Shown: in pieces, positions 1-64,000 of the stretch
Position numbering within the stretch: position 1 is the first letter of the stretch
Layout of the letters: every line of letters begins with the position of its first letter
Notes under the pieces: generated by a model
The model's database searches: none
Seen by the model: the letters and a program-made list of their open reading frames with translations, nothing else
What the model was told of the DNA's origin: nothing
Translations under genes and position numbers: made by a program
DNA from: a virus
Direction: 5' to 3' (one strand)
IMG/VR virus record: IMGVR_UViG_3300042541_002760
DNA length: 64,000 nucleotides

Positions 1-405
1 TATGCTCTTGGTCGCACCGAACAGTCCGAAGTGCTTCTCAAGATCATTCGTGATCGGGTTGGTGGAAACCAAATCTGCATTCACTTGACCAACAAGTCTG
101 ATGCTAAGGTTCTGATTCCTCGATACAGTCCCGATCCTTACGATCAGGTTGCTATTGCCGCCATGCTCAAGAAGTTCGCTTCTGAGGGTTGGGCAAACCT
201 GAAGAACAGTCGCGGGTATGTCGAGTACATCATGATCAACTCGCAACCAACCAACACCGATGAACACCTCATGCTCACCGATGTGAACGATATCAATGAT
301 AAGAAAGCAATCAATAATCTTCGCAAGATCTTCACTGCCAAGATGGCAGCAGGTCGCGCTAACCGCCCGCTACTCACCCGTGTTGCTGAACTGATCAGTA
401 AGTAA
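1..405 (+). CDS. hypothetical protein (5'-truncated)
   Basis: Frame open from base 1 to TAA at 405; no recognised motif. Confidence 0.6.
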   Translation, partial: YALGRTEQSEVLLKIIRDRVGGNQICIHLTNKSDAKVLIPRYSPDPYDQVAIAAMLKKFASEGWANLKNSRGYVEYIMINSQPTNTDEHLMLTDVNDINDKKAINNLRKIFTAKMAAGRANRPLLTRVAELISK

Positions 406-429
406 TCTTAAGATTCCAATAGAAAGGAT

Positions 430-666
430 ATGACTTCCATGCCAATGCCATATGACCCCGAGAATGACGAAGCCTACGATGACCTCCTCGCCCTCGACCC
501 CAACGACCCCGACAACTATGACGAGGACGATGAGTGGAACGATGAGGGGGATGACATCTCCGATGATGATAGTGTGGAGACCGATGAGGATGATGACTTC
601 GTCTATGATGAGGACGATGACGGGTATCCCCCCGTGGTTGAAGAAGATGAAGAGGAGGATCTTTAA
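430..666 (+). CDS. highly acidic small protein
   Basis: AAGGA RBS upstream; D/E-dominated, no Lys/Arg. Confidence 0.7.
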   Translation: MTSMPMPYDPENDEAYDDLLALDPNDPDNYDEDDEWNDEGDDISDDDSVETDEDDDFVYDEDDDGYPPVVEEDEEEDL

Positions 667-1005
667 ATGACGATCACCACTTCTTACATGTCCTTGCAGC
701 AGTTAGGTATTCCACAGGGATATCTCACAGGCAATCCCATTCTCATGGCGCAGGACTTATACACTCGACAGTATCACTGCATCGACTCTGATACTTTTGT
801 TGCGCTCACCACTGATCAATGGCATAAGAACGAACTTATGTCTCAGTCATATTCGGGGAACATCGCACTCATAGATCCTGCCACACAAATCGTTGCACAC
901 ATCTATGATTCCGATCAGACTTCTCACGAAGAACTTTCATGTTTTGACCAACTCATCGCGCATGAAATCGTTCAGCACATGAGTAAGCAGAGAGGTAAGC
1001 CATGA
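667..1005 (+). CDS. hypothetical protein
   Basis: ORF abutting upstream stop, GGAGG RBS. Confidence 0.65.
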   Translation: MTITTSYMSLQQLGIPQGYLTGNPILMAQDLYTRQYHCIDSDTFVALTTDQWHKNELMSQSYSGNIALIDPATQIVAHIYDSDQTSHEELSCFDQLIAHEIVQHMSKQRGKP

Positions 1006-1060
1006 ATTAGCAAAGAGTTATAGCAAAATTGGAATTGGTAGAAATCTTTCGAGATTTAAC

Positions 1061-1089
1061 TTGACGCAATGCGGCGTTCAGGCTATTCT
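1061..1089 (+). promoter_or_regulatory. sigma70-type early promoter
   Basis: TTGACG-17nt-TATTCT; preceded by hairpin AAATCT-TTCG-AGATTT (1042-1057). Confidence 0.65.
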
Positions 1090-1176
1090 CGCTAACACTC
1101 ACACACTTCCCCACTTCTCCCCACCCTTCCCCACACGGGGTAATGGCACTTTACTCCCTTTTGAATTCCAATTTTC

Positions 1177-1767
1177 ATGCTCTTCACCGATATTCCACTA
1201 TCTCCCACTCATGAAGCCGCTGCTATACTTCAGCGGGATATGAATTGGAATCGATACTTTATTCTTGTCTCTGCTATCGGTAATACCCTCAACTCACACA
1301 AGGATCGGTTTGACAAAAGCGACCTATTGGAGCAATCGATTGAGTCATACAGTGATGGTAAGATTCAATGGATCAACCTCATCGGACGGGATCTTCAACT
1401 CATGGACGGAAGGACATTAGAGATGAAGTTCATGGGTGGTTGCTTTCGTGGCAAGAACGGCAGGACACGCAAGTGCATCCCCAACATTCGTCTCATGAAC
1501 TCATTGGGTACATGCTCTCACTCATCCCTTCCTCCCGACTATGCAGACTTCCTTCTCCTGTCCGACTCCACGACTGTTGGAATTGTGGATAGGTCTACCC
1601 TTGCCATGTATGTGAAAGCAAAGGGGGATGGACTATCTGCCGAAAGGGTTCCATACTCATGCTTTGCGATAGTAGCAAATGCGGGTCATGTCGGGATTCC
1701 AATAATTCCGTTTGACTATCTTGAATCCAAGCGCAGAATGCAACGCCTCTTTTTGGAAAGACTGTGA
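1177..1767 (+). CDS. hypothetical protein, possible PD-(D/E)xK nuclease
   Basis: GRD...LEMK arrangement resembles the PD-(D/E)xK active site. Confidence 0.55.
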   Translation: MLFTDIPLSPTHEAAAILQRDMNWNRYFILVSAIGNTLNSHKDRFDKSDLLEQSIESYSDGKIQWINLIGRDLQLMDGRTLEMKFMGGCFRGKNGRTRKCIPNIRLMNSLGTCSHSSLPPDYADFLLLSDSTTVGIVDRSTLAMYVKAKGDGLSAERVPYSCFAIVANAGHVGIPIIPFDYLESKRRMQRLFLERL

Positions 1768-1770
1768 CAT

Positions 1771-2046
1771 ATGAATGAACAAGAACTCGCAGCCCTTAGG
1801 CACCCAGACCCTACAGATAAAAGTCCAATGACGGCAACACTGTCGCATCCTGAAGGAATTGGACATCTGAACTTTTCATGGTTTACGACTGATCGATGGA
1901 TTGTGGTCAAGTCACATCTTCCCTTTGATATGATTAAATCAGAGGGTTGGGAATTCTATAAGAATGTTCCAACCACCCTACCCAAGGATCTTTGTCGCAA
2001 GGTATGGGATGATTTGCTAGAGAGAGGATACTGCGAAGCAGCATGA
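1771..2046 (+). CDS. hypothetical protein (HP..W../RxxWxxL..GW paralog family)
   Basis: Similar to ORFs at 2335 and 2637. Confidence 0.7.
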   Translation: MNEQELAALRHPDPTDKSPMTATLSHPEGIGHLNFSWFTTDRWIVVKSHLPFDMIKSEGWEFYKNVPTTLPKDLCRKVWDDLLERGYCEAA

Positions 2047-2186
2047 ATCATGATCTACGAGATGCCATATGGCTAAACATTTATATCATTGTATGGAGCA
2101 TCCTTGCGATTACACTCTTTACTCTTGCTCTTCAGTACATGATTCCTTCTCTCTTTGACTCTCCTGCAAGTGGTCATCCCTACTGA
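2043..2186 (+). CDS. small membrane protein
   Basis: ATGA overlap; 47 aa MNHDLRDAIWLNIYIIVWSILAITLFTLAL... with one TM helix. Confidence 0.55.
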   Translation: MNHDLRDAIWLNIYIIVWSILAITLFTLALQYMIPSLFDSPASGHPY

Positions 2187-2227
2187 TTGGGGCTTATTAG
2201 GGCTTATTGTGGGGCTTATTAGGGCTT
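2187..2227 (+). repeat. tandem GGGCTTATT-type repeat (about 4 units)
   Basis: ggggcttattagggcttattgtggggcttattagggctt read directly. Confidence 0.8.
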
Positions 2228-2254
2228 GCATTTGTGATCGATTGATGGTATACT
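2226..2254 (+). promoter_or_regulatory. sigma70-type early promoter with extended -10
   Basis: TTGCAT-17nt-TATACT, TG at extended -10 position. Confidence 0.65.
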
Positions 2255-2258
2255 ACAT

Positions 2259-2306
2259 GGGTCGAAAGGGATTCGTCCTTGCCCAAGTTCGCTTGGGCTA
2301 GACACC
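2259..2306 (+). ncRNA. candidate structured leader/small RNA with two UUCG hairpins
   Basis: AGGGA-TTCG-TCCTT and GCCCAAG-TTCG-CTTGGGC adjacent, flanked by GGGTC/GACACC, starting right after a -10 box. Confidence 0.35.
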
Positions 2307-2334
2307 TGATAATAAGAAATTGGAGGATATCTAA

Positions 2335-2637
2335 ATGAATGCATACCAAAACAACGGCACACGAACAACCTCACATCTGCACCATCCCTCCTTTGGAACA
2401 ATGGAGTTCGGATGGGATAGCAGCGATTGGGTGGTAGTATGCTTTCACAGTGCCTATCCAAACATAGCAAGCGATGTCTCTTTGCGCTTCCATGTATTCC
2501 AAGATAAGAAACCCATGACCGTGGAGAAGAACATGGCAAGGAATATATGGATTGGTCTTACGGCAGCGGATAGAGGTTGGAAAGTATCATTAACACCCAC
2601 CAACCCCATTCTTGCAGAACAGGGAGCGACTCCATAA
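2335..2637 (+). CDS. hypothetical protein (paralog family)
   Basis: GGAGG RBS; HHPSFGTMEFGW..VVCFHS. Confidence 0.8.
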   Translation: MNAYQNNGTRTTSHLHHPSFGTMEFGWDSSDWVVVCFHSAYPNIASDVSLRFHVFQDKKPMTVEKNMARNIWIGLTAADRGWKVSLTPTNPILAEQGATP

Positions 2638-2972
2638 TGAGCCATGCCACACGAACATCAGTATTTCTGCACCATCCCTCACAGGGGACGATGGAGTTCG
2701 CATGGAGTACGAGTGATTATGTGATAGTATGCTTTCATAGTTCCAAGATGCTCCGTGCACCCGCAATCGATTACATCGGTGTGCTCTTCAATATATTCGA
2801 AAATAGGAAACCCGTGCATGTGGAGAAGAACCTAGCAAGAAACATGTGGAATGCCCTTATCGAAAGAGATGAAGGTTGGAAATCTTCAAACATTGTTGGT
2901 AATCCCCCTTCTGATACTATACAGATTGCAGAACAGGGAGTCCCCCTTCTAGAAGAGGCAGTAAACTCATGA
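2637..2972 (+). CDS. hypothetical protein (tandem paralog of 2335..2637)
   Basis: Start revised to MSHATRT; HHPSQGTMEFAW..IVCFHS, VEKNLARN, AEQG shared. Confidence 0.8.
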   Translation: MSHATRTSVFLHHPSQGTMEFAWSTSDYVIVCFHSSKMLRAPAIDYIGVLFNIFENRKPVHVEKNLARNMWNALIERDEGWKSSNIVGNPPSDTIQIAEQGVPLLEEAVNS

Positions 2973-3361
2973 AACACATTGAGTCTCCGTGCAACATCTA
3001 TAGCCTTGCCAAGGAACTCTGTCTGCATATTGATCGCCCCAAGCGGCATTGCAGCATCATCATTCGAAAGGGTCGCATCATCTCAATCGGTACAAATAAG
3101 ATGAAGACTCATCCCATGGCAAAGAAGTATGGATATCTGTTTGACGAACTGCATTCGGAACTCGATGCCTTTCGTAAGTGTAATGAACGCATTGGGCTTG
3201 AACTTTGGAACTTTCGATTCAATCGTTTCGGTAATGAACGACTCAGTCGCCCCTGTCCGAAGTGTCTCCCATGGTGTTATGAAGTATTCGATAGGATTTA
3301 CTACACCACGGGTAGTGGTATCTCTGAACTGCTAACCCATTCATTGGAAATGAATCGATGA
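2969..3361 (+). CDS. cytidine/dCMP-deaminase-like zinc-binding protein
   Basis: HSE..PCxxC (LHSELDA...SRPCPKC). Confidence 0.8.
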   Translation: MKHIESPCNIYSLAKELCLHIDRPKRHCSIIIRKGRIISIGTNKMKTHPMAKKYGYLFDELHSELDAFRKCNERIGLELWNFRFNRFGNERLSRPCPKCLPWCYEVFDRIYYTTGSGISELLTHSLEMNR

Positions 3362-3501
3362 GCCATATTGCACTGCATCTCATACCCGTACTAACATTCA
3401 TCACAGGCATATCTCTATTTGTATTGTGGATCGTCCTTCTATGGGATGCCGCAACAGGGATTAGCCCATCACCCCGTTTCAGAAAGAAAAGTAAACCATG
3501 A
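3358..3501 (+). CDS. small membrane protein
   Basis: ATGA overlaps at both ends; 47 aa, one TM helix, basic C-terminus. Confidence 0.55.
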   Translation: MSHIALHLIPVLTFITGISLFVLWIVLLWDAATGISPSPRFRKKSKP

Positions 3502-4055
3502 GTGCATGCACATACTTCATTGGTTGTACTCACTTCGGACATGAAGCCATGTACCGATTCCTTCGTGCGGACGGCACACGGGTTCGTCCGTGGGCTTCGG
3601 CAGCAGAAGGTGATGCCATAATGGCAGCGAATTGGAACAACACCGTTTCCAAGGGTGACAAGGTATATGTCATGGGTGATGTGGCATTCACACCAAAAGA
3701 TTTAAAAATCCTTGGGTACTTGAACGGCACAAAGATTCTAATCAAAGGCAACCACGACACTCTGCAACTCTCGCAGTACGCAAAATATTTTAAAGATGTT
3801 CGTGCATATCATAAGTTAGACAATGAAATTCTTTCGCATATTCCAATTCATCCCGTGTCCCTTTGGAGAGCAAAACGGAATGCGTCTTGGCTAAATATTC
3901 ACGCACATCTTCACGCCGAAGAAGTAATGCTTGCAGAAGGAGTGACCGATCTACGATATTTCTCTTGCTGTGTGGAGAGAATCGGATACACTCCTATTAG
4001 TATTGATGAGATTAGAAACCGTGTTGCCGCACTCCACCACAAGGAAACCATATGA
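3498..4055 (+). CDS. calcineurin-like metallophosphoesterase
   Basis: xTHFGH, MGD, GNHD, SHIP, HAHLH motifs. Confidence 0.9.
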   Translation: MSACTYFIGCTHFGHEAMYRFLRADGTRVRPWASAAEGDAIMAANWNNTVSKGDKVYVMGDVAFTPKDLKILGYLNGTKILIKGNHDTLQLSQYAKYFKDVRAYHKLDNEILSHIPIHPVSLWRAKRNASWLNIHAHLHAEEVMLAEGVTDLRYFSCCVERIGYTPISIDEIRNRVAALHHKETI

Positions 4056-5194
4056 AAAATAAAAAGGGCTTTACTATTGTTGAACTGTTGGTGGTCGTTT
4101 CGATCATCGCTTTGCTTATTGCAATCCTGTTACCTGCGATTGGTAAGGCACGAGACGCTGCACTCATCACACAGAGTCTAGGCAATCTTCGCAACCTGAG
4201 TGCTGCGAATAATGCATACGGGGCTGACTACAACGACAGGCAGTTTACTGCTGTTCCTGATGAGATTGGAATGTACGGTGATGCCATTACTCCTGCGTGT
4301 ACTGCAATTACTGCTACGCAATGTATTCCGCAAATGCTTCTTGGTTGGGATTCTACTGGTGGTCTGTGGGGATATTGGGTTAGTGGTTCTCCTGCACGAT
4401 GTGCTGCATGGTTAGGAGGTTGCAATAACTTTGTGACATATCAAGCCTGTGATTTTTGGGGAGCATCTGCACGGTGGGAAGGCTCATGGCGGCTCACCAA
4501 TTGTAAGGCATTCAACAGTTATGTTGGTGGCAAATTCTATGACAAGGTTTTTTGGGCACCAAAGGACAAGATTACCCTTGCCAAGATTGACAAGTATTTT
4601 TCCACTCCCGTGGAGTTCAACTTTACGAATGGTGACTTTGAAACCCCCACTTACTGTTGGAGTCCGTCTGCCATGTGGTCGCCAGATGTGATGGCATGGT
4701 CGCGTAAGACAGGTAGTGGTAGTTCTGCGGTGTTTGGTGGAAAGCCAACCAAGGCAACCATGCCTGGTGCTTTCAAGAGTCCAGGCGCAGGTCTTGCACA
4801 GTACCCTTCGCTGAAGTGGCGTATGTGGGAGCATCAATGGCTTCAGAACATGGAAGGCGGCGAAGTGAATCCTGCGTTCTCAACACCAACTCCGTGGTTC
4901 TACAACCAAGGCTACAACAGCGCACCTGCAACTCTCTGCTTTGATGGACACACTCAGGTGGTGTCAATTGCGGGTATTCAGCAGGACAATGACTTGGCAC
5001 TTGCTCAGACAGAGAACGCCAATGGATCTTCGGTCGCTAGTGGCAGTTTGTGGTTTGTTGCTTCGGGTGGAGTAAACTCGTACTACTCTACGGCTGCTTA
5101 CGATATGCTCACCGTTGGTAACGGTTCGTGCAGCGCGGGTGTTCTAACTGTTGATGGTATCCTTGGTCGTGATATGCTTCGTATCGGAGACTAA
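4052..5194 (+). CDS. prepilin-type N-terminal cleavage/methylation domain protein (planctomycete DUF1559-like, H-X9-DG-type C-terminus)
   Basis: KKG|FTIVELLVVVSIIALLIAILLPAIGKARDAA; C-terminal FDGH and T.DGILGRD. Confidence 0.88.
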   Translation: MKNKKGFTIVELLVVVSIIALLIAILLPAIGKARDAALITQSLGNLRNLSAANNAYGADYNDRQFTAVPDEIGMYGDAITPACTAITATQCIPQMLLGWDSTGGLWGYWVSGSPARCAAWLGGCNNFVTYQACDFWGASARWEGSWRLTNCKAFNSYVGGKFYDKVFWAPKDKITLAKIDKYFSTPVEFNFTNGDFETPTYCWSPSAMWSPDVMAWSRKTGSGSSAVFGGKPTKATMPGAFKSPGAGLAQYPSLKWRMWEHQWLQNMEGGEVNPAFSTPTPWFYNQGYNSAPATLCFDGHTQVVSIAGIQQDNDLALAQTENANGSSVASGSLWFVASGGVNSYYSTAAYDMLTVGNGSCSAGVLTVDGILGRDMLRIGD

Positions 5195-5226
5195 TATGAT
5201 TAATATTGTACTTTTAGGAGAAACAC

Positions 5227-5466
5227 ATGAGTGATATATTTGTCGGAGACAATGATCACGGTGATGCAGTTCCACCTACTGATGTTCTATTGCAAACGAT
5301 TAAACTACTCCGTGAGGATGTTGTGCATCTTGCCCATGAACTCAACGAACTCCAAGCGTTATATAAACACGATGAATCTGTAGCAAAGAGTTACGAAAAG
5401 ATTGCCACCAAATATCATGCCACTTTTGAGAAGTTAGCACAAGAGGAGAACGCTAATGAGAATTAA
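5227..5466 (+). CDS. hypothetical coiled-coil protein
   Basis: AGGAG RBS. Confidence 0.7.
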   Translation: MSDIFVGDNDHGDAVPPTDVLLQTIKLLREDVVHLAHELNELQALYKHDESVAKSYEKIATKYHATFEKLAQEENANEN

Positions 5467-5734
5467 ACCACACACACTCGGAGAAAAGATTGCAATGACA
5501 ATGACAAACGATAATGCACCGATCAACGATGCATCCACTCTTGTGGCTCGTCTTGAGGAACACTCAGACTTTGCTCACAAGGTAGTTCGTGATCTTATGC
5601 GTGAGGCATCAGAACGAATTCAGTTTCTCACAAAGGAACGAGACTTCTATGAGATGAAGATGACATTCTATGCCAAGGATACACATCGTGAAGCAGATGA
5701 AGCATTTTGGTTGAAGGAACGACACTCACAGTAA
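5456..5734 (+). CDS. hypothetical protein
   Basis: GAGGAG RBS; shares RL...EA.E.I..L with 6827 and 11442 ORFs. Confidence 0.65.
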   Translation: MRIKPHTLGEKIAMTMTNDNAPINDASTLVARLEEHSDFAHKVVRDLMREASERIQFLTKERDFYEMKMTFYAKDTHREADEAFWLKERHSQ

Positions 5735-5742
5735 GCCTTGCC

Positions 5743-5749
5743 ATAAATA
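5743..5749 (+). promoter_or_regulatory. T4-type late promoter
   Basis: ATAAATA 7 nt upstream of ATG 5757. Confidence 0.55.
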
Positions 5750-5756
5750 AGGGACT

Positions 5757-6830
5757 ATGGCAATACTCAAAAACTACAATCCCACCGTTCATGACATTCA
5801 TACCTATCACGCCCCCGCAACACTCGTACCACTTGTTGGTGGTGAGCAGAAGGGATTCAACCCTTCTTGTCAAGGAGCAGCAGTTGATTGGTCGGGTGTA
5901 AGTTTACGCCCCCGTGCATTTGCGCGAGAGTACTCTAAATTACTAAGAGGCAATCTCACCACTCCGTATATTGCGGAGAGTATTAATTTTTGGAACACAA
6001 CCAATCCTGCTGCTGTTCTCATATCACCCAAGCATGCTCTTATCTGTGAGCATTACCGTGGGCCAGGTCGCCCTGTCGGAGAGTATGAAGCCTACACATT
6101 CTTAGGTAAGTCTGGGACAAGACACTCTCGCAAAGTTGTAAAGGTAACTTTCTCGATTGGGCCTGATCACACTCTATTAGAGTTTGAGTCAGAGTTCCCT
6201 AAGGATGATGTCTGCATTTATGATCATATCGCTGATGCGCGATACATTCCACTCAAACACCCTGTGTGGGTACATGAGTGTGAAGGTAAGGCATACAAGA
6301 TGGACATGGATAAGTCTTTCGTGAACAACGCTGATGTGTGTAATGGGTTTGGTGTTATGCCGATCAAGGATGGTATCAATGAAGGCGCACAGGCAGGAGG
6401 ATGGCCAGTCATTTGGGGTGGCGATAGTGGCAGTCCTGCATTCGTCATTGATGGTGGTGGGCATACTATATTTGTTGGATTGATGAACGGCGGGATGCAG
6501 GTGAATGCTCCTGAGATTCGTGCGATCAATGCTCAAATTCAATCACATGGTTATACCGTAACTCATGTTATGCTGTCATCTAAGATTGAAGACTTGAACG
6601 ATGACGGTAAAGTCGATGGTGCAGACTTGGCAATGCTTCTCGGCGCATGGGGTAATGGAAACATCTTCATGGATATTAATGGAGACGGCAAAGTAGATGG
6701 AGCAGATGTTGCTCAACTACAAGCAGCATGGGGAGCATACACAATGGCTCGAAATGTTCCTGTGCCTGTTGCTCCACCACCAACTGTTAATACAACAAAA
6801 TCAATCAGAGGAACACCTAAAAGACTATGA
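5757..6830 (+). CDS. trypsin-like serine protease with C-terminal dockerin-like (EF-hand) repeats
   Basis: LISPKHALICEH, PDHTLL, GDSGSP; DLNDDGKVDGADLAMLLGAWG and DINGDGKVDGADVAQLQAAWG. Confidence 0.8.
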   Translation: MAILKNYNPTVHDIHTYHAPATLVPLVGGEQKGFNPSCQGAAVDWSGVSLRPRAFAREYSKLLRGNLTTPYIAESINFWNTTNPAAVLISPKHALICEHYRGPGRPVGEYEAYTFLGKSGTRHSRKVVKVTFSIGPDHTLLEFESEFPKDDVCIYDHIADARYIPLKHPVWVHECEGKAYKMDMDKSFVNNADVCNGFGVMPIKDGINEGAQAGGWPVIWGGDSGSPAFVIDGGGHTIFVGLMNGGMQVNAPEIRAINAQIQSHGYTVTHVMLSSKIEDLNDDGKVDGADLAMLLGAWGNGNIFMDINGDGKVDGADVAQLQAAWGAYTMARNVPVPVAPPPTVNTTKSIRGTPKRL

Positions 6831-7015
6831 ACGACATAGAAACAAGGCTGCGAAATATGGCTGACAAGTGGCGCACAGTAAACCAAGAGATTTATGATAT
6901 CTGTCGTGATGCTGCTGAAGAAATTCGAGTACTCAAAGCATCAGGTAAATACACAGACGATATCATCAATGCATACAAGCATGGAACGGGATGGGGTAAA
7001 GGTAGTGACGAGTAG
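6827..7015 (+). CDS. hypothetical protein
   Basis: ATGA overlap; DI..RL...DAAEEI. Confidence 0.65.
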   Translation: MNDIETRLRNMADKWRTVNQEIYDICRDAAEEIRVLKASGKYTDDIINAYKHGTGWGKGSDE

Positions 7016-7038
7016 TACTCACCAACCAAAAGACTAAA

Positions 7039-7437
7039 ATGGGACTAACACAATTATATAAAGGCGCAGGAACATCGACCCCCATCTTCAAAAAGTATGG
7101 AACGATATTCTATGACCAAACGAGCATGGGACTCCCTGTATGTAATGTCAAAGGATCGAAGGTATGGGCGGGTGCATCAAACAGTAAAGCACTGTTGACA
7201 ATTGTCGGAACAAAGGCATTCAGTGGTGCATCAACATCGAACTGTGTCTTTCATTATGAGAAGGGAATCGTCTTTAAGGGTGCAGGAACCGATATGCCCC
7301 TCTATCGATGGGCAGGAAGCCATCTGTATCAGGGCGCAGGATCTGCAAAAATCGTACTAAATTGGACGGGCAATAATCTAACGCTTACTGATGTATTTGC
7401 ATCGATATTGTTGCTCCGAACAACATACAAAGTTTAA
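7039..7437 (+). CDS. beta-repeat protein (about five ~21-aa x[YFW]xGA repeats)
   Basis: LYKGAG, VWAGAS, AFSGAS, VFKGAG, LYQGAG. Confidence 0.65.
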   Translation: MGLTQLYKGAGTSTPIFKKYGTIFYDQTSMGLPVCNVKGSKVWAGASNSKALLTIVGTKAFSGASTSNCVFHYEKGIVFKGAGTDMPLYRWAGSHLYQGAGSAKIVLNWTGNNLTLTDVFASILLLRTTYKV

Positions 7438-7454
7438 TAGTTTTTCAAAAACTA

Positions 7455-7469
7455 CAGAATCTGCGTCCT
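7455..7469 (+). repeat. 15-bp direct repeat, copy 1
   Basis: CAGAATCTGCGTCCT, identical to 8352-8366. Confidence 0.8.
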
Positions 7470-7485
7470 GAGTGAATGTGTATAT

Positions 7486-8259
7486 TTATTTACTAAAGAC
7501 AAAGATTCCGCAGCCATTCCACCATCCGAACTTATCTCCTGATCCGTCCAGATATCCTGTGTTGTTGTTCGTTGGAGCCGCAGCATGAAACAAAACCTTT
7601 AGTCCGAGGTCTGCAATTGCTTGGTCAACATTGCTTCTTATTCTGGCACCAAAAGTCGTATCATGTGCAGCATAGGTAAGCCAATCATCAACCATGAAAA
7701 TGAATTGATCGCCCATCGCATCATAAAAATGTGACAATGATTTGTGCACATTTCGATCACCCTTCTCATCATTTCCCCCATCACAAAAACATACATCGAT
7801 GTTTTTCATTGAATGTTCTGAAAGATTAATTTTGAAGCAGTCGGTATCGATTAATACAGGAGTCTTGTTTTTCATAAACATATTCCAGTTTTCGAAGAAT
7901 TTGTTTTTAGTGTTGTCTACAGTTCCCCATGCCTCAGACCAATTGTCAATTAGCCAATGTCTTTGTATATTGTCGTTGTCATACAATGCCGAAATTGCTG
8001 TGGATCCTGTCCAACAACCAATCTCCATATAAGACGATATCTGTGGCTGTGCCATTAAATTGTTAGTAAAACTGCGAAACATTGCCCCCGACATTCCATC
8101 CATAGTAAGTAGACGAGGATCCAGTCGCGTAGTATATTGAATGCGTTTTAGTGTATTGGGGTCAAACAGGGAAATGTCCCTGTGCTTTTCTGTGCCCCCA
8201 TGTGCAGTATCATTCCATGCTTTTCGAACAGCAGCAACAAGTTGTTCACCACGACTCAT
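7486..8259 (-). CDS. class I SAM-dependent methyltransferase (Methyltransf_24-like)
   Basis: YMEIGCWTGST motif I, DVCFCDGG, MVDDW; AAGGAG RBS. Confidence 0.8.
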   Translation of the reverse strand: MSRGEQLVAAVRKAWNDTAHGGTEKHRDISLFDPNTLKRIQYTTRLDPRLLTMDGMSGAMFRSFTNNLMAQPQISSYMEIGCWTGSTAISALYDNDNIQRHWLIDNWSEAWGTVDNTKNKFFENWNMFMKNKTPVLIDTDCFKINLSEHSMKNIDVCFCDGGNDEKGDRNVHKSLSHFYDAMGDQFIFMVDDWLTYAAHDTTFGARIRSNVDQAIADLGLKVLFHAAAPTNNNTGYLDGSGDKFGWWNGCGIFVFSK

Positions 8260-8351
8260 AATATATCTCCTTTTGTCGTTTTTGAGTGTAAATTACACGA
8301 CAGTACTGTATATAGGGGGAAGTTGATCCAATTTAAATCTCACAAAAATCT

Positions 8352-8366
8352 CAGAATCTGCGTCCT
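8352..8366 (+). repeat. 15-bp direct repeat, copy 2
   Basis: CAGAATCTGCGTCCT. Confidence 0.8.
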
Positions 8367-8371
8367 CCCCA

Positions 8372-8399
8372 TTGACTTATGGGCAGATTGTGGTACTAT
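8372..8399 (+). promoter_or_regulatory. sigma70-type early promoter
   Basis: TTGACT-16nt-TACTAT with TGn extension. Confidence 0.55.
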
Positions 8400-8421
8400 T
8401 CAAGTGAAGAGAGAACCCCCT

Positions 8422-8730
8422 ATGAAACAGACAGCCACCGCCGTCATGAACCCTCCCGCCCCCGTCACTGAGACAGCCGAGAACCATTGGATGTCCTATA
8501 AGGATCGCCCTGCGACCATGACTTTGCAAGAGATGGCAGTATGGATGATCACCAATAACCCGTCTATGGCAGTCTCTGTCTTGATGGGTGCCATGGAAGA
8601 GAACGCAACATTGCCTACGGGAACCGATGGCAAGATGGTCGAGGTCACCGTATGGGACGAGCAGGGTGACCCCCACTACAACTTGACTGAGCAAGGGCAA
8701 CACTACTACGATCAGACCGTCCCCGACTAA
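8422..8730 (+). CDS. hypothetical early protein
   Basis: Start revised to MKQTAT downstream of promoter. Confidence 0.7.
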   Translation: MKQTATAVMNPPAPVTETAENHWMSYKDRPATMTLQEMAVWMITNNPSMAVSVLMGAMEENATLPTGTDGKMVEVTVWDEQGDPHYNLTEQGQHYYDQTVPD

Positions 8731-8753
8731 TCTAACACAACAATTCTCTCTTC

Positions 8754-8782
8754 GAATCTGTCCTTGTCATAAGGACAGATTC
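8754..8782. other. intergenic inverted repeat (12-bp stem)
   Basis: GAATCTGTCCTT-gtcat-AAGGACAGATTC; no U-tract, function uncertain. Confidence 0.6.
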
Positions 8783-8814
8783 ATTACAATCTAATCTTCT
8801 CATAAGGACACACT

Positions 8815-8955
8815 ATGAATATGTCAACAGTCAGTAAAGCAAAAACAAAAATTCTGAATTGGGTATGGGATCATCCCCTCGCCACCACCATTCTCGTATC
8901 AATCCCCACATTCATCGTAGTGATATGGGTTGCACTCAAGAAACACATTCTCTAA
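8815..8955 (+). CDS. small membrane protein
   Basis: AAGGA RBS; 46 aa with one TM helix. Confidence 0.55.
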   Translation: MNMSTVSKAKTKILNWVWDHPLATTILVSIPTFIVVIWVALKKHIL

Positions 8956-8963
8956 GGCACCGT

Positions 8964-9119
8964 ATGGCAATCAAGAAGAAAATCAAACCGAAGACACAGA
9001 CTTTAGGGTTTACCCGAATCGTTGATGGTATATGCAATCTCGTAGTTGTGGTTGTTATGCTCATTGGCATAATCATCCTTTACGATATCACATCCCACAT
9101 CATTAATCTCAAAAAATAA
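8964..9119 (+). CDS. small membrane protein
   Basis: Start revised to MAIKKK; TM helix. Confidence 0.6.
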   Translation: MAIKKKIKPKTQTLGFTRIVDGICNLVVVVVMLIGIIILYDITSHIINLKK

Positions 9120-9120
9120 C

Positions 9121-9148
9121 TTGACAGCCGTACTGCCTAGGTTACAAT
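9121..9148 (+). promoter_or_regulatory. sigma70-type early promoter
   Basis: TTGACA-16nt-TACAAT. Confidence 0.65.
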
Positions 9149-9180
9149 TAGCATAATCCATAACAAGGAAATTATAAGAA

Positions 9181-9408
9181 ATGCCCAAGAAGATTGATCA
9201 AGAAGAAGACTTTGTTCCTACTCATCGTCACCGCACCTTTACTCGATATGTTGTCTTGAGTGATGGTAAGACATTTGATGCAGTGTCTGACTGCAAGGAA
9301 ATCGAAGTCCCCGATGATATCGAAGATGTCGCGGGATATATTCGTGCTCGTATTCATGCACATGATCACCCGATCTTAGATTGGACTTTGGGCAAGAAGA
9401 CTGAGTAA
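9181..9408 (+). CDS. hypothetical protein
   Basis: Downstream of promoter. Confidence 0.65.
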   Translation: MPKKIDQEEDFVPTHRHRTFTRYVVLSDGKTFDAVSDCKEIEVPDDIEDVAGYIRARIHAHDHPILDWTLGKKTE

Positions 9409-9457
9409 GAATTATTAAGATTCAATTCAGGATTCCAATTTTCCAATATACTTGTCC

Positions 9458-9655
9458 ATGGAACTTCTTATTTCTACAATGACAACGGTGTCTATTATTT
9501 CGTTTCTGTCCGCATCTTATCTTTGGTTGTATCGGTTTGCACACCAACAAGGATTTGATAAGGGACATCACGAAGGGTTTGTTGAAGGACTCAATAAGCA
9601 TCGTGCGTTGAGTAATCGCAATAAGCAACGAGATCGTGTTGCCGTAGGAGTGTAA
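9458..9655 (+). CDS. small membrane protein
   Basis: N-terminal TM followed by GxxxG repeats (GFDKGHHEGFVEG). Confidence 0.6.
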   Translation: MELLISTMTTVSIISFLSASYLWLYRFAHQQGFDKGHHEGFVEGLNKHRALSNRNKQRDRVAVGV

Positions 9656-9666
9656 CAAATATTACT

Positions 9667-10101
9667 ATGAATGAAATATGGACTCATCACTTTCTCATTG
9701 GAAGAAATCAATTTGGTTCTCCTGTTCTTGTAGCATTCTGTATTGATGGAATTACAGATACTGTGAAGATCTTTCCATATGTGATGCTACATCCTCTAGC
9801 AGATCCAAATGGTCTACCACAACTCTCAATGACAGAATTGGGATCGTATGTCCACAAGAATGATATCGGTGTATCGCTTTCATTATATGAGGGTCGCGTG
9901 ATATGGACTCGTCTATGTGGGAACCCATGGTTTGAAATGACCCCGACTACATTCCATGCTCATTATCCAAGGCATGACTATCATGTGGGGTCGATCTTCT
10001 TAAGGAAGAATATCACTTTGAATCCCGTGGTACGAAACCTCAATTGTTCGTACACCCCTCCCATCGATAAGATCAACAGCAACTATGCTCTTGAAGCATG
10101 A
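9667..10101 (+). CDS. hypothetical protein
   Basis: Contains GRVIWTRL..W resembling the paralog-family motif. Confidence 0.6.
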   Translation: MNEIWTHHFLIGRNQFGSPVLVAFCIDGITDTVKIFPYVMLHPLADPNGLPQLSMTELGSYVHKNDIGVSLSLYEGRVIWTRLCGNPWFEMTPTTFHAHYPRHDYHVGSIFLRKNITLNPVVRNLNCSYTPPIDKINSNYALEA

Positions 10102-10139
10102 CTAAATATTGACACACTTCTTTACAATGAGGACTTATA

Positions 10140-11168
10140 TTGAAGAATTTAAATGTTGAGTGGAATGGTAAAATGGCTGTCATCACAGGGGTGAATGGAC
10201 AGGATGGATCATATCTTGCAGATATGCTTCTCGCTAAGGGATACCAAGTCGTTGGTCTCAAGCGCAGAACTTCAACCATCAGCACAGGTCGCATCGACCA
10301 TCTATATGAAAACCCACTGTTCAAGTTACATCACTATGATTTGACTGATGGCGCATCGGTGCTGCATATCCTTGCACAATACAAGCCTGACGAGTTTTAT
10401 AACTTGGCGGCTCAATCGCATGTTGCAGTGTCCTTTGAAATTCCTGAGTACACATCGGATGGTATTGCAGGTGGCACTCTTAAGATTCTTGAGGGAATCC
10501 GCAGTGTTAGTCCACAGACTCGATACTACCAAGCATCATCATCGGAAATGTACGGCGACAGCAAGGATTACCATCCTTCGTTTGGATATGACGAACACAG
10601 TCGAATGATGCCCGTGTCTCCATATGCAGTAGCAAAACTTCATGCCCATCATATGACTCGTGTATATCGAAATGCATATGGTATTCATGCATCGTCAGGT
10701 ATTCTATTCAATCATGAGAGTCCACGCCGTGGCGAGACATTCGTGACTCGAAAGATTACCATGGCAGCAGTACGAATCAAGATGGGTCTTCAGAAGGAAC
10801 TGCATCTAGGTAACCTGAATGCCAAGCGTGATTGGGGATTCGCAGGTGACTATGTAGAAGCCATGTGGCTCATGCTTCAACAGCCCGAGGGGGATGACTA
10901 TGTGATTGCCACACAGCAGACTCATACAGTCCGCGAGTTCCTTGATGTTGTGTTCGAAGAAGCAGGACTTGATTGGCACAAGCATGTGATCATTGATCCC
11001 AAGTACTTCCGTCCGAACGAGGTGCCCTTCTTGCTAGGAGACCCTGCCAAGGCAAAAGAGAAACTTGGTTGGCAACCCAAGGTAGATATGAAGTTGCTTG
11101 CGCGAATGATGTACAAGAGCGATATGGCAGAGTTGACAAAGCAAATGAATGTGGGCATAACCCCATGA
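10140..11168 (+). CDS. gmd: GDP-mannose 4,6-dehydratase
   Basis: [56 protein letters not shown]. Confidence 0.97.
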
Positions 11169-11455
11169 CATTACCCGATGAACAACATCGTGCAATAATT
11201 CAGACCAAGGAATTTCTCTACTCCCTGATGGATCCAAAGAAGACTCCTAAGGTTCCTCGCACAATTAGAACTACTGCATGTCAATTGCTTAGGCATTTCC
11301 CAACAGACTATGATGCAGACATCCTACTTCGATGCCTTCATACAGAATGGCTTGGAGTAGATTCCGATTCTGCAATTCATGATCCCGTTGAGGCATTCGA
11401 TCCCATTTATCAGAAGGAAGTATTCGATGGAGTCACAGGAAATGAACATCGTTGA
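11165..11455 (+). CDS. conserved hypothetical (BPSL0761-like)
   Basis: Start revised; MTLPDE..RA...EFL..L..P..TP.VP..IR..A..LLRHFP. Confidence 0.6.
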
Positions 11456-11693
11456 TCGTCTAACACTCGCACTAGAAATGGCTGATCATGATCCGCAAAA
11501 TACATCAGTCCTTATTCGAGATGCACGAGATGAGATACACAAACTACAAGGACTTGTATATGCATATCCGAAATTCGAACCGTATCTTTCAGATGGAAGA
11601 ACATGGAGGGCAGAATATGAAGAACTCTATTCTACGATTGCTGCCTTTAGTGTGGAAGACTTTCTTCTGTGGAAGAATGCAATGCAGGAGTAA
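11442..11693 (+). CDS. hypothetical protein
   Basis: Start revised to MNIVDRL. Confidence 0.6.
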   Translation: MNIVDRLTLALEMADHDPQNTSVLIRDARDEIHKLQGLVYAYPKFEPYLSDGRTWRAEYEELYSTIAAFSVEDFLLWKNAMQE

Positions 11694-11698
11694 TACAC

Positions 11699-11998
11699 AT
11701 GACACCATTTGATCAAAATAAAATAGGAGAGTTCTATGCAAGTCTTCATGCACTTGTCAATGACTATCATAGGCTCGAAGAGTTTCATGAATCTGTGATG
11801 AAGGGCAATCACATATCTCGAAATGGGACACTGTACTCTCAGCAATTGATGAGTGGCTCGGGGAATAGCACAGCAGCAGAAGCAGAAGTGATTCGCCTTA
11901 ACAAATTGATGTTTGAATTGAAGACTCATAATGCTGTCCTCCAATCGACAGTAACTTCACTTCAAGCAAATTCTCCCAAAGCCGCAAAAAAGAAGTAA
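11699..11998 (+). CDS. hypothetical coiled-coil protein
   Basis: AGGAG RBS before MTPFDQ. Confidence 0.6.
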   Translation: MTPFDQNKIGEFYASLHALVNDYHRLEEFHESVMKGNHISRNGTLYSQQLMSGSGNSTAAEAEVIRLNKLMFELKTHNAVLQSTVTSLQANSPKAAKKK

Positions 11999-12024
11999 TG
12001 CCATAATTGGCATAGGAATTTATA

Positions 12025-12300
12025 ATGAACGACACCACAACAGGACAATGGATTCTTCGATGGGATAAGCACCCCACAAAGACAATCATATTCACAATGC
12101 ATCATCCACAGGTATTGATATGGGGCACAGGCTTTCAGGGGCTTGATGATCCACCACCGAAGGCAGTAGTTCACAATACCTCCCGAGGAACATGGACACT
12201 TGATTTAGATAACGAGAATGCTTCCACTAGCCTAGGCATCGAATATGCAAGGGAAATTTGGAACGCACTTCTCGATCTTGGATGGACACGACAGCAATAA
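12025..12300 (+). CDS. hypothetical protein (paralog family)
   Basis: C-terminal AREIWNALLDLGW. Confidence 0.65.
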   Translation: MNDTTTGQWILRWDKHPTKTIIFTMHHPQVLIWGTGFQGLDDPPPKAVVHNTSRGTWTLDLDNENASTSLGIEYAREIWNALLDLGWTRQQ

Positions 12301-12336
12301 AAATGATTATTGGTCGCTTATTGATGACCATCTGCA

Positions 12337-12365
12337 TTGACAATTGATGTGGGATACTGTACAAT
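12337..12365 (+). promoter_or_regulatory. sigma70-type early promoter
   Basis: TTGACA-17nt-TACAAT. Confidence 0.75.
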
Positions 12366-12396
12366 TGAAGTATACAACTGAAAGGATCCCATTCGA

Positions 12397-12630
12397 ATGA
12401 GTCACTTCTATGCTGCTATCTCAAAATCTGCGCGTAAGACTACACCTACGGCGCGGGGTCATCGTTCAACGGGAATCGAAACCGTAACACAATCGTTCAA
12501 GGGACAGATTCGCACTGTTCTGTGGTATGATGCCGTAACCAATCAGGATATGTACAAAGTCATACTCCAACCACATGGAACAAGTAGTCATTATGGATTA
12601 GTTCTCGCAACGGGAGCAATCAATTGTTGA
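12397..12630 (+). CDS. conserved phage hypothetical protein
   Basis: MSHFY...T.TARGH..SG/TGI pattern; AAGGA RBS. Confidence 0.65.
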   Translation: MSHFYAAISKSARKTTPTARGHRSTGIETVTQSFKGQIRTVLWYDAVTNQDMYKVILQPHGTSSHYGLVLATGAINC

Positions 12631-12654
12631 TGCCATTACAGGACACCCAATAAG

Positions 12655-13059
12655 ATGAACAAAAACCCAATATTCAATAGCACAATCAATCGACTGACTT
12701 TTGACAAAGTGAATCTGCCAACAGCGGTATGGGGAGATAAGGATGCGGCAGTATTGAAACTGCTTGATTGGCTAGAGGCTGCTCGAAAAGTTGTAATCTC
12801 GCCCTATTCGAATCCAAACTTCAGTTATGTTGGAATGATGCTGCCTGTTCTTGAGATGTATGATGGTCGCAGATACATTCGTGTTGACAAGGTGCATTCG
12901 GATAGGCGATCAGTCTATGCATTCATCGACAAGACGAATGGAGACATCCTACGGGCTGCTGGCTATAAGAAACCCGCCAAGCATGCCCGAGGTAATATCT
13001 TTGATCAATGGAATGGTACTTCGATGATCGAACCCTATGGGATCATGTATCTGCAATAA
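12655..13059 (+). CDS. conserved phage hypothetical protein
   Basis: GRRYIRV...SVYAFID..GDI..AA.YKKPAK.ARGNI pattern widespread in large phages. Confidence 0.7.
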   Translation: MNKNPIFNSTINRLTFDKVNLPTAVWGDKDAAVLKLLDWLEAARKVVISPYSNPNFSYVGMMLPVLEMYDGRRYIRVDKVHSDRRSVYAFIDKTNGDILRAAGYKKPAKHARGNIFDQWNGTSMIEPYGIMYLQ

Positions 13060-13075
13060 CTTCACAAGGAACCCT

Positions 13076-13285
13076 ATGAACACCAAAGACTATATCAGCA
13101 TCTTATCGGTTGCAACCATTTCCGCATTCTTTATTGTATTTGTTCTAACGGGCTGTTACTTGGCACTCTATCAATACCTGCGTGATACGGGAATTACCTT
13201 TTGGCAGGTGGTACTGCTCTATACTTCCGTTTCGACAACCCTAGGAATTTTGAGTGCAGCGATCAAGATGAAAAAGAAGCAATGA
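13076..13285 (+). CDS. two-TM membrane protein
   Basis: AAGGA RBS before MNTKDY; two hydrophobic helices, basic C-terminus. Confidence 0.6.
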   Translation: MNTKDYISILSVATISAFFIVFVLTGCYLALYQYLRDTGITFWQVVLLYTSVSTTLGILSAAIKMKKKQ

Positions 13286-13290
13286 TTTGA

Positions 13291-14157
13291 TTATCCTGTT
13301 GGAGGTACGGACACAGAAGCCGCTGCGGCGGCTTTCTTCTTTTCCTCTTCCAATTTCTTAAATCCATTTTTTTCTTTGATTTTGGCAACAATCTCTTTTG
13401 TCAAATCAGATTGTAGATTTGCTGCAATACCATCAGCACCAAAGATTCTTTTCTGTTCATCTTCGGTCATGGTCTCTTTAAGAATCTCAATCATTTCCAC
13501 GATTTCCCGAATCGCAATACTATTGCGTTTGCTATTGATTGTAGACCATGCGATCATTCCAACTGCACATACAAAGGCACCTATGAGTAGGATTGCACCC
13601 ACCATTGCGATCTCATCCATATATCGCTGTGATGCCGATGCAAAGCCAAGCATAAGGGCACCGAGCAGTACAAGTGCTCCACCATACCCCTTGTTCAAGA
13701 AGAACGCTACGGCGGCTCCTGTGGCGATTAAAATGAAGCCGATAACCCAAAACATGGTGATATAACCATAGAGCCGCTCCATCGCGGCAACCTTTGCCCC
13801 GTCCATAGCAATTCGTAAATTGGACAACGAGGTTTCAAGTTTAGAAACCTCAGAGGTAAGGTCTTTCAGTTTGTCCGTTTGCTTTACTACTGCATCGGCA
13901 GATTCGATGATATTGTCTGCCTTACTATTGATTTTTTCTGATGTTACTTTATCACTTACAGTAGCAGCCTTGGTGGTTTTCTTAATATCAAGGGCATCTT
14001 TCCTAATCGAATTTGCATTATCGTTTGTGTGTTCTACGATAGCATTCAAAGTAGCCGATGAAGTGCCGTTTGATGGTTCAACAATCGGTGCGGTCTTACA
14101 GGCTGTTATGTTGATTGCAAGAAGTGTTCCGACAATAAGATTGCATATTGATTTCAT
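13291..14157 (-). CDS. lipoprotein with coiled coil and C-terminal TM helices (spanin-like candidate)
   Basis: Start revised to MKSICNLIVGTLLAINITA|C (lipobox); coiled-coil; three TM segments. Confidence 0.7.
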   Translation of the reverse strand: MKSICNLIVGTLLAINITACKTAPIVEPSNGTSSATLNAIVEHTNDNANSIRKDALDIKKTTKAATVSDKVTSEKINSKADNIIESADAVVKQTDKLKDLTSEVSKLETSLSNLRIAMDGAKVAAMERLYGYITMFWVIGFILIATGAAVAFFLNKGYGGALVLLGALMLGFASASQRYMDEIAMVGAILLIGAFVCAVGMIAWSTINSKRNSIAIREIVEMIEILKETMTEDEQKRIFGADGIAANLQSDLTKEIVAKIKEKNGFKKLEEEKKKAAAAASVSVPPTG

Positions 14158-14162
14158 ACTCT

Positions 14163-14169
14163 TATTTAT
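14163..14169 (-). promoter_or_regulatory. T4-type late promoter
   Basis: ATAAATA on minus strand just upstream of ATG 14157. Confidence 0.55.
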
Positions 14170-15593
14170 GGGCATGATCCCCATGCAGCAAGCAGTACCC
14201 CCAAGTCCTGCCCATCTACAGTCATATCTCCCGTGATGTCTGATGATGCTGTTCCCCATGAAGATAAGAGTTTGCCCAAATCACTTCCATCCACAACCCT
14301 ATCACCATTAAGATCGGATACGCATGGAAGGGGAGAAGCGACAATTACGGCGGCTTCTGCGTTCAGCATTCCCCATCCCGTGAGGGTATCAAAGCCAACG
14401 GTTCCCATGTCTTTGCATGTAGTCTTCATGATTGTCTCCACCTGTGCAGCAGAAAGGGATGGATTTGCAGAGAGGATTAGTGCAGCAACACCCGCAGCAT
14501 ACGGCGAAGAGAATGATGTGCCGTCAATTGTGGTGTAGTCTCCCGATCCATATCCATTTGTTCCTGTCCTATCGGTGGTGTAGATCGATTGTCCTGCTGC
14601 GACAAAGGCAATCTTTGAGCCATATGATGAGAACGATGCTTTCTGTCCATTTCGGCTGCTTGCACCAACTGCATTAACACTCGATGTGCTTGCAGGAAAA
14701 CCTATAGTTGTATTTCCTGAATTGCCCGAAGACGCAAAGTTTACTACCCCTGCATTTCGTGCTGCTGTGTATGCAGTTGCCATTGCGGTCGATACTGTTC
14801 CATAGTCATTGCTGTTGTTGGTAACACGAACACCGTTTGCAATGCCCCAATTGATGGCATTTACCGTCCATGATGTCTGTCCCTGCCATGATCCATTACA
14901 TGGAGTGATTGATACACCCACCTTTGCAGATATAACTTTGCAATTTGGAGCAACACCAACAGTTCCTATAGAATTGTTGATGATGCCCGTAACACATCCT
15001 GCAACTGCTGTTCCGTGATTGTCGCATGAGTTGCTTGGATCTCCACCCGCAACACCATTGACTACACTTGTGGTGAAGTCACGCCCTGTCAATTGATTGA
15101 TGTCGGGATGGTTTTGCTGTATGCCTGTTTCGAAAATGAGTATCTTAATAGCCGATGATCCCTGTGTGATCGACCATGCGTTCGAGGTATTCATGTCAAA
15201 GTTGACAAGTCCTCCCGATGTTCCTGTATTGCGATGCCCCCAACACTGAGAAAACCCTACATCATTTGGAATCACCTCATGGCGAGTCGCAGTGAACACT
15301 TGATCTCCTTCTATAAATTCGATATTCGGATTTGCAGCAAGAACCGACATTGCATGATTCATCGAGGCAACACTGTTCATATTGATAAGCGTGAGGTTTG
15401 GAATATGAGAGTAGTGCTCTGTGCTTTCAATTCCCGATATGACTGAAAGGATTGTATCCTTGTCTGTGTCATTCTTCCACTGTACGAAGAAGGTGTCTAT
15501 CGCAGTCGGCTGTGGTTCTGTCTTACGAATGCCATTTGCGCCACTGAGTATGATCATGCTTGTGAGAAGTGATAAGATTGCTTTCATATTCAT
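14166..15593 (-). CDS. secreted S8 (subtilisin-family) peptidase with C-terminal dockerin-like repeats
   Basis: Signal peptide, prodomain, FETG..HPD, NHGTAVAG, SSGN, GTSFSSP; DLNGDRVVDGSDLGKLLSSWG and DITGDMTVDGQDLGVLLAAWG. Confidence 0.92.
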   Translation of the reverse strand: MNMKAILSLLTSMIILSGANGIRKTEPQPTAIDTFFVQWKNDTDKDTILSVISGIESTEHYSHIPNLTLINMNSVASMNHAMSVLAANPNIEFIEGDQVFTATRHEVIPNDVGFSQCWGHRNTGTSGGLVNFDMNTSNAWSITQGSSAIKILIFETGIQQNHPDINQLTGRDFTTSVVNGVAGGDPSNSCDNHGTAVAGCVTGIINNSIGTVGVAPNCKVISAKVGVSITPCNGSWQGQTSWTVNAINWGIANGVRVTNNSNDYGTVSTAMATAYTAARNAGVVNFASSGNSGNTTIGFPASTSSVNAVGASSRNGQKASFSSYGSKIAFVAAGQSIYTTDRTGTNGYGSGDYTTIDGTSFSSPYAAGVAALILSANPSLSAAQVETIMKTTCKDMGTVGFDTLTGWGMLNAEAAVIVASPLPCVSDLNGDRVVDGSDLGKLLSSWGTASSDITGDMTVDGQDLGVLLAAWGSCP

Positions 15594-15608
15594 AGTGTTC
15601 TCCTAATA

Positions 15609-15616
15609 TGTTTATA
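15609..15616 (-). promoter_or_regulatory. late-promoter variant
   Basis: TATAAACA upstream of AGGAG RBS of the S8 gene. Confidence 0.4.
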
Positions 15617-15678
15617 CGGATCACCGATCCATGCTGTTCATAAAATGGCATGAAAAGACTCATACCATAAACACTAGT

Positions 15679-15894
15679 ATGACCAATACCACCTCATCTA
15701 AAAATCGTGAGTATATTATTACAATGGTCTATATGATGGGAACGGAAATCTCTCCAACAATCCTATACCATGTCACGATGAAAGAATGCAATCGTTTGCG
15801 TGATGTAGGATGGGCTGAGGTACTCGTATCGTTTCAACATATCGGTGAAAAATTAAGTGTTCGATACACGGGTATCCCTACCGAAAAGATATAA
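15679..15894 (+). CDS. hypothetical protein
   Basis: ORF following ATAAACA; start uncertain. Confidence 0.45.
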   Translation: MTNTTSSKNREYIITMVYMMGTEISPTILYHVTMKECNRLRDVGWAEVLVSFQHIGEKLSVRYTGIPTEKI

Positions 15895-16005
15895 CTATGC
15901 CACGAAGACAAGCAGTTACTCGTCCGAAAAGACCACAAAAGCCTTCTTCATCCACCAAGCCATCAGGCACACAGAAGCCAATACCACCCAAGGCTACTCA
16001 AAAGC

Positions 16006-16557
16006 CTATGAAACCTTGACGATATCATATGTGTCGAATACAAAATTGACTGTTGCACTCATCACCGATGGTTCATTTTCACTGTGGCTTAAAGTAAATC
16101 CTGATATCTGAGTAGGAATCAGATTGGAAAATGTCATCATGAGTATGGGGTTCTTCTTGTTGTTTAAGAAGAACAACTTGCCATGGTTTACATTTCCCTT
16201 GTACTCGGGGACAATCTCCTTGAAGTCGCGATATGGAACTCCTGATCGCATCCACTTAACCATCTCCATATAGTTGCGGAAGTTCTCATCGATGATGAAT
16301 CTCAATGAGATATCAGATGATGCCCTACCACCTGGAGATTTGATATCGTTTGCAGCAAACAGATGATTGTGAACTGTTGGGGTTGATGTAAGATTCGGTG
16401 TCTGTACCGATGTGCAGAAGTATGTAACAGTGGGCACCTTCTCACATATAAATCTGTAATTGGTGCTTGCAGCAAGATTTGTGTTGAGAGGATTGTTTCC
16501 TAATGCACCAAAGTTTGTCAGTTCAGGAAGCCAATTCTTGACGCTAGGTGATGTCAT
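16006..16557 (-). CDS. gp3: tail completion/tube terminator gp3-like protein (copy 2)
   Basis: STNYRF..K.P.VTYFC...P..; F.IDENF.NY.E...W; follows gp23. Confidence 0.8.
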   Translation of the reverse strand: MTSPSVKNWLPELTNFGALGNNPLNTNLAASTNYRFICEKVPTVTYFCTSVQTPNLTSTPTVHNHLFAANDIKSPGGRASSDISLRFIIDENFRNYMEMVKWMRSGVPYRDFKEIVPEYKGNVNHGKLFFLNNKKNPILMMTFSNLIPTQISGFTLSHSENEPSVMSATVNFVFDTYDIVKVS

Positions 16558-17102
16558 TAAGGATCCTTTATGTCATAAGAGGTAAACTGAAATGTTGCAT
16601 CACATATAATGATCGGTGCATCAGCAACAGAAGAATTCATCGGAATGTTTCCAAGACCCGTAATCATAAGTCCATCAAAAACAATTCGTGCTACAGGGGT
16701 TTTCTTATTGTTCAGTATTAGCAATTGCCCCGAATCGGAAATGAGATTCATCATTCTTGCCTGAGAGTTATCATTGAAGAATCCATAGTAGTTGAGAGAT
16801 TTCTTAAACCAATCCGACATCTCAAAGTAATTACTGAAGTCTTCATTGATGATGAACTTGACTACCAATTCTCCATGGTCAATTTTGTTGCCGAAAAACT
16901 TTATCGGAGATGCCATTGGTACAGAAACCCGAATGGGTTCCATACTCAAAGACGGAAATGATACCTCGGTGCAAAAATACACGGCATTACGAACCTTAGG
17001 AATCATCAACCTAAAATTGGTTGAGAATGCAGGATTCGTATTAATAGGCTGTCTGTTAAGACTGCCAGCAACAATATCATCAGGTATCTTAGGTACTGTC
17101 AT
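16557..17102 (-). CDS. gp3: tail completion/tube terminator gp3-like protein (copy 1)
   Basis: STNFRL...VYFCT.V.FP; FIINEDFSNY.E..W. Confidence 0.8.
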   Translation of the reverse strand: MTVPKIPDDIVAGSLNRQPINTNPAFSTNFRLMIPKVRNAVYFCTEVSFPSLSMEPIRVSVPMASPIKFFGNKIDHGELVVKFIINEDFSNYFEMSDWFKKSLNYYGFFNDNSQARMMNLISDSGQLLILNNKKTPVARIVFDGLMITGLGNIPMNSSVADAPIIICDATFQFTSYDIKDP

Positions 17103-17108
17103 CGATAG

Positions 17109-17115
17109 TATTTAG
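17109..17115 (-). promoter_or_regulatory. T4-type late promoter
   Basis: CTAAATA. Confidence 0.6.
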
Positions 17116-17153
17116 AAAGAAAAGAGACTGTAGGAATTTCTTCCTACAGTCTC
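17116..17153 (-). terminator. rho-independent terminator after major capsid gene
   Basis: 13-bp perfect stem GAGACTGTAGGAA/TTCCTACAGTCTC followed by TTTTCTTT on minus strand. Confidence 0.88.
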
Positions 17154-17191
17154 CATGAATTTTACTGCAATATGCAGTGAATTTGTACAAA

Positions 17192-18538
17192 TCAGAACAG
17201 GTTAGTTACCTTAACAATGCGGTAGTAAATGTTCTTACGAGCAGCAGCGGCGGCATATGGGTCAGAAACCGATGCATTATTTGCAATCGTAGCAAAAGGA
17301 TTGTTAACAAGACCGTAACGGGTCTTGAAACCAATCTTCGGCTGGAACGAATTCTCGCCGACTGCGCGTACCATCTGTAGCGGAACATACGGGCAGTAGA
17401 ACATACCTGCATCATATGCACTCGAACCCTTATATCCTGCCATGAAGAAGTCATGGGCAGTTGTCATGGACGAATAAGGATCGATATACACACGCAACTT
17501 GCCGTTAAGAACACCTGCAAATGTATTGCCCGTGTCATCAACATTCAGATTGGTGCTGAGAGCAGGAGCATAGTCAAGCACTCCTGCCATTGCGAGAGCA
17601 GAGGCAACATCCGAAGAGCAGACAATGAAATTGCCCTTTCCACGGCGGGTTTCCTTAGCAATCTGATTGCACTCACGCTCAATCTGGAAGAGCAGACCCT
17701 TGAACTTCTCGACAGACCAACGACCGTTGGAGTCAACATTCAAGTCAAAGACACCCTGTGTCTGTGTGGTACCACTCTTAGCACCCAACTTGGCATTGCT
17801 GTAGATCACGCGAACAACTTCGCGATTGATTTCAGCAAGGATTTCACTCGACAGGATGTTGGCGAGTTCGGTTTCGGCATCGAGACCATGGATCGCCTTC
17901 AGATCCTGAGCAAGTTCCATCGTGTATTCTGCCTTGAGAGCGCGAGTCTTAGCCTCGACTGTTGTCTTCTCAATGCTGAATGCCATCTGTGGGAACGGAT
18001 TCCGTTCAGTATCGCCAAGTCCTTCTGCCTGATAGGTGTTCATACCAACGGTGCCTCTCATTGAGGTACCTGCACCAACAGGATCAACACCCGATGCTTC
18101 AAACGGATCGGTGCTGAAAACACCCTGTGCAGTTGTACCAGTAGAACCCGAACCACCAAAGGCGGTGTCTGCTTCCTGATACAGTGCTTCGCCACCGTTC
18201 TGATTGATATAACGGCTACGCATTGCAAAGATAAGCCCTGTTGGGCCGCTCATTGGCTGCACTCCGCAGATATCATATGCAATCAGATTCGGCATCGCTC
18301 TACGAACGAGAGAGATGAGGATCGGATCCCAACGAGCAACATTACCACCACCGTCTTGACCACCGATGGTGGCACCAGAGAAGTTGGTTGGGGCTGTTTC
18401 CTTGAGATACTGCTCTTGGTTTTCCAAAAGCATGGTTGTAACTACTTTGCGATAATTATCCTTGATTGCAGGAAGATCTGCGTGTTCAAGAATGGGTTGC
18501 CACTTCTTCTGAAGTGCTTCTGAGATTGTGAGTTCCAT
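17192..18538 (-). CDS. gp23: major capsid protein
   Basis: PILISLVRRAMPNLIAYDICGVQPMSGPTGLIFAMR; RALKAEYTMELAQDLKAIHGLDAE; FQPKIGFKTRYG. Confidence 0.99.
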   Translation of the reverse strand: MELTISEALQKKWQPILEHADLPAIKDNYRKVVTTMLLENQEQYLKETAPTNFSGATIGGQDGGGNVARWDPILISLVRRAMPNLIAYDICGVQPMSGPTGLIFAMRSRYINQNGGEALYQEADTAFGGSGSTGTTAQGVFSTDPFEASGVDPVGAGTSMRGTVGMNTYQAEGLGDTERNPFPQMAFSIEKTTVEAKTRALKAEYTMELAQDLKAIHGLDAETELANILSSEILAEINREVVRVIYSNAKLGAKSGTTQTQGVFDLNVDSNGRWSVEKFKGLLFQIERECNQIAKETRRGKGNFIVCSSDVASALAMAGVLDYAPALSTNLNVDDTGNTFAGVLNGKLRVYIDPYSSMTTAHDFFMAGYKGSSAYDAGMFYCPYVPLQMVRAVGENSFQPKIGFKTRYGLVNNPFATIANNASVSDPYAAAAARKNIYYRIVKVTNLF

Positions 18539-18579
18539 TATGGATTCTCCTTAATAGTGCTTTGTTGAAACGAACAAGA

Positions 18580-18586
18580 TATTTAG
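18580..18586 (-). promoter_or_regulatory. T4-type late promoter
   Basis: CTAAATA upstream of gp23. Confidence 0.65.
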
Positions 18587-18598
18587 CGTTAATGCTAT

Positions 18599-19699
18599 TT
18601 ACCTTTTTGCAATACGGCGAAGCGTGTCGGTATAAGCCTTCATCGATTCGCTAAGATTTTCGATTTGACCTCCAATGGAGACCTCATCGATACTTTCCTC
18701 GGCAGTAGCAGCATTCTCTTCCGTGTGGTTGAGTTTAGGCTTGCCACTGAAATATGATTCCTTGATGATTTCTAACTTGCTGCGAACATCATCTTCATCG
18801 GCACTAAAGGTTACGCCTTCCGTAAGAGTACGGAAACGCTCCTTTTGTGTAACGGTAAGATCGGATGCCATTTCATCAAGAATTTGTTCTCTGCGATAGT
18901 CCTTGACCGCTTCGGTCAACTGAACATTCTTCATGATCTCTTCATCAAGACGAGTCTTGAGGTTTTCGGCAGTCTCAGCCATCTGATCTGCGAGATCAAT
19001 CTTGTTCTCAGGAACATTGATATCGTGCTCAAGGAAAAGGTTGCGAAGACTGCTCATGAATTCTTCAGCAACTTCGGTACGAATACCCTTCTCGATAGCA
19101 ATACGGTTTTCTCCGAGCCATTCTTCAATGACATATGAGAGATATGAATCCAACTGCTCGGTAAGAGCGGTCTTGTTCTCATCGATGCTAGAAGTAAGGC
19201 GATTGCTGTACTCCTCTTCCAATTCGGATCGGATTTCTTCGGTTCGCTCATTGAGAGCAACTTCAAAGATTGTCGATGCCTTGGTCTTGAAGTTCTCGCT
19301 GAGTTCTTCGCCATCAAACATGGCAGTCATATGAACATCAACATCTTCGCGCATTGCCTTCTTGGACTTGATGCTCGAATTGAACTTCGACTTGGCATCG
19401 CCACCTGCGGCACCAACATCAACAGGATCAGGGATGATTGCTCCCTTGCCTGTGCCGTCCTTGTAAAGACCTGCAAACTTGCCCTTACCCGAACCCTTGG
19501 CGAGAGCAGAAGTGTTGGCAACCTTGGAGGTTTCCTCTTCCTCTTCTTCTTCTGCCATGCCTTTCTTAGCAGCAACATTTTTCATTTGCTTCTGTTGGGC
19601 ACTTGATGGGGCTTCTTCTTCGATTGAATCAGTCTCTTCTTCAGCGACTTCGTTTTCATCTAGAATGACTTCTTCAATTTCTTCGTTCTGATAATCCAT
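18599..19699 (-). CDS. gp22: prohead core scaffold protein
   Basis: LSENFK.KA.TIFE, D.YL.YV.EEW..EN.IAIE.G; between gp21 and gp23. Confidence 0.95.
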   Translation of the reverse strand: MDYQNEEIEEVILDENEVAEEETDSIEEEAPSSAQQKQMKNVAAKKGMAEEEEEEETSKVANTSALAKGSGKGKFAGLYKDGTGKGAIIPDPVDVGAAGGDAKSKFNSSIKSKKAMREDVDVHMTAMFDGEELSENFKTKASTIFEVALNERTEEIRSELEEEYSNRLTSSIDENKTALTEQLDSYLSYVIEEWLGENRIAIEKGIRTEVAEEFMSSLRNLFLEHDINVPENKIDLADQMAETAENLKTRLDEEIMKNVQLTEAVKDYRREQILDEMASDLTVTQKERFRTLTEGVTFSADEDDVRSKLEIIKESYFSGKPKLNHTEENAATAEESIDEVSIGGQIENLSESMKAYTDTLRRIAKR

Positions 19700-19721
19700 G
19701 GGATTCTCCTTAGGTACTGTT

Positions 19722-19729
19722 TATTTATA
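19722..19729 (-). promoter_or_regulatory. T4-type late promoter
   Basis: Canonical TATAAATA upstream of gp22. Confidence 0.75.
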
Positions 19730-19746
19730 CTGTCACAAAACTCGGT

Positions 19747-20391
19747 TCATAACTTATTGATAAAACGCTTAAATGCACTAACCATCTGTTCTTCCAATTT
19801 ACGGGAAGAAGTCTTTCGAATGGTTTCTTTGATTTCATCAATTTCTCTTTGAACAAGCAGACCATTCTCAAAGATCCACTCGCGACCTTCCATCACTCCT
19901 CGGACAAATGCCTCAGGAGCGGATGGGTCTGCTACAATATCGGCGGCTGTTGATAGCCGAAAGTCATCTTTGACATAATTGGCACCGTTTTTCTCTTCAA
20001 TTGAGCCAACACCACGGGACGAAACGCCTAACTTGGCACCCTCATCCATTAAATTCTTTACGATTTTGCCGTAAGGGGTATCCATGATCTTTGCTTTGCC
20101 ATAGAAATTCTTACCATCAGGCGACAGTTCACTAATCATATGAGATACTCTCTCTAGATTAATGGTTGGGCCTTCGGGATGTCCCAATTCGCCAAATGCT
20201 CTCTTTTGTGCTACAAAGTCCTTACGGTATTGCTCGACCTTGTCCTTGAGCATCTTGAACTCATACACTCGACCATTGCGATTCTTGATATCTCCCTGAA
20301 GAAAGGTACCTTCGATGAAGTATTGCTTTTGACCGTCCTTCTCTTCAGTTAAAATTTCAATACTTTCGTTGACTTCGCAGATGAGTTTCAT
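19747..20391 (-). CDS. gp21: prohead core protease
   Basis: IEG.FLQ...NRNGRVY, GELGHP, GVSSRG.GS, DIVADPSAP. Confidence 0.98.
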   Translation of the reverse strand: MKLICEVNESIEILTEEKDGQKQYFIEGTFLQGDIKNRNGRVYEFKMLKDKVEQYRKDFVAQKRAFGELGHPEGPTINLERVSHMISELSPDGKNFYGKAKIMDTPYGKIVKNLMDEGAKLGVSSRGVGSIEEKNGANYVKDDFRLSTAADIVADPSAPEAFVRGVMEGREWIFENGLLVQREIDEIKETIRKTSSRKLEEQMVSAFKRFINKL

Positions 20392-20403
20392 ATGAATGTC
20401 CTT

Positions 20404-20847
20404 TTAAAGCGTGAACTCAAGAATAATGGTTCCGTTTGCTGTGCTGAATACATTTCCACTATTATCTAGGCTTATCGTTATTGTGCCAGACTCCAATTGA
20501 GTCTTTGAGCCTGTGCGGCTGTGTGAAAACTGAGGCTCAAAGTACGGTTGATTAAAAAGTCCGTGAAGATAAAGACAGTCACCTGTACTCTGCCCATATT
20601 GCCCACCTGTGTATGTGTTGCCCCATCGGGCAATCCAATCCCACCCTGCGGTATTGCTCGGGTTGGCAGTTGACATAACGGAATGAAGTTTAACGGTTTC
20701 TAACCCAATCCCATCCGCATTCATAAATGCCGATGCCGTCAGTCCAATCGTTATACTTTCTGTGCTTGAAGTAGCAACATTACTTGCCACAATCTTAGTG
20801 ACATAGCGTTTATTCGTTCTGACAATGTCTTGTTTGAAGAGGGGCAT
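20404..20847 (-). CDS. virion protein in head module (paralog of 20847..21233)
   Basis: Shared Q.IV.T.KR.V.K, GxT.SAF and GTIILEF.L. Confidence 0.7.
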   Translation of the reverse strand: MPLFKQDIVRTNKRYVTKIVASNVATSSTESITIGLTASAFMNADGIGLETVKLHSVMSTANPSNTAGWDWIARWGNTYTGGQYGQSTGDCLYLHGLFNQPYFEPQFSHSRTGSKTQLESGTITISLDNSGNVFSTANGTIILEFTL

Positions 20848-21233
20848 CAGAGTACGAATTCAAGAATGATTGTTCCAGTCACAGTTGATGGTGTGATCGT
20901 CATCACGCCTGTAGGTGTCGTTGCATTGTTTGGGATTGTAAATCGCTCAAACATGAAGTCAATATTTCCTAATGCTGCCGAATCAAATGCAGTAGCACCA
21001 GGAGTTCCCCCCCATGTGAGCGTATATCTCGCCGAGCATGAGGACTTGATCGAAGCAAGTTTTGCGGTAGCGGCGGTGATGCCTTCGGTCATCGCAATAA
21101 CATCTCCTGTGAGACCATTTGCAAATGCCGAACCTGTGATACCAAAATTAATCGCAGTTGGGTGAGCATTCAACTGAAATTTCTTAACTAATCTCTTTTG
21201 CGTTCCTACTATGGTTTGTTCTTGATATGCCAT
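20847..21233 (-). CDS. virion protein in head module
   Basis: As above; located between gp20 and gp21. Confidence 0.7.
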   Translation of the reverse strand: MAYQEQTIVGTQKRLVKKFQLNAHPTAINFGITGSAFANGLTGDVIAMTEGITAATAKLASIKSSCSARYTLTWGGTPGATAFDSAALGNIDFMFERFTIPNNATTPTGVMTITPSTVTGTIILEFVL

Positions 21234-21667
21234 TATTCGTTCTCCTCGTTTGCTTTAGCAAAGTTGACTGCATGTTCATATGTGTGTTTATTTTCAGATG
21301 CAAGAACAAGAAATGCAGTTTGATTTTCCTCGTTCAATTTGTCATATACATTAGCAAATGCCTCTGCATGTTTAACACTTACGATTTGAATATCATTATT
21401 CATAAGATTGATATTCTTGCTTTCTCCATCAGAGATGCATTCAGTAATTGTCTTTAGCAGTTTGGTTGCAATGTTTCTGCACTGTGTATTCTCAGTAAGT
21501 CTATCGGTTGTGTGTTTAATGAATCGGATAGTACGAGGATCATCAGAATATACTGCTGCGGTGGATTCATTAATCTTGACAGTAGCAGTATCATTAAGCA
21601 TAGAAAAATTGGCAGCGAATTCTTCCGCAGCCACATCAGTCTTAAACTTAATCGTTACCTTTGCCAT
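21233..21667 (-). CDS. putative prohead core protein
   Basis: C-terminal Y..LNEENQ..F pattern typical of ORFs between gp20 and gp21. Confidence 0.6.
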   Translation of the reverse strand: MAKVTIKFKTDVAAEEFAANFSMLNDTATVKINESTAAVYSDDPRTIRFIKHTTDRLTENTQCRNIATKLLKTITECISDGESKNINLMNNDIQIVSVKHAEAFANVYDKLNEENQTAFLVLASENKHTYEHAVNFAKANEENE

Positions 21668-22155
21668 TAGCCCTTCCAGTTCGCCTTGACATAGTCAAAG
21701 AACTTCTTCTTCTTGGTATCGTCAAGACTTGCAGGAGACTTGGCATCAAATCTCTTTAATGCACTATTAAAAAACTTACGATATTCCTTTTGCTTTGGGC
21801 TGAGTTCTTCTTCGGTCATGGAATATTTGTCGCCCTTCATAACAACAGCAGCCTCAACAGAAGTATCTGCCTGTTCCTTTTTAGGAGCACCCATGAGAAT
21901 TTTCTTCTTTTCGCGAAGAGCCTTATATTTTTCAATGATCTTCATTGCCTCATGAAAATTAATATCGACAGGGGCAGGAATGATTGCTCCCTTGCCGCTA
22001 CCATCGTCATATAAACCGCCAAATTTATTTTCCTGCATGGCTTTATTCCTTTGTTCTCTTAATTTTCTAGATTGCTCAAGTCTCATTGTCGTTTCTCGAT
22101 ACATGCGGGTGCGACCATCAATATCTACTTTTTCGTTTAGGTTATCTTCAGACAT
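21667..22155 (-). CDS. putative prohead core/internal protein
   Basis: Y..FF..AL..F...SP..L....KK.FF.YV..NW; shares a motif with gp22. Confidence 0.65.
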   Translation of the reverse strand: MSEDNLNEKVDIDGRTRMYRETTMRLEQSRKLREQRNKAMQENKFGGLYDDGSGKGAIIPAPVDINFHEAMKIIEKYKALREKKKILMGAPKKEQADTSVEAAVVMKGDKYSMTEEELSPKQKEYRKFFNSALKRFDAKSPASLDDTKKKKFFDYVKANWKG

Positions 22156-22164
22156 AGTGGATCC

Positions 22165-22875
22165 TTATTTCTTTAAAGATTTTTTTACGGGGGGTTTGCC
22201 TTTTCCTTCAGGCGGTTTTCCTGTTACAAGTTCCTTCTTCTTGAGATCTGCATCAGCGACCTCATTTGGTTTACCCGCATCAACAGGTGCAGCAACTTGA
22301 GAAACTCCTGCGTTCTTATCCTTATTGATCTGTGCAGTCATATTTGCACCGAGTGTAGGGTCTTTCTTCGCATCTTTCAACATTCCATCGATGTAGTCTC
22401 TCGTTGCCTTAACCGCAGCCTTGGGGCCAGGAAAGAATTCCCATCTACGCCCATTGATATACACACGAACGGGCTTACCAAAACCCGTTCCCAATTGCTT
22501 GACTAGGATATCCTGTCCCTTATACTTCTCAGTCGAATGGTAAAACTCCTTTTCGAAGTTTGGATCGAGGGACATATCGTCCTTAGCAGATCCCGCAGCA
22601 GTCGGAACAATCTTCATATCTCCCGCATTCATTGGTGCAGTTGCAGGAGGAGCAGATGGTGCACCAGGAAGATTTTCAGGTAATGCAACAGGTTCTGCTT
22701 TTTTATCTGCTACCCCTGTGACAATTTCTCCTGAAAGAGCCTTCTTGAGTTCTTCAACTTTGGTATGAATGCGAGAAGCCAACTCCTTTTGAATGAGGCT
22801 CTTAAACTTCGGAGCCTCTTTTTTAATGAGTGTCTCAATAACAGACTTGAGGATTTTTTCTGCTTCTGTTTCCAT
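22165..22875 (-). CDS. putative prohead core protein (gp67 position)
   Basis: Immediately after portal; helical N-terminus, Lys/Pro-rich. Confidence 0.55.
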   Translation of the reverse strand: METEAEKILKSVIETLIKKEAPKFKSLIQKELASRIHTKVEELKKALSGEIVTGVADKKAEPVALPENLPGAPSAPPATAPMNAGDMKIVPTAAGSAKDDMSLDPNFEKEFYHSTEKYKGQDILVKQLGTGFGKPVRVYINGRRWEFFPGPKAAVKATRDYIDGMLKDAKKDPTLGANMTAQINKDKNAGVSQVAAPVDAGKPNEVADADLKKKELVTGKPPEGKGKPPVKKSLKK

Positions 22876-22883
22876 ATGCTGTC

Positions 22884-24386
22884 CTATACCAAGCCAAATT
22901 GTGCATTGTCTGGTTCGATTTTGCCCTGATTGCGCTCTTTTTCAATTTCCCGATCCATTTGCTTGATCTCGGCTTCATTGAATCCAAGCACATTCTTACG
23001 CACCCATTCATGAGAATAATACTTACCTATGTAGGGTTTGATGTTACCCAACTCCTCTACCTGCGACTTTCGAACCTCTGCATTCTTGAGTTCGGTGAAG
23101 AGATTATCCTTCAAGAAATCAAAGTAGATTGATTCCTTGACATTGTCCCACTCTTCATGGGTGATCACCTTTTTGAGGATCAACTGCTTTTTGAGAACAT
23201 CAAAGAAGAATTCACAGAATTTAATTCTAAGTCTGTGGATATACTTTGTGAATCTTACTTCATCGCGAGTGATTTCCGTAGAACGACCAAGCATGAATTG
23301 CTTGTCTTGCTCCAAACGACTCACAGGAACCGACAATGCCCGATATAGTTTCTTCTGAAAATATATGACATCGGTGAGTTCTCCAAGATTTTGTCCACCT
23401 TGCAGAGTTGTAATTTCGGTTCCCTTGCTGCCTTCGCGGCGGGGGAGCCAATAGTCCTCAAGCATAGACATATGCTTCTTATCGTCACGAACTTCGCCCG
23501 TTGCTGCGTCATAGACGAGACGATTGCGATAGCGATTCATGAGATCCTTGACATACTGTTCTGCCTTGGTCTTTGGGAGATTACCGACATCGATATAGAA
23601 GATGCGGCGTTCAGGTGCACGGCTGATGCGATAGATTACAATTGCATCTTCCAACATTCGAAGTTGATTGAGGGGCTTAATTGCCTTCTGCAAAAATCCC
23701 ACGGTTCGCTTGTATCGGCTATCCATCAATCCCGATGAGCAAAATGCGATTGCATCTTCACTGATCTTGATGCCCGATGGATTTCCACCCGAACGGGGAT
23801 TGTCTTTGTTGTACAAGTAAAAGTCCTTGTATCCCGTAATAATCTTAGTACCGTTTTGCAGAGTCTCTTTGGTGTACTCACGAATTTTCTGAATGTTCAT
23901 CGGATCAACATATCGCAATTCAAGAATTCCCTTTTGAGGGTTATCTTCATCGATGATCAGATGGAAGAAGATCTTTCCATCAACATACCATCGTCTGAAG
24001 ATTTCAGTTCCCTTGGTTTCAAATTGCATTACTCGCATCATATTGCGAAACTCTTCATGGATTCGCTCTTTGACATTATCACTTGCCTTGAGACGATCCA
24101 ATACAATCTTGACAGGAGATTTCTTTTCTCCCACCACAATAGCCTCATTGACAACATCATCGATTGCGACTTCAACAATGGGATCTTGAGCCATCTCACG
24201 ATACTTCATCGTTAGTTCAAAGTCATTACGAACGGTGCCATCAAGATCAACATATTGACCGTAAAAGCCTCCCGCTTCAACAGGAATGGCTCCGTCATCG
24301 AATGTCGGTACGACAAACGACTTGAGAGCCTTATCCTGCTCCTTCTCTTTTTTAGATCGCTCTAGGCGAAAGCCGAAAATTTCCAT
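22884..24386 (-). CDS. gp20: portal vertex protein
   Basis: FRRWYVDG, YRISRAPERRIFYIDVGNLPK.KAEQY, EDYWLPRREG.KGTEI. Confidence 0.99.
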   Translation of the reverse strand: MEIFGFRLERSKKEKEQDKALKSFVVPTFDDGAIPVEAGGFYGQYVDLDGTVRNDFELTMKYREMAQDPIVEVAIDDVVNEAIVVGEKKSPVKIVLDRLKASDNVKERIHEEFRNMMRVMQFETKGTEIFRRWYVDGKIFFHLIIDEDNPQKGILELRYVDPMNIQKIREYTKETLQNGTKIITGYKDFYLYNKDNPRSGGNPSGIKISEDAIAFCSSGLMDSRYKRTVGFLQKAIKPLNQLRMLEDAIVIYRISRAPERRIFYIDVGNLPKTKAEQYVKDLMNRYRNRLVYDAATGEVRDDKKHMSMLEDYWLPRREGSKGTEITTLQGGQNLGELTDVIYFQKKLYRALSVPVSRLEQDKQFMLGRSTEITRDEVRFTKYIHRLRIKFCEFFFDVLKKQLILKKVITHEEWDNVKESIYFDFLKDNLFTELKNAEVRKSQVEELGNIKPYIGKYYSHEWVRKNVLGFNEAEIKQMDREIEKERNQGKIEPDNAQFGLV

Positions 24387-24412
24387 TATGTAGATTCCTC
24401 ATGACCTTTCAA

Positions 24413-25039
24413 TTAGGTGGTTACGCCTTCAACTTCAAAGTACTGGTATGCAATTGTTGTATCAAAGAACGATGCCTCTGATTGTGCACCCATGTCCATC
24501 GATGTTTCTGAAATCGTTGTTGGCCAGCAACCTACCATCTTATACCGAGCAATCGGATTTCCCTCACGGGTAAGTGGTGTAATTGTCCAATCAGTCATAA
24601 ACTGATTCAGTGCATTGGTACCAACATTAGTACGGTTGGTATTTATCAGATTCATCCATGCCTCGAACGACTTACGAAGACCATAGGTTCCATCGTTGTA
24701 GCAAGAGATCGACCAATCTGCAAAGGTACGATCTCCTGGATACTTAAATGGGCGACCCATATAGTAGGCTTGGTTGATGTTAATGGTAGATGATGGAATC
24801 TTAGAAGCCTTGCACAGGAACGAAACCTGTGAAGAAGGATTTCCACCACCAACTGCTGCTGCAACAGCATTGATTGCCCCACCAACGGCTCCACCGAAAA
24901 GAGAACCCGCTACAGCGGCAGCACCCTGAATTGATTGGGTGCTTCCACCTGGAAAGTTACCTTGAACAAGAAACAGATTGTTTCTTGCAATACCGTTGAT
25001 GAGATTAGCGCGAAATGCGTCGATACTGAATTGTGACAT
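24413..25039 (-). CDS. gp19: tail tube protein
   Basis: R.NLF.V, FLCKAS.IP, GR..KYPGDRTF.DW, WP..IS. Confidence 0.93.
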   Translation of the reverse strand: MSQFSIDAFRANLINGIARNNLFLVQGNFPGGSTQSIQGAAAVAGSLFGGAVGGAINAVAAAVGGGNPSSQVSFLCKASKIPSSTININQAYYMGRPFKYPGDRTFADWSISCYNDGTYGLRKSFEAWMNLINTNRTNVGTNALNQFMTDWTITPLTREGNPIARYKMVGCWPTTISETSMDMGAQSEASFFDTTIAYQYFEVEGVTT

Positions 25040-25056
25040 TTAGGACTCCTTATGAG

Positions 25057-25063
25057 TATTTAG
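25057..25063 (-). promoter_or_regulatory. T4-type late promoter
   Basis: CTAAATA upstream of gp19. Confidence 0.65.
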
Positions 25064-25084
25064 TTTGATTTCCTGCATCACGAA

Positions 25085-26989
25085 TCAGGCACCAACCTCG
25101 CTGAAGTTCACGCCAGTGCGAGTGGCAATGAAATTCAACTGAATGAAATTGATGCTACGGTTTGGTTTGACATAGATATCGGCAACAAATCTATTGCTGT
25201 CGATCACTTCTCCCGTATTGTTCTTCTCATCGCATACAACCTTGTAGTCGATGATTCCACGCCGAGCCTGTACATCTCGTAAGAATGGCTCAACGAGTGA
25301 ACGGAACTGTGCACGAGTAAATGCATCGTTGAACTCGAACAGGCTGTACTTAGAAGCCGTTGAGATTGCCTTCTCAAGCACGATGAACAGACGGCGAACA
25401 TTGATGCGATCAAATGCCGATGGCTTTTTCTGAGCAGTCTTATCGCCATACAGGATGGTTCCTTCACCCGAGAAGGTTGCAACGGGATTGATACTGTTCT
25501 TATACAGTGTATCTCTTTGAGCCTGTCTTGGTTGGAAAGCCAACTTGATTACGCCACGAATCTGACCACGATTGAATCCTGCGGGGCTGTACCATGGATC
25601 AAAATTTACATCACTACGGGCACACAGTCCTGCAATGTCGCCATTAAGAGGAACAAAACGGTTCTTATCGTTGTAAATGTCGTACATGTACTTGTAACCG
25701 CTGTCAATTACGGTATATGACGAAGAACCGATAGCATTGCGATACTGAACAGCACGATTCAACTTCACCCCATCCGTTTCATTTGGATCCTTATTGGGAA
25801 CAGAAAGGAAGGCAACACAATCCTTACGAGCATCAACAAGATCTTTAAGTGATGGGCCAACAAGATCCGTAACTGCCGCTTCTAAGTTTTCGCTATTTGG
25901 AGTAAAGGTTTTTTCTGGCCCACCGATGAGAAGATTGACATCAACAGTTTCTGCATCAGAGAAAAGAAGGTATCCTTCTGGATCTGAATCATTATCTTGA
26001 CCAAATGCAATCTTCTTGTAATCTACCAGACCCGCAGGACTTCCATTCTTTCCACCTTTAAGTTGCCAAATACCAACACCGAAGGAAACATTTACTCCTG
26101 TGTAACCCGAATCAGTACCAAGTGTTGTGCTGGCATACCAATTCTGTCCTGTAATAGCAGCAGTTCCCCATGGCCCTGTTCCACCCTTCAACAAATCATT
26201 GAATGATGTTAAATTGGTCTTTGGAATTGCTGCAATATATCTAGAAGTACGATTGACCTTATCAACATAGTAGTTGCTTGTTCCGTCTCCTGCGAGTACA
26301 CCTGGTAGGAAGGAAACTGCTTGGAATTTCTCTACGACAGTTCCCTTGGTGCCCGACAAAAGACCATTTCGATCAATGACGGCGATGTGGAATTCATCAT
26401 TCGATCCACCAAGATTATCGATATAAGCCGAAGTAGATGGGATTGCATCAAACTGCTCACCATAAGTCCAATTGCTAAATCTATGACCATATCCAGTGAC
26501 ACCTGCTACACCTGTTATTCCAACTGCCAAACTACCGCAGATTTGAACTTCAAGTGAATTGCCTAGGGCACCAGGATATCGGGCAGCAAATGCGCCGATC
26601 TTGCTAACATCTGCAAATTCGAACCTATCGTCATTTTCGAGCATGGCTGCATCGGAATCCCAAACAACAGCACCGTCCGATAGGGCGGTTGCTCCTGTGT
26701 ATCCAAATCCGTTGGCATTCACCATATCGGCAACCTTGGCACGAACAACCTGAAGATTGTTGCCATATCCAAGGAAGTTGGCGGCGGGGAACCACCACTC
26801 TGCAACCGCATCATCGGGAGTTCCGAAGAGTTGAACGAGGTTATTTTCCGAATCGACAAGGATTCGCTTATTGCATGGGCCCCAATTAAAGAGTCCTACA
26901 ATACCTGCATTGGTGGTGGCAACAGCAGGAACAATCGTTGTCAGATCTTTCTCTGTTACATTTACGCCTGGGGAAAGTTGGAATGCCAT
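25085..26989 (-). CDS. gp18: tail sheath protein
   Basis: LSPGV.V.E.DLT, PWYSPAG.NRG, SAFDRINVRRLF, KP.RSINFIQLNF.ATRTG. Confidence 0.99.
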   Translation of the reverse strand: MAFQLSPGVNVTEKDLTTIVPAVATTNAGIVGLFNWGPCNKRILVDSENNLVQLFGTPDDAVAEWWFPAANFLGYGNNLQVVRAKVADMVNANGFGYTGATALSDGAVVWDSDAAMLENDDRFEFADVSKIGAFAARYPGALGNSLEVQICGSLAVGITGVAGVTGYGHRFSNWTYGEQFDAIPSTSAYIDNLGGSNDEFHIAVIDRNGLLSGTKGTVVEKFQAVSFLPGVLAGDGTSNYYVDKVNRTSRYIAAIPKTNLTSFNDLLKGGTGPWGTAAITGQNWYASTTLGTDSGYTGVNVSFGVGIWQLKGGKNGSPAGLVDYKKIAFGQDNDSDPEGYLLFSDAETVDVNLLIGGPEKTFTPNSENLEAAVTDLVGPSLKDLVDARKDCVAFLSVPNKDPNETDGVKLNRAVQYRNAIGSSSYTVIDSGYKYMYDIYNDKNRFVPLNGDIAGLCARSDVNFDPWYSPAGFNRGQIRGVIKLAFQPRQAQRDTLYKNSINPVATFSGEGTILYGDKTAQKKPSAFDRINVRRLFIVLEKAISTASKYSLFEFNDAFTRAQFRSLVEPFLRDVQARRGIIDYKVVCDEKNNTGEVIDSNRFVADIYVKPNRSINFIQLNFIATRTGVNFSEVGA

Positions 26990-27022
26990 CTCAGTCTCCT
27001 TAGTTAATTTATTAGACGGGGG

Positions 27023-27029
27023 TATTTAT
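27023..27029 (-). promoter_or_regulatory. T4-type late promoter
   Basis: ATAAATA upstream of gp18. Confidence 0.65.
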
Positions 27030-27051
27030 TCGTTTGTTTATTTCACCCAAA

Positions 27052-28722
27052 TTACATAATCTCTTCTGCATCAGAAAGCCAAGATCTATCTCGTCTCTTT
27101 TGTTTAGGTGTTGAGTCAGGTTCACTCGAAAGCATTCTAACGGCTTCGTCCATTTCATCGTCCATGTCGGACAAGAAGCCAAAAGGAGTCAGATCTTCTT
27201 CTAGTTTTTTAAGTTTTTCCTCAAACAATTGCTTACGGACATCCAAATTGACCAATTCTTTAAAGTAGTCCTGTGTAGTGAGCCATCCAAACATAACCAA
27301 GCATGCCATCAGGTCATCGTTATAGCCCTCAGAAGCCTCATAGGAGCCACCTTTCACAACATAGGTGCTTAGTTCGGCAATAAGATCAAAGTCGTTCAGT
27401 ATAAGTTTATCGCCCTCAATCATCTCTTTGATAATTGAGCATCCTGTTCTTTTTACCTGACTGCTAATCTTAATTCCCGATTGAATTCGACCTCCACCAA
27501 AGCCCTCGCCAACTTTTTGTCCTTTTTTGCCCTTGTTTGAAATATTAATAATATTTTCATAGTCCAATTCATCCTTAAGAATATCTGCTACCTGCTGTCC
27601 TGTATCGTTGATTTCGATCATGACATAGGCTTCATTATATTTTTCTGCAATTTTCTTGATCAGATTAGGATATATTGGAATTGGAATTGTATTATTTCGA
27701 TAGGTTGCAACAACCCTATATGGCATAGAAGTCACATCAAGAACAACCATTGCATTGTAGTCCTGTCCAATTGAACGGCTAGAATCGACAGTTGCTGCAT
27801 ATATGTGTCCCCTTATTGGGTGTTCATATACCGAAAGACCGTCATCTGACTCTAGCAAAGGAGTCTGAAATGGAATTCCGACAATCTTGGATGCCTTGAT
27901 AAGTGTTTCTTGCGACCCCAAAAACTCACACTCATATTCCGACATCCATTGCCGCTCGGAAGTATTTCGGATAGTGGATTCTTTGAACTTCTCATCGCGA
28001 CCAGGTACTTGCCACCAATATGCTGCAATAGGGACAAACTCCGATTTCTTATCCTGTGCATTTTTCCACATCTTATAAAACAGATTCAATCCATTCGGAG
28101 TTGATACGATCACAGTCTTCGAAGTAGTTCCCGATGAAATGGTGGGGTATACAGATGAGAAAAACTCTTCTGCGATTTGATCAGGGACGAATGCAAATTC
28201 ATCTAGGAGCAAAAAGTTGTACGAAGAACCACGAACAGCACTTGATGATGTTGATGAGCAAATTACCTTGGATCCATTTTCAAGAGTGACACTTGTCTTA
28301 TTCCATTCGACAATACCCTGTTGTAGCCACTTCGGAAGATTCTCATATGCAATCTTCAATCGATCCATGATTTCAGTTGCTGTCTTTAACTTATTTGCAA
28401 GGATTGCTGCTTTGTAGTTGGCATTGAACAGAATCAAGTGCAGAATGCATGCAATTAAAGTTGTGGTCTTTCCACTCTGTCGAGGAATCTTACAAATCGT
28501 AAATCGATTATCAAATACTGATCGTGCAATCTCTTTTTGAAAGTCATACATGTGAAGGGATACAAGTCCCTCATCAACAGTAACTACTTTGATATAGTTC
28601 TCAATGAAGTGAAGAGGATCTTCGGTGCATCGAATATATTCTGCTAATTGTTCTTTGGTGAACTCTTGCTGAACATATGATCCCTTGAGTAAAGGATTTC
28701 CTAGGTATGCATCTTCATTCAT
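27052..28722 (-). CDS. gp17: terminase large subunit
   Basis: YLGNP.LK, PRQSGKTT, LLDEFAF, STPNG.N.FY, DDL. Confidence 0.99.
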   Translation of the reverse strand: MNEDAYLGNPLLKGSYVQQEFTKEQLAEYIRCTEDPLHFIENYIKVVTVDEGLVSLHMYDFQKEIARSVFDNRFTICKIPRQSGKTTTLIACILHLILFNANYKAAILANKLKTATEIMDRLKIAYENLPKWLQQGIVEWNKTSVTLENGSKVICSSTSSSAVRGSSYNFLLLDEFAFVPDQIAEEFFSSVYPTISSGTTSKTVIVSTPNGLNLFYKMWKNAQDKKSEFVPIAAYWWQVPGRDEKFKESTIRNTSERQWMSEYECEFLGSQETLIKASKIVGIPFQTPLLESDDGLSVYEHPIRGHIYAATVDSSRSIGQDYNAMVVLDVTSMPYRVVATYRNNTIPIPIYPNLIKKIAEKYNEAYVMIEINDTGQQVADILKDELDYENIINISNKGKKGQKVGEGFGGGRIQSGIKISSQVKRTGCSIIKEMIEGDKLILNDFDLIAELSTYVVKGGSYEASEGYNDDLMACLVMFGWLTTQDYFKELVNLDVRKQLFEEKLKKLEEDLTPFGFLSDMDDEMDEAVRMLSSEPDSTPKQKRRDRSWLSDAEEIM

Positions 28723-29161
28723 CTATAATCTCTCCACGATCAACTGCTTTACGCTGCTCACGAATCATCTTTTGCAATTCTGCTGTGCTGCCAACATAGA
28801 TTGAATTATTCGTAACTGATGTTGTTTTGATCTGCTCCTGCTTCTTGATCTCTTTCATTCGGCGATGCAAATCCATCAATTTGTTATTGGCTTCAAGCGA
28901 TGATTGTATAAGTTGGGCTATAACTTCATATGCCCGAGGCTGTTGACTTTCCTGTGCAAGTTCAATGATTCCCTCAATTGCCTCTTGTGATTTTTCAATA
29001 ATGCACTTAAGATTGATACGAACTTCTTTATAGTCTTTGTCTGCATCAGATACAACATACTCACCATCGGTGGGTATTGTCTTAATCGGAACGATAGCAG
29101 TTTCTTCAGGGGTTACATCAATTCCCAATGTTTTTGCGATGTTCATATCAACTTCACTCAT
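28715..29161 (-). CDS. gp16: terminase small subunit
   Basis: D.DY..VR.NL, PRAYEV, NN.IYVGST.ELQK. Confidence 0.93.
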   Translation of the reverse strand: MSEVDMNIAKTLGIDVTPEETAIVPIKTIPTDGEYVVSDADKDYKEVRINLKCIIEKSQEAIEGIIELAQESQQPRAYEVIAQLIQSSLEANNKLMDLHRRMKEIKKQEQIKTTSVTNNSIYVGSTAELQKMIREQRKAVDRGEIIDE

Positions 29162-29172
29162 AATTTACTCTT

Positions 29173-30018
29173 TCATAAAGCCCATGGTGTTTCGGGGTAT
29201 TCTCTAATGACTACATTTGCATGTGTTGCACCTGCTCCTGTCCATCCCGCTGTGAGTGATGGTGCATATCCACCCGCAGTAATACCTGCCGCAGCAGAAA
29301 CGCCAATGTCGGCGAATGGCATAATCGTATTGGTTGGTTTGCCATAATCAGCAATGTTGAAGATATTCACATTCGTATTTGTGATAATCGGTGCAGTCTT
29401 AACAGGGCCATACAGATACATCTTGGATACAAACTGTATAGTCGCAAAATTTATCTTACGAGTGCTATAGTCGCCATATGATCCATCATCCCCTTCGGCT
29501 AATGACACCGATGAAAGAATGATCGGAACATCGACATCGACATCCATACCTTCAATTGCTTTGAGGGTAAACACATATTCAGGCGTAAAATATGGCAATA
29601 TCTGTTCAACGATCTGTAGGCAATCTTCCATTCCCTTGGTCATTACACCAACAGTCATGTTCATGTTGTATGGAACTCGTTCATATCTTCTCTTCAGACT
29701 TCCTCTATCTGCGGGGTTATATCCCACGGTCTGCTGAACACTATTCAACTTCCGAGAAGAGTCATACTGCAATGAATTGATCTCAAAGGACATTCGAGGA
29801 AGATATGTCTCCAATCGAATTTGTGATTGATCAAAATCTGTTCCGATTCGATCTAGGCGGCGTAGGAACTTCTGCTGAGGGCCATATGCAATAGGAACAC
29901 GAATGCGTTCCATCTCATTTCCGTTTTGATCATTACGAACAAGATGTATGTCATTGAATAGGGATGCAAATCCCACAACTACTTTTCGAACAGTACCATG
30001 ATAGAAGTATTCAAGCAT
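29173..30018 (-). CDS. gp15: tail sheath stabilizer/completion protein
   Basis: YFYH..RK..V.F..LFNDI, VPIAYGP..KFL, LPRMSFE, QI.EQILPYF.P. Confidence 0.95.
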   Translation of the reverse strand: MLEYFYHGTVRKVVVGFASLFNDIHLVRNDQNGNEMERIRVPIAYGPQQKFLRRLDRIGTDFDQSQIRLETYLPRMSFEINSLQYDSSRKLNSVQQTVGYNPADRGSLKRRYERVPYNMNMTVGVMTKGMEDCLQIVEQILPYFTPEYVFTLKAIEGMDVDVDVPIILSSVSLAEGDDGSYGDYSTRKINFATIQFVSKMYLYGPVKTAPIITNTNVNIFNIADYGKPTNTIMPFADIGVSAAAGITAGGYAPSLTAGWTGAGATHANVVIREYPETPWAL

Positions 30019-30021
30019 GAC

Positions 30022-30915
30022 TTATGGATCTCCAAACGGATTGCTCTCGTCAAAGTTAAAAATGGTGTCTGCTTCTGTTTGAATTGCTTCATTCTTGGCT
30101 TCATCTAGGATGCCCATCGTGTCATCCTTGCTTGTAATTGGTGCATACAGATTTGCACCCGCCTTTGCTATGTAGGCGGTTGCTCCTTTGTTTGTTTCTT
30201 CGATCCAAGTACCAACAACATTGGATAGAGATATTCGGTACGGATTGCTGATGGAGTCATACGAGTAGACCAACGCCCTCGCAGACGCTCCCGCAGTTGC
30301 GCCTGTAAGTGATCCATTCTCGTATTGATATACGCTGTCGCCTTCTGCAAAAGATCCTGATCCATAAATCCCCCCGAGGTTAAGATTGACTTTGAATCCA
30401 GTTTCGTCATTGATTGCATCGATTTCAGGAATACCCGTATCGAAGGTTTCTTCAGAAAACTGGAAGAGTTCGCATGTTATTTGATATGAATATAGTTTTC
30501 CCAATTGATAAAACGGATTCTCATGCTCTACAAACTTAACCTCAAACAATCCCTTGCTTAGTGGGAAATATAACAAATCTCCTTCGAGTGGTCGCCCAAT
30601 TCCTGTTTCTCTTTTGAATCGCTTCTTGGATACAGTGAATTTGACACTATCGCGAATTTCAAACCCAAATTTTGTAAATGTATCCCCACCCTCAAATGCA
30701 GTGGTGGTATCCATATACATCTCAATCATCTTAAAACTTGTAAATCGAGAGTATTTTGATTCCCCAAACAAATCGTCTCTTTTGACTAGATCTCTAGGAA
30801 TATAGAAGATCTCGTTTCCATAAATCTTAATGGCTTCTACCGTGAGATCCTCGATGAGGTTCTCTTCGGGAAGATATGTCTTTGTATTGACTCTGATGTA
30901 TGGATTGAGTGCCAT
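30022..30915 (-). CDS. gp14: neck protein
   Basis: EAIKIYG...YIPR, RP.EGDL.YFP, FEVKFVEHE.PFYQLG, F.ESNPFG. Confidence 0.95.
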   Translation of the reverse strand: MALNPYIRVNTKTYLPEENLIEDLTVEAIKIYGNEIFYIPRDLVKRDDLFGESKYSRFTSFKMIEMYMDTTTAFEGGDTFTKFGFEIRDSVKFTVSKKRFKRETGIGRPLEGDLLYFPLSKGLFEVKFVEHENPFYQLGKLYSYQITCELFQFSEETFDTGIPEIDAINDETGFKVNLNLGGIYGSGSFAEGDSVYQYENGSLTGATAGASARALVYSYDSISNPYRISLSNVVGTWIEETNKGATAYIAKAGANLYAPITSKDDTMGILDEAKNEAIQTEADTIFNFDESNPFGDP

Positions 30916-30924
30916 TGTATTTCC

Positions 30925-31779
30925 TTATCCCATGATGAAGTCAACAGGAAGTTCGCCCTTAAGGATGATTTCCTTCTCGATCTCTTCTTTTTGTTGCCAT
31001 GAATCTTTCATCATAGACTGCCCATCAAGCGTAATATCACCTGGTAGTTTGATCCCGTTGTACTTGGACAGATTTACTCCCCACTGCCAACGAACAAGAG
31101 CAACAATATATTTCTTCAGCAGCCGATCATTGTAAACTTCGGGATATACCCGAGGATCAAGAATTCGATATGCCTCGATGATGAGGTACATTCCAGCAGT
31201 TAATTGGCGTTTATCCGAATCGAGATACATTCGGTTTGCAACCCGATTGAATCGAATACTCTTATCAGGTGAAAGATATTGCTTGAGCAATTGAAGATAT
31301 TGCTGAGTCATGTCATATTGAACAAGATCAATTGTTCCGAAGGTATATAAATCGTTCAATGCATATTGATACCGAACATCGAACATTCCAACCGATTGCT
31401 GTGAAAATGGAAAAATTCGAGTGACGCTAACGATCAGATTTTGTAACAAAACACTCTCAGGACAGTCAACATCTGTGCTTGTCATCAATGCATCTGCATC
31501 TGCAAATCCACTACCATCTGCGGTTTGTGAAGTTCTATTGTCGGCTACAAATGAAATATATCCATTAGTAATGTCTGCTTCGGACATCCTATATTTCAAA
31601 TATACTTTTTCAACGCCATCAAAGTGGTACTCAGAGAAGAACTGTAGCCCGTCATTCAGACGATCTTCCAGTTGCTCCTCTGCTATGTTTATTTCCACCA
31701 CGGGATGACCGTTTGCCCTGAGAGCGTATTCCTTCAATTCCGCTCGGCTTGAGATCATCGAATTGCTGCAAATCGACAT
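30925..31779 (-). CDS. gp13: neck protein
   Basis: LKEY.LR..G.PV.EIN...EQ..DR, EYHFDG, QWG.NL.KY.GI.LPG. Confidence 0.95.
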   Translation of the reverse strand: MSICSNSMISSRAELKEYALRANGHPVVEINIAEEQLEDRLNDGLQFFSEYHFDGVEKVYLKYRMSEADITNGYISFVADNRTSQTADGSGFADADALMTSTDVDCPESVLLQNLIVSVTRIFPFSQQSVGMFDVRYQYALNDLYTFGTIDLVQYDMTQQYLQLLKQYLSPDKSIRFNRVANRMYLDSDKRQLTAGMYLIIEAYRILDPRVYPEVYNDRLLKKYIVALVRWQWGVNLSKYNGIKLPGDITLDGQSMMKDSWQQKEEIEKEIILKGELPVDFIMG

Positions 31780-32113
31780 TGGTAGTATCCTCCACTGGAT
31801 ATTTAGCCTTTATGTCAAGTTCAGCAAGAGTTCTTACTGCATTAACCTCTGCAATAACCTCAAGGTTTTCAATTTCTATCTGAGACATCAATCTTGAGAA
31901 TTCGGAGATTCGAGTCAAATAGCGATCACATTGAGGACAGTTTCCTGCAATGCTCCAAGATCCATGCTTAGTTCTATAATTTTTACGATTTCCATCATAA
32001 AACATGACAACAAGGTCTTTGGGGTATTGATAAGATGGCTCAAGCATTTTGAATACCTTGAGCGGAATCTTTAATCCATTGAGAAAGATAATGTCTTTAT
32101 CATGCTTGAACAT
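31652..32113 (-). CDS. hypothetical protein (possible fibre assembly chaperone)
   Basis: Starts 2 nt after the fibre gene stop; 3' end overlaps gp13 by 128 nt. Confidence 0.5.
   Translation of the reverse strand: MFKHDKDIIFLNGLKIPLKVFKMLEPSYQYPKDLVVMFYDGNRKNYRTKHGSWSIAGNCPQCDRYLTRISEFSRLMSQIEIENLEVIAEVNAVRTLAELDIKAKYPVEDTTNVDLQQFDDLKPSGIEGIRSQGKRSSRGGNKHSRGATGRSSE
31800..31806 (-). promoter_or_regulatory. T4-type late promoter
   Basis: CTAAATA upstream of GGAGG RBS of gp13. Confidence 0.55.
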
Positions 32114-32115
32114 TA

Positions 32116-35100
32116 TTATATCGGCAACTGTTGTGCATCACCTCTGAAGGTATCGGACAGCCCTGCGGCATCTGTCATTGGTGAGAATGCTGTATTGGTA
32201 TATGACAGTGTAAACTTAGAATTTAATCCCTGTACTCTTCCAGTTCCTTGCAATTTTGGAGTGGATATCAAAGTAACAGGATCATTAGCCGATATTCCAA
32301 CTGCCCCATACATATCGGGCGTATCCACATTTGAATTGATTGCCAAAATTGCAAACTTATTAAGTTCGGTAGAATTTACTATACTAGTATCACCTCCCTT
32401 AAAAAATCCTGTATCACTGAGAATTCGAGTAAATGGTCTGATTTTTACATTTGAATTCGTTGCAAGAATACCAGGGCCGATGATATCGGTACTGCCAATA
32501 ACGGCAGAAGTATTGGCAATTGAGATCGGGGATCGATTTCCCTTGATGTGTGTCTTACCAATATTCGTCAGATCATGAGAGATACTCAAAGATCCCGCAC
32601 CTTCTGTGATGATTGGGAATGAGCAACGCGAGAAGATACTTCCTGCAACATCAGCATTTGCACCCGAATCTGCTGCAAATCCATAATAGGATCCAGATAC
32701 ACTGCAATGCCCAAGACGGATAGTTCCACCGTTATATGCATGTGCTGCAACAGGATAGTCCAAGAACATACATCCACGAGCCTTGATAGTTCCACCATCA
32801 GTCTGCAATGCTACGGTATTACCATATGAACCGCCTGAGATATATGGAGTCATACTTATATCATTGAGTGCAGCAGTAGTCGAATGGTTGATGAATGCAA
32901 TTCCATCCGATGCAACACCACCAACTGTCCAATCGCCAACAAAGGTATTTGTATTGCGAGTTGTAAACAATGCTCCCGATGGTGAGGTGGTGTGAACAGT
33001 GACTCGATATATGTCAACGGCATTGATATAGTTTGTAAATGTTTTGTTGAGCAGATTCGAGAATACCTGACCGCCTTCGTTATTAACCTTCAGACTGAAA
33101 TACTGACCGCTGATCCCAACAACCTCATGACCACCAATCAACATATTCATCACGCCACCTGTACCGCTTGTAATGCCGTCAAATCCAGATGATACGCCAT
33201 TGGAAGAGGTTACACCCGAAACAAGCGAAAGAGGCGGTAGGAACCGAATGCCACACCCTATGGCAGCAAGCATCGATTGTCCCGTACCGATATTCACCTG
33301 CAAGGTAAATTGTGTGTTACTAGTTGCTCCAAGCGGGGTATAGACAGGGAGGAAAGATATTCCCTTTACAGTCTGTGTAACTATACTATTGTTCTCTGCA
33401 CGGATATAGAGATCTCTACTGATATAATTGTGCCAAGGTTTTGTAAGTGTATAGACTCCATTGGTCAGCACAATATCAAATGCAGATGCAAATGAAGATG
33501 CCGAATCATTAATGACTGACAAATTAAACACAGAAGAATGACTGATTTCCTCATTTGGATTTGTTGGTGTCGTTAGTGGTTTACCATATGCAAAGGTATA
33601 CTCATTCACCGAATTGGCAGGATCTCGATAGTAGAACGGTGCCTTACTTTCGGGGGCAAGATTTGTTGCCTGAAAGGTATTCATCATATATGCAAAGTCT
33701 GTTGGATACAGTGGATCCATTGACAGTTTTGTCGATAGGAAACTTTCATTCGGATTTCCTACAATGCCATCTTTATAGGAAGAACTTGATGCCGCATATA
33801 CTGTAAATGATGGAAGAACATTACCAGCAGCCTGACATTCACATGAAGGGCCAACAGGGCCTTGACCACCTGGAATGCCATTAGGGCCGCGTGGCCCAAC
33901 AGGACCAACAGGCCCGACTCCACCATCTTCACCATCTGCACCATCACATGCAGTAGTTCCAAAAGTGGTATCACTACAATTGACTCCTGTGTATCCAAAG
34001 ACTACTGCATAACATCCATTCGATTTGGTGTTGCTAACAAGATAAATTCCACATCCTGTATTGCCAAGCCCACCCTGAGATCCTGGTGGGCCAATTTCAA
34101 TTCCTGGCCCCTGAAACTGTCTGTGTCGAATGATCCAATTGACTCCAAGATATGGAGGCATCATTGAAATTGGATCATTATCTGCGGTGAATGATGCTAA
34201 TCGTGCAGTTGCATTTATAATACCTGTACTTTGAACAGTCGTATTGAATGCCAAAACACTTGGACTACCCGCATCGAAATCATCAGCACTGTAAATTATA
34301 TTATCATGATCGGGAATTTCATCAGATGCAAGCAGATGCGTGTCATCTCCACCAATTTCTCCCCGCTTGAGGTCTGTCAATCCCGAAGAGTATCCAACAC
34401 CAAAGACAGTTCGTGCGCGTAGATCAGGAATAAAGAATCGATCAGAAGTACATCCCACTGCTTCATTTGCAGTGAGTGATTGAATTGATATCAATGAAGA
34501 GACAGAAACGCCACTGAAGTTAACGGGGGTTGCACCAGGATATGTACTCTTGAATTGGAATCGAACAGTACTTGAATTTGCGGCAGTCAGACTACCAATT
34601 GCAACATCATTAGTTCCACCCCAACCAATCTTATAATCCTTGTGTGTGTCGCTGTTATATGCACTGAGCAAACTATGAGAAGTTGTTCCTGAATAGTCTT
34701 CATGTCCTTCAGCCGAGAAAGAGATAATAACATCTCGACTGACATTTTCAGCAGGGCCTGTTGTGCTTGTTGCAATGCCTGTTACTTTGTATTTGTCATT
34801 GATTATCGAATACAAAGTCGAATAGTCAACATCGTCAATTGGATTATTTCCCGACTTACGAACTGCTGCACCATCGCAAATACGCCATGTGCTAGGAACA
34901 GTATTAAAAGATCCTGCCCATGGAATAATCGATCCAACAGGAGTGAACAGGGACGCAGTTGTTGGTGCCTGTGGTAGAGAATTGATAACAAAACCACTCT
35001 TAGCAGCCGTTGCAACAAGGACACCCTGAATATATGACGATCCATCATATGGTCGATTCGGGCTTAGATTTCCTAAATTTGTTGGCGATAGGTAATAGAC

Positions 35101-35397
35101 CGTACCTGCGGTGAGTGATGTGGCAGTATCATCTATTGGAAGGGCACCGACAAAATCAATCTCTCCTTGATAGATGACTGTTGCTGTTGTATTTGTAACA
35201 GATTCAACAATACCAACTGTCTGTGCAGTATCTAAGTCATCTGCAATTGCGAGTTGAAATCCTGTTGCACCACCTGTGTAAATGACCACAGATCCTGCCA
35301 CAAACGGATGTCCCACGGGAACATTCCATGTGTTGAGGATTCTGCGACCATCGCCGCCACCACCGCCGCCGACAAGAGGGATTGCACTATATGCCAT
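32116..35397 (-). CDS. tail fibre/spike protein with split tail-collar domain, collagen-like stretch and beta-helix-like C-terminus
   Basis: PVGSIIPWAG..W.ICDG ... FFIPDLRAR; GPVGPVGPRGPNGIPGGQGPVGP; C-terminal repeats. Confidence 0.85.
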   Translation of the reverse strand: MAYSAIPLVGGGGGGDGRRILNTWNVPVGHPFVAGSVVIYTGGATGFQLAIADDLDTAQTVGIVESVTNTTATVIYQGEIDFVGALPIDDTATSLTAGTVYYLSPTNLGNLSPNRPYDGSSYIQGVLVATAAKSGFVINSLPQAPTTASLFTPVGSIIPWAGSFNTVPSTWRICDGAAVRKSGNNPIDDVDYSTLYSIINDKYKVTGIATSTTGPAENVSRDVIISFSAEGHEDYSGTTSHSLLSAYNSDTHKDYKIGWGGTNDVAIGSLTAANSSTVRFQFKSTYPGATPVNFSGVSVSSLISIQSLTANEAVGCTSDRFFIPDLRARTVFGVGYSSGLTDLKRGEIGGDDTHLLASDEIPDHDNIIYSADDFDAGSPSVLAFNTTVQSTGIINATARLASFTADNDPISMMPPYLGVNWIIRHRQFQGPGIEIGPPGSQGGLGNTGCGIYLVSNTKSNGCYAVVFGYTGVNCSDTTFGTTACDGADGEDGGVGPVGPVGPRGPNGIPGGQGPVGPSCECQAAGNVLPSFTVYAASSSSYKDGIVGNPNESFLSTKLSMDPLYPTDFAYMMNTFQATNLAPESKAPFYYRDPANSVNEYTFAYGKPLTTPTNPNEEISHSSVFNLSVINDSASSFASAFDIVLTNGVYTLTKPWHNYISRDLYIRAENNSIVTQTVKGISFLPVYTPLGATSNTQFTLQVNIGTGQSMLAAIGCGIRFLPPLSLVSGVTSSNGVSSGFDGITSGTGGVMNMLIGGHEVVGISGQYFSLKVNNEGGQVFSNLLNKTFTNYINAVDIYRVTVHTTSPSGALFTTRNTNTFVGDWTVGGVASDGIAFINHSTTAALNDISMTPYISGGSYGNTVALQTDGGTIKARGCMFLDYPVAAHAYNGGTIRLGHCSVSGSYYGFAADSGANADVAGSIFSRCSFPIITEGAGSLSISHDLTNIGKTHIKGNRSPISIANTSAVIGSTDIIGPGILATNSNVKIRPFTRILSDTGFFKGGDTSIVNSTELNKFAILAINSNVDTPDMYGAVGISANDPVTLISTPKLQGTGRVQGLNSKFTLSYTNTAFSPMTDAAGLSDTFRGDAQQLPI

Positions 35398-35433
35398 TAA
35401 TGGAGTTCCTACCTTTAGTAGTTATGCTTCCAC

Positions 35434-35440
35434 TATTTAG
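35434..35440 (-). promoter_or_regulatory. T4-type late promoter
   Basis: CTAAATA. Confidence 0.6.
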
Positions 35441-35446
35441 CGTAGA

Positions 35447-36655
35447 TCAATTGCCCTCAACGAGTGCATCTGTGGCAAACTTCAAATTCGCTTCGATACG
35501 CTCTTTTTGATCGGCAGGATATTTCCCGTCCTTCAGCAACTGCATGCTTGCAATACGGGATTCTCGGTAGTGTTCCGTCCAAAAGGATGCAATTGAAAAC
35601 TCATCGAGCATTGCCCACTCATAGATTCCTTGTCCTACGAACAGTGCACCTTCGGGATAACGAATCTTTAGCCCTTGCTTGGCGAAGCGGTAGCCCTGAT
35701 CGAAGCGGGAGAATGCACGGCAGAGACGAGCAGCAGCCCAAAGGCTCTCGGCTCTCCACGGAGCCGCCTGATATGCTCTAAAGTACAACTGTAGAATGTT
35801 GTCAACAGGCTTCTCCATGATCTCCATGATTCTACCTGCCTGATACAGGCTATAGAACACTTCCTCGTTCCATCCACCCAAGTCTGCTCTCTTCAAATAC
35901 AATTCAAGAGCCTTCTCCCATTGCTGCGAGTCACGATATGACTGTGCAAGGTAGAAATGGTATCGATTGAAATCTTTTTCTTCTACGGTTCCTGATGCGA
36001 TAGCCTCTTCGAATCGAACAGCATCCTTTTGATACTTTTCAGGATCACTTGATCGTGCCCCATCCTGAATTGGAGTGTTCATGAATCCACGGGCAAAATC
36101 ACGAGTTGCAATTGGCTCATGGCAATCGACATACTCATGAAGAATTCCACGGTAGTAGAATGGCTTCTTATTGCTTGTCATCTGCGGACGGTGATAACGA
36201 GTCTGTCCGAATTGAGCAAAAATATTGTATAGTTCTGCATTGAGGGATTCCTTAAACTTTACAGGATCAAATCCTGGCTCAAACACAAGAATCTCATCTG
36301 CATCGATCATGAATGCATAATCGGTATCTGTCTTCTGTGCAAGTTGAAGTGCTTCGGAACGGTTATGTCCGAAGTTCTGCCATGTGCTCTGATGCAGTTC
36401 ACCCTCGATACCATTGCGATCAAAGAAATCTTTGATCTTCTGCTGTGTACCATCCGTAGAACCTGTGTCTACAATGAGCCATCTGTCGATAAGAGGCAGA
36501 ACAGAAGAAAGACAACGCTCAATAACACGAGCCTCATCCTTTACGATCATGCAGAGCGTAATTGTTTTTACTTTGTTTTGATTGCTCGGGGCAATTGCTG
36601 TTTGTGGAATTGCAACGGGAGCGGTAGCAGTATCGATTGTCATTGTTTCACTCAT
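35447..36655 (-). CDS. GT2 glycosyltransferase with C-terminal TPR repeats
   Basis: TLCMIVKDE..VI.RCL.SV, IVDTGSTDGT, NFG.NR, IDADE, LHE; TPR helices FYLAQSY; start revised to MSETMT (GGAG RBS). Confidence 0.93.
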   Translation of the reverse strand: MSETMTIDTATAPVAIPQTAIAPSNQNKVKTITLCMIVKDEARVIERCLSSVLPLIDRWLIVDTGSTDGTQQKIKDFFDRNGIEGELHQSTWQNFGHNRSEALQLAQKTDTDYAFMIDADEILVFEPGFDPVKFKESLNAELYNIFAQFGQTRYHRPQMTSNKKPFYYRGILHEYVDCHEPIATRDFARGFMNTPIQDGARSSDPEKYQKDAVRFEEAIASGTVEEKDFNRYHFYLAQSYRDSQQWEKALELYLKRADLGGWNEEVFYSLYQAGRIMEIMEKPVDNILQLYFRAYQAAPWRAESLWAAARLCRAFSRFDQGYRFAKQGLKIRYPEGALFVGQGIYEWAMLDEFSIASFWTEHYRESRIASMQLLKDGKYPADQKERIEANLKFATDALVEGN

Positions 36656-36687
36656 ATCAATCTCCATAATAAACGGGGTGTGTGATG

Positions 36688-36694
36688 TATTTAG
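36688..36694 (-). promoter_or_regulatory. T4-type late promoter
   Basis: CTAAATA upstream of glycosyltransferase. Confidence 0.6.
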
Positions 36695-36722
36695 GTGAAT
36701 GATATCCACTCACCTTTGGATG

Positions 36723-37064
36723 TCAAGGAATTTTTGTGATTTCTGGATAAACCGTAATCATTCCCTGAACCAATCTTTGGACATTTACACTGCCATTTGA
36801 ATGCAATTCCAAATCATAGAAATAAACTCCTGCTTTTACAGCAGCCGATGCAGTTGCACCCAAAGAAACATTTATATTTCCTGTAGATCCTGTGATCGAT
36901 GTAGTTAGGGTTATTGCAGATGAAGAAGTATAAAATTTTCTCATCTGTGCATATGCAGTATGTCCCGAAGAAATATCAGTTGCAGTACCCCCATCTCCTT
37001 TCACCATATGGGAGAAAGAGAAGTTTGTACCCTGATCCATGTCTCTGTTGATTGTTTGTGCCAT
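36723..37064 (-). CDS. conserved small virion protein (BppU N-terminal/Ig-like)
   Basis: DQG..F, AQMRK.Y.SS, G.Y.YD.E, R.VQG..TV.P.IT pattern common in T4-like phages. Confidence 0.75.
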   Translation of the reverse strand: MAQTINRDMDQGTNFSFSHMVKGDGGTATDISSGHTAYAQMRKFYTSSSAITLTTSITGSTGNINVSLGATASAAVKAGVYFYDLELHSNGSVNVQRLVQGMITVYPEITKIP

Positions 37065-37070
37065 TAGTGG

Positions 37071-37077
37071 TATTTAT
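37071..37077 (-). promoter_or_regulatory. T4-type late promoter
   Basis: ATAAATA. Confidence 0.6.
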
Positions 37078-37080
37078 TCG

Positions 37081-37866
37081 TTAGGGTTCCTCAAACACCA
37101 TTACTCCCCCAGCGGAGTGATTACATGAATCGCAATCGTTGCCACGCTTTACCGAGACGATTTGGTTGAATGAATTCGGTATCGTTTGATACTCGTTCGA
37201 AAACCGATGAGCATCGAGTTTCCCGCTGCAACTAACACCATCATTTGGCACACTAGGAGTGAGCAAAAAAGTACATATCCAGTTCGATGCCTGACCCTGT
37301 CGAAGATTCGTAATCGTAAAGTCTGGAATGGACTCCCATGTCCAAACACTTGTATCTCTGTTCACATAACGGGTCTCTGGTCTTCTCGCAAGTATCGTTC
37401 CAATTCCGTCAAATGTATTTGGTTTCTGTCCAAGGAAGATACCATCACATGTATCATCATAGATGCCCTTCCAACGACAATAGACCATTTTCCACCCACT
37501 AGGAACATACCAATCATTCGGAATGTTCATCTGCCCGATTGATGTTTCTGCGCCCTGATTGAATGTTCGATAACTAAAAGAAAGACGAACTTGCTTCTTG
37601 TAAGTGCTTTCTGTCAACTTTGGCCCAGTAGAAACCCAAGATCCATTTTGCATGACCTTCATGGAATCTACTTTTCTCCATGTGCCCCCATTCTGCACAT
37701 ATGCAGCCTGTGGGGACTGCCAGTTTCCCGAATTGATAACATCCAATCCTGAGTAATTCCGAACGACTGATCGCTGAGTTACGAGAACACCAAGGAATGA
37801 TGGGTTGTCAGATGTATCTTCAGGAACTGATGTTCCTACTGGAATGTTGGCAATTGAAGTTGACAT
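37081..37866 (-). CDS. putative tail-fibre adhesin/accessory protein
   Basis: Start revised to MSTSIA; W-x repeats NSGNW/NGGTW/NGSW; follows fibre gene. Confidence 0.55.
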   Translation of the reverse strand: MSTSIANIPVGTSVPEDTSDNPSFLGVLVTQRSVVRNYSGLDVINSGNWQSPQAAYVQNGGTWRKVDSMKVMQNGSWVSTGPKLTESTYKKQVRLSFSYRTFNQGAETSIGQMNIPNDWYVPSGWKMVYCRWKGIYDDTCDGIFLGQKPNTFDGIGTILARRPETRYVNRDTSVWTWESIPDFTITNLRQGQASNWICTFLLTPSVPNDGVSCSGKLDAHRFSNEYQTIPNSFNQIVSVKRGNDCDSCNHSAGGVMVFEEP

Positions 37867-37868
37867 GA

Positions 37869-40800
37869 TTACATTATACCAATAGCAGTCCAACTAATTC
37901 TTCCTTCAGCAGGCCATCCTGCTGAAGTGTTTGCATTATTTGCAATTACCTTTGCGCCCGTATTTGTGAGATTCGTATACTGACCCATGAAATCTTTGCC
38001 CTGCCAAGATGCATAATTGCCATCCCAACGAACCGTAACGGACATGTTGTATACTTGTGCAAATGCTCTTCGGAAAGTGATGTTTGAATAGATGTTGCCG
38101 CTGGTGCTGGAATCTTCTCCTATGTCGGTTGTTCCCCATTGCATCAAAATGCCACCAGGTAACTCTACCCAACCATCTTCCGCTGCCAAGACATTTCCTT
38201 GGACTGTTGGAGTGCCCGTCTCATACCAAACAAATCCTTCAGGATATCCCACAGCGGTGCTTGGCCCTGTCGTGCTGACATTAAACATCGGTCGGCATGA
38301 AACCTCGCCAGTCGAGTAATCAACGACAACATTACGGCTATCAGCATCTTTCTGATTCTGATCATATAACTTAGTTGCGCCCGTGAGACCGTAGTTGAGG
38401 GCAGGATACATCCGTACACTCGATGTGCTGCTGCCTGTTATCATCAGCGAGTTGCTGCTTGGAAGACTGATACGAGCAGACTCATTAATAAACAGGCGGT
38501 TTCCGACATAGAAATCAGCACTCACACCACCCGCAACGATTGCATCAACGCTGTCTGCACCGCCCAATCCTTGGATGTTGATTGTGCCTGTAACAGTCAA
38601 TGCCCCATGGAATGTATCATCAGCATCGTTGCGGAGAACCTTTGCATTTGTTCGGAACTGTGCGCGGTCGGCATCCGTCAGGGTACGAGCAGCACCACTT
38701 GCAGTCGTATGATTGATGTTATAGCGAATATAAAAGTTGTCGTGATTGTGACCCGTCAGAATCGTGGCTTGGAAACCATTCTTGGCACGGATGATCCAAT
38801 GCATTCCAACATTCGGTGGAATGATGTCGAATGGTGTTGTTCCAGCCCCTGTTCCCAGCAAGCCACCAGTTTCAGTCGTTGAACTTCCACGCGAATTGCT
38901 AAACGAGTCAGTCTGAACAGCCGAATTTAGGGTATGTGTATGTGGTGGGATATTGTTCTCTAGTAGCGTTACTTCAGATTCACCACCAATTGTTCCCAAT
39001 CCGATTGGGGGAGTAATTATTCCACTTCCTGCCAATCCCGTGGCGTTCGAAACGCCGAAGACAGTCCGTCTACGAAGATCGGGCAGGAAGAAAATTGAAC
39101 GACCAACAGCAGTCGCAACAACTCTGCCATACACCTTAAGAGAAACTCCTGCATCTAGTTCTGTGAATGTATTTGTTGTAACAGTAATAGTGCGTGTAGT
39201 TGTATTGACGGAAGATACAATTCCATCTGCGCTTCCCACAGCCCAAACGAACGAAAGTGCATCACCAACAAGAATTCCTCGGGTGTCTCCTTCAATTAAG
39301 AAAGTTGTAGCATTTACAACTTCTGCAATTGCATAATGTGTATTGCTAATAGTTCCGAAAAGGTCATTCCAAAATTCTTTTGCCTTTACCGAACCATCAC
39401 AAAGTAGCCATCCATCAGGGATTCCTGCGGTGATACCTGCAAATGGTTGTACGGCACCAATCGGAGCGGTTGAACGAAGATATACAAGATCAGTAGGAGT
39501 ATCGCCAACAACGATACCTGTATAGTTGCAGACATATCCCTTGTTGATACCCGTGGCGATCAACAGTGCTTTGCGAATTTCTCCAGGTTGAATTTCATAT
39601 GCACCCGAATCGGGATTATCGATGAAACTGCCACCAATTTCAGGATGTAGGAAATATGCATTTCCTGTTACGAGCGGATATAGACTTGCAAATCCACCTG
39701 TTGCAGTCAGTCCCGAAATGAATCCCTTGGTGACAAGACTGAAGCAATTTCCCGTAACACTTTCTACAATTCCAAGTGCCTCTGCATTTGATACCGTATT
39801 TGCCTTTGCAAAAGTGAGTGATCCATCGGTATCAAAGCGAAGAGCATGTCCAACTGCAAATCCGTGATTTGTTTGGCAGAAAGTTTTACGAATTGCATCT
39901 GCTCTTAACCAATCCTCATGAATTCTACCATCACCCAAAGAAACGGGAATAGACCATGGAGTTGCTGTGGTGAGTGAATGAGCACCATCCAACTGATCTG
40001 CATTTAGAAACTTGATCCAATTCGAAACAGGCACCCCTGGGTAAACCGCAGGGCCTGTACTACCCGCAAATACAACACCAAAGGTAGCACCCGCAGCACC
40101 TGTGGGGCTGTGTCGCATCGTCAATTGATTGGCAACATCATATCGAGAAAATGACCCATTTGATCCGTAGTAAGTATAGGAATTGTTTACAGATGCATCG
40201 GGATAGCCAATCGATGCAAACTTAGAAGAAAGAATATAATTATCCGAACCAGTAACACCAAGATTCGTATTTGCAACAAATGCATTCCATGACTGCATAT
40301 CAGGAGATCTGAGATTCCACAAGAATGTCTTGTCACCTGAAGCACCCTTGATATCAATACCTGCGGGAGTTAATATTTCATCACCGAAGAAAGAAGTACC
40401 AATCGTGGGTGTTCCTGTAGTAAGAACTGATGTAATTGCTGAACCCGTAATGACCAACTTTCCACCCAAAATAACATCATCAACACCACCATCGGTGAAT
40501 AGATGAAGTTGAATTGTTCCTGTTGTTCCTGCACCTGCGGTTCGTCCTCCCCAACTACGAACTACACCAATTGTGGTTGCAGTGGCTGGATCAGGAGTAA
40601 GAGTATCGTGATAGAATGCAGTCATACCTGAGGTCTGACCGCCATTAAACGAACCTTCTGTTAATCCCACACCTGTGACCATAAATTCAACATATCGATT
40701 GTATGCCAATTCAATAATCTTGTCTTCAATACGAAGATCATTCGAATCGATATATGAGGTCTGTGCAGACACATTCAGATTACCAACAATATTGACATCG

Positions 40801-41270
40801 CCTTGAATTGTGAAAGATCCATTTCCCGAGCCACCAAAAGTAACAACAGGAGGAAGCATTCGGTGAGCAGGAGTACGCTTAGGCGTTCCTGCCAAACCCT
40901 GACGAGTATCACTCACATCACTAAAAATTACATAATCGCCCATTTGGGGATTTGCAGATGCCCCCGTGCCCAAGTCTTCAAGACGAACAGCATCAATAAT
41001 TATTTTATTGAAGTTATCCGTGAATCCCGCAACACCAATTCCAATACCTGCACCAGGATTTGCAGAAAGAGTTACTACGCCATTGTAGTAACCACCCGAA
41101 CAGCCTGTTTCCTTAATCAATCCACCCGATGTTGCTCCAACATCAACATCAAAGACATTGATGGCACTTGCTGCCTCAATCATCTCATTTGTTCTATCGA
41201 ACCATGTATTAAAGGTGTCGGAAAGAACGAGCGGCTGAATATTGATTAAATCTGATGCGGTACAGGACAT
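37869..41270 (-). CDS. long tail fibre protein with tail-collar domain and C-terminal lectin-like tip
   Basis: SDTF..W...TN start, LNADQLDG, PIGAVQPFAG..GWLLCDG..FFLPDLR, GW..LPGG...QWG..F..AF..W.AIG. Confidence 0.88.
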   Translation of the reverse strand: MSCTASDLINIQPLVLSDTFNTWFDRTNEMIEAASAINVFDVDVGATSGGLIKETGCSGGYYNGVVTLSANPGAGIGIGVAGFTDNFNKIIIDAVRLEDLGTGASANPQMGDYVIFSDVSDTRQGLAGTPKRTPAHRMLPPVVTFGGSGNGSFTIQGDVNIVGNLNVSAQTSYIDSNDLRIEDKIIELAYNRYVEFMVTGVGLTEGSFNGGQTSGMTAFYHDTLTPDPATATTIGVVRSWGGRTAGAGTTGTIQLHLFTDGGVDDVILGGKLVITGSAITSVLTTGTPTIGTSFFGDEILTPAGIDIKGASGDKTFLWNLRSPDMQSWNAFVANTNLGVTGSDNYILSSKFASIGYPDASVNNSYTYYGSNGSFSRYDVANQLTMRHSPTGAAGATFGVVFAGSTGPAVYPGVPVSNWIKFLNADQLDGAHSLTTATPWSIPVSLGDGRIHEDWLRADAIRKTFCQTNHGFAVGHALRFDTDGSLTFAKANTVSNAEALGIVESVTGNCFSLVTKGFISGLTATGGFASLYPLVTGNAYFLHPEIGGSFIDNPDSGAYEIQPGEIRKALLIATGINKGYVCNYTGIVVGDTPTDLVYLRSTAPIGAVQPFAGITAGIPDGWLLCDGSVKAKEFWNDLFGTISNTHYAIAEVVNATTFLIEGDTRGILVGDALSFVWAVGSADGIVSSVNTTTRTITVTTNTFTELDAGVSLKVYGRVVATAVGRSIFFLPDLRRRTVFGVSNATGLAGSGIITPPIGLGTIGGESEVTLLENNIPPHTHTLNSAVQTDSFSNSRGSSTTETGGLLGTGAGTTPFDIIPPNVGMHWIIRAKNGFQATILTGHNHDNFYIRYNINHTTASGAARTLTDADRAQFRTNAKVLRNDADDTFHGALTVTGTINIQGLGGADSVDAIVAGGVSADFYVGNRLFINESARISLPSSNSLMITGSSTSSVRMYPALNYGLTGATKLYDQNQKDADSRNVVVDYSTGEVSCRPMFNVSTTGPSTAVGYPEGFVWYETGTPTVQGNVLAAEDGWVELPGGILMQWGTTDIGEDSSTSGNIYSNITFRRAFAQVYNMSVTVRWDGNYASWQGKDFMGQYTNLTNTGAKVIANNANTSAGWPAEGRISWTAIGIM

Positions 41271-41276
41271 GTGTGA

Positions 41277-41483
41277 TTATCGTTTCTCTATGAGTTTCGA
41301 AACAAGGGATTTTAGGTCAAACAATTCTTGCTCTAACTTATTTATCCGTTCCTTTTGTGCTAAATGTTCGTGCTTTCTTCTCTCATATGCATGTATAGAA
41401 TCATGGTCTGTCGAGAGAATTGCACCTGTTTTGGTGTCTCTCACTAGTCGTTCATTCTTTACCTTGATTCGGTTAGGCATCAT
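41277..41483 (-). CDS. conserved small virion-module protein
   Basis: L.RD..TGAI..TD + coiled coil, typical after DUF4815 gene. Confidence 0.75.
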   Translation of the reverse strand: MMPNRIKVKNERLVRDTKTGAILSTDHDSIHAYERRKHEHLAQKERINKLEQELFDLKSLVSKLIEKR

Positions 41484-44400
41484 GTTGCAATCATCCTTAG
41501 ATTCTTAATACGAGGAACTGCTGCTCCCGTTGAACTTCCAAACATAACTACCTTAATCGAGAATGACTTAAACTTAGTTAGGGTTGTATATCCAATATTT
41601 GTAAAAGATATTTCACGGAAATCAGTATCGGATGAGGATATGCCCCCATCGGTTGTGGTCAATTCCACATAATCAATATAGTCATAGTCAACCTCACCAA
41701 CAGGAATTGGACGAACAAATACTTTCACAGAAGAAGGAACTGCACTGTTTTTCTTGGGATTGCAGAGCGACATCGATACTGTGATGTTTGATGCCTCTAT
41801 ACCCTCTTCAAGAGTTACCTTCTTACTAATATATCTTGCACTTGCTTTAAATGCTGATGCAACATTACTCGGTTCGAGTTCTCCGTTATACTGTCCATCG
41901 CCCTGTGTTGTGTTTGTATTGTTATTGATAGTATTTGATATTGTAACGATGCTCGACTTTTCCCTATCAAATACAGGAGAAACATATCCATCACTACTTG
42001 CACTCATTGTGACATCTACTGATGCAAGTCCTGCCTGTGAAGTTCCTGTCGTGATTGGATGATGTCCATCGGAAGGAGTAATGTTCTTGTTCTTAGATAT
42101 TTGACTGTATGTGTCGGGTTGAACATTTACTACAATTGATGAATATGAAATTACAGATCCTTCGGGAACAGTATCAGCAGCATTTAATCTAAATTCATTA
42201 ATGTTGAATGTACCACTTCCACTAATTGCCTGATTTACAAATCGAATACTTCCACTGCTATCAAATTTGCACAGTTGTAAGCGGAAAGCCAAGGTTTCAT
42301 TATCGCTCTTGACCATCTTGCCCGTATTCTGTGCCTTGAAGATCGATCTCATCATGGGCTGCTTTGTAATATTATACTTCGAGTCCTCTTCACTTGCGAT
42401 CAAGACAGTGCTACCAACTGCTCCTGTAAATACCGAATACTCAGAAGAGTTTGTAAGAATACTAATTGCATACTCTTGACCAGGAAGCAGATATACAGGA
42501 TTACTGAATGGAAAATTTGTTTGATTTGCATTACCTGCCGTGATTAGATCAGCCGTATTGATACTGTCCGAATACAGGGTCGAAGATGCAAAAGGAAGAA
42601 CCTTTGATGGATGTGGATAACCCGATATCGTAGGACGAACCTGCACTGTGATTGGAATAGTTGTAAGTGTTTCCTTGCCACTAAAGTACAGATCAATAGA
42701 CTTTAAGAAAATTCCCTTTGGATACTTGGTAGGATCAACATAGAAAGTCTGTGCAAGTGGTTCGGTATATCCACGAATTTCACCCGAACTTGTAAGAACT
42801 TCAGACAGATTTGAAATAACTCTTGAAGATTTTACTGACTTTCTTCTAGTTTCCGAAAGTCGAGTAGACATATGCCCATCTTCTGCGATAGAATTATAGT
42901 TTCCTTCAATGGCATATACGGCCTCAGCAGACATTGTCCAATTACTTAGATTCTCGATATCGGTACTGTCAATAATTCGAATGACATGGCGACCTACCGA
43001 GAAATTCTGTTCGAATACGCCCGTGGATGCATTTGGGTAGTTGAACAGATAATTGGTCGATGCCTCACCCTTGCTTGTTGTAACCTGACTACCTCCTGTG
43101 CAATAGGGGGTTACATTCATGTCATCACAGAACACATGGAAAGTGGTGTTTGGCTTCAGTCCATTGGCATTGATTGAGATTGTCTTCTGACGAGCAATAG
43201 GAAGTACATCCTTTGCAATCGTCTTATTGTTGATGATCTTCTTCAGGCTTTCAGGAGCAATTGAAGCACTTAGATTATTCAACGAAGTTCCCTCAACCTT
43301 GGCAGTAAGCAACTTATTGGGATTCAACAAATTGGGACGAGTGTTCTTCGAAGTCTGATTTTCTTTACCAAACCAAATAGATTCCCAATCATTAAACCGC
43401 GTACCAAATCCATAACTTGAGTTCTGTTCCCAGTTATCATTCTCGCCATCAACATTCACCAATACCTTAGGCTGCTTTTCAGAATCGTACCAATTGTCGG
43501 TCGATGGGCTGATAGAAAGTGTGCCGAGATAATTGATAACATTAAATGGATTTACTGTAACTGAACCACTTGCAAGAAGATTTGAAATTTCAGGAGAGAG
43601 TGCATAAGTCAAGGTGTATATGCCTGTTGAAGTATTCCCAACAACATTTGATACATTTATTTCACCCGTTAATCCATAAGAGCGAGACACAAAAGATGGA
43701 CGCAATTCATTGTTTTCATAATCAACACTTGCGGCAAACATCGGATCGGTATTGTCTGCAACTGCATGACCCTTAAACTGATCAACAAGAATACCACGCT
43801 TAGGCATTTCAACATCATCGGTGTCCCGAATGCTCTTTGCTTTTGCCTCTTGCTCAAGAAGATTCAGTGTAGTGTAGTATTCAACGGCTTCAATTCGTTT
43901 TTCCAATGCACCAATATCTCGCATGGTATAACGCTTATTTTCAACATAACGAACAGAAGCATCATTGCTGTCAACTGTATAAGGATTTACACGAATACTA
44001 TACAAGGACATTGCATTCGGATCATCCGCAGGAACATCGGCATCCAATGAAGGAATTCCCGAAATGACGGTGAATCTACGATCACGAGTCAATGCAATCT
44101 TATCTGTTCTTGGCAAGAAGTGTGTGTATGTCCAATCGGTCGAATTCGCCGAGGTGTTTGCAGGAACCCATGTTATTGGAATAATATCTCCCGTCAAACT
44201 ACGATCAGGACGGAAATCGATACAGTCGCGAAGATTGTATTGAAGTGCATTTGTTCTGCTTGTATAGGTTGGGATATTTTCATAATCAGGATATGACTGT
44301 GCGGTATACGGCCCAAGCCCAAACTCACCTGTACTGTGTGTATAGTGTTTAAATGTTGCCGAATATGGGCCTGTAACTCCTACTGTACCAGGAATCAAGG

Positions 44401-46447
44401 TAACTCTAGCCCAATCATAATGAGCATCGCGCTGACCCGTATCAAAATCAAAATAGGGTAATAGATTAATTCCTGAACTTGCTCCCATTGACCCCGTAAG
44501 CGACAGCAACTGATCGACATCAGTATATCCATTGAGATACAAGGTATCTGCTGTGCTGCCTCTACCATCGCCTGTGAGGTCTCTGCCAAATGCTCCCGTA
44601 AGAGACTGGCTTATGGTAGAGAGCGTCTTTGTTCTTCGGAAGTCGGTCATGGAGGTACTATTATTTGCAAACTTCTGTGTTGCAATTACATTCAACTTTG
44701 CACCACTGACCGTTCCCGTTACCGTAACTGATAGTTGATTTTCGGAAGCACCCCGTGCAGCAGTTCCTCCCAAGACTTTCCCATTCTGATCAAAAACAAG
44801 AATATCAGCATTTGGCAAAGTAACAATATTGTTTTCAAGAAGGGGAAATTCCATTTTATTAATATCATACGAATCAATAGTAAATGGATAGGTAGATGCA
44901 TTTGCAGTTGTCTTTGCATATGAAACGATTGCATAATCACCAACATTGAATGCAGTCACTCCCGATCCTTCGGGAATTGGATATAAAAGAGATCCTTGAC
45001 TCTGTGCATCGAGAGTAGCACTACCGCCTGTGATTGCAAACAAATGGCTTGTAGTCGATACCTTGCCATTCATAAACACGCGAGTAACATCTGAAAATGC
45101 TCCACCTGTTAAACTGATATCATATATCGATAGATTGTAAACGGTTCCACCATATGGCTCAACTCCACGAATTCTTGCTGTGCCAATTGCAGCACATGCG
45201 GCACCACTTGCACCCGAAGACAATGTCACTAGAGGATGTGTTGCAAGATCTGCGGTAGTTCCAAATGAATCTGGAATTCCTGAAAATACTACCTTTGTAT
45301 ATGGGCCAATAGATCTGTTAAAATCTCTAGTAATAGTTCTTTCATGAGATGCTCCACGGGCACATGGAATATTGAGTTTGGTCTTTCCCTGTGTTTCAAA
45401 TTCATAGCCAAATACATATGCCTTACCAGGAGACAACTCTGCTTTCAATACACTAGTTCCACCCACTGCGGTTGGGCCTTTAAGAACCAATTCAAACGGA
45501 GTTACTGTATAGTTTCCCGATTCGTCATATGTTCGCCGCGCAAGAGTATCTTCAAGCATTGCATAGTCGGGATACTTCTCAACTTTAACAATGTCGCCGT
45601 CAACCACACGCATAAATTCAATAAATCCGACTCTAGAGAAATTGTCCACTGCCGTTGTATCAGTTGCTGTGAACCCCTTCTGTGATGCAAGAAGTTCAAT
45701 CATGAACCGATCTGAACCAGGAGCGGCATAATTGTAGAATCCGAATGCAGGATCGTTCAGTGATGTATCGTCAGTAGAGGTGACAAATGACTTATCAACA
45801 TCAAACCCAATTCTTGTGGTAGGGTTGTTATAGTTGCGAATTTTATTTCCAACAGATCCTGTGAGGGTATATGCACCAATTGATTGGGCATCATTGAGAA
45901 CAAAATATCCCTCGACAAATCGAACGCCACGATCAACCGATGCAACAAGTGCATCACCAATAACATATCCATTTGGCCCTGTTACGGAAGCAGTTATTCC
46001 TGTACCGTTTGCGGCGGTCGCAGAAAGAATATTATTGATTGCAAATGTTGCACCGCCTTCAGTATATTCAAAGAAAAGAACACTTGTATTTGATTCACTA
46101 CTATTTGGATATACTCCTTCGGCATGAACAACACGGGCACTAGCCTTACCCGATGATCCAATGACCGTTCCAATGAAATCCGAATATCCCACCGAAGATC
46201 CAAGATTTACTTTCACATATTTTACACGATTTTCACTGATCTGCCCGTCAAGAACAATGCTGCCTTCTTCAAATATATGAGAACCAAGACGCTCGACTTG
46301 ATTCTGTAGAAGTGTCTGTATCTGTGTCAGTTCTCGTGCCTGAACACCATATCCAGGACGGAACATGAGACGAAGAAACTTCTTGTCCTCGCTAAAATCG
46401 TCATAGTAAGGATCAACATTAAACAAACTTGGGTCGTATGATGGCAT
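41480..46447 (-). CDS. large virion structural protein (DUF4815/VrlC-like)
   Basis: PYYDDF...K.F...FRPG..VQARELTQ.Q..LQNQ, APG.DR, LARRTYDESGNY.V.PF, KRYTMRDIG.LE.RI. Confidence 0.92.
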   Translation of the reverse strand: MPSYDPSLFNVDPYYDDFSEDKKFLRLMFRPGYGVQARELTQIQTLLQNQVERLGSHIFEEGSIVLDGQISENRVKYVKVNLGSSVGYSDFIGTVIGSSGKASARVVHAEGVYPNSSESNTSVLFFEYTEGGATFAINNILSATAANGTGITASVTGPNGYVIGDALVASVDRGVRFVEGYFVLNDAQSIGAYTLTGSVGNKIRNYNNPTTRIGFDVDKSFVTSTDDTSLNDPAFGFYNYAAPGSDRFMIELLASQKGFTATDTTAVDNFSRVGFIEFMRVVDGDIVKVEKYPDYAMLEDTLARRTYDESGNYTVTPFELVLKGPTAVGGTSVLKAELSPGKAYVFGYEFETQGKTKLNIPCARGASHERTITRDFNRSIGPYTKVVFSGIPDSFGTTADLATHPLVTLSSGASGAACAAIGTARIRGVEPYGGTVYNLSIYDISLTGGAFSDVTRVFMNGKVSTTSHLFAITGGSATLDAQSQGSLLYPIPEGSGVTAFNVGDYAIVSYAKTTANASTYPFTIDSYDINKMEFPLLENNIVTLPNADILVFDQNGKVLGGTAARGASENQLSVTVTGTVSGAKLNVIATQKFANNSTSMTDFRRTKTLSTISQSLTGAFGRDLTGDGRGSTADTLYLNGYTDVDQLLSLTGSMGASSGINLLPYFDFDTGQRDAHYDWARVTLIPGTVGVTGPYSATFKHYTHSTGEFGLGPYTAQSYPDYENIPTYTSRTNALQYNLRDCIDFRPDRSLTGDIIPITWVPANTSANSTDWTYTHFLPRTDKIALTRDRRFTVISGIPSLDADVPADDPNAMSLYSIRVNPYTVDSNDASVRYVENKRYTMRDIGALEKRIEAVEYYTTLNLLEQEAKAKSIRDTDDVEMPKRGILVDQFKGHAVADNTDPMFAASVDYENNELRPSFVSRSYGLTGEINVSNVVGNTSTGIYTLTYALSPEISNLLASGSVTVNPFNVINYLGTLSISPSTDNWYDSEKQPKVLVNVDGENDNWEQNSSYGFGTRFNDWESIWFGKENQTSKNTRPNLLNPNKLLTAKVEGTSLNNLSASIAPESLKKIINNKTIAKDVLPIARQKTISINANGLKPNTTFHVFCDDMNVTPYCTGGSQVTTSKGEASTNYLFNYPNASTGVFEQNFSVGRHVIRIIDSTDIENLSNWTMSAEAVYAIEGNYNSIAEDGHMSTRLSETRRKSVKSSRVISNLSEVLTSSGEIRGYTEPLAQTFYVDPTKYPKGIFLKSIDLYFSGKETLTTIPITVQVRPTISGYPHPSKVLPFASSTLYSDSINTADLITAGNANQTNFPFSNPVYLLPGQEYAISILTNSSEYSVFTGAVGSTVLIASEEDSKYNITKQPMMRSIFKAQNTGKMVKSDNETLAFRLQLCKFDSSGSIRFVNQAISGSGTFNINEFRLNAADTVPEGSVISYSSIVVNVQPDTYSQISKNKNITPSDGHHPITTGTSQAGLASVDVTMSASSDGYVSPVFDREKSSIVTISNTINNNTNTTQGDGQYNGELEPSNVASAFKASARYISKKVTLEEGIEASNITVSMSLCNPKKNSAVPSSVKVFVRPIPVGEVDYDYIDYVELTTTDGGISSSDTDFREISFTNIGYTTLTKFKSFSIKVVMFGSSTGAAVPRIKNLRMIAT

Positions 46448-46458
46448 TTATTTCTACC

Positions 46459-48780
46459 TTAATAGTCAATGACTATTTTGATTTCTTCCTTTTGTTCAAA
46501 ACCGCGCTGAATCGGCTTCATATTCTGTATGTATAGGATATCTCCCGATCTATATTTAAGTTCACCTGTGTGAAGAACTGTTGTCACACTTGCAACCCCT
46601 TCACTATAGTTCGATGTCATTCCCGCAACAATATTTCCCTGCGTTCCTGAAACTCGGAGTGTTCCTGTTGTGCCCGAAGCACCCACACTCCAATCCATAA
46701 CATAACCATTTGCTGAGTTTGTTGTTCCTGTTCCACCAAATACCTGATAGTTATCCTCAAAGAATGAAGCAGAATCAAATTGATTCGAACCATCCCATGC
46801 CATAAGAAGCGAGGTGGTTTGATCATATGCATCAACTCCATCCTGAACAAGGCTGTCTATTGCTACAATTTCACCAATTCCACTCAATCCTCTTTCTGAG
46901 AATCCCGAATACATTTGATCTGTTTGGTTGATTCGCTCGCCGTACTTGAACTCGCCTTGAACATTTTCCAAATAAAGATATCCCGACAGATTAGAACCTA
47001 ATTGAGGTTTCCAATCATATATGTCTGCGGTTGCTCTTGATGGGGGAGTCGAAGTTGCATAATTACCAATCCCGTGAGCAATATATCCCTCAACGAAATC
47101 GTTTCCCCCACCCGTAAATATAGTATCGGTTGGAGCAAGTTTAAGTTTAAGAAGTCTTCTAGATTCAGATCCTGCAAGGGTTCGTTCATCGACAGTCATA
47201 ATATTCAATCCACTGACTGTGCCGTTATATTCAAATTGACCATTCTTAATATTGGTCAATACTAACTGATTGGTTCCTTCATGTCCCGAAATTCCCACAA
47301 CCCATGAAACAACTTTGCCATATGCACCATCAAATCCTGCGGTTGCTTCTTGAGCAGCAGTAGATCCGACACTAAAGGTTCCCGTAAGACCTGGCTGATA
47401 GAACCGAAGGCGAACTTGTTTTTCTGCAAGAAGTGGATTGAGAAGAAGTGCAAATTGCCGATATTCATTTTCGGTGCTTACAGCCCCGCCTTCGTTTCTT
47501 GAATACTCTTTGGAGATCATAATGGAAGATGCACCAAGTTCCTTAACAGGATTTGATCCATGTCCACCAGGTGGAGACATGATAGGCGTTGCCAAGTCTT
47601 CAAGATTTACCTTGTTGGTAGGAACAAAAAGCCCTTCAACAAAATTAAGAGAGGCAAAAGTATAGTTTTTTCCACCATCAACCAACTCAATCGAATCAAT
47701 CATTTTTGTTATTTCAAAAAATTCAGTGCATGATGTAACTCCACTCGTTGCTGTCGCTCCAAATCGAATTGAAACTTCAGCCGATGTGGAATATGGATTT
47801 CCACTATTGAGATATGAGGTGCCATCACCAACTACTTGAATATTCGGAACAATTGAAAATTCACTTGCATTGGCTCCACCCGAAATACTACTAGAGAAAG
47901 GATAATTGACATTCACAAATGCAGAATTTCCACCACCACTTGGAACAAAATTAGTAATGACTCTTCTCTGACCCAATCCCTGCCCACTATCAATAGACAG
48001 AACCATGTCATTATAATAATCTGCCTGTAAGAACAGGTAAGGCGATGAAAGAGTAATTCCTGTAGCACTCAATCCAACATCAGCAACAACCGTATTGTCT
48101 ATATTTGGAAAAACACATTTCTTCGAAACAACAAATGGCTGAACATCAGGATTAATCTTGATATATGAGATCTCGCCATCAACAGCAGATTCCTGAGTAG
48201 TCCATTGTAGGATTCGCTCATCACTTGTTCTCAGATATTCAATATACTCAACGGGCATATATCCAATGCTATCGCCTTTGGTTTTTGTCAAGAACTTACG
48301 CTTTGATTCTGGAATCTGATACAAGAACTTCCAACGATAGTTATCTCCAAGTTTTCTGATACGAGTATCTGTATGGGTTGGGGCAACCATGGATGGAGCA
48401 CCATTATTATTATCGATGCACTTATAGACTCTTTCCTCATCTACCAAGGCATAGAATGGTGCGGGATCAAAGTCATCAAAGAGATCCAAATCGTCTCGAT
48501 ATGAAGTATAGACTACTCCTGCCGACCAATCGTATCGTCTCACAACAAGCGATACATCGGCACTGTCAATTCTTTTATGTGCAAATGCAGATTTCCAAAA
48601 ATCCGTATCATCCTTGACACTATCCACACTTCGAGGAGGATTTGTATCATCCGTCCATGATTGTATTTTTCCAATGGATAAGAAAAGATTGTTTTCATCA
48701 ACATCTCCGTAGATCCCAAGAAGGGCATCTGCGGCTATGCGTTTGTGGTTTTGTCGAAATGGGTCACAGGATCCTGGCAT
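46459..48780 (-). CDS. gp8: baseplate wedge subunit
   Basis: RYDW..G..Y..Y, VYKCI.NN, Y.WKFLY, SPPGGHG.NP..ELG, SGDILY. Confidence 0.92.
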   Translation of the reverse strand: MPGSCDPFRQNHKRIAADALLGIYGDVDENNLFLSIGKIQSWTDDTNPPRSVDSVKDDTDFWKSAFAHKRIDSADVSLVVRRYDWSAGVVYTSYRDDLDLFDDFDPAPFYALVDEERVYKCIDNNNGAPSMVAPTHTDTRIRKLGDNYRWKFLYQIPESKRKFLTKTKGDSIGYMPVEYIEYLRTSDERILQWTTQESAVDGEISYIKINPDVQPFVVSKKCVFPNIDNTVVADVGLSATGITLSSPYLFLQADYYNDMVLSIDSGQGLGQRRVITNFVPSGGGNSAFVNVNYPFSSSISGGANASEFSIVPNIQVVGDGTSYLNSGNPYSTSAEVSIRFGATATSGVTSCTEFFEITKMIDSIELVDGGKNYTFASLNFVEGLFVPTNKVNLEDLATPIMSPPGGHGSNPVKELGASSIMISKEYSRNEGGAVSTENEYRQFALLLNPLLAEKQVRLRFYQPGLTGTFSVGSTAAQEATAGFDGAYGKVVSWVVGISGHEGTNQLVLTNIKNGQFEYNGTVSGLNIMTVDERTLAGSESRRLLKLKLAPTDTIFTGGGNDFVEGYIAHGIGNYATSTPPSRATADIYDWKPQLGSNLSGYLYLENVQGEFKYGERINQTDQMYSGFSERGLSGIGEIVAIDSLVQDGVDAYDQTTSLLMAWDGSNQFDSASFFEDNYQVFGGTGTTNSANGYVMDWSVGASGTTGTLRVSGTQGNIVAGMTSNYSEGVASVTTVLHTGELKYRSGDILYIQNMKPIQRGFEQKEEIKIVIDY

Positions 48781-48787
48781 TGCTTTG

Positions 48788-48794
48788 TATTTAG
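48788..48794 (-). promoter_or_regulatory. T4-type late promoter
   Basis: CTAAATA upstream of gp8. Confidence 0.6.
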
Positions 48795-50914
48795 ACTACT
48801 TCCGTGAGTGGATTGACTATGAATGTATATGCAAAAAGTACAATCGCCTGTGTTCCAGGTATGAGCCTGTCCTGCTCGTCATACATTTCGAGTTTCAGTG
48901 TATGCCTCCCATCAGTAATTCTGCCAAGAGAAACTCTTCTCGTATTGATTCCTGTTGTAATCTTGAGGCGATTGTCTAAGAAAATCTTAATGGTTTTTGC
49001 ATTAAATATAGACAAATTTGCTTCATTTAAAATACCAAACGACACAGTTAGAGTTTGGAAGAATGGCAAATTCTCGGTATTTGTTCCGACAGGAACTGTT
49101 GGATTGTTTGCAATTGAACCCGATATTGGACTAATAACATTAAAAGTTGGTGGTGCGGGGTTTACAATCGTTTCGCTTCGGCAGTCAAATTCCTGCCCCT
49201 GTGGCATATTAAAGAATGCCCGTGTGGTGATTTTACGGAATTCACTCTTTTCATCATATTCGAGAAGCGCATATTTAAAATCATATGGTTCGGTGTATAG
49301 AGGAGCCGTGGGGGTAATGGTAGATTGGAGATCTGCAATCCATATTGCAATGTCTTCTTCTCTATTTTCTTTTCGATATGACCATTCTTGCCACCCACCG
49401 TTAGCATTTGCAAAGTCCTCAAGTTGAGTATTCCATATTTTGGCAATATGATATCCACGAGAAACCGTCTTGTTTGCATTGGGATACACAATCCAAAATG
49501 GATCTGCATTTGGGAAATCATTTTCATATAAAATTCCCGAAGTGGCTTCAACAAATGGTATGTTATTGCTAATCGGATTGCCCATAACTGCCAATCCATC
49601 TCCCTGTCCCCGAATATAAATGTCATGATTATCGGGGGAATATCCTGCTGCTGCCCCCCCCGTGAGGAACCACATCGAGAGATCATCAAAGGTCTGAAAG
49701 GTATATGGAACATAGTGACCGATGAGTGGTACACGAAACGACATTAATGTCGATGCATTCTGCAAGTCTGCTTCAACACATCGCTTAATTAATACAGATC
49801 CAAACATGGCAATTCCAACAGGATGGACAAGCCTTCGAATTATTTCTCGATAATTTTCAATCACAACTTCACTTTTCAACACATATGACCAATTTTGATA
49901 AAAGTGATTATCCTGAAGTACTTTATTTGTACTGAGGCGACCATCATTATTTGTGTAATATCCCGCAGACTGACACAATGCTCCTATGGAGACAGATCCT
50001 GAAAATCCTGATCCTCGAACTGATTGAACTTGCATTGTTGGAGGAACAATATAGTTAATTCCAAAGTCATCAATATTGATTTTTCGAATTCCACCAACAC
50101 TATCAATTTCTACAACCGTTCCTGTTCCTTGCTGTCCACTTGGGTCATTTGCAACAAACAAAATTCGATCACCTATTTCATAATCGCTTCCACCATTCGT
50201 AATCTCAAGTGAAGAAACCACACTATAAACCTTTACCTCATGAAACTCTTCACCACCATCAGTGAAATCAACACCAAGACTTCCTGTTGTAAATGTCCCA
50301 TTTCTCCCCGAAAGCAATAGTTCTGCAACAGGAAAGTTTCCTATTTGATATACAGAGACATCAACAACTCTTGCTGTTGCAGTTATCTTTCCTGCATTGT
50401 TCTTTTGAACGATGTTGTTTCCTGCAACGCGGTATATCTGATCGCCCAATACATTTGAAATTCTCAGATAATTGTTCTGTGTCCATCGACCCGACGATAG
50501 TCGCAAAATATCTTGTTTTGGATAGTAAAATTCAACCGCTGCATCATAAAGAATTCGGAAAAGGAACTCATAAGACTTTTCCGTTCCTTTTGCCAAGTAG
50601 AATTGCTTTATGTTTTTGAGAAGTCTTCTTGGATCAACGGGATCATTTGTTGTCTTGTTAATCGCTAGATTCTCAGGAAAATTCAACAAATACTCTTGCT
50701 TGAAATGATCGATGAATTGGTCAAGTGTGCTATCAATATCAGGAATGTCATGCATATCCATCGGGGAAAGAATTTTACCCGAATTTCGCTTTAATCCAAG
50801 CCACTCGTAATATGCCGATAGAAACGAAACAAGTGTAGGATGATCGACCCTGACAAACTCGGGAAGTCTATCGGGTACAAAATTTGAAAGTTGGCGTTCT
50901 AAGTCAATACTCAT
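48791..50914 (-). CDS. gp7: baseplate wedge initiator
   Basis: PEFV..DHP..V.FL.AYY, IK.FY..KGT..S..FLFRILY, LQD..FYQ..SY, VHP.G..MFG. Confidence 0.88.
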   Translation of the reverse strand: MSIDLERQLSNFVPDRLPEFVRVDHPTLVSFLSAYYEWLGLKRNSGKILSPMDMHDIPDIDSTLDQFIDHFKQEYLLNFPENLAINKTTNDPVDPRRLLKNIKQFYLAKGTEKSYEFLFRILYDAAVEFYYPKQDILRLSSGRWTQNNYLRISNVLGDQIYRVAGNNIVQKNNAGKITATARVVDVSVYQIGNFPVAELLLSGRNGTFTTGSLGVDFTDGGEEFHEVKVYSVVSSLEITNGGSDYEIGDRILFVANDPSGQQGTGTVVEIDSVGGIRKINIDDFGINYIVPPTMQVQSVRGSGFSGSVSIGALCQSAGYYTNNDGRLSTNKVLQDNHFYQNWSYVLKSEVVIENYREIIRRLVHPVGIAMFGSVLIKRCVEADLQNASTLMSFRVPLIGHYVPYTFQTFDDLSMWFLTGGAAAGYSPDNHDIYIRGQGDGLAVMGNPISNNIPFVEATSGILYENDFPNADPFWIVYPNANKTVSRGYHIAKIWNTQLEDFANANGGWQEWSYRKENREEDIAIWIADLQSTITPTAPLYTEPYDFKYALLEYDEKSEFRKITTRAFFNMPQGQEFDCRSETIVNPAPPTFNVISPISGSIANNPTVPVGTNTENLPFFQTLTVSFGILNEANLSIFNAKTIKIFLDNRLKITTGINTRRVSLGRITDGRHTLKLEMYDEQDRLIPGTQAIVLFAYTFIVNPLTEVV

Positions 50915-50919
50915 TCGAA

Positions 50920-52848
50920 TTATCTTGTGAAGGAGGCATCACTTGCGTTTCGGTCAATATTTGTTTTTTCTGGGATTGCAGTTGCCACAATAGACAACTC
51001 ATCAATTTGAATAATTTGATTTCTTCTTGCAAAGATATCGCTCTTTTCGGGAACTACCGTGACATAAAGAGAGGTTTCTCCCGTACCTAAAGTCTCGGGC
51101 TTAAAGTTTCTCAGAGATAGCAACCCTGTTGTATAGTCGATACTTCCGATATTCTTATTAACTATGATCTTGGTGGTACCCGATTCTTTATAGATTCGAA
51201 TGTTGCCATATCCATCATCATCTAAAAAACAATCCACAATAGGTTTAAGAACCGCAGATGAAGTTGCATCGCGATAACCAAAAACAGCACTAGATAGAAT
51301 CGGAGTATATCCATCAATCGGATGAAATAGTGGGTTATCAAACTTAATACTATATGGTGCAACTCTTCCTAAACTTGGCTCAAATCTCTTAGATATAGTA
51401 ATTTCAACTGAGTTGGACAACACAGCACCCGATGATCCGTCAATTGCGGATGAGAACTTAGACAGTCTGAAATTGCGCTGAAATAGTTCTAAGTAAGATG
51501 TGCTAAATGCCTTAATAAGATCAACGAGTCGAGCCTCAATTCCCGATTTATTCAGAGTGGTTTTTGCTTCGTCATAGTAAAGAGTAACATTCGGATTGAT
51601 GTATAATATATCGGGATCTACTACCTCAGGCATAATTGTAACTAGATTTCGCTCGCCCAAGATGGTTCGTTCGATTGCCTGTTTTTCGGCACTTGACAAT
51701 CGAGTACCTACCTTTGGCTTAATGCTAACATATACCTTTCCATATTGTGGAGGATCGTTTTCTTCACCTCCCCAAATAAAGAACGAATCTGCTCTATTTG
51801 CATATTCTCGACCAAGAAGTGCTTTATAGTCATCTGCTGTGACAGCCCTGTCCTGTGCCTGATAGTTTCTTGGGGCATAATATTTGATAGATGCAATGTT
51901 TTCACTGTCCTCGCCTCCGAATGAAAACAGCACCTTTCCATCCGCATCAGTATTGATTCTTACTTGATTTACGCGGGGATCGTTGCAGGTAATGGCTCTT
52001 CTTGCATTTGTTTCCTCATAGCCAATTCCATTTCCAAGAGAACCATTTGTGACAAGATAACGAAGATTGATAACATTGCCATTTTCAATTGCTTTGCCAA
52101 GGATCCCATCACCAAAATAAATTTCCCAAAATCCATCTCTGCCTTCTTGAATGAAAAACACATTTGAAGTTGAGTCAAGTTTATTAATGTCGGTTGCTTT
52201 TTTCCATAACTGAGATGATCCCGTAGTATCGCTTTGTGATCGCTGAACAAATACTCGAATCGTGTCAATATCTATATTGAGATCGGGAATAGTAAATTTT
52301 GCCTCTGTCCCGCCTTGTGTGTTTGCCACATATGCAACCTGTTTTGTATATCCCTGATAGAGGGTAACATCCTGTACAATATTCTCACCCGATCTACGAA
52401 CTGCTTTATAGGTATCCAAGGTGACAAAATTGACTGCTTTGCCATCAACATCTTTACCACGAAAGACGGTTCCTGTATCAAGAAATTCTTTGCCCTGAAT
52501 GACTCTCTGTGTGAAGATATCAACTGTATTGCCGCTTGGTGTCATTACAACATCGACTATGAGTTGTGCTGCCTTTTTTGATCTTGGCGTATAGTTTAAG
52601 TGCTTTGCAAGAGAAACAACCGATGGTCGCATAATTGCAGAATCAATGAATGACTCATTTGCTGCCATGTTTGCATAAAACGCTTGATAGTGTGTGTTGT
52701 ATGCAAGAAGATCGAGAAGGATTGATAGTGCCGAACCTTCAAAGTTGTAGTCCTTGAACTGCTCTTGACCGCTCAAGTACTCTTTTAAGTTTGCCTTAAT
52801 CTCATCAAACTCAAGCGATTCGATTGGTGTATTTGATATGTTACTCAT
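50920..52848 (-). CDS. gp6: baseplate wedge subunit
   Basis: F.DYNFEGS.LS.LLD.LAYNTHY, AP..Y.AQ.RAVT..DY, WGGE.NDPP.YGKV. Confidence 0.96.
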   Translation of the reverse strand: MSNISNTPIESLEFDEIKANLKEYLSGQEQFKDYNFEGSALSILLDLLAYNTHYQAFYANMAANESFIDSAIMRPSVVSLAKHLNYTPRSKKAAQLIVDVVMTPSGNTVDIFTQRVIQGKEFLDTGTVFRGKDVDGKAVNFVTLDTYKAVRRSGENIVQDVTLYQGYTKQVAYVANTQGGTEAKFTIPDLNIDIDTIRVFVQRSQSDTTGSSQLWKKATDINKLDSTSNVFFIQEGRDGFWEIYFGDGILGKAIENGNVINLRYLVTNGSLGNGIGYEETNARRAITCNDPRVNQVRINTDADGKVLFSFGGEDSENIASIKYYAPRNYQAQDRAVTADDYKALLGREYANRADSFFIWGGEENDPPQYGKVYVSIKPKVGTRLSSAEKQAIERTILGERNLVTIMPEVVDPDILYINPNVTLYYDEAKTTLNKSGIEARLVDLIKAFSTSYLELFQRNFRLSKFSSAIDGSSGAVLSNSVEITISKRFEPSLGRVAPYSIKFDNPLFHPIDGYTPILSSAVFGYRDATSSAVLKPIVDCFLDDDGYGNIRIYKESGTTKIIVNKNIGSIDYTTGLLSLRNFKPETLGTGETSLYVTVVPEKSDIFARRNQIIQIDELSIVATAIPEKTNIDRNASDASFTR

Positions 52849-53237
52849 CTTAGCCTCTGTAGAGCGATTGTGGTTGAGAATACTCTTTGAACATTACGAA
52901 TAGTGAAGTGAATTGTGATGCGAATCTCATTCCTATCTAGCACATCTACAATATCTACAATTGCATTACTGACTCTTTTCTCATAATTTCGAATGACCTC
53001 TGAAATTCGTTTTTTCAGTTCAATCACCATTATGGGTTCGATCAATTCGAATAGCATATCTTGCACCCCTGAACTGATTTCGGGATGAAATGGCTTCTCT
53101 CCTCTACGATAGAGAATTAGATTTCGCAAAGATCGTTTAATTGCCTCTTCGTCTCGGCGCAATGCAACATCTCCCGACAATGGATTGCGGTCAAAGTTAA
53201 TATCAAGATCGATAGATGTGTTCTGACTTTTAAGCAT
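52845..53237 (-). CDS. gp25: baseplate wedge subunit
   Basis: DLD..F..NP..GD, AIKRS..NL...GE.PF.P..G, L.RLR. Confidence 0.93.
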   Translation of the reverse strand: MLKSQNTSIDLDINFDRNPLSGDVALRRDEEAIKRSLRNLILYRRGEKPFHPEISSGVQDMLFELIEPIMVIELKKRISEVIRNYEKRVSNAIVDIVDVLDRNEIRITIHFTIRNVQRVFSTTIALQRLR

Positions 53238-53875
53238 TATTGTAGTGCCAATTCAAGTTCGATATAGTCCCGTGCTTGCTCAAACTGTTGTCTAATTCTT
53301 TTTTCTTCTTCTACCGTTGGAACTTCAGTTTCATGAAACCACTCCAATTGCACAAATCCAATATACAAATCTTGTTTCATGATTGGCAAAATACTGTATC
53401 GAACAATTCCATTTGACTTGTTGTATGACCGAAAATAGCCGTCAGGCATTCCTTCTGTTATGTAAGATCCTGGACTATCATCTCGCATATTCTCGATGAG
53501 ATTCCAAAACATTGTGACTAAAATGCCCTGTAGATTCCCACCGTCATATACCACTCCCCGTTCACATGATTCGTGGGTGATACTGAATTTTTTCATGGGA
53601 GTTCCATCAAGAAATTTTCCACCATTATGGAAGTATCCAATTTTTGCTTTTTCTGCGCCTGTCTGAATTCTTAACCCCGTCAGAGTTTCATGGATGTTTG
53701 TGTGCTTTAATTGAAAATTTGAACCCCTAGAATTTATAGAAGCCTCTTCAATATAAAGTTTGTCTTCTTGTTTTTTCTTTGATCTTGCATATGCAATGCC
53801 TGTGAGAACGCCACCGATAACTCCTGAAACGGCGATTCCAAGTTCAAACCAAATTTGAATTAATGGGGAACTCAT
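53237..53875 (-). CDS. membrane protein with C-terminal GAF-like domain (holin T-like candidate)
   Basis: One N-terminal TM; FHNGG.F..G..MKKFS.THE; ..LPI....IGFV.LEW. Confidence 0.6.
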   Translation of the reverse strand: MSSPLIQIWFELGIAVSGVIGGVLTGIAYARSKKKQEDKLYIEEASINSRGSNFQLKHTNIHETLTGLRIQTGAEKAKIGYFHNGGKFLDGTPMKKFSITHESCERGVVYDGGNLQGILVTMFWNLIENMRDDSPGSYITEGMPDGYFRSYNKSNGIVRYSILPIMKQDLYIGFVQLEWFHETEVPTVEEEKRIRQQFEQARDYIELELALQ

Positions 53876-53881
53876 ATTGTA

Positions 53882-54169
53882 TTAACCTCCACAATATACA
53901 TTTGTACTGCCTCTAGCACAGGCAGATCCACAATGAACAGGATCTGCTACCCGTGCTGCGGGAAGGCTATTGATATAAACAGAAGACGATCCAATTGCTG
54001 TTTTGCTTACATGGCAGTTATCGCCACAGCAATGAGTTGCCCATTTATCGCCCTTTCGATGCCATCCAAGACTGTTAACGAATACATTCTTTGATCCTTC
54101 AAGATTTGGTCTTGGGGGAAAACACCGATGTCCTGTGCATATGTCCGTGTGTCTATGTGCGGCTGGCAT
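53882..54169 (-). CDS. PAAR spike-tip protein (gp5.4-like)
   Basis: D.CTGH.CFPP, GS.NVFVN, PAARVAD..CGS..A.GS.NV. Confidence 0.92.
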   Translation of the reverse strand: MPAAHRHTDICTGHRCFPPRPNLEGSKNVFVNSLGWHRKGDKWATHCCGDNCHVSKTAIGSSSVYINSLPAARVADPVHCGSACARGSTNVYCGG

Positions 54170-54178
54170 AAAACTCCT

Positions 54179-54967
54179 TTAGCAACTTCGAAAATAACCA
54201 CGATCTTTCATGGTGGTAAGATATTCTTTATTTGTCACGGGGAATCCATCAATGAACATCTGATTTCTGATATTTAGGATGAATTCATCTCTGTCCGATG
54301 ACCAATTGTTGTCTGTGTCGATTATGAACCTTCCGTCAATGTAACTGCTCGGCAATAAAGAATCAAATGCCCTTGCTACAAACCGAATTCCCTTGGCAAT
54401 TGGAAACCCTGCTCGATACAAAGAAGCAGATCCTCGCTTGGCATAGTTGTCTTCTGTAAACTTCCTAGGAGTTTGTTCACCATAATCAAATGCAAAGGTG
54501 TCTGCTGCAACAATATCCCGATCCTCTTGTGGAATTCCTGCGGGATTAGTAAGTCCAAATTCTAAGGGAAAGATATCATCCAAGTCATCAATTTTGCCAT
54601 ACAGATGTCCCGTATCGATGTCGAGAGTCAAACTCGGGGGGAATACACCTTCTATAATTGCATATTTAATCGGCCCACCTGTTGGAGGGGGAGCACCAAC
54701 ATAATTGTAATAGACTGCCACAAGTTTTAAGCCAATGCTACAATCAACACCCTGTTCTTGGGGGCGAAGAACCCTTTGCTGTTCAAATATTGGTCTAGAG
54801 GGAGAGGTTTCATTGTATGACTGATTCATCAATGCAGGACTCATCCAAAGAATATCCTCTATTATCGTGTCTGTCAGGGATTCGTCTTGTTCAACGATGT
54901 TCAATTCACCGAACCCATCGGGATAATAAAACTCTATCGGAAGAATTCCTGTCATATTTGCTACCAT
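54179..54967 (-). CDS. baseplate-associated protein with putative Ig-like segment
   Basis: Y.II.G..PP.LTLD..TG.L.G. Confidence 0.55.
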   Translation of the reverse strand: MVANMTGILPIEFYYPDGFGELNIVEQDESLTDTIIEDILWMSPALMNQSYNETSPSRPIFEQQRVLRPQEQGVDCSIGLKLVAVYYNYVGAPPPTGGPIKYAIIEGVFPPSLTLDIDTGHLYGKIDDLDDIFPLEFGLTNPAGIPQEDRDIVAADTFAFDYGEQTPRKFTEDNYAKRGSASLYRAGFPIAKGIRFVARAFDSLLPSSYIDGRFIIDTDNNWSSDRDEFILNIRNQMFIDGFPVTNKEYLTTMKDRGYFRSC

Positions 54968-55686
54968 CAGAACTCTCCTGCATCAATTAGATCGTTTAGA
55001 CTCTTGACTGTAACATCAGGAGATTCAAGAATAATATTGGGATTTGTACCATATGGAACAGGCTCTGCGATAAATGGATCAATTGGCGATGCTGTATCGA
55101 ATTTCAAGGCATCTCCCATTTGAGGAATTGGTGGAACATCAACCGTTCCTTGAGGCTTACCACATGAGATTGTTGGGATGCTCCCTTGGATCGCTGCTGA
55201 AATATCATTCACAGCACTGTTCAGTTTTCCAATAACTCCTAGAATTGCATCAGAAGCAAATTCAAGAGAAGGAAGAGTTATGCCATTGATACCTGCCATG
55301 ATTTCATTTAGTGATGGAAGATCGCCCAATTTTAGGTTTGGAAGATCAAGATCAAACGAGGAAGTATCTCCCATGAATGCACATATATCAATATTGGGAA
55401 TACTTGCGAGATCGCCACGCTGTGCCGTTAATTCGTTAATACTCTTCTTTGATTCTGAAAAATCGGTAGCAACAGGCACATTCACCATTCCCTTAATACT
55501 AACCTCTTCGCCCGTTGATGCTACGGATTTGTCTGCTGCTCCCAATGCGGCATAACTTTTTGTCTGATTGTCTTGCTCATTGGTATATGTTTCAATGTCC
55601 TGTGTTGTGTATACAGAACCTTGAGCACTTCTTGATGGAGTTGCTGTTGTAACGGGAACTGATCGATTGGGAATATTAAAACACAT
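54967..55686 (-). CDS. hypothetical protein downstream of gp5
   Basis: Operon-coupled ORF. Confidence 0.65.
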   Translation of the reverse strand: MCFNIPNRSVPVTTATPSRSAQGSVYTTQDIETYTNEQDNQTKSYAALGAADKSVASTGEEVSIKGMVNVPVATDFSESKKSINELTAQRGDLASIPNIDICAFMGDTSSFDLDLPNLKLGDLPSLNEIMAGINGITLPSLEFASDAILGVIGKLNSAVNDISAAIQGSIPTISCGKPQGTVDVPPIPQMGDALKFDTASPIDPFIAEPVPYGTNPNIILESPDVTVKSLNDLIDAGEF

Positions 55687-55689
55687 AGG

Positions 55690-56919
55690 TTATTCTCGAT
55701 TCTTTATCTGTAAATCTGTTGGGCTTAGTCGATCAATCAATCCATTAACAAGACCTCTTGCTTTGCTCAAGAGTGTCTGTACTGTTGATGAATTTTCTCC
55801 TTCAGGATTCAAGTCTATGCGCGGTGCTACAATAACCATATTTCCTTCACTTGATAGTGTGTATGTTCCTTTGACTTTATGCAAACAATTTCCACCAACA
55901 TCAGTGGTCATATTGCCCTTTACATACATCTTTACATCACCACCAACTTCAATTTCAAGATCTTTCCCCATCATTATCTTCAATGTTTTGTTTGCATTGA
56001 AAGAGCAATTGCCCTTAACGAGGATCATCTTATCGTTTGTAGTAATGTCCCATGCATTACCAACAACCTTGTGAACTTCACTTCCTCTCGGATGAATTTC
56101 AGTAAATGTGCCCGAGCAATGATACCAATGAATTCGTTCTGCCCCTGGCGTATCATCATATTCAATAACATGCCCTGCCTGAGATTCATATACATTGTTG
56201 AATGGATATTGGGCTGCATATGGAGTTTGTGGTTCTGACCAAAATCCATACAGAGCGGTTGCACAAATTTCTAAGTCATTTTTCTTTTTATGTACGATAG
56301 TATTTTCAATTTGCTCATTTCTTGCAAGGCGATTTGTATCTGCCTCACCCATTCTAGAGATCAGTGGATAGAGACCATCGGGATCAGCAAATCCCATTGT
56401 CGGATCAATTGTTGGATTCTTAGGAAGTTGGTATGGTTTAATTCCAACATCATTTTTTGCAGCATCTAATGATGCAAGAATTTCAGTCTTTTTACTTTCA
56501 ACTTCAGCAGCAAACATTTTTTTAACACTTTCAGGATCTGCAAACGGAATATTTGGTATCTCTGAAAGTTCCCAAGGAATAGGAATATTTACAGTGTTAA
56601 TGCCGCCAATTGATCCCATAACCACAGGCTCTTGTGAATTTGTACCATCTCGAAAGAATCCAATAACCCATGCTCCCTGAACAAGCCCTGTAGGAGACCA
56701 TCCTTTGCCCGATACCGATGTGCTATTTACAGGCATAAGCACATGCGCCCATGGAAGATCTTGTGTTGGTATTTGTGTCTTGTCGTTTGAGTGCCATCCA
56801 AGAATGCGAACACGAACGCGACCTAACTTTAACGGATCGTAAATGTCTTCGACAACTCCTTGCCACCAAATAAAGCCATTCTTCCCCATGTATTCTGCTT
56901 TTATCGGTTCCTGATTCAT
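55690..56919 (-). CDS. gp5: baseplate hub/spike protein (OB fold + beta-helix, no lysozyme domain)
   Basis: WW.GVVED..DP..LGRVRVR..G.H, LPWA, YP.N.V.ES..GH..EYDDTPG.ERI. Confidence 0.95.
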   Translation of the reverse strand: MNQEPIKAEYMGKNGFIWWQGVVEDIYDPLKLGRVRVRILGWHSNDKTQIPTQDLPWAHVLMPVNSTSVSGKGWSPTGLVQGAWVIGFFRDGTNSQEPVVMGSIGGINTVNIPIPWELSEIPNIPFADPESVKKMFAAEVESKKTEILASLDAAKNDVGIKPYQLPKNPTIDPTMGFADPDGLYPLISRMGEADTNRLARNEQIENTIVHKKKNDLEICATALYGFWSEPQTPYAAQYPFNNVYESQAGHVIEYDDTPGAERIHWYHCSGTFTEIHPRGSEVHKVVGNAWDITTNDKMILVKGNCSFNANKTLKIMMGKDLEIEVGGDVKMYVKGNMTTDVGGNCLHKVKGTYTLSSEGNMVIVAPRIDLNPEGENSSTVQTLLSKARGLVNGLIDRLSPTDLQIKNRE

Positions 56920-58388
56920 GATGTCTCCAATGCAAGTTCTGCTTTTTTGTAATCTGCAACTGGTTCTGCAAACGAATCTCTTGATACGGTCATTGTCATC
57001 AGATGTTCTCTATCCGTAACAACATGCTTAATGGCAGTAACCAAGTATCTTCCTTTGAGATAATCGTCTTCAAAGTTGTCTTTATTTTTAGTTGATTCTT
57101 TTGTGATTGTTCTGAAATCTATTACTTGCCCTACCACAACATTGGTATCCCCATAGCAATTCAGTATAAGATTAATAGAATTAATTTGGTTGAGTAATGA
57201 CTGTCGAATTAAGATAGTTTCATCAGGATCCGATACTTGTGCCAATCCCGACATTGAATATGTTGAGTTGGGATAAAATCGAATATGAGACTCTACTGCA
57301 TCGGTATAATCAATCTTTCCTCTTGGGACTAAAGGATTTTTCTCTAAATGAGATCCATCATTCATAAAGGACTTGTCATATTTAAATTGCGTTGAAGCCC
57401 ATGTTTTTGTAGTCATATCATGAGTCAATATTGCTGATGCAAGCATCCCCAAACTTTGTTGTTTGATTTTGTCTGTCATATCCTCAATAACATATGACTG
57501 TATATTTCTAAGTTCAGACTCTATCATTCTTATCCCATCATCGCTTCGAAATCCATCGGGATAATTTGTGTATGTGAATATAGGTGCTGCTTTTTTCAAA
57601 GCGGAAATCGGAACAAAATGATGTCCTCGTGAATTCTGAAACAACACATAATCACACATCGAAGTGTTATTTTTTGCTCTTGCTCGATGTGCCAACCAAT
57701 TGATGGCATACAGTGGTGTCCAATAAGGAATAACATATGAGCGAGTATCATAAGTTTCCACAACTGATGACAAATGAATCTTGTCATCGTCCAATGCTTC
57801 CCCAAGAAGACCGACTGCACCCCCAATCACGGCACCAACAACTGCACCAATTAACGGAACTGGTGTCCCAATAAGTGCTCCTGCCGCCGCGCCACTGCCC
57901 GCAGCCGAAAGCAATCCATTGTTTTCTCCGTTGTCTATTGCAAGATACTCATCAAATATGCTGCTTACCATTTTTGAAACAGGCATATTCACATACGATT
58001 TTGAAATTTTGCTCTGCATGCTCTTAATTGCCTGATGCGAGACAAATTCAATTCGAATCATTTGTGCCGACTCTTGTGCTGTCTCGGTCAGTACTGAAAT
58101 CTTGTAAGTTCGAAACACCAATCTAACAGGATCGCTCCCACTCATCGGGGTTCGATAGGTGATCGTAAGTGTTTCTGCTCCTATGATAGGAAAGTTCTTC
58201 GCCATATTCATCGAATCAATAAGCGTAATACTTCCAGACATGCAATTGGAAAAGATGTCTTCATAGATAACAAAATTCTCAAATACACCCTTGAGACTCA
58301 TAGTAAATCCAGTATAAGACTTAAGAGTAATCTCGTCTATCGAGACATCTCCTGGTTTATTCATCGTATCACTGCCGCTTTGTGTCAT
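56916..58388 (-). CDS. baseplate hub protein (gp27-like)
   Basis: IYED.F...MSG.I...D, PIIG.E, G.YLVT.I.H; immediately upstream of gp5. Confidence 0.78.
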   Translation of the reverse strand: MTQSGSDTMNKPGDVSIDEITLKSYTGFTMSLKGVFENFVIYEDIFSNCMSGSITLIDSMNMAKNFPIIGAETLTITYRTPMSGSDPVRLVFRTYKISVLTETAQESAQMIRIEFVSHQAIKSMQSKISKSYVNMPVSKMVSSIFDEYLAIDNGENNGLLSAAGSGAAAGALIGTPVPLIGAVVGAVIGGAVGLLGEALDDDKIHLSSVVETYDTRSYVIPYWTPLYAINWLAHRARAKNNTSMCDYVLFQNSRGHHFVPISALKKAAPIFTYTNYPDGFRSDDGIRMIESELRNIQSYVIEDMTDKIKQQSLGMLASAILTHDMTTKTWASTQFKYDKSFMNDGSHLEKNPLVPRGKIDYTDAVESHIRFYPNSTYSMSGLAQVSDPDETILIRQSLLNQINSINLILNCYGDTNVVVGQVIDFRTITKESTKNKDNFEDDYLKGRYLVTAIKHVVTDREHLMTMTVSRDSFAEPVADYKKAELALETS

Positions 58389-58396
58389 TTATTGCC

Positions 58397-59350
58397 TTAC
58401 CGAGAAACGGATGTCTGAAATAATTTTCTAAAATCTCTGAGGAGTGGATCGATATATTCGGGACGCATAATCTTGATATTTCGCTTTTTCTCATTGACTG
58501 TTTCTTCATGTGATATATTGGTGATGCTATTTGCATATCCCAAGGAATCGTCATTTTCGTCCACCCCCATATCAATGACCTCAACTCTTCCCAAAACATA
58601 TCGATCAATAAGCGAGGAAAAACTCTTCTGTCTGCTTCCATCATTCGCTAATGATGTAGGACGATAGAGCGGAGACATTACTTCGCCATCACTCTTTTCA
58701 AAGTGATGAAGTGCATATTGATTGTCATCAGTAATTCTCACCATAGGAGCCGATATTTGCTTTCCTTCGCTAGTTGTGGTGTAGATGTCACGAACCAATC
58801 TAGTCGGATCACCAATAACACTAGAATTTCTTGCCGCTTCTCCCTGAAGAGAAAAACTTCCTGTGATGTTATCTACTACAATTTTGTATAAATTGGGATC
58901 CCACAGTTTAATGGTTGCTGTTGCCAAGACTGTTCCATCTAGTGCCTTTTGTTGTATGACATCACCAACCTCAAAATGAACAACTCTACGATCCAACACA
59001 ATCCTCTTATCAACATCAAAAAGCATTGGAGGATATATGAAAATTGCTTTTCCTGCATATACCGATTGCATTTGGTGTTCCATTTCATTAATGCTTAGGG
59101 GCCAACTAAAGAACGGATCCAATATTTCATTGAACAGAAGAATGATCCAATGATAATCAGATCGTCCATATATGCGATCTGCTAAAGTCTCAGGTCTTTC
59201 CTCATCCTTGATTGTATACTTAAGATACCCCGACTGTGATTCTTTGATGCTATCTATAATCTTTCCTCGGGTTAATATATTTCGAGCAATGACTGTATTG
59301 CCATTACTATCTCGATATCCGACATTAGATAAAAAATTGAAGTATCCCAT
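58397..59350 (-). CDS. gp53: baseplate wedge subunit
   Basis: YF...., Y.I.D.ERPE..A..IYG....HWIIL..N.I.DP...WP, E...NE.KR.IK. Confidence 0.93.
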   Translation of the reverse strand: MGYFNFLSNVGYRDSNGNTVIARNILTRGKIIDSIKESQSGYLKYTIKDEERPETLADRIYGRSDYHWIILLFNEILDPFFSWPLSINEMEHQMQSVYAGKAIFIYPPMLFDVDKRIVLDRRVVHFEVGDVIQQKALDGTVLATATIKLWDPNLYKIVVDNITGSFSLQGEAARNSSVIGDPTRLVRDIYTTTSEGKQISAPMVRITDDNQYALHHFEKSDGEVMSPLYRPTSLANDGSRQKSFSSLIDRYVLGRVEVIDMGVDENDDSLGYANSITNISHEETVNEKKRNIKIMRPEYIDPLLRDFRKLFQTSVSR

Positions 59351-59358
59351 GTATTACC

Positions 59359-60516
59359 TTATGTTGATTGTTTGTCGCCCAATTCCCAGTTAAACCTCTC
59401 TCTAGTCAGAATTTCAAGTTCGCTAAATGTTAGTGACATTGTGATTTTTGTTGGTGCGGCACCAAACGCATCTTGACTGAATGTTGTAAAAGTGGTGTCT
59501 TCTCCATATTTAACACTGATTGACTTGAGAGCACATTTCAATATCTGTGGTAAATATCCATTCAAGGTACCATCACCCATCAAAAAACTAATTCCAAATT
59601 CTGCGGGATAATCTAAGAGGCGACCATTTCCCTCCGATCTCTTGGGGTGAGCATAATATTTCAACAATCCAATTATTTCATGACAATTCTGCATTTCTTC
59701 TTGATTTCGTGGAAGAAAGGTATATGCAAAGTTGAATTCTCGCCGCTTAACTTCTTTAAAAGTATGCAGTGCCATTGGATTTGTTACTTGTCGTTGCTGT
59801 GCTGATGCAAATTTAGAAAATGTTCCCGATTCTGCACCAACCAAATCTCCCAAAGAATCAAGTACTTTGAGATTTGCAAGTCCTAATTTCTTACCAATAT
59901 CTCTTGCTGCTGCCTGATCTCCTTGTGAAATTGCTTTTGCCAATTTGAGATTATCCAATGCTGCCATACTACTATCTTCATATTCAAGACCATAACCAAC
60001 CTCAAGCCCTGTGGGCATATAGAGATATATTGATTGAAGAATCTGCTGTGTCAATCCCGACAATCCCGTTTGTTCTTCGGTATAGGAGTCTCTTCCCAAT
60101 CCCTGACCCTGCAAGTCTCCGTCCGCGAGTGCTTGCTCTGCTGTATTAACGATTACTCCGAGTCCCGCCAAGATTGCACCACCTGCCGCACCAACCATTC
60201 CCGAAAGGTCAGTTGGTTGAGTTTGTGGTTTTTCACCTTTGCCTATAGAATCGGTTATCTTATCTACAAGACTACTTGTTATTATCTGAAATCGATTTCG
60301 TTTCGTGTCAAGAGTACCTCCCCCCGTATCATATATCTCAATCTTCATAACACTCTGTAGTGTGGGATTACTCAATAAGTCATACGGATATTTGTAATAT
60401 CCCCATGCCCTACCCGCATTGTAAAGTCGTTTCTCAAATTGACTTGAAGCGCGAGAAAGTAGTTTATCAACAGCATTGATTTCTTTTAAATTTTTTAGGC
60501 TACTGTATTCTTGCAT
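59359..60516 (-). CDS. gp48: baseplate tail tube cap
   Basis: IYLYMP, NP....F....REF.F...F.PRN..E, P..F, LTF.E.EILT. Confidence 0.88.
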   Translation of the reverse strand: MQEYSSLKNLKEINAVDKLLSRASSQFEKRLYNAGRAWGYYKYPYDLLSNPTLQSVMKIEIYDTGGGTLDTKRNRFQIITSSLVDKITDSIGKGEKPQTQPTDLSGMVGAAGGAILAGLGVIVNTAEQALADGDLQGQGLGRDSYTEEQTGLSGLTQQILQSIYLYMPTGLEVGYGLEYEDSSMAALDNLKLAKAISQGDQAAARDIGKKLGLANLKVLDSLGDLVGAESGTFSKFASAQQRQVTNPMALHTFKEVKRREFNFAYTFLPRNQEEMQNCHEIIGLLKYYAHPKRSEGNGRLLDYPAEFGISFLMGDGTLNGYLPQILKCALKSISVKYGEDTTFTTFSQDAFGAAPTKITMSLTFSELEILTRERFNWELGDKQST

Positions 60517-60522
60517 ATAGTG

Positions 60523-60545
60523 TATTTAGATGTCTTTGATAAATA
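60523..60545. promoter_or_regulatory. divergent pair of late promoters
   Basis: CTAAATA on minus (60523-60529) and ATAAATA on plus (60539-60545) at the strand switch. Confidence 0.6.
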
Positions 60546-61030
60546 GAATATACGGGAGAACCCTCATCGCAAACAACAAATCATACAAGGGAAGATACAC
60601 ACCAAAACGACCCGAAAAGTATAAGGGAGATCCCTCGATGTGCTTTTACCGATCATTGTGGGAAAGGCGCGTAATGGTTTTTTGCGATGAAAACGACTCT
60701 GTTACTAAATGGTCTTCGGAAGAAGTGGTTGTCCCGTATATTTCGCCTGTCGATGGGCGCAAACACCGTTACTTTGTGGACTTTTGGATGTGTCTTAAGA
60801 AGCCTGATGGCGGGATTGAGGAGTGTTTGATCGAGGTTAAACCCAAAAAACAAACAATAAAACCCGAGCAACCCAAATCAAAACGAATCTCCAAATCCAA
60901 GTTGTTTGAGATTAGAAATTGGCTGATTAACTCTGCAAAATGGGAAGCAGCAAAAGACTACTGCACAGATCGCGGTTGGAAATTTCGGATTCTAACAGAA
61001 GAAAACATCTTCGGTAAGGCTGGAAAATGA
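60530..61030 (+). CDS. gp4: head completion nuclease (TnsA-like)
   Basis: YKG.Y.P..P.KY.GD, YRS.WE, WSSEE..VPY..P.D...HRYF.DF, IEVKP..QT, KW.AA; true start may be ATC 60566. Confidence 0.93.
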   Translation: MSLINRIYGRTLIANNKSYKGRYTPKRPEKYKGDPSMCFYRSLWERRVMVFCDENDSVTKWSSEEVVVPYISPVDGRKHRYFVDFWMCLKKPDGGIEECLIEVKPKKQTIKPEQPKSKRISKSKLFEIRNWLINSAKWEAAKDYCTDRGWKFRILTEENIFGKAGK

Positions 61031-61617
61031 CAAAACAACAAGTAGTAAAAGTCCTAAAAGGGATGCAAGGAACGAATCTTCAACTTGGAGATGACCGAAC
61101 AACCCGTTGGTTGGCAACAAACCTATCCAAAATCAAAACAACCATGAATCAAAGAAACTTCATAGATTCAGGAAAAACAGTTATTCGAAAAAGTCTGACT
61201 CCTGGCAAGATGGTGTTCTATGGATATAGCCCCAAAACAAAAGATCAACTCATGTTTTGGGATGAATTTCCAATTACCATCATCCTACATCCTCAAAAAG
61301 ATGGATTTCTTGGTCTCAATTTGCACTATCTACCTCCGTCAGGAAGGGCAAATTTTTTAAACAATCTTCTTAAATATGTCTCCGACCCCAATTGGATAGC
61401 ACACAATAACACAAGCGTAGAGTTCAGAGTGACCTATGGGATGCTTAAGGGGTCAGCGATCATGAAGGCATACCGACCATGCATCAAGCGATATTATTAC
61501 AAACATATCGTATCAAAGGTTTCATTCATCTCTCCTCATGATTGGAAGACTGTTCCTTTCTTCCCTTTAGACAGATTCAAGGGCGCAAGCCGAAGCGATA
61601 TATGGGCACTCGCATGA
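61027..61617 (+). CDS. gp2: DNA end protector protein
   Basis: GKM.FY.Y.PK.K..L..WD.FP, GFLGLNLHYLP, PCIKRY. Confidence 0.9.
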   Translation: MTKQQVVKVLKGMQGTNLQLGDDRTTRWLATNLSKIKTTMNQRNFIDSGKTVIRKSLTPGKMVFYGYSPKTKDQLMFWDEFPITIILHPQKDGFLGLNLHYLPPSGRANFLNNLLKYVSDPNWIAHNNTSVEFRVTYGMLKGSAIMKAYRPCIKRYYYKHIVSKVSFISPHDWKTVPFFPLDRFKGASRSDIWALA

Positions 61618-61635
61618 TAGATACTGTATAGAAAC

Positions 61636-62658
61636 ATGGATACAAGCAGAATACGACCAGTTACGCCAGTTAAGAATCCCGAACCATCATTTCAGGATTC
61701 TGTCTATGGTCGCGCACGAGATACGGGATGGGCATCGGGGAACCGTTGGCTCACGATGATATTCCCCAACCAACAGGTGCGAGATGCCATTGGCATGAAT
61801 TTTGTTGTAGATGTTGCACGATTGGCAACTACATGCAAATCTGTAGCCATGAACGAACAGTCATGGTATAGCACCGAACAAAACTATATCGATGCAGGGC
61901 CAAGCCGCGTATTTCCATACAAGAGAAATACGAATAATGCTTCGGGTATAAAAATTCAGTTCAACTGTGGTACTGATATGTTTGAGAAGGAGTTTTTCGA
62001 GACATGGCTCAGATATATTCAGAATCCAGTTACTCGCCAATGGCGATACTATGACGAATATGCAAAGGGCAGTGAAATATTCCTAATGTTGCTCCCCAAC
62101 CATGTTCAGAATTTTGAAATGGCAATGCAAGCAATGAATAATGGTCAAATTGTTGGATATCGGTTTACTGAAGTCTATCCATTTTCGTTGAATATGAATG
62201 GTGGATCTCTAAACTATACAAACATCAATGAACCGCTGTTCTCGGATATTGGATTTATGTATCATGACATTCTTCCACTTTTACCCGACCGAATCGTATA
62301 CAGCAACACATTGCCCACAGTAACGGATACGGGATATCCTGTTATTGAAAGAGATAGATTCAAAGATATCCTGATGGCAAGTCAGTTGGGCATTGACAAG
62401 GCAGTCAACGGGTTTGCTCTAGGAACGATTGCAGAGCGTGGAGCGTTCAATGCTGTCCGTCAGCAACAACAGAGCATCCTGACGGCATATACACGGCAAC
62501 TAGAGGAATATAAAGCACAGGATCTCCCCCGAGGCGTAGATGGTAGAGTTGTATATGCAACTCCAAGACAGGGCGGTCTACAGGGAATGCTGACTCAAAT
62601 GTCGCAAGTTCAAGGATTTTTTGGAGAAGGCTTCTTTGGCAACGGATTTAACCCCTAA
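61636..62658 (+). CDS. gp54: baseplate tail tube initiator (gp19/gp54-like)
   Basis: EK.FFE.W...I, YYDEY, EVYP; between gp2 and gp26. Confidence 0.72.
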   Translation: MDTSRIRPVTPVKNPEPSFQDSVYGRARDTGWASGNRWLTMIFPNQQVRDAIGMNFVVDVARLATTCKSVAMNEQSWYSTEQNYIDAGPSRVFPYKRNTNNASGIKIQFNCGTDMFEKEFFETWLRYIQNPVTRQWRYYDEYAKGSEIFLMLLPNHVQNFEMAMQAMNNGQIVGYRFTEVYPFSLNMNGGSLNYTNINEPLFSDIGFMYHDILPLLPDRIVYSNTLPTVTDTGYPVIERDRFKDILMASQLGIDKAVNGFALGTIAERGAFNAVRQQQQSILTAYTRQLEEYKAQDLPRGVDGRVVYATPRQGGLQGMLTQMSQVQGFFGEGFFGNGFNP

Positions 62659-62680
62659 CTTTTCATCATAGGAGATCGTA

Positions 62681-63388
62681 ATGGCACTTTCAGGAATTCT
62701 CGCATCAGTACCGAAACATCAGACAACTTTGCCTGTTAGTGGCAAAAAGATTGAGTATCGTCCATTTATTGTCAAAGAGGAAAAAATCCTCTTTATGGCA
62801 TCAGAAAGCAAAGACGAAAAAACAATCAATAGTGCAATTCGAGAAGTAATTTCGGCATGCACGGGTGGGACTGTTGATGTATTCAAGTTGCCGATTGCAG
62901 ATATGGAATACCTATTTCTCCAATTGAGAAGTCATTCTGTTGGAGAAACCGCAAAACCAAACATTAAATGTTCAAAATGCGAGATTCCGAATGAATGCGA
63001 AATCAATCTCAAGGAGATTAAACCAACCATAGATCCAAAGCATACCAAAGTAATTACGGTTGTAGATGATATCAGCATACAGATGCGATATCCAACCATG
63101 GACGATCTTCAAGATATTACCACACAATCCGATGTCGAACGAGCACTTACAATATTGGTCAAATCGATTGATAAGGTGTATCAGGGCGAAATCATTCATA
63201 ATGCTGCTGAGATGGACGAAGCAGAAGTTCGCAACTTTGTGGAAGAACTAACACAAGATCAATTCAAGCGGCTCTTTGAGTTCATTGAAACCATGCCCAA
63301 ATTGGAAAAGAAAGTTGAGTTTAAATGTAAGAGTTGTGGGCATGAAAATACTACAGTACTCAAGGGGATCACAAGTTTTTTCTCGTAG
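62681..63388 (+). CDS. gp26: baseplate hub assembly protein
   Basis: LP.SGK.I.YRPF.VKEEK.L, D.EYLFL.LR..SVGE, M.YP, F.ETMPKL, CxxC, G..SFF. Confidence 0.93.
   Translation: MALSGILASVPKHQTTLPVSGKKIEYRPFIVKEEKILFMASESKDEKTINSAIREVISACTGGTVDVFKLPIADMEYLFLQLRSHSVGETAKPNIKCSKCEIPNECEINLKEIKPTIDPKHTKVITVVDDISIQMRYPTMDDLQDITTQSDVERALTILVKSIDKVYQGEIIHNAAEMDEAEVRNFVEELTQDQFKRLFEFIETMPKLEKKVEFKCKSCGHENTTVLKGITSFFS
63376..63382 (+). other. candidate -1 programmed frameshift heptamer
   Basis: T TTT TTC in gp26 frame two codons before its stop; -1 frame open into gp51-like ORF. Confidence 0.55.
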
Positions 63389-63414
63389 CCTCCACTCATG
63401 ACAATTTATTGAAT

Positions 63415-63576
63415 ATGCTCTCGGTTAACTTTGCGATGATGCAGAATTTTCACTACACACTTGAAGACCTTGAAGGCATGATGTCATGGGAACGGAGGAT
63501 TTATATCGAACTGCTGATGCAGCATCTAAAGGAAGAAAAAGAGAGAATGGAATCGATGAAGAGTCAGGAACGATAA
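63415..63576 (+). CDS. gp51: baseplate hub assembly chaperone (gp51-like), not in ORF track
   Basis: NFAMMQNFHYTLEDLEGMMSWERRIYIELL matches the NF.LMQ...Y.L..LE.M..WER.IY..LL pattern. Confidence 0.8.
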   Translation: MLSVNFAMMQNFHYTLEDLEGMMSWERRIYIELLMQHLKEEKERMESMKSQER

Positions 63577-63588
63577 AGGATAAGTCAG

Positions 63589-64000
63589 ATGGCAGGAGAA
63601 CCAACAAATCAATCGGGACAGCCAACGCCACCCATCAATCAAGATGGAATTGCTATTCCTATTCAAACTCCTCCTCCACCACCGTCTCTTAAACCCACAT
63701 TCGATCCTGAAAAAGAAAAGGCGGCAGCAAAGGCACTTGAAGATTTTCAAGCAACCATAAATGCAGTTGAAAAGGATTCTCAAAAATACATAGCAACGCT
63801 TAAGAAACTTGAGCAAGTCGAGTCTAAGCATAGCGAAAAAAAGCAAAAAGTTCTTGCTGCTGAAGATAAAAGATTAGAGTTTGAACGCAAATCTGCAACT
63901 GAAAATAAGAAGTTCAGAGATTCCGCAGGTGAGTGGAAATTGTCTATTGACGGCGCAAGAGAAGCAATGGATCTGCATGAAGCAGATCTTAAACTCTATA
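63589..64000 (+). CDS. 3'-truncated coiled-coil protein, probable tape measure/gp29-like N-terminus
   Basis: MAGEPTNQ..., open to window end, AAGGA RBS, located after gp26/gp51. Confidence 0.5.
   Translation, partial: MAGEPTNQSGQPTPPINQDGIAIPIQTPPPPPSLKPTFDPEKEKAAAKALEDFQATINAVEKDSQKYIATLKKLEQVESKHSEKKQKVLAAEDKRLEFERKSATENKKFRDSAGEWKLSIDGAREAMDLHEADLKLY

Follow-up and report, generated by a model that had tools for sequence, protein, structure and literature searches.

Three accessory genes with envelope-related features in a lake T4-like phage most probably infecting a Phycisphaerales planctomycete

The window, that is, the whole 64-kb stretch of DNA analysed here, comes from a T4-like myovirus found repeatedly in metagenomes of lake water. 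PHROGs matches to the major capsid protein, portal, sheath, TerL, scaffold, baseplate wedge and gp5-like hub (E values from 1e-42 to 1e-205), together with 64% identity of the capsid protein to those of Pelagibacter phage Mosig and the Methylophilales Melnitz phages, bore out the T4-like identity given in the original prediction. The three open reading frames that it had singled out were all found where it had placed them, and we refer to them as P0001 (4052–5194, plus strand), P0002 (5757–6830, plus strand) and P0003 (14166–15593, minus strand). The span that contains them also holds an accessory gene outside this theme, for GDP-mannose 4,6-dehydratase (10140–11168, plus strand; Pfam GDP_Man_Dehyd, 2.5e-121).

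The 380-residue product of P0001 is a prepilin-type, pseudopilin-like protein with a class III signal, and the gene is the only one of its type in the window. Its N-terminus begins MKNKKGFTIVELLVVV, and residues 1–27 matched both Pfam N_methyl (31 bits, cut-off 21.2) and TIGR02532. It had been described as prepilin/DUF1559-like; the prepilin part of that description was correct, but the DUF1559 part was not, as neither Pfam DUF1559 (PF07596) nor TIGR04294 was matched. The H-X9-DG motif was also unmatched. The class III signal, G|FTxxE, and the hydrophobic N-terminal helix are shared with type II secretion pseudopilins and type IV pilins such as GspG and PilA, and the first 60 or so residues gave profile matches to the solved pilins geopilin, PilE and PilA (E from 1e-9 to 1e-5). 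In contrast, the 320-residue C-terminal domain is unlike that of GspG or PilA and showed similarity to planctomycete proteins only; the GspG model gave 28.5 bits against a cut-off of 88.85.

An ortholog of P0001, 91–92% identical in amino acids and 83–84% in nucleotides, was found on two cellular contigs of 58.5% GC from Phycisphaerales MAGs (L041 and L042), where its neighbours encode cobalamin adenosyltransferase, UPRTase, an M28-PDZ peptidase and GH95. (MAG labels are the submitters' names; L041 is labelled Chitinophaga.) Nearly all of the 80 cellular loci with relatives were from Planctomycetota, mostly Phycisphaerales, and the clusters nearest to P0001 in the protein atlas were all from Planctomycetota. 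In the tree, the phage P0001 pair fell inside a cellular Phycisphaerales clade (support 99/100), and Phycisphaerales MAGs G001 to G004 each held one full-length ortholog. Among phage loci, the gene was present in L001 only. Upstream it is flanked by a phosphoesterase gene (3498–4055, plus strand; phrog_547, 2.6e-42) whose stop codon overlaps the P0001 start codon in an ATGA junction. In sister phage contigs the phosphoesterase ortholog, 86–98% identical, is followed directly by the gene at 5227–5466, so that in L007, L009 and L011–L013 the two flanks are joined without P0001; this junction lacking the cassette was also present in one contig from an RNA library. Examination of the junctions revealed no host flanking sequence captured along with the gene. 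We conclude from these sequence comparisons, which establish both its origin and the direction of transfer, that P0001 is a recent capture, of the ORF only, of a single-copy Phycisphaerales gene.

P0002 encodes a phage-specific, 357-residue serine protease of the chymotrypsin fold (PA clan), with a GDSGSP motif and a catalytic triad, H99/D137/S224, that was invariant in 22 relatives. Its AF2 model had a pLDDT of 90, and the best Foldseek matches of the model were tryptase, matriptase and HGF-beta, at about 1e-5 to 1e-6. Thus the fold and triad are S1-like, as had been proposed, but the protein matches no Pfam trypsin model. The family comprises about 60 clusters on phage-sized contigs, and the copies in viral contigs L006–L019 are 77–93% identical. 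The catalytic domain was not found in the five candidate host MAGs (G001–G005). P0002 has no signal peptide, and thus the Sec route is closed to it. Pfam Dockerin_1 was matched at residues 278–322 (28.4 bits, cut-off 22.9), a module that in some relatives has been swapped for an unrelated C-terminus.

P0003 encodes a predicted secreted subtilase of 475 residues (Peptidase_S8, 144 bits, 6.1e-42), consisting of a Sec signal (residues 1–21), a pro-region, an S8 domain (147–408, with E155/H193/N291/S360) and a C-terminal tag of the host type, in which the sequence runs ...DLNGDRVVDGSDLGKLLSSWG...DITGDMTVDGQDLGVLLAAWGSCP to the stop. The same arrangement, running from signal peptide through pro-region and Asp/His/Ser-type catalytic domain to a C-terminal extension, is seen in pre-pro-proteases of the subtilisin family (MEROPS S8) that carry C-terminal anchoring domains, and the His, oxyanion Asn and Ser of that family are also conserved. 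Unlike in MEROPS S8, the position of the catalytic Asp is occupied in the phage clade by Glu, and the C-terminal domain is a Phycisphaerales tag. In the alignment the Glu155 codon (15129–15131, minus strand) lies in the motif FETG instead of DTG. ETG occurred in 86 of the 111 close relatives that could be scored, and the cellular Phycisphaerae relatives had DTG or DNG; on the tree, which required four changes, the Glu state formed essentially one clade with a support of 98. Glu for Asp might weaken or abolish proteolysis. However, the His, Asn and Ser are kept across the clade down to about 50% identity, and this conservation, with the interchange of Asp and Glu on the tree, argues for an active enzyme, as far as sequence can indicate. 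The gene is kept beside the capsid module in viral contigs L022–L040 (64–100% identity).

Directly 3′ of P0003 lies P0004 (13291–14157, minus strand), for which sequence and hydropathy indicate a lipoprotein signal (LAINITAC) and a helical segment of about 105 residues, along with three TM helices and a charged cytoplasmic tail. Neither curated Pfam models nor PHROGs matched it. Its role may be that of a partner spanning the envelope or of a lysis protein. It is conserved together with P0003 in viral contigs L022–L030 and L037.

The paired repeats that had been reported in two unrelated proteases were confirmed. The window contained exactly four dockerin-like repeats of the Ca-loop/LLxxWG form, one pair in each serine protease, and the repeat regular expression gave 4 matches in the six-frame translation as compared with 0 in each of 200 shuffles. 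The P0002 pair (6594–6734, plus strand) has neither Cys and is internal, with a 33-residue Pro/Lys-rich tail after it. The P0003 pair (14169–14345, minus strand) is a C-terminal GC-type dockerin-like tag, PCVSDLNGD...LLSSWG...DITGD...LLAAWGSCP, ending at the stop codon. The secreted proteins sampled from G002 had the same architecture, with a Cys ahead of the first repeat, then the two repeats, and WGxCP ending 3–4 residues before the stop; these proteins carried signal peptides and PhoD, GH5+CBM2, FG-GAP, RCC1 or peroxidase domains. Each of the five candidate host MAGs gave 50–119 tag matches. The phage-type tag of P0003 was found at E<=1e-12 in 34 of 151 genomes of the order Phycisphaerales, and at E<=1e-9 in a phylum sample of 121 genomes G002 alone matched (0 of the 120 others). 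As judged by these searches, the tag is confined to a subgroup of Phycisphaerales, where there are dozens of copies per genome.

The P0003 tag resembles the GC-type dockerin domain of the anchored proteins in NCBIfam NF041540, which is likewise a paired Ca-loop/helix module at the C-terminus with Gly-x-Cys at its end; a literature search found no paper on this family. NF041540 was matched in all five MAGs, by 10–60 proteins in each, and in none of 14 control genomes above the cut-off; both phage tags matched it weakly, with 22 and 18.6 bits, below the 29-bit cut-off. The lineage at the core of this model (G011 and G017, at least 220 candidates in each) is a different subgroup from that with the phage-like tags. 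Only one of the five candidate host MAGs, and not one of five related phage contigs, had a Pfam cohesin match, and because each MAG has dozens of tags, cohesin is probably not the main partner of the tag there.

These results strongly support the predicted planctomycete host, specifically of the Phycisphaerales, by three independent lines: the nesting of P0001 among its cellular orthologs, the confinement of the tag, and the closest named cellular relatives of P0003, which are MAG proteins of Phycisphaerae, Phycisphaeraceae and Planctomycetes (48–50%). On these sequence criteria, the host most probably belongs to the G001 and G002 lineage of freshwater Phycisphaerales planctomycetes, which have small genomes; this names a host for a phage group previously without one.

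Upstream of P0002, an ATAAATA motif of the T4 late-promoter type (5743–5749, plus strand) starts 14 nt 5′ of the ATG. This motif or [CT]TAAATA occurs at the same 13–14 nt spacing before four other ORFs, 36723–37064, 16557–17102 (tail-tube), 46459–48780 and 59359–60516 (baseplate tube-cap), and ATAAATA also lies 29 nt before the scaffold gene and 40 nt before the sheath gene. The octamer TATAAACA (15609–15616, minus strand), one mismatch from the T4 late promoter TATAAATA, is 23 nt 5′ of the P0003 ATG. Both are matches to short motifs, one with a mismatch, and with the position of the genes beside structural and membrane genes they suggest late expression of P0002 and P0003.

We consider it probable, although well short of certain, that this is a lake T4-like phage of Phycisphaerales with three accessory genes built for work at the host envelope; export, anchoring and purpose are what we infer from sequence. 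The class III signal of P0001 would be cut by host prepilin peptidase, and the product would enter type II secretion or type IV pilus-like machinery; A24 prepilin peptidase scored above the Pfam cut-off in four of the five candidate host MAGs, and each had 4–6 secretins. P0003 was acquired earlier from Phycisphaerae and is by now fixed next to the capsid genes; as it combines a Sec signal with the C-terminal GC-type tag that the host itself uses, it would be exported and held where the host holds its dozens of tagged exoproteins. The original proposal that the phage hijacks host export or anchoring is thus reasonable for P0003 and the pseudopilin, but as stated it does not fit P0002, a phage-only protease that lacks a signal peptide, has a divergent, non-terminal dockerin-like pair and had no relative in the candidate host MAGs. 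As to purpose, we favor a model in which, late in infection, the co-anchored protease would trim host surface proteins, possibly including the phage's own receptor, easing release and preventing adsorption of progeny or competing phages to infected cells and debris, while the pseudopilin of the phage would maintain or modify the secretion or pilus machinery. The features of these genes suggest that the phage places its own enzymes on the host surface.

It is possible, though we think it unlikely, that the genes instead serve nutrient scavenging, the tagged proteases joining the protein-degrading apparatus of the host surface (the proposed "planctosome") and raising amino-acid supply over a long latent period while the pseudopilin sustains type II secretion. 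Cohesin/dockerin-tethered peptidases have already been proposed in freshwater Phycisphaerae of the Nemodlikiaceae (Andrei et al. 2019; PMC6461901), many hydrolases bear the host tag, and the small genomes and probably slow growth of the host lineage make a long infection plausible. However, the late-promoter-like motifs and the structural and membrane gene neighborhood fit poorly with feeding an infection, the candidate host MAGs are nearly devoid of Pfam cohesin, and the Glu in the S8 clade triad is non-canonical. Somewhat less likely still is that P0002, and possibly other tagged proteins, are components of the particle, with the dockerin-like module binding the same surface ligand that holds the host's tagged proteins and the protease digesting a proteinaceous surface layer during adsorption. 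The missing signal peptide, the restriction of the known family to phage-sized contigs, a late-type motif spaced as in the tail-tube and baseplate tube-cap genes, the swapping of the C-terminal module as in receptor-binding proteins and the presence of the tag on a 1085-residue ORF of a related phage contig would all agree with this; yet P0002 has no recognizable virion-attachment domain or PHROG structural match and sits in the accessory region outside the tail module, and the explanation is inapplicable to P0003 with its Sec signal. Finally, although dockerin-like modules occur in many phyla and could be generic Ca-binding modules uninformative on the host, stray contigs can enter MAG bins, and phage and host differ by 16 points in GC (42.5% and 58.5%), an artefact or wrong host is very improbable, chimeric misassembly with host DNA being excluded by the recurrence of the genes in phage synteny across many independent IMG/VR contigs and lake metagenomes and by a P0001 gene that is 49% GC, 83% and not 100% identical in nucleotides to the host gene and free of host flank, and generic modules being opposed by the absence of the phage-type tag from the 120 other genomes of the phylum sample and of NF041540 from the 14 controls.

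Three points are new: P0002 as a phage-only chymotrypsin-fold enzyme that has a Cys-less internal tag and no signal peptide, Glu at the catalytic Asp position in the phage S8 clade, and the near absence of Pfam cohesin from the host MAGs together with the negative result for the related phage contigs. Among the closest known systems is the non-cellulosomal cohesin-dockerin "planctosome" proposed for freshwater Phycisphaerae (Nemodlikiaceae/CL500-3; ISME J, PMC6461901), which concerns the same host group and the same idea of a Ca-dependent dockerin tethering surface peptidases. It is, however, a hypothesis on cellular proteins in which no phage figures, whereas here the tag is on phage proteases, and it is cohesin-based, whereas Pfam cohesin is almost absent from the tag-rich candidate host MAGs. 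The host-derived auxiliary genes or morons of aquatic T4-like phages (for example, in cyanomyoviruses and pelagimyophages) likewise occupy a hyperplastic region between conserved modules, originate in the host lineage and can be used as a host marker. In contrast to those, the cargo here is not metabolic but envelope-targeted, as judged from its features: a pseudopilin and proteases with a lineage-specific C-terminal surface tag.

Beyond about 16 kb the minus strand encodes a T4-type structural module, in which PHROG profiles (E 1e-42 to 1e-205) identified, among others, the major capsid protein, scaffold, portal, sheath, large terminase, baseplate wedge and gp5-like hub. The module has the composition of a Straboviridae-type myovirus (gp23-type capsid, gp20, gp18, gp17, gp22, gp6 and gp5), and its capsid protein is 60–64% identical to those of the pelagimyophage Pelagibacter phage Mosig, the Methylophilales Melnitz phages and cyanomyoviruses; the original prediction of a T4-like phage was thus borne out. 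The window has a GC content of 42.5%, and ARAGORN found no tRNA in it. Directly downstream of the major capsid gene are tandem tail-tube (phrog_45) paralogs at 16006–16557 and 16557–17102 (both minus strand), with a mutual identity of about 32%. The region of interest, 4052–15593, is an accessory region upstream of the structural module, and the three ORFs named in it, a pilin-like gene (P0001) and two protease genes (P0002 and P0003), proved to be real. P0003 held a constant position, beside two tail-tube paralogs and the capsid gene, across many independent IMG/VR contigs at 64–100% identity; P0002 was found again in 14 viral contigs (77–93% identity); and P0001, together with its phage flanks, was found again at 97% identity in L001, a viral locus from a different sample. 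At least 73% of the sampled words of 13200–18600 were present in each of at least 18 lake-water metagenome runs.

The pilin-like gene P0001 (4052–5194, plus strand) encodes a prepilin-type N-terminus in which the motif KKGFTIVELL is directly readable. It carries a class III signal, in which a cleavage/methylation motif at the N-terminus (G↓F-T-x-x-E) leads into a hydrophobic helix (PF07963, 31.1 bits, cut-off 21.2; TIGR02532, 24.7 bits, cut-off 16.3). Membership in DUF1559, which had been proposed for this gene, did not hold, as neither PF07596 nor the H-X9-DG model TIGR04294 matched it at E≤1e-2; PF07596 occurred in one related atlas cluster only, on 14% of that cluster's members. A test for GspG also failed (TIGR01710, 28.5 bits versus the equivalog cut-off of 88.85, with residues 5–59 alone aligning). 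P0001 is thus part of a separate family, centred on Phycisphaerales and at most distantly related to DUF1559/H-X9-DG. As the original prediction had expected, those of its 2490 homologs that have names are Planctomycetota, Phycisphaerae or Phycisphaerales MAG proteins, and nearly all of the best 80 loci on one-genome-per-species contigs are from Planctomycetota, mostly freshwater Phycisphaerales. No relatives were found among the INPHARED phage genomes.

The closest cellular orthologs of P0001 considered here, at loci L041 and L042, are 91–92% identical to it in amino acids and 83–84% in nucleotides. Their contigs have 58.5% GC (the phage copy of the gene has 49%) and carry genes for cobalamin adenosyltransferase, uracil phosphoribosyltransferase, an M28-PDZ peptidase and a GH95 fucosidase; the ortholog is the sole gene that they have in common with the phage. 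The MAG containing L041 is labelled 'Chitinophaga', a label that we read as wrong because its contig shares synteny with L042 and the MAG shows the same expansion of the tag that is described below. In a maximum-likelihood tree, the phage copies from the window and L001 grouped with L041 and L042 with a support of 99, and this group was nested in a group of Phycisphaerales orthologs (support 100), itself within a larger all-planctomycete family. Because the phage copies are nested in a cellular clade, the direction of transfer was from host to phage; this placement establishes the host lineage of the captured gene, and P0001 was captured recently from PHYCISPHAERALES. Among five candidate host MAGs (G001–G005, Phycisphaerales), G001 to G004 have one full-length ortholog each and G005 has three, and additional prepilin-type proteins, which have different C-terminal domains, bring the total to 8–16 matches per MAG. 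When positions 1–20000 were compared with 151 genomes of the order in search of CRISPR-type matches, the two candidates scored per genome reflected gene homology only, which does not speak against a spacer link.

The insertion of P0001 was exact. In the sister phage contig L011, which lacks the gene, a phosphoesterase gene (98% identical to that in the window) runs into the start of the small gene that follows it. The window has the pilin ORF and a 32-nt spacer between those two genes; the ATG of the pilin ORF overlaps the phosphoesterase stop, and no host flank was brought along. In RNA run X19, one contig joins position 4037 to 5232 via 15 other letters (AAGGAATCCAATGGC), a junction that corresponds to the cassette-less arrangement of L011. 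The presence of this junction in an RNA library indicated that forms with and without the pilin gene coexist in lakes.

Both proteases bear a dockerin-like tag made of a pair of Ca-loop/LLxxWG repeats. The repeat motif occurred four times in the six-frame translation of the window, always in P0002 or P0003, and was absent from each of 200 shuffles. When P0003 was used as the query against the five MAGs holding P0001 relatives (2.3–3.5 Mb), there were 50–119 matches per MAG, almost all to the last ~60 residues, at 45–66% identity. Most of the 20 tag-matching places sampled in G002 encode proteins that start with a signal peptide and whose bodies are unrelated, among them a PhoD phosphatase, a GH5 cellulase with CBM2, FG-GAP and RCC1 propellers and a di-haem peroxidase. 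Sixteen of the 20 stop 3–4 residues past the final WG, typically as WGxCP-stop, and have a Cys just ahead of the first of the two Ca-loop/LLGAWG repeats. The C-terminus of P0003 reads PCVSDLNGD...LLSSWG...DITGD...LLAAWGSCP-stop, so that its tag agrees with the G002 module in every feature and is the same module.

The NCBIfam model NF041540 ('GC-type dockerin domain-anchored protein') matched 10–60 places in each of the five MAGs, and nothing scored above its cut-off in 14 control genomes. A member of this group should score above 29 bits and carry the domain at its C-terminus, ending in G-x-C. The model scored P0002 at 22 and P0003 at 18.6 bits, both below the cut-off. P0003 has the terminal WGSCP and leading Cys of the G002 proteins, some of which do exceed the cut-off; the tag of P0002 is without both Cys and is non-terminal. 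The range of the phage-type tag proved narrow: at E≤1e-9 it was found at 44 places in G002 and, in an even sample of the phylum, in none of 120 other genomes, and at E≤1e-12 it was found in 34 of the 151 genomes of G002's order. Those 34 genomes had 40–318 first-look candidates each, all but one having at least 72. A second, separate and extreme tag expansion occurred in G011 and G017, two genomes of the same order (3.3–3.4 Mb), with at least 220 first-look NF041540 candidates each at 48–57 bits and no match there to the phage-type tag.

In related phage contigs the tag was seen on a 1085-aa ORF (G010:C1:50845-50997, locus L038) and a 269-aa ORF (G009:C1:16436-16591, locus L037), and the tagged cargo set therefore differs between phages. 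Dockerin type I (PF00404) matched P0002 at 28.4 bits versus a cut-off of 22.9; it gave no match to P0003 at E≤0.01, where the duplicated Ca-binding loop-helix segment was seen by eye. Of the five candidate host MAGs one had a match to cohesin (PF00963), and five related 100-kb phage contigs had none, MAGs and contigs alike being incomplete. Set against dozens of tags per genome, these counts make classical cohesin binding an unlikely explanation of the tags.

The catalytic-domain profile PF00082 matched residues 147–408 of P0003 (14166–15593, minus strand) at 144.3 bits, which upheld its identification as an S8 protease. In this protein a Sec-type signal (MNMKAILSLLTSMIILSGANG) is followed by a pro-region, then by the S8 domain and finally by the tag. 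Close relatives (50–94% identity) are about 455–510 aa long, and many of them come from contigs that are viral or of phage size. Named cellular relatives first appear at 48–50% identity, in Phycisphaerae, Phycisphaeraceae and Planctomycetes MAGs, again the planctomycete affiliation that had been predicted, and the best S8 proteins of G001–G005 are only 31–35% identical; at such distances P0003 is an older acquisition that is by now inherited within the phage clade. The canonical Asp-His-Ser triad of subtilases (D-T/S-G, H-G-T, G-T-S) is altered in P0003, where Glu155 (codon 15129–15131, minus strand; FETG) occupies the position of the catalytic Asp; His193, Asn291 and Ser360 are present and are kept throughout the relatives. 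Glu was found at this position in 86 of 111 scorable close relatives, and the cellular Phycisphaerae relatives have DTG or DNG. In a tree the Glu state formed essentially one clade (support 98) with two Asp members inside, for four D/E changes in all. From this conservation we read P0003 as probably a working enzyme that tolerates Glu at the Asp position and not a dead one. For a subtilase, this clade-wide change from Asp to Glu in the triad is a minor enzymological curiosity that lends itself to bench work.

P0002 (5757–6830, plus strand) contains GDSGSP and lacks a signal peptide. Its proposed identity as an S1 protease stood by fold, triad order and GDSGxP motif, and did not stand by sequence profile, since neither Trypsin, Trypsin_2 nor any other Pfam protease matched at E≤0.01. 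The AlphaFold (AF2) model (pLDDT 90) is a chymotrypsin-type double beta-barrel, and the top PDB matches by Foldseek were trypsin-like proteases (probability 1.00, TM ~0.5 on target). H99, D137 and S224, in His-Asp-Ser order, are invariant in the family, so that fold and triad are established for this protease as they are for P0003. The family comprises about 60 clusters, many on 100–170 kb contigs; a search of the five MAGs for its catalytic domain found none, and from these searches P0002 appears to be phage-only. Behind the dockerin-like pair comes a Pro/Lys tail of 33 residues, and in some relatives an unrelated C-terminus takes the place of the pair. A T4-style capsid-targeting or gp21 cleavage signal was considered and dropped, as the candidate Glu lacks conservation. 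Pfam Bflower_3 (6-fold beta flower) matched, at 41 bits, a small protein encoded shortly downstream of the P0002 operon at 7039–7437 (plus strand).

An ATAAATA begins 14 nt ahead of the P0002 ATG, and late-type motifs (ATAAATA or [CT]TAAATA) occur at 13–14 nt spacing before four other ORFs, including a tail-tube gene and the baseplate tube-cap gene; TATAAACA lies 23 nt ahead of the P0003 ATG. These short motifs hint at late expression of P0002 and P0003. Directly after P0003 is P0004 (13291–14157, minus strand), which is co-conserved with it and encodes 288 aa with a lipobox (LAINITAC), a ~105-aa helical segment, three TM helices and a Lys/Glu-rich tail. P0004 is without a family match, and neither it nor P0002 matched a PHROG. 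Convergent to P0004 is an 82-aa, two-TM, holin-like ORF (13037–13285, plus strand). The two may form a lysis or envelope cassette, and such surroundings would be in keeping with a role at the envelope or in lysis. For transcripts we used contigs from four metatranscriptomes, in which uncovered parts carry no meaning. The capsid and scaffold genes were covered by near-identical RNA contigs, and P0003 by only two short ones, about 94% alike, from one run. RNA contigs in X21, X23 and X24 covered 4494–5040, the middle of P0001 only, at depths of 52–104. As they were 90–95% alike and had GC-rich loose ends, we did not count them towards expression of the phage P0001; they probably came from the host ortholog. 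If so, the host pilin-like gene would be highly expressed in lakes, contig depth being a poor measure of this.

The candidate host MAGs encode an A24 prepilin peptidase, in four of the five above the Pfam cut-off, and have 4–6 secretins each, and therefore the machinery needed by a phage pseudopilin is present. We suggest that P0001 would be processed and join the host pseudopilus or pilus pool, and that P0003 would be exported via Sec and then held at the surface by its tag. As to purpose, we tentatively favor late trimming of tag-anchored surface proteins, which would aid release and prevent adsorption to infected cells or debris. A feeding role is improbable, and a virion-borne role for P0002 is quite doubtful. 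The wrong host or an artefact is highly improbable; the chimeric misassembly that the original prediction had itself raised is countered by the flanking of all three genes by phage genes and their recurrence in independent contigs. Late trimming forms part of a fuller proposal, possible and speculative as a whole, that freshwater Phycisphaerales are the hosts of a whole clade of T4-like lake phages, which late in infection decorate the host surface with their own proteases via the host's private tag, the Glu-His-Ser subtilase trimming the tag-anchored proteome for receptor destruction, superinfection exclusion or release. If this is true, the tag would be a portable address label that phages read and write, and a sequence-only marker that assigns phages to an uncultured host group.

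Metagenomic studies include phages whose predicted hosts are freshwater Planctomycetes, but describe them no further. In the literature searched we found few phages tied to Planctomycetota, all of them metagenomic host predictions, and nothing relevant under 'planctophage'; nor did we find a paper on phage proteins with this tag or anything relevant on the GC-type dockerin. The new points are the 92% host ortholog with exact cassette boundaries, the distribution of the tag among 121 genomes from across the phylum and 151 from the order, the agreement of the tag architecture at residue level, the Glu in place of Asp in the P0003 triad and the apparently phage-only nature of P0002. Together they give an abundant, recurrent clade of large lake phages a well-supported host, and an order-restricted C-terminal tag is a simple marker with which to find more such phages. 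In uncultured freshwater Phycisphaerales this tag is carried by dozens of exoproteins per genome. Its copying by a phage suggests that the tag alone may be a transferable functional unit, and the phage protease offers a compact test protein for finding the tag's binding partner. The closest published idea is the cohesin/dockerin 'planctosome', which Andrei et al. (2019; PMC6461901) proposed to tether peptidases in freshwater Phycisphaerae.

Follow-up and report, generated by a model that had tools for sequence, protein, structure and literature searches.

In the window, that is, the whole stretch of 64,000 nucleotides analysed here from an uncultured T4-like phage (IMG/VR record IMGVR_UViG_3300042541_002760), a gene for a predicted glycosyltransferase (GT) lies on the minus strand between two genes encoding fibre proteins, both with Collar domains. 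The open reading frame extends over 35447-36709, where it is open to a GTG, but the likely start is the ATG at 36655, which is preceded by GGAG and gives a protein of 402 aa. The features discussed here are collected in Table 1. The octamer CTAAATAC, which resembles a late promoter, occurs 5 times in the window against 1.4 expected, always on the minus strand and directly upstream of late genes, and the shorter TAAATA also precedes gp23, gp22, gp19, gp18, gp13 and the fibre gene. By promoter context and by position within the structural module, the gene is a T4-like late gene, its late expression being inferred from sequence alone. No near-identical phage was found in the cultured-phage collection.

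Table 1. Features of the window related to the predicted glycosyltransferase and to the G-x-T motif.
Coordinates	Strand	Feature	Motif sites and context
35447..36655	-	SgtA/SunS-like GT-A + TPR glycosyltransferase (predicted)	
36687..36694	-	Late-promoter-like CTAAATAC	32 nt upstream of the GT start codon
36723..37064	-	113-aa LtfC/phrog_1084-like protein	Immediately upstream of the GT; 4 G.T[GA] sites against 0.4 G.T[GAS] expected
32116..35397	-	Fibre protein (1093 aa)	Downstream of the GT; 10 G.T[GAS] sites, 4 of them G.T[GA]; Thr-free collagen-like tract at residues 486-518
37869..41270	-	Fibre protein (1133 aa)	Upstream of the GT; 10 G.T[GAS] sites, 8 of them G.T[GA]
25085..26989	-	gp18 tail sheath	6 sites (residues 96-298)
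29173..30915	-	gp15 and gp14 neck proteins	2 sites each, in their variable C-terminal regions
17192..18538	-	gp23 major capsid protein	3 sites
20847..21233	-	128-aa late protein of unknown role	4 sites against 0.5 expected
41480..48780	-	DUF4815 1655-aa protein and gp8-like wedge protein	11 G.T[GAS] sites and 7 sites, respectively
10140..11168	+	GDP-mannose 4,6-dehydratase (gmd)	CTAAATA 37 nt upstream; possible sugar-donor supply, link to the GT inferred only

From a structural perspective, the protein belongs to glycosyltransferase family 2 with a GT-A fold, since Pfam GT2 (PF00535) covers residues 34-122 with 35.4 bits against a cut-off of 23.3, and the structural model (pLDDT 89) shows alternating strands and helices over residues 32-195, as in a Rossmann-like beta/alpha core, followed by an all-helical, TPR-like region of repeats at residues 207-399, with neither a transmembrane segment nor a signal peptide. 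Pfam TPR families hit both close and distant homologues. The DxD metal and nucleotide-sugar binding motif, D118-A-D120, is invariant in an alignment of 15 homologues and aligns with the D-A-D of SunS. A Foldseek search retrieved as top hits the glycocin S/O-glycosyltransferases SunS and ThuS (PDB 7msn, 7msk), matching over the full length at E 1e-15 to 1e-14 (about 390 aligned columns), 8 orders of magnitude better than the teichoic-acid or polysaccharide GT2s, and a phmmer search against PDB gave GmaR, SunS and ThuS as the top four hits. SunS and ThuS act on residues in Gly-rich flexible loops of peptides. However, their identity to the phage protein is only 14-16%, the score against the SunS family model TIGR04195 is 30.5 against a cut-off of 350, so that the protein shares the fold but is not a member of that family, no glycocin precursor or bacteriocin context is present, and the likely target residue is Thr rather than Cys. 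Listeria GmaR (PDB 22ao), a flagellin O-GlcNAc transferase, is the best PDB sequence match (E 2.9e-8) and is likewise a GT2+TPR enzyme that O-glycosylates a surface filament protein, although only the catalytic domain aligns, its acceptor is a flagellin without a G-x-T sequon, and GmaR is also an anti-repressor of MogR.

The initial annotation had described a GT2-TPR gene with its own late promoter and a richness of virion proteins in G-x-T-(G/A/S), and this observation is confirmed: every motif string that it listed is present, and the end coordinate that it gave, 36694, is the end of the promoter-like motif. The count in virion versus non-virion proteins, which had been proposed as a test, gave 52 G.T[GAS] sites against 19.1 expected in virion proteins (z 7.8) and 5 against 4.9 in non-virion proteins, although gp26, regarded as non-virion by the initial annotation, carries one G.T[GA] site plus one G.TS site and TerS carries one G.T[GA] site. 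When virion and late-unknown proteins are considered together, G.T[GA] occurs 50 times against 16.6 expected (z 8.5), about a 3-fold enrichment, and with shuffling inside 8-residue windows the excess is still 2.5-fold (z 7.1). Reversed and permuted motifs are not enriched, so that the excess depends on residue order and an explanation by composition or low complexity is excluded. Moreover, G.TA and G.TG rank first and second among about 4,300 gapped patterns of the type a.bc. Codon usage at the sites mirrors the background, which rules out a motif acting at the DNA level, and position x is never D, E or K in the 50 sites. An artefact of collagen repeats was also rejected, since the window has only 4 tandem G-x-T doublets and the excess persists when collagen tracts are masked.

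The sites fall in many different alignment columns, confined to variable regions where reference phages have gaps, and in gp18 all six lie in coil, most of them in low-confidence (low-pLDDT) loops of the variable N-terminal half. In contrast, the portal, tube, gp13, gp6, gp7-like, gp5 and gp53 proteins have 0-1 G.T[GAS] sites each. A search of the Protein Atlas with the two small motif-rich proteins of 113 and 128 aa returned only "hypothetical viral protein".

The excess was compared among T4-like phages with and without the GT. With collagen tracts masked, the observed to expected ratio is 4.5-fold (208 against 46.5) in clade A, the uncultured T4-like clade of the window, and 4.1-fold (73 against 18) in a further GT-bearing uncultured clade, B-ii, compared with 1.4-fold (27 against 19) in GT-less cultured phages. 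In fact, six GT-less T4-like phages (T4, HTVC008M, DLP_6, Melnitz, Cr30 and S-SSM4) show no comparable excess (pooled ratio about 1.1, with 0.69 for T4 and 1.08 for HTVC008M), so that a generic property of T4-like virions was rejected, and a profile search found no GT in five complete reference genomes. G.TG is the top pattern in B-ii and is not among the 8 top-ranked patterns listed for the reference phages. The gene is kept in 38 of 38 clade-A loci that span the slot, while the two long B-ii records carry it elsewhere in the genome, next to sugar-nucleotide genes and a collagen gene; three B-ii records without a detectable GT are fragments (16-47% complete) and are uninformative. This co-occurrence is not clean. 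In G009, a complete jumbo phage, the GT sits with four collagen-like neighbours but the dispersed motif is not enriched (21 against 16.2), and therefore the GT is not sufficient for the excess and collagen-like fibres alone could be its substrates. Furthermore, all GT-bearing T4-likes may form one clade: an AU test on the TerL tree (p 0.39) did not reject a single origin, a reading of two independent gains was abandoned on this basis, and the co-occurrence may reflect a single event.

An indication of the acceptor comes from the genomic neighbourhood of the family. GT homologues lie next to genes of collagen-like (G-x-T)n proteins in 39-49 of 80 bacterial loci, 26 of them within 500 bp, and in several phages; among the relatives designated here Tunturi_5, L147, L148, L159 and G001, all have such a neighbour, which in the first four is a (GPT/GAT)n protein. 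All five GT-bearing T4-like records encode collagen proteins, whereas in the window the collagen-like tract of the adjacent fibre lacks Thr. In Tunturi_5 the Pfam sheath family found no sheath, and in the megaphage neighbourhoods of GT homologues (LR756501 and LR745206) no structural genes were recognised, so that the latter were uninformative. The closest precedent, and a better one than those named in the initial annotation, is SgtA of Clostridioides difficile, which acts on the spore exosporium collagen-like glycoprotein BclA3 and adds beta-O-GlcNAc to Thr of GPT collagen repeats in vitro (PMC7157674). SgtA and the phage protein both have an N-terminal GT-A domain and C-terminal TPR repeats, are about 360-400 aa long and are soluble (for the phage protein, as predicted), and the inferred acceptor of the latter is likewise Thr in G-x-T(-G). 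The resemblance to SgtA rests on architecture and on the N-terminal I-[ST]-L-C-M-I motif, as judged from the first 9 residues, which can be read from a primer sequence (PMC7157674), while Clostridium homologues next to collagen genes match at 25-28% identity. The phage gene, in turn, is a late gene in a T4-like structural module, and its candidate acceptors are isolated single sites dispersed over many non-collagen virion proteins.

Taken together, these data are best explained, with a confidence only slightly better than even, by a soluble, late-expressed, SgtA-like protein O-glycosyltransferase with a GT-A catalytic domain carrying the DxD motif and a TPR domain that would bind the acceptor. 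In this view, the ancestral acceptor is Thr in G-x-T-G, as found in collagen-like fibre proteins, and in this T4-like clade the same minimal acceptor, G-x-T-[G/A] with an uncharged x, has been scattered over flexible variable loops of sheath, neck, capsid, wedge, fibre and small late proteins, which the enzyme would decorate with a sugar in the cytoplasm during assembly, a sugar that other phage glycan genes might extend. The analysis establishes the class and fold of the enzyme, its late-promoter-like context, the motif excess and its specificity, the location of the sites in loops, the co-occurrence by lineage and the adjacency of the family to G-x-T repeat genes. On the other hand, the transfer of a sugar to Thr, the modification of any dispersed site, the exposure of the sites in the assembled virion, the identity of the sugar and the biological role (shielding, stability or adhesion) are inferred, in the absence of biochemical evidence. 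The interpretation of the initial annotation, namely that the phage glycosylates Thr in a GxT sequon over its whole surface, possibly with gmd-derived sugars and a methyltransferase, as shielding or host mimicry, is thus supported only in part. The kinship with protein-targeting GT2-TPR enzymes and the protein-level motif excess in loops hold, as does the association with the GT in the T4-like clades sampled; coverage of the whole surface, the supply of sugar by gmd and a function in shielding or mimicry remain conjectural, as does the methyltransferase, for which 7486-8259 has no Pfam hit.

Other explanations must be weighed against this one. The most serious, although doubtful, is that the GT glycosylates only collagen-like (G-x-T)n fibre proteins, as SgtA does with BclA3, and that the dispersed excess is a separate lineage trait, for example a favoured loop or turn sequence or short collagen-derived insertions, not modified to any meaningful extent. 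The jumbo phage G009, the collagen-like gene as the conserved genomic partner of the family, the collagen proteins of all five GT-bearing T4-like records and the possible single origin of these phages all favour it. However, an enzyme accepting short GPT peptides in vitro (PMC7157674) would be expected to act on exposed G-x-T-G loops as well, and if this were harmful the motif should be depleted and not 3- to 4.5-fold enriched; moreover, the excess is order-specific, restricted to virion proteins and maintained with positional turnover across about 50% TerL divergence, which points to selection on the motif itself.

It is quite unlikely that the GT acts instead on a host or other non-virion target, such as host pilin, flagellin, a surface protein or a polysaccharide, for superinfection exclusion or host takeover, with an unrelated motif excess. 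GmaR does glycosylate a host flagellin, GT2 enzymes often act on glycans and JGI names the homologues "involved in cell wall biosynthesis", but the late-promoter-like context inside the fibre cluster, the retention of the gene as a core gene of the structural module, the full-length fold match to peptide glycosyltransferases rather than polymer GT2s and the adjacency of the family to G-x-T repeat genes argue against it. Least likely of all is a statistical or phylogenetic artefact of composition, shared ancestry or choice of motif. The motif was indeed chosen after looking at the data, homologous proteins are not independent samples and the expected counts are small for single proteins, yet an unbiased scan of 4,000-5,000 patterns puts G.TG and G.TA on top in the window, in other clade-A members and in clade B-ii but not in the reference phages, local shuffles keep z above 7, and sites occupying different columns in different members are not simply inherited.

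Among tailed phages, virion glycosylation is established only for mycobacteriophages, in which phage-encoded glycosyltransferases decorate capsid and tail proteins (Freeman et al., 2023, cited in PMC12619734 and PMC12801897). Those glycans sit at the C-termini of the capsid and tail-tube subunits of actinobacteriophage siphoviruses and no sequon was reported, whereas here the phage is a T4-like myovirus, the enzyme family is unrelated as far as tested and the candidate sequon is an internal loop motif. A bolder reading, about as likely as not, is that a widespread, uncultured clade of aquatic T4-like phages coats its virion (sheath, neck, capsid, baseplate and fibres) with O-glycans placed at G-x-T-[G/A] by a single core late SgtA-like enzyme, with sequons that turn over in surface loops much as glycan-shield sites do in animal viruses; this would be the first sequon-directed virion glycosylation in phages and the first outside actinobacteriophages.

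If the sequon reading is right, glycosylated virions could be predicted directly from sequence, and one soluble GT with a 4-residue loop motif would form a compact enzyme-plus-tag pair that might be usable for glyco-engineering of proteins and phage particles. Independently of the phage question, the analysis assigns a likely acceptor, collagen-like G-x-T repeats, to a large family of GT2-TPR genes found across Bacillota, Actinomycetota, Pseudomonadota, Chloroflexota and phages, which are annotated only generically where a source names them at all. For the phages themselves, the sequon reading, if right, would show that a large environmental group of T4-like phages alters its particle surface, with consequences for adsorption, aggregation, stability, grazing and immune or defence recognition.

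The region from about 13.3 to 60.5 kb carries, on the minus strand, the structural module of an uncultured T4-like myovirus. Its gene order is T4-like: gp53, gp48, gp5, PAAR, gp25, gp6, gp7-like, gp8-like, a gene for a 1655-aa DUF4815 protein, a fiber gene, two small genes, the glycosyltransferase (GT) gene, a second fiber gene, gp13, gp14, gp15, gp16, gp17, gp18, gp19, gp20, five small genes, gp21, gp22, and gp23. Downstream of gp23, two tandem tail-tube-like paralogs (phrog_45, 183 and 181 aa) are found in addition to gp19, while some clade relatives (loci L019 and L149) carry two tandem full-length sheath (gp18) genes, each 45-56% identical to the gp18 of the window. The window also encodes unusual cargo, namely a prepilin-type N-methylation-motif protein, a dockerin-domain protein and a 475-aa protease-like protein (phrog_3677). 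No close DNA relative was found among cultured phages. On the basis of the sheath protein, the nearest cultured phages are Pelagibacter phage HTVC008M, Stenotrophomonas phage DLP_6, Methylophilales phage Melnitz, Caulobacter phage Cr30 and cyanophages, at 42-49% identity. The coordinates of the features discussed are collected in the following table.

Positions of the features in the window and in related loci
Feature	Location	Strand	Remark
GT open reading frame	35447-36709	-	likely start at the ATG at 36655, behind a GGAG, giving 402 aa
CTAAATAC matches	17108-17115, 25056-25063, 36687-36694, 48787-48794, 60522-60529	-	
Tandem tail-tube-like paralogs	16006-16557 and 16557-17102	-	phrog_45
gp19	24413-25039		
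Small terminase (TerS)	28715-29161	-	G-S-T-A site at residue 124
Fiber downstream of the GT	32116-35397	-	collagen-like tracts at residues 436-450 and 486-518
Prepilin-type N-methylation-motif, dockerin-domain and protease-like proteins	4052-5194, 5757-6830, 14166-15593		
Tandem sheath genes in clade relatives	L019:7224-10849 and L149:8879-12544		
Clustered GT-TPR paralogs on viral contigs	L155:2748-9673 and L158:1580-16248		
GT cassettes of the distant T4-like clade	L084 (G001:41557-45678) and L083 (G002:29034-33137)		
Closest cellular GT homolog	L160 (NZ_CP170152 3226549-3239673)		Bradyrhizobium sp. Pha-3

The GT product matches Pfam GT2 above the cut-off at residues 34-122, and in a 15-sequence alignment D118-A-D120 is invariant. 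The AlphaFold model (pLDDT 89, pTM 0.81) predicts a disordered N-terminus of 26 residues, a GT-A domain at residues 32-195 and eleven helices at residues 207-399, whereas Pfam TPR families hit both close and distant homologs. By fold, the best solved matches are the glycocin glycosyltransferases SunS and ThuS over the full length (E 4e-15 to 6e-14), followed by the wall-teichoic-acid GT2s RmlT, TarP and TarS, which start at E 4e-7; by sequence, the four best PDB hits are GmaR, SunS (twice) and ThuS. The SunS equivalog model of NCBIfam is matched far below its cut-off (30.5 against 350 bits), and therefore the protein shares the architecture but is not a member of the SunS family. The protein is common in metagenomes, where 6,053 hits were scored, many at 70-98% identity, on contigs up to 177 kb. 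Furthermore, two viral contigs (L155 and L158) hold 3-5 GT-TPR paralogs clustered together, some of which are much longer (up to 1058 aa), suggesting fused or expanded forms of the family.

With regard to the expression context, CTAAATAC occurs 5 times in the window against 1.4 expected, and all five matches are on the minus strand and immediately upstream of late genes, that is, a tube paralog, gp19, the GT, the gp8-like gene and the 385-aa gene. The core TAAATA, which occurs 25 times on the minus strand and 10 times on the plus strand, also precedes gp23, gp22, gp18, gp13, the 1093-aa fiber gene and the 113-aa gene and, on the plus strand, gmd. CTAAATAC thus behaves as the late-promoter core of this phage and fits the T4-type late promoter, which is TATAAATA in T4, although the timing of expression itself is inferred.

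All the motif strings that the initial annotation had listed in the virion proteins are present, and counting the motif in virion and non-virion proteins, a check that had been set beforehand, confirmed the observation. In fact, G.T[GAS] occurs 52 times in virion proteins against 19.1 expected from per-protein shuffles (z 7.8) and 13 times against 5.6 in late proteins of unknown role, but only 5 times against 4.9 in non-virion proteins. For G.T[GA] in virion plus late-unknown proteins, 50 sites were observed against 16.6 expected (z 8.5), and shuffling inside windows of 30, 15 or 8 residues leaves the observed/expected ratio (O/E) at 2.9, 2.8 and 2.5, respectively (z at least 7). The control motifs [GA]T.G, T.G[GA], GT.[GA], G..T[GA], A.T[GA], G.A[GA], G.G[GA] and G.N[GA] are flat or weak, while G.S[GA] is 1.5-fold and S.T[GA] 1.9-fold enriched. 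Moreover, in an unbiased scan of all a.bc patterns with at least 1 expected occurrence, G.TA and G.TG rank first and second of 4,344. The codons at the sites follow background usage, so the signal is at the protein level; position x is A, L, I, G, S, T, V or Y, and never D, E or K. Only four sites are tandem G-x-T doublets. The fiber downstream of the GT has collagen-like G-x-y tracts of up to 11 triplets, but the long one (residues 486-518) has no Thr at all and the short one has a single Thr, in contrast with the G-x-T arrays that flank GT homologs elsewhere. The excess is uneven among the virion proteins, being strong in gp18, gp15, gp14, gp23, the gp8-like protein, DUF4815, both fibers and the 113-aa and 128-aa proteins, and absent from the portal, tube, gp13, gp6, gp7-like protein, gp5, gp48 and gp53.

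The location of the sites was analyzed in alignments of 69-77 gp14 and gp15 orthologs and of 28 gp18 orthologs, in which the motif occupies 14, about 25 and more than 40 different columns, respectively. Nearly all of these columns are in variable regions (gp14 181-264, gp15 212-273, gp18 96-334), where T4, HTVC008M and the other reference phages have gaps or unrelated residues, and no single site is universal. The number of sites is therefore kept while their positions turn over. In the gp18 model (pLDDT 72) all six sites are in DSSP coil; those at 157-166 and 295-298 lie inside loops with pLDDT below 50, and those at 96-102 border another such loop. In T4 gp18 this N-terminal half forms the outer, protease-exposed domains, so that exposure of the sites may be supposed only by analogy.

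The excess is not a generic feature of T4-like virions. The virion proteins of T4 show 6 sites against 8.6 expected and those of HTVC008M 13 against 12. Across all ORFs of the structural regions of six cultured T4-like phages the O/E is 0.68-2.07 (pooled about 1.06), while the same measure for the window is 2.68; for the seven shared core proteins, the window has 13 sites against 2.4, and the reference phages 0-6 against about 2. None of the six cultured phages was found to encode the GT, either by tblastn or, for five complete genomes, by a profile search.

Among uncultured T4-like phages, 80 IMG/VR loci around gp14 all show an O/E of about 2-13 in virion orthologs, apart from one 737-aa fragment with none. 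On a TerL tree these loci fall into two groups, clade A, which contains the window and in which the GT sits in the fiber slot in 38 of 38 loci spanning it, and clade B-ii, which has no GT near gp14. Nevertheless, the two long B-ii records (157 and 128 kb) carry a full-length GT homolog (41-42% identity, E 1e-72) elsewhere in the genome, flanked by an SDR sugar epimerase/dehydratase, a UDP-GlcNAc 2-epimerase or a methyltransferase and, in one of these records, directly beside a collagen-repeat gene; the three B-ii records without the GT are only 16-47% complete. In the distant T4-like clade the GT lies in a cassette, which in locus L084 comprises an SDR epimerase/dehydratase, a UDP-GlcNAc 2-epimerase C-terminal part and a collagen-repeat gene, and in locus L083 an SDR, a methyltransferase and a dUTPase-like gene. 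The pooled counts obtained with collagen tracts masked are reported in the following table. The G-S-T-A site of the small terminase, which is not a virion protein, recurs in distant clade-A members (L147, L148, and L149) and accounts for much of the small non-virion excess in clade A.

Observed against expected motif counts, pooled by group, with collagen tracts masked
Group	Virion orthologs	O/E (virion)	Non-virion orthologs
Clade A representatives	208 against 46.5	4.5	10 against 3.4
Clade B-ii	73 against 18.0	4.1	1 against 3.0
Reference phages	27 against 19.0	1.4	5 against 3.4

G.TG is the top pattern of 4,706 in B-ii (z 11.5), G.TG and G.TA are the top two in other clade-A members, and neither is among the 8 top-ranked patterns listed for the reference phages. 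However, although the TerL tree places B-ii with the GT-less cultured phages (SH-aLRT 86), an AU test does not reject a single clade of all GT-bearing rows (p 0.39), and within T4-like phages the association may therefore represent one evolutionary event.

As for the possible acceptors of this enzyme family, GT homologs in other phages lie next to proteins built of (GPT/GAT/GLT)n collagen-like repeats. This is the case of Tunturiibacter phage Tunturi_5, whose tail fiber has 66 sites, of the loci L147 and L148, and of the complete 211-kb phage G009 (locus L159), with four such neighbors. Among 80 bacterial loci with a homolog (Bradyrhizobium, Streptomyces, Bacillus, Clostridium, Paenibacillus, Chloroflexia, Hydrogenedentota and others), 49 have a G-x-T-rich ORF within 6 kb; by a stricter collagen criterion the count is 39, of which 26 lie within 500 bp, and the five examples that were read are true (G-x-T)n proteins. 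The closest cellular homolog (48% identity), from Bradyrhizobium sp. Pha-3, lies near an open frame of at least 982 aa, cut by the locus end, with 223 G-x-T-[G/A] sites, which may be a prophage or a BclA-like surface fiber in an alphaproteobacterium. The biochemistry is provided by the literature, since Clostridioides difficile SgtA, a 358-aa GT-A plus TPR enzyme encoded next to bclA3, adds beta-O-GlcNAc to Thr residues of GPT collagen-repeat peptides in vitro and also accepts Ser (PMC7157674). Its N-terminus, read from the cloning primer, is M-I-T-I-S-L-C-M-I, resembling the invariant I-T-L-C-M-I-V-K of the present family. SgtA is thus the closest characterized analog, and G-x-T-G is exactly its acceptor context.

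The interpretation of the initial annotation, according to which the phage glycosylates Thr in a GxT sequon over its whole surface, is partly supported. What the analysis shows is the architecture of the enzyme, the motif excess with its loop location, and the recurrence of collagen-like (G-x-T)n genes beside family members, whereas late timing and glycosylation of the dispersed sites are inferred. In phage G009 the GT and its collagen-like neighbors are present, but outside the collagen tracts the motif is not enriched (21 against 16.2) and the sheath and capsid proteins have no sites; the GT is therefore not sufficient for the dispersed excess. The dispersed sites are a specific elaboration of the T4-like clades or, alternatively, they are unrelated to the enzyme. 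Against the latter view, an enzyme that accepts short peptides should also act on exposed G-x-T-G loops, and the motif is enriched rather than avoided, only in virion proteins and with turnover. On balance, the reading in which the enzyme acts on the dispersed sites is held to be somewhat more likely than not. gmd, 25 kb away behind a late-promoter-like motif, was mentioned by the initial annotation as a possible sugar source; on present evidence this link remains conjectural, and shielding, stability, adhesion or mimicry can be considered only as possible roles of a putative glycan.

A literature search found virion glycosylation only for mycobacteriophages (Freeman 2023, as cited in PMC12619734 and PMC12801897), and nothing on T4-like phages or on a phage sequon. 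While the enzyme type and the collagen-repeat acceptor are already known, the phage setting and the dispersed candidate sequon are new.
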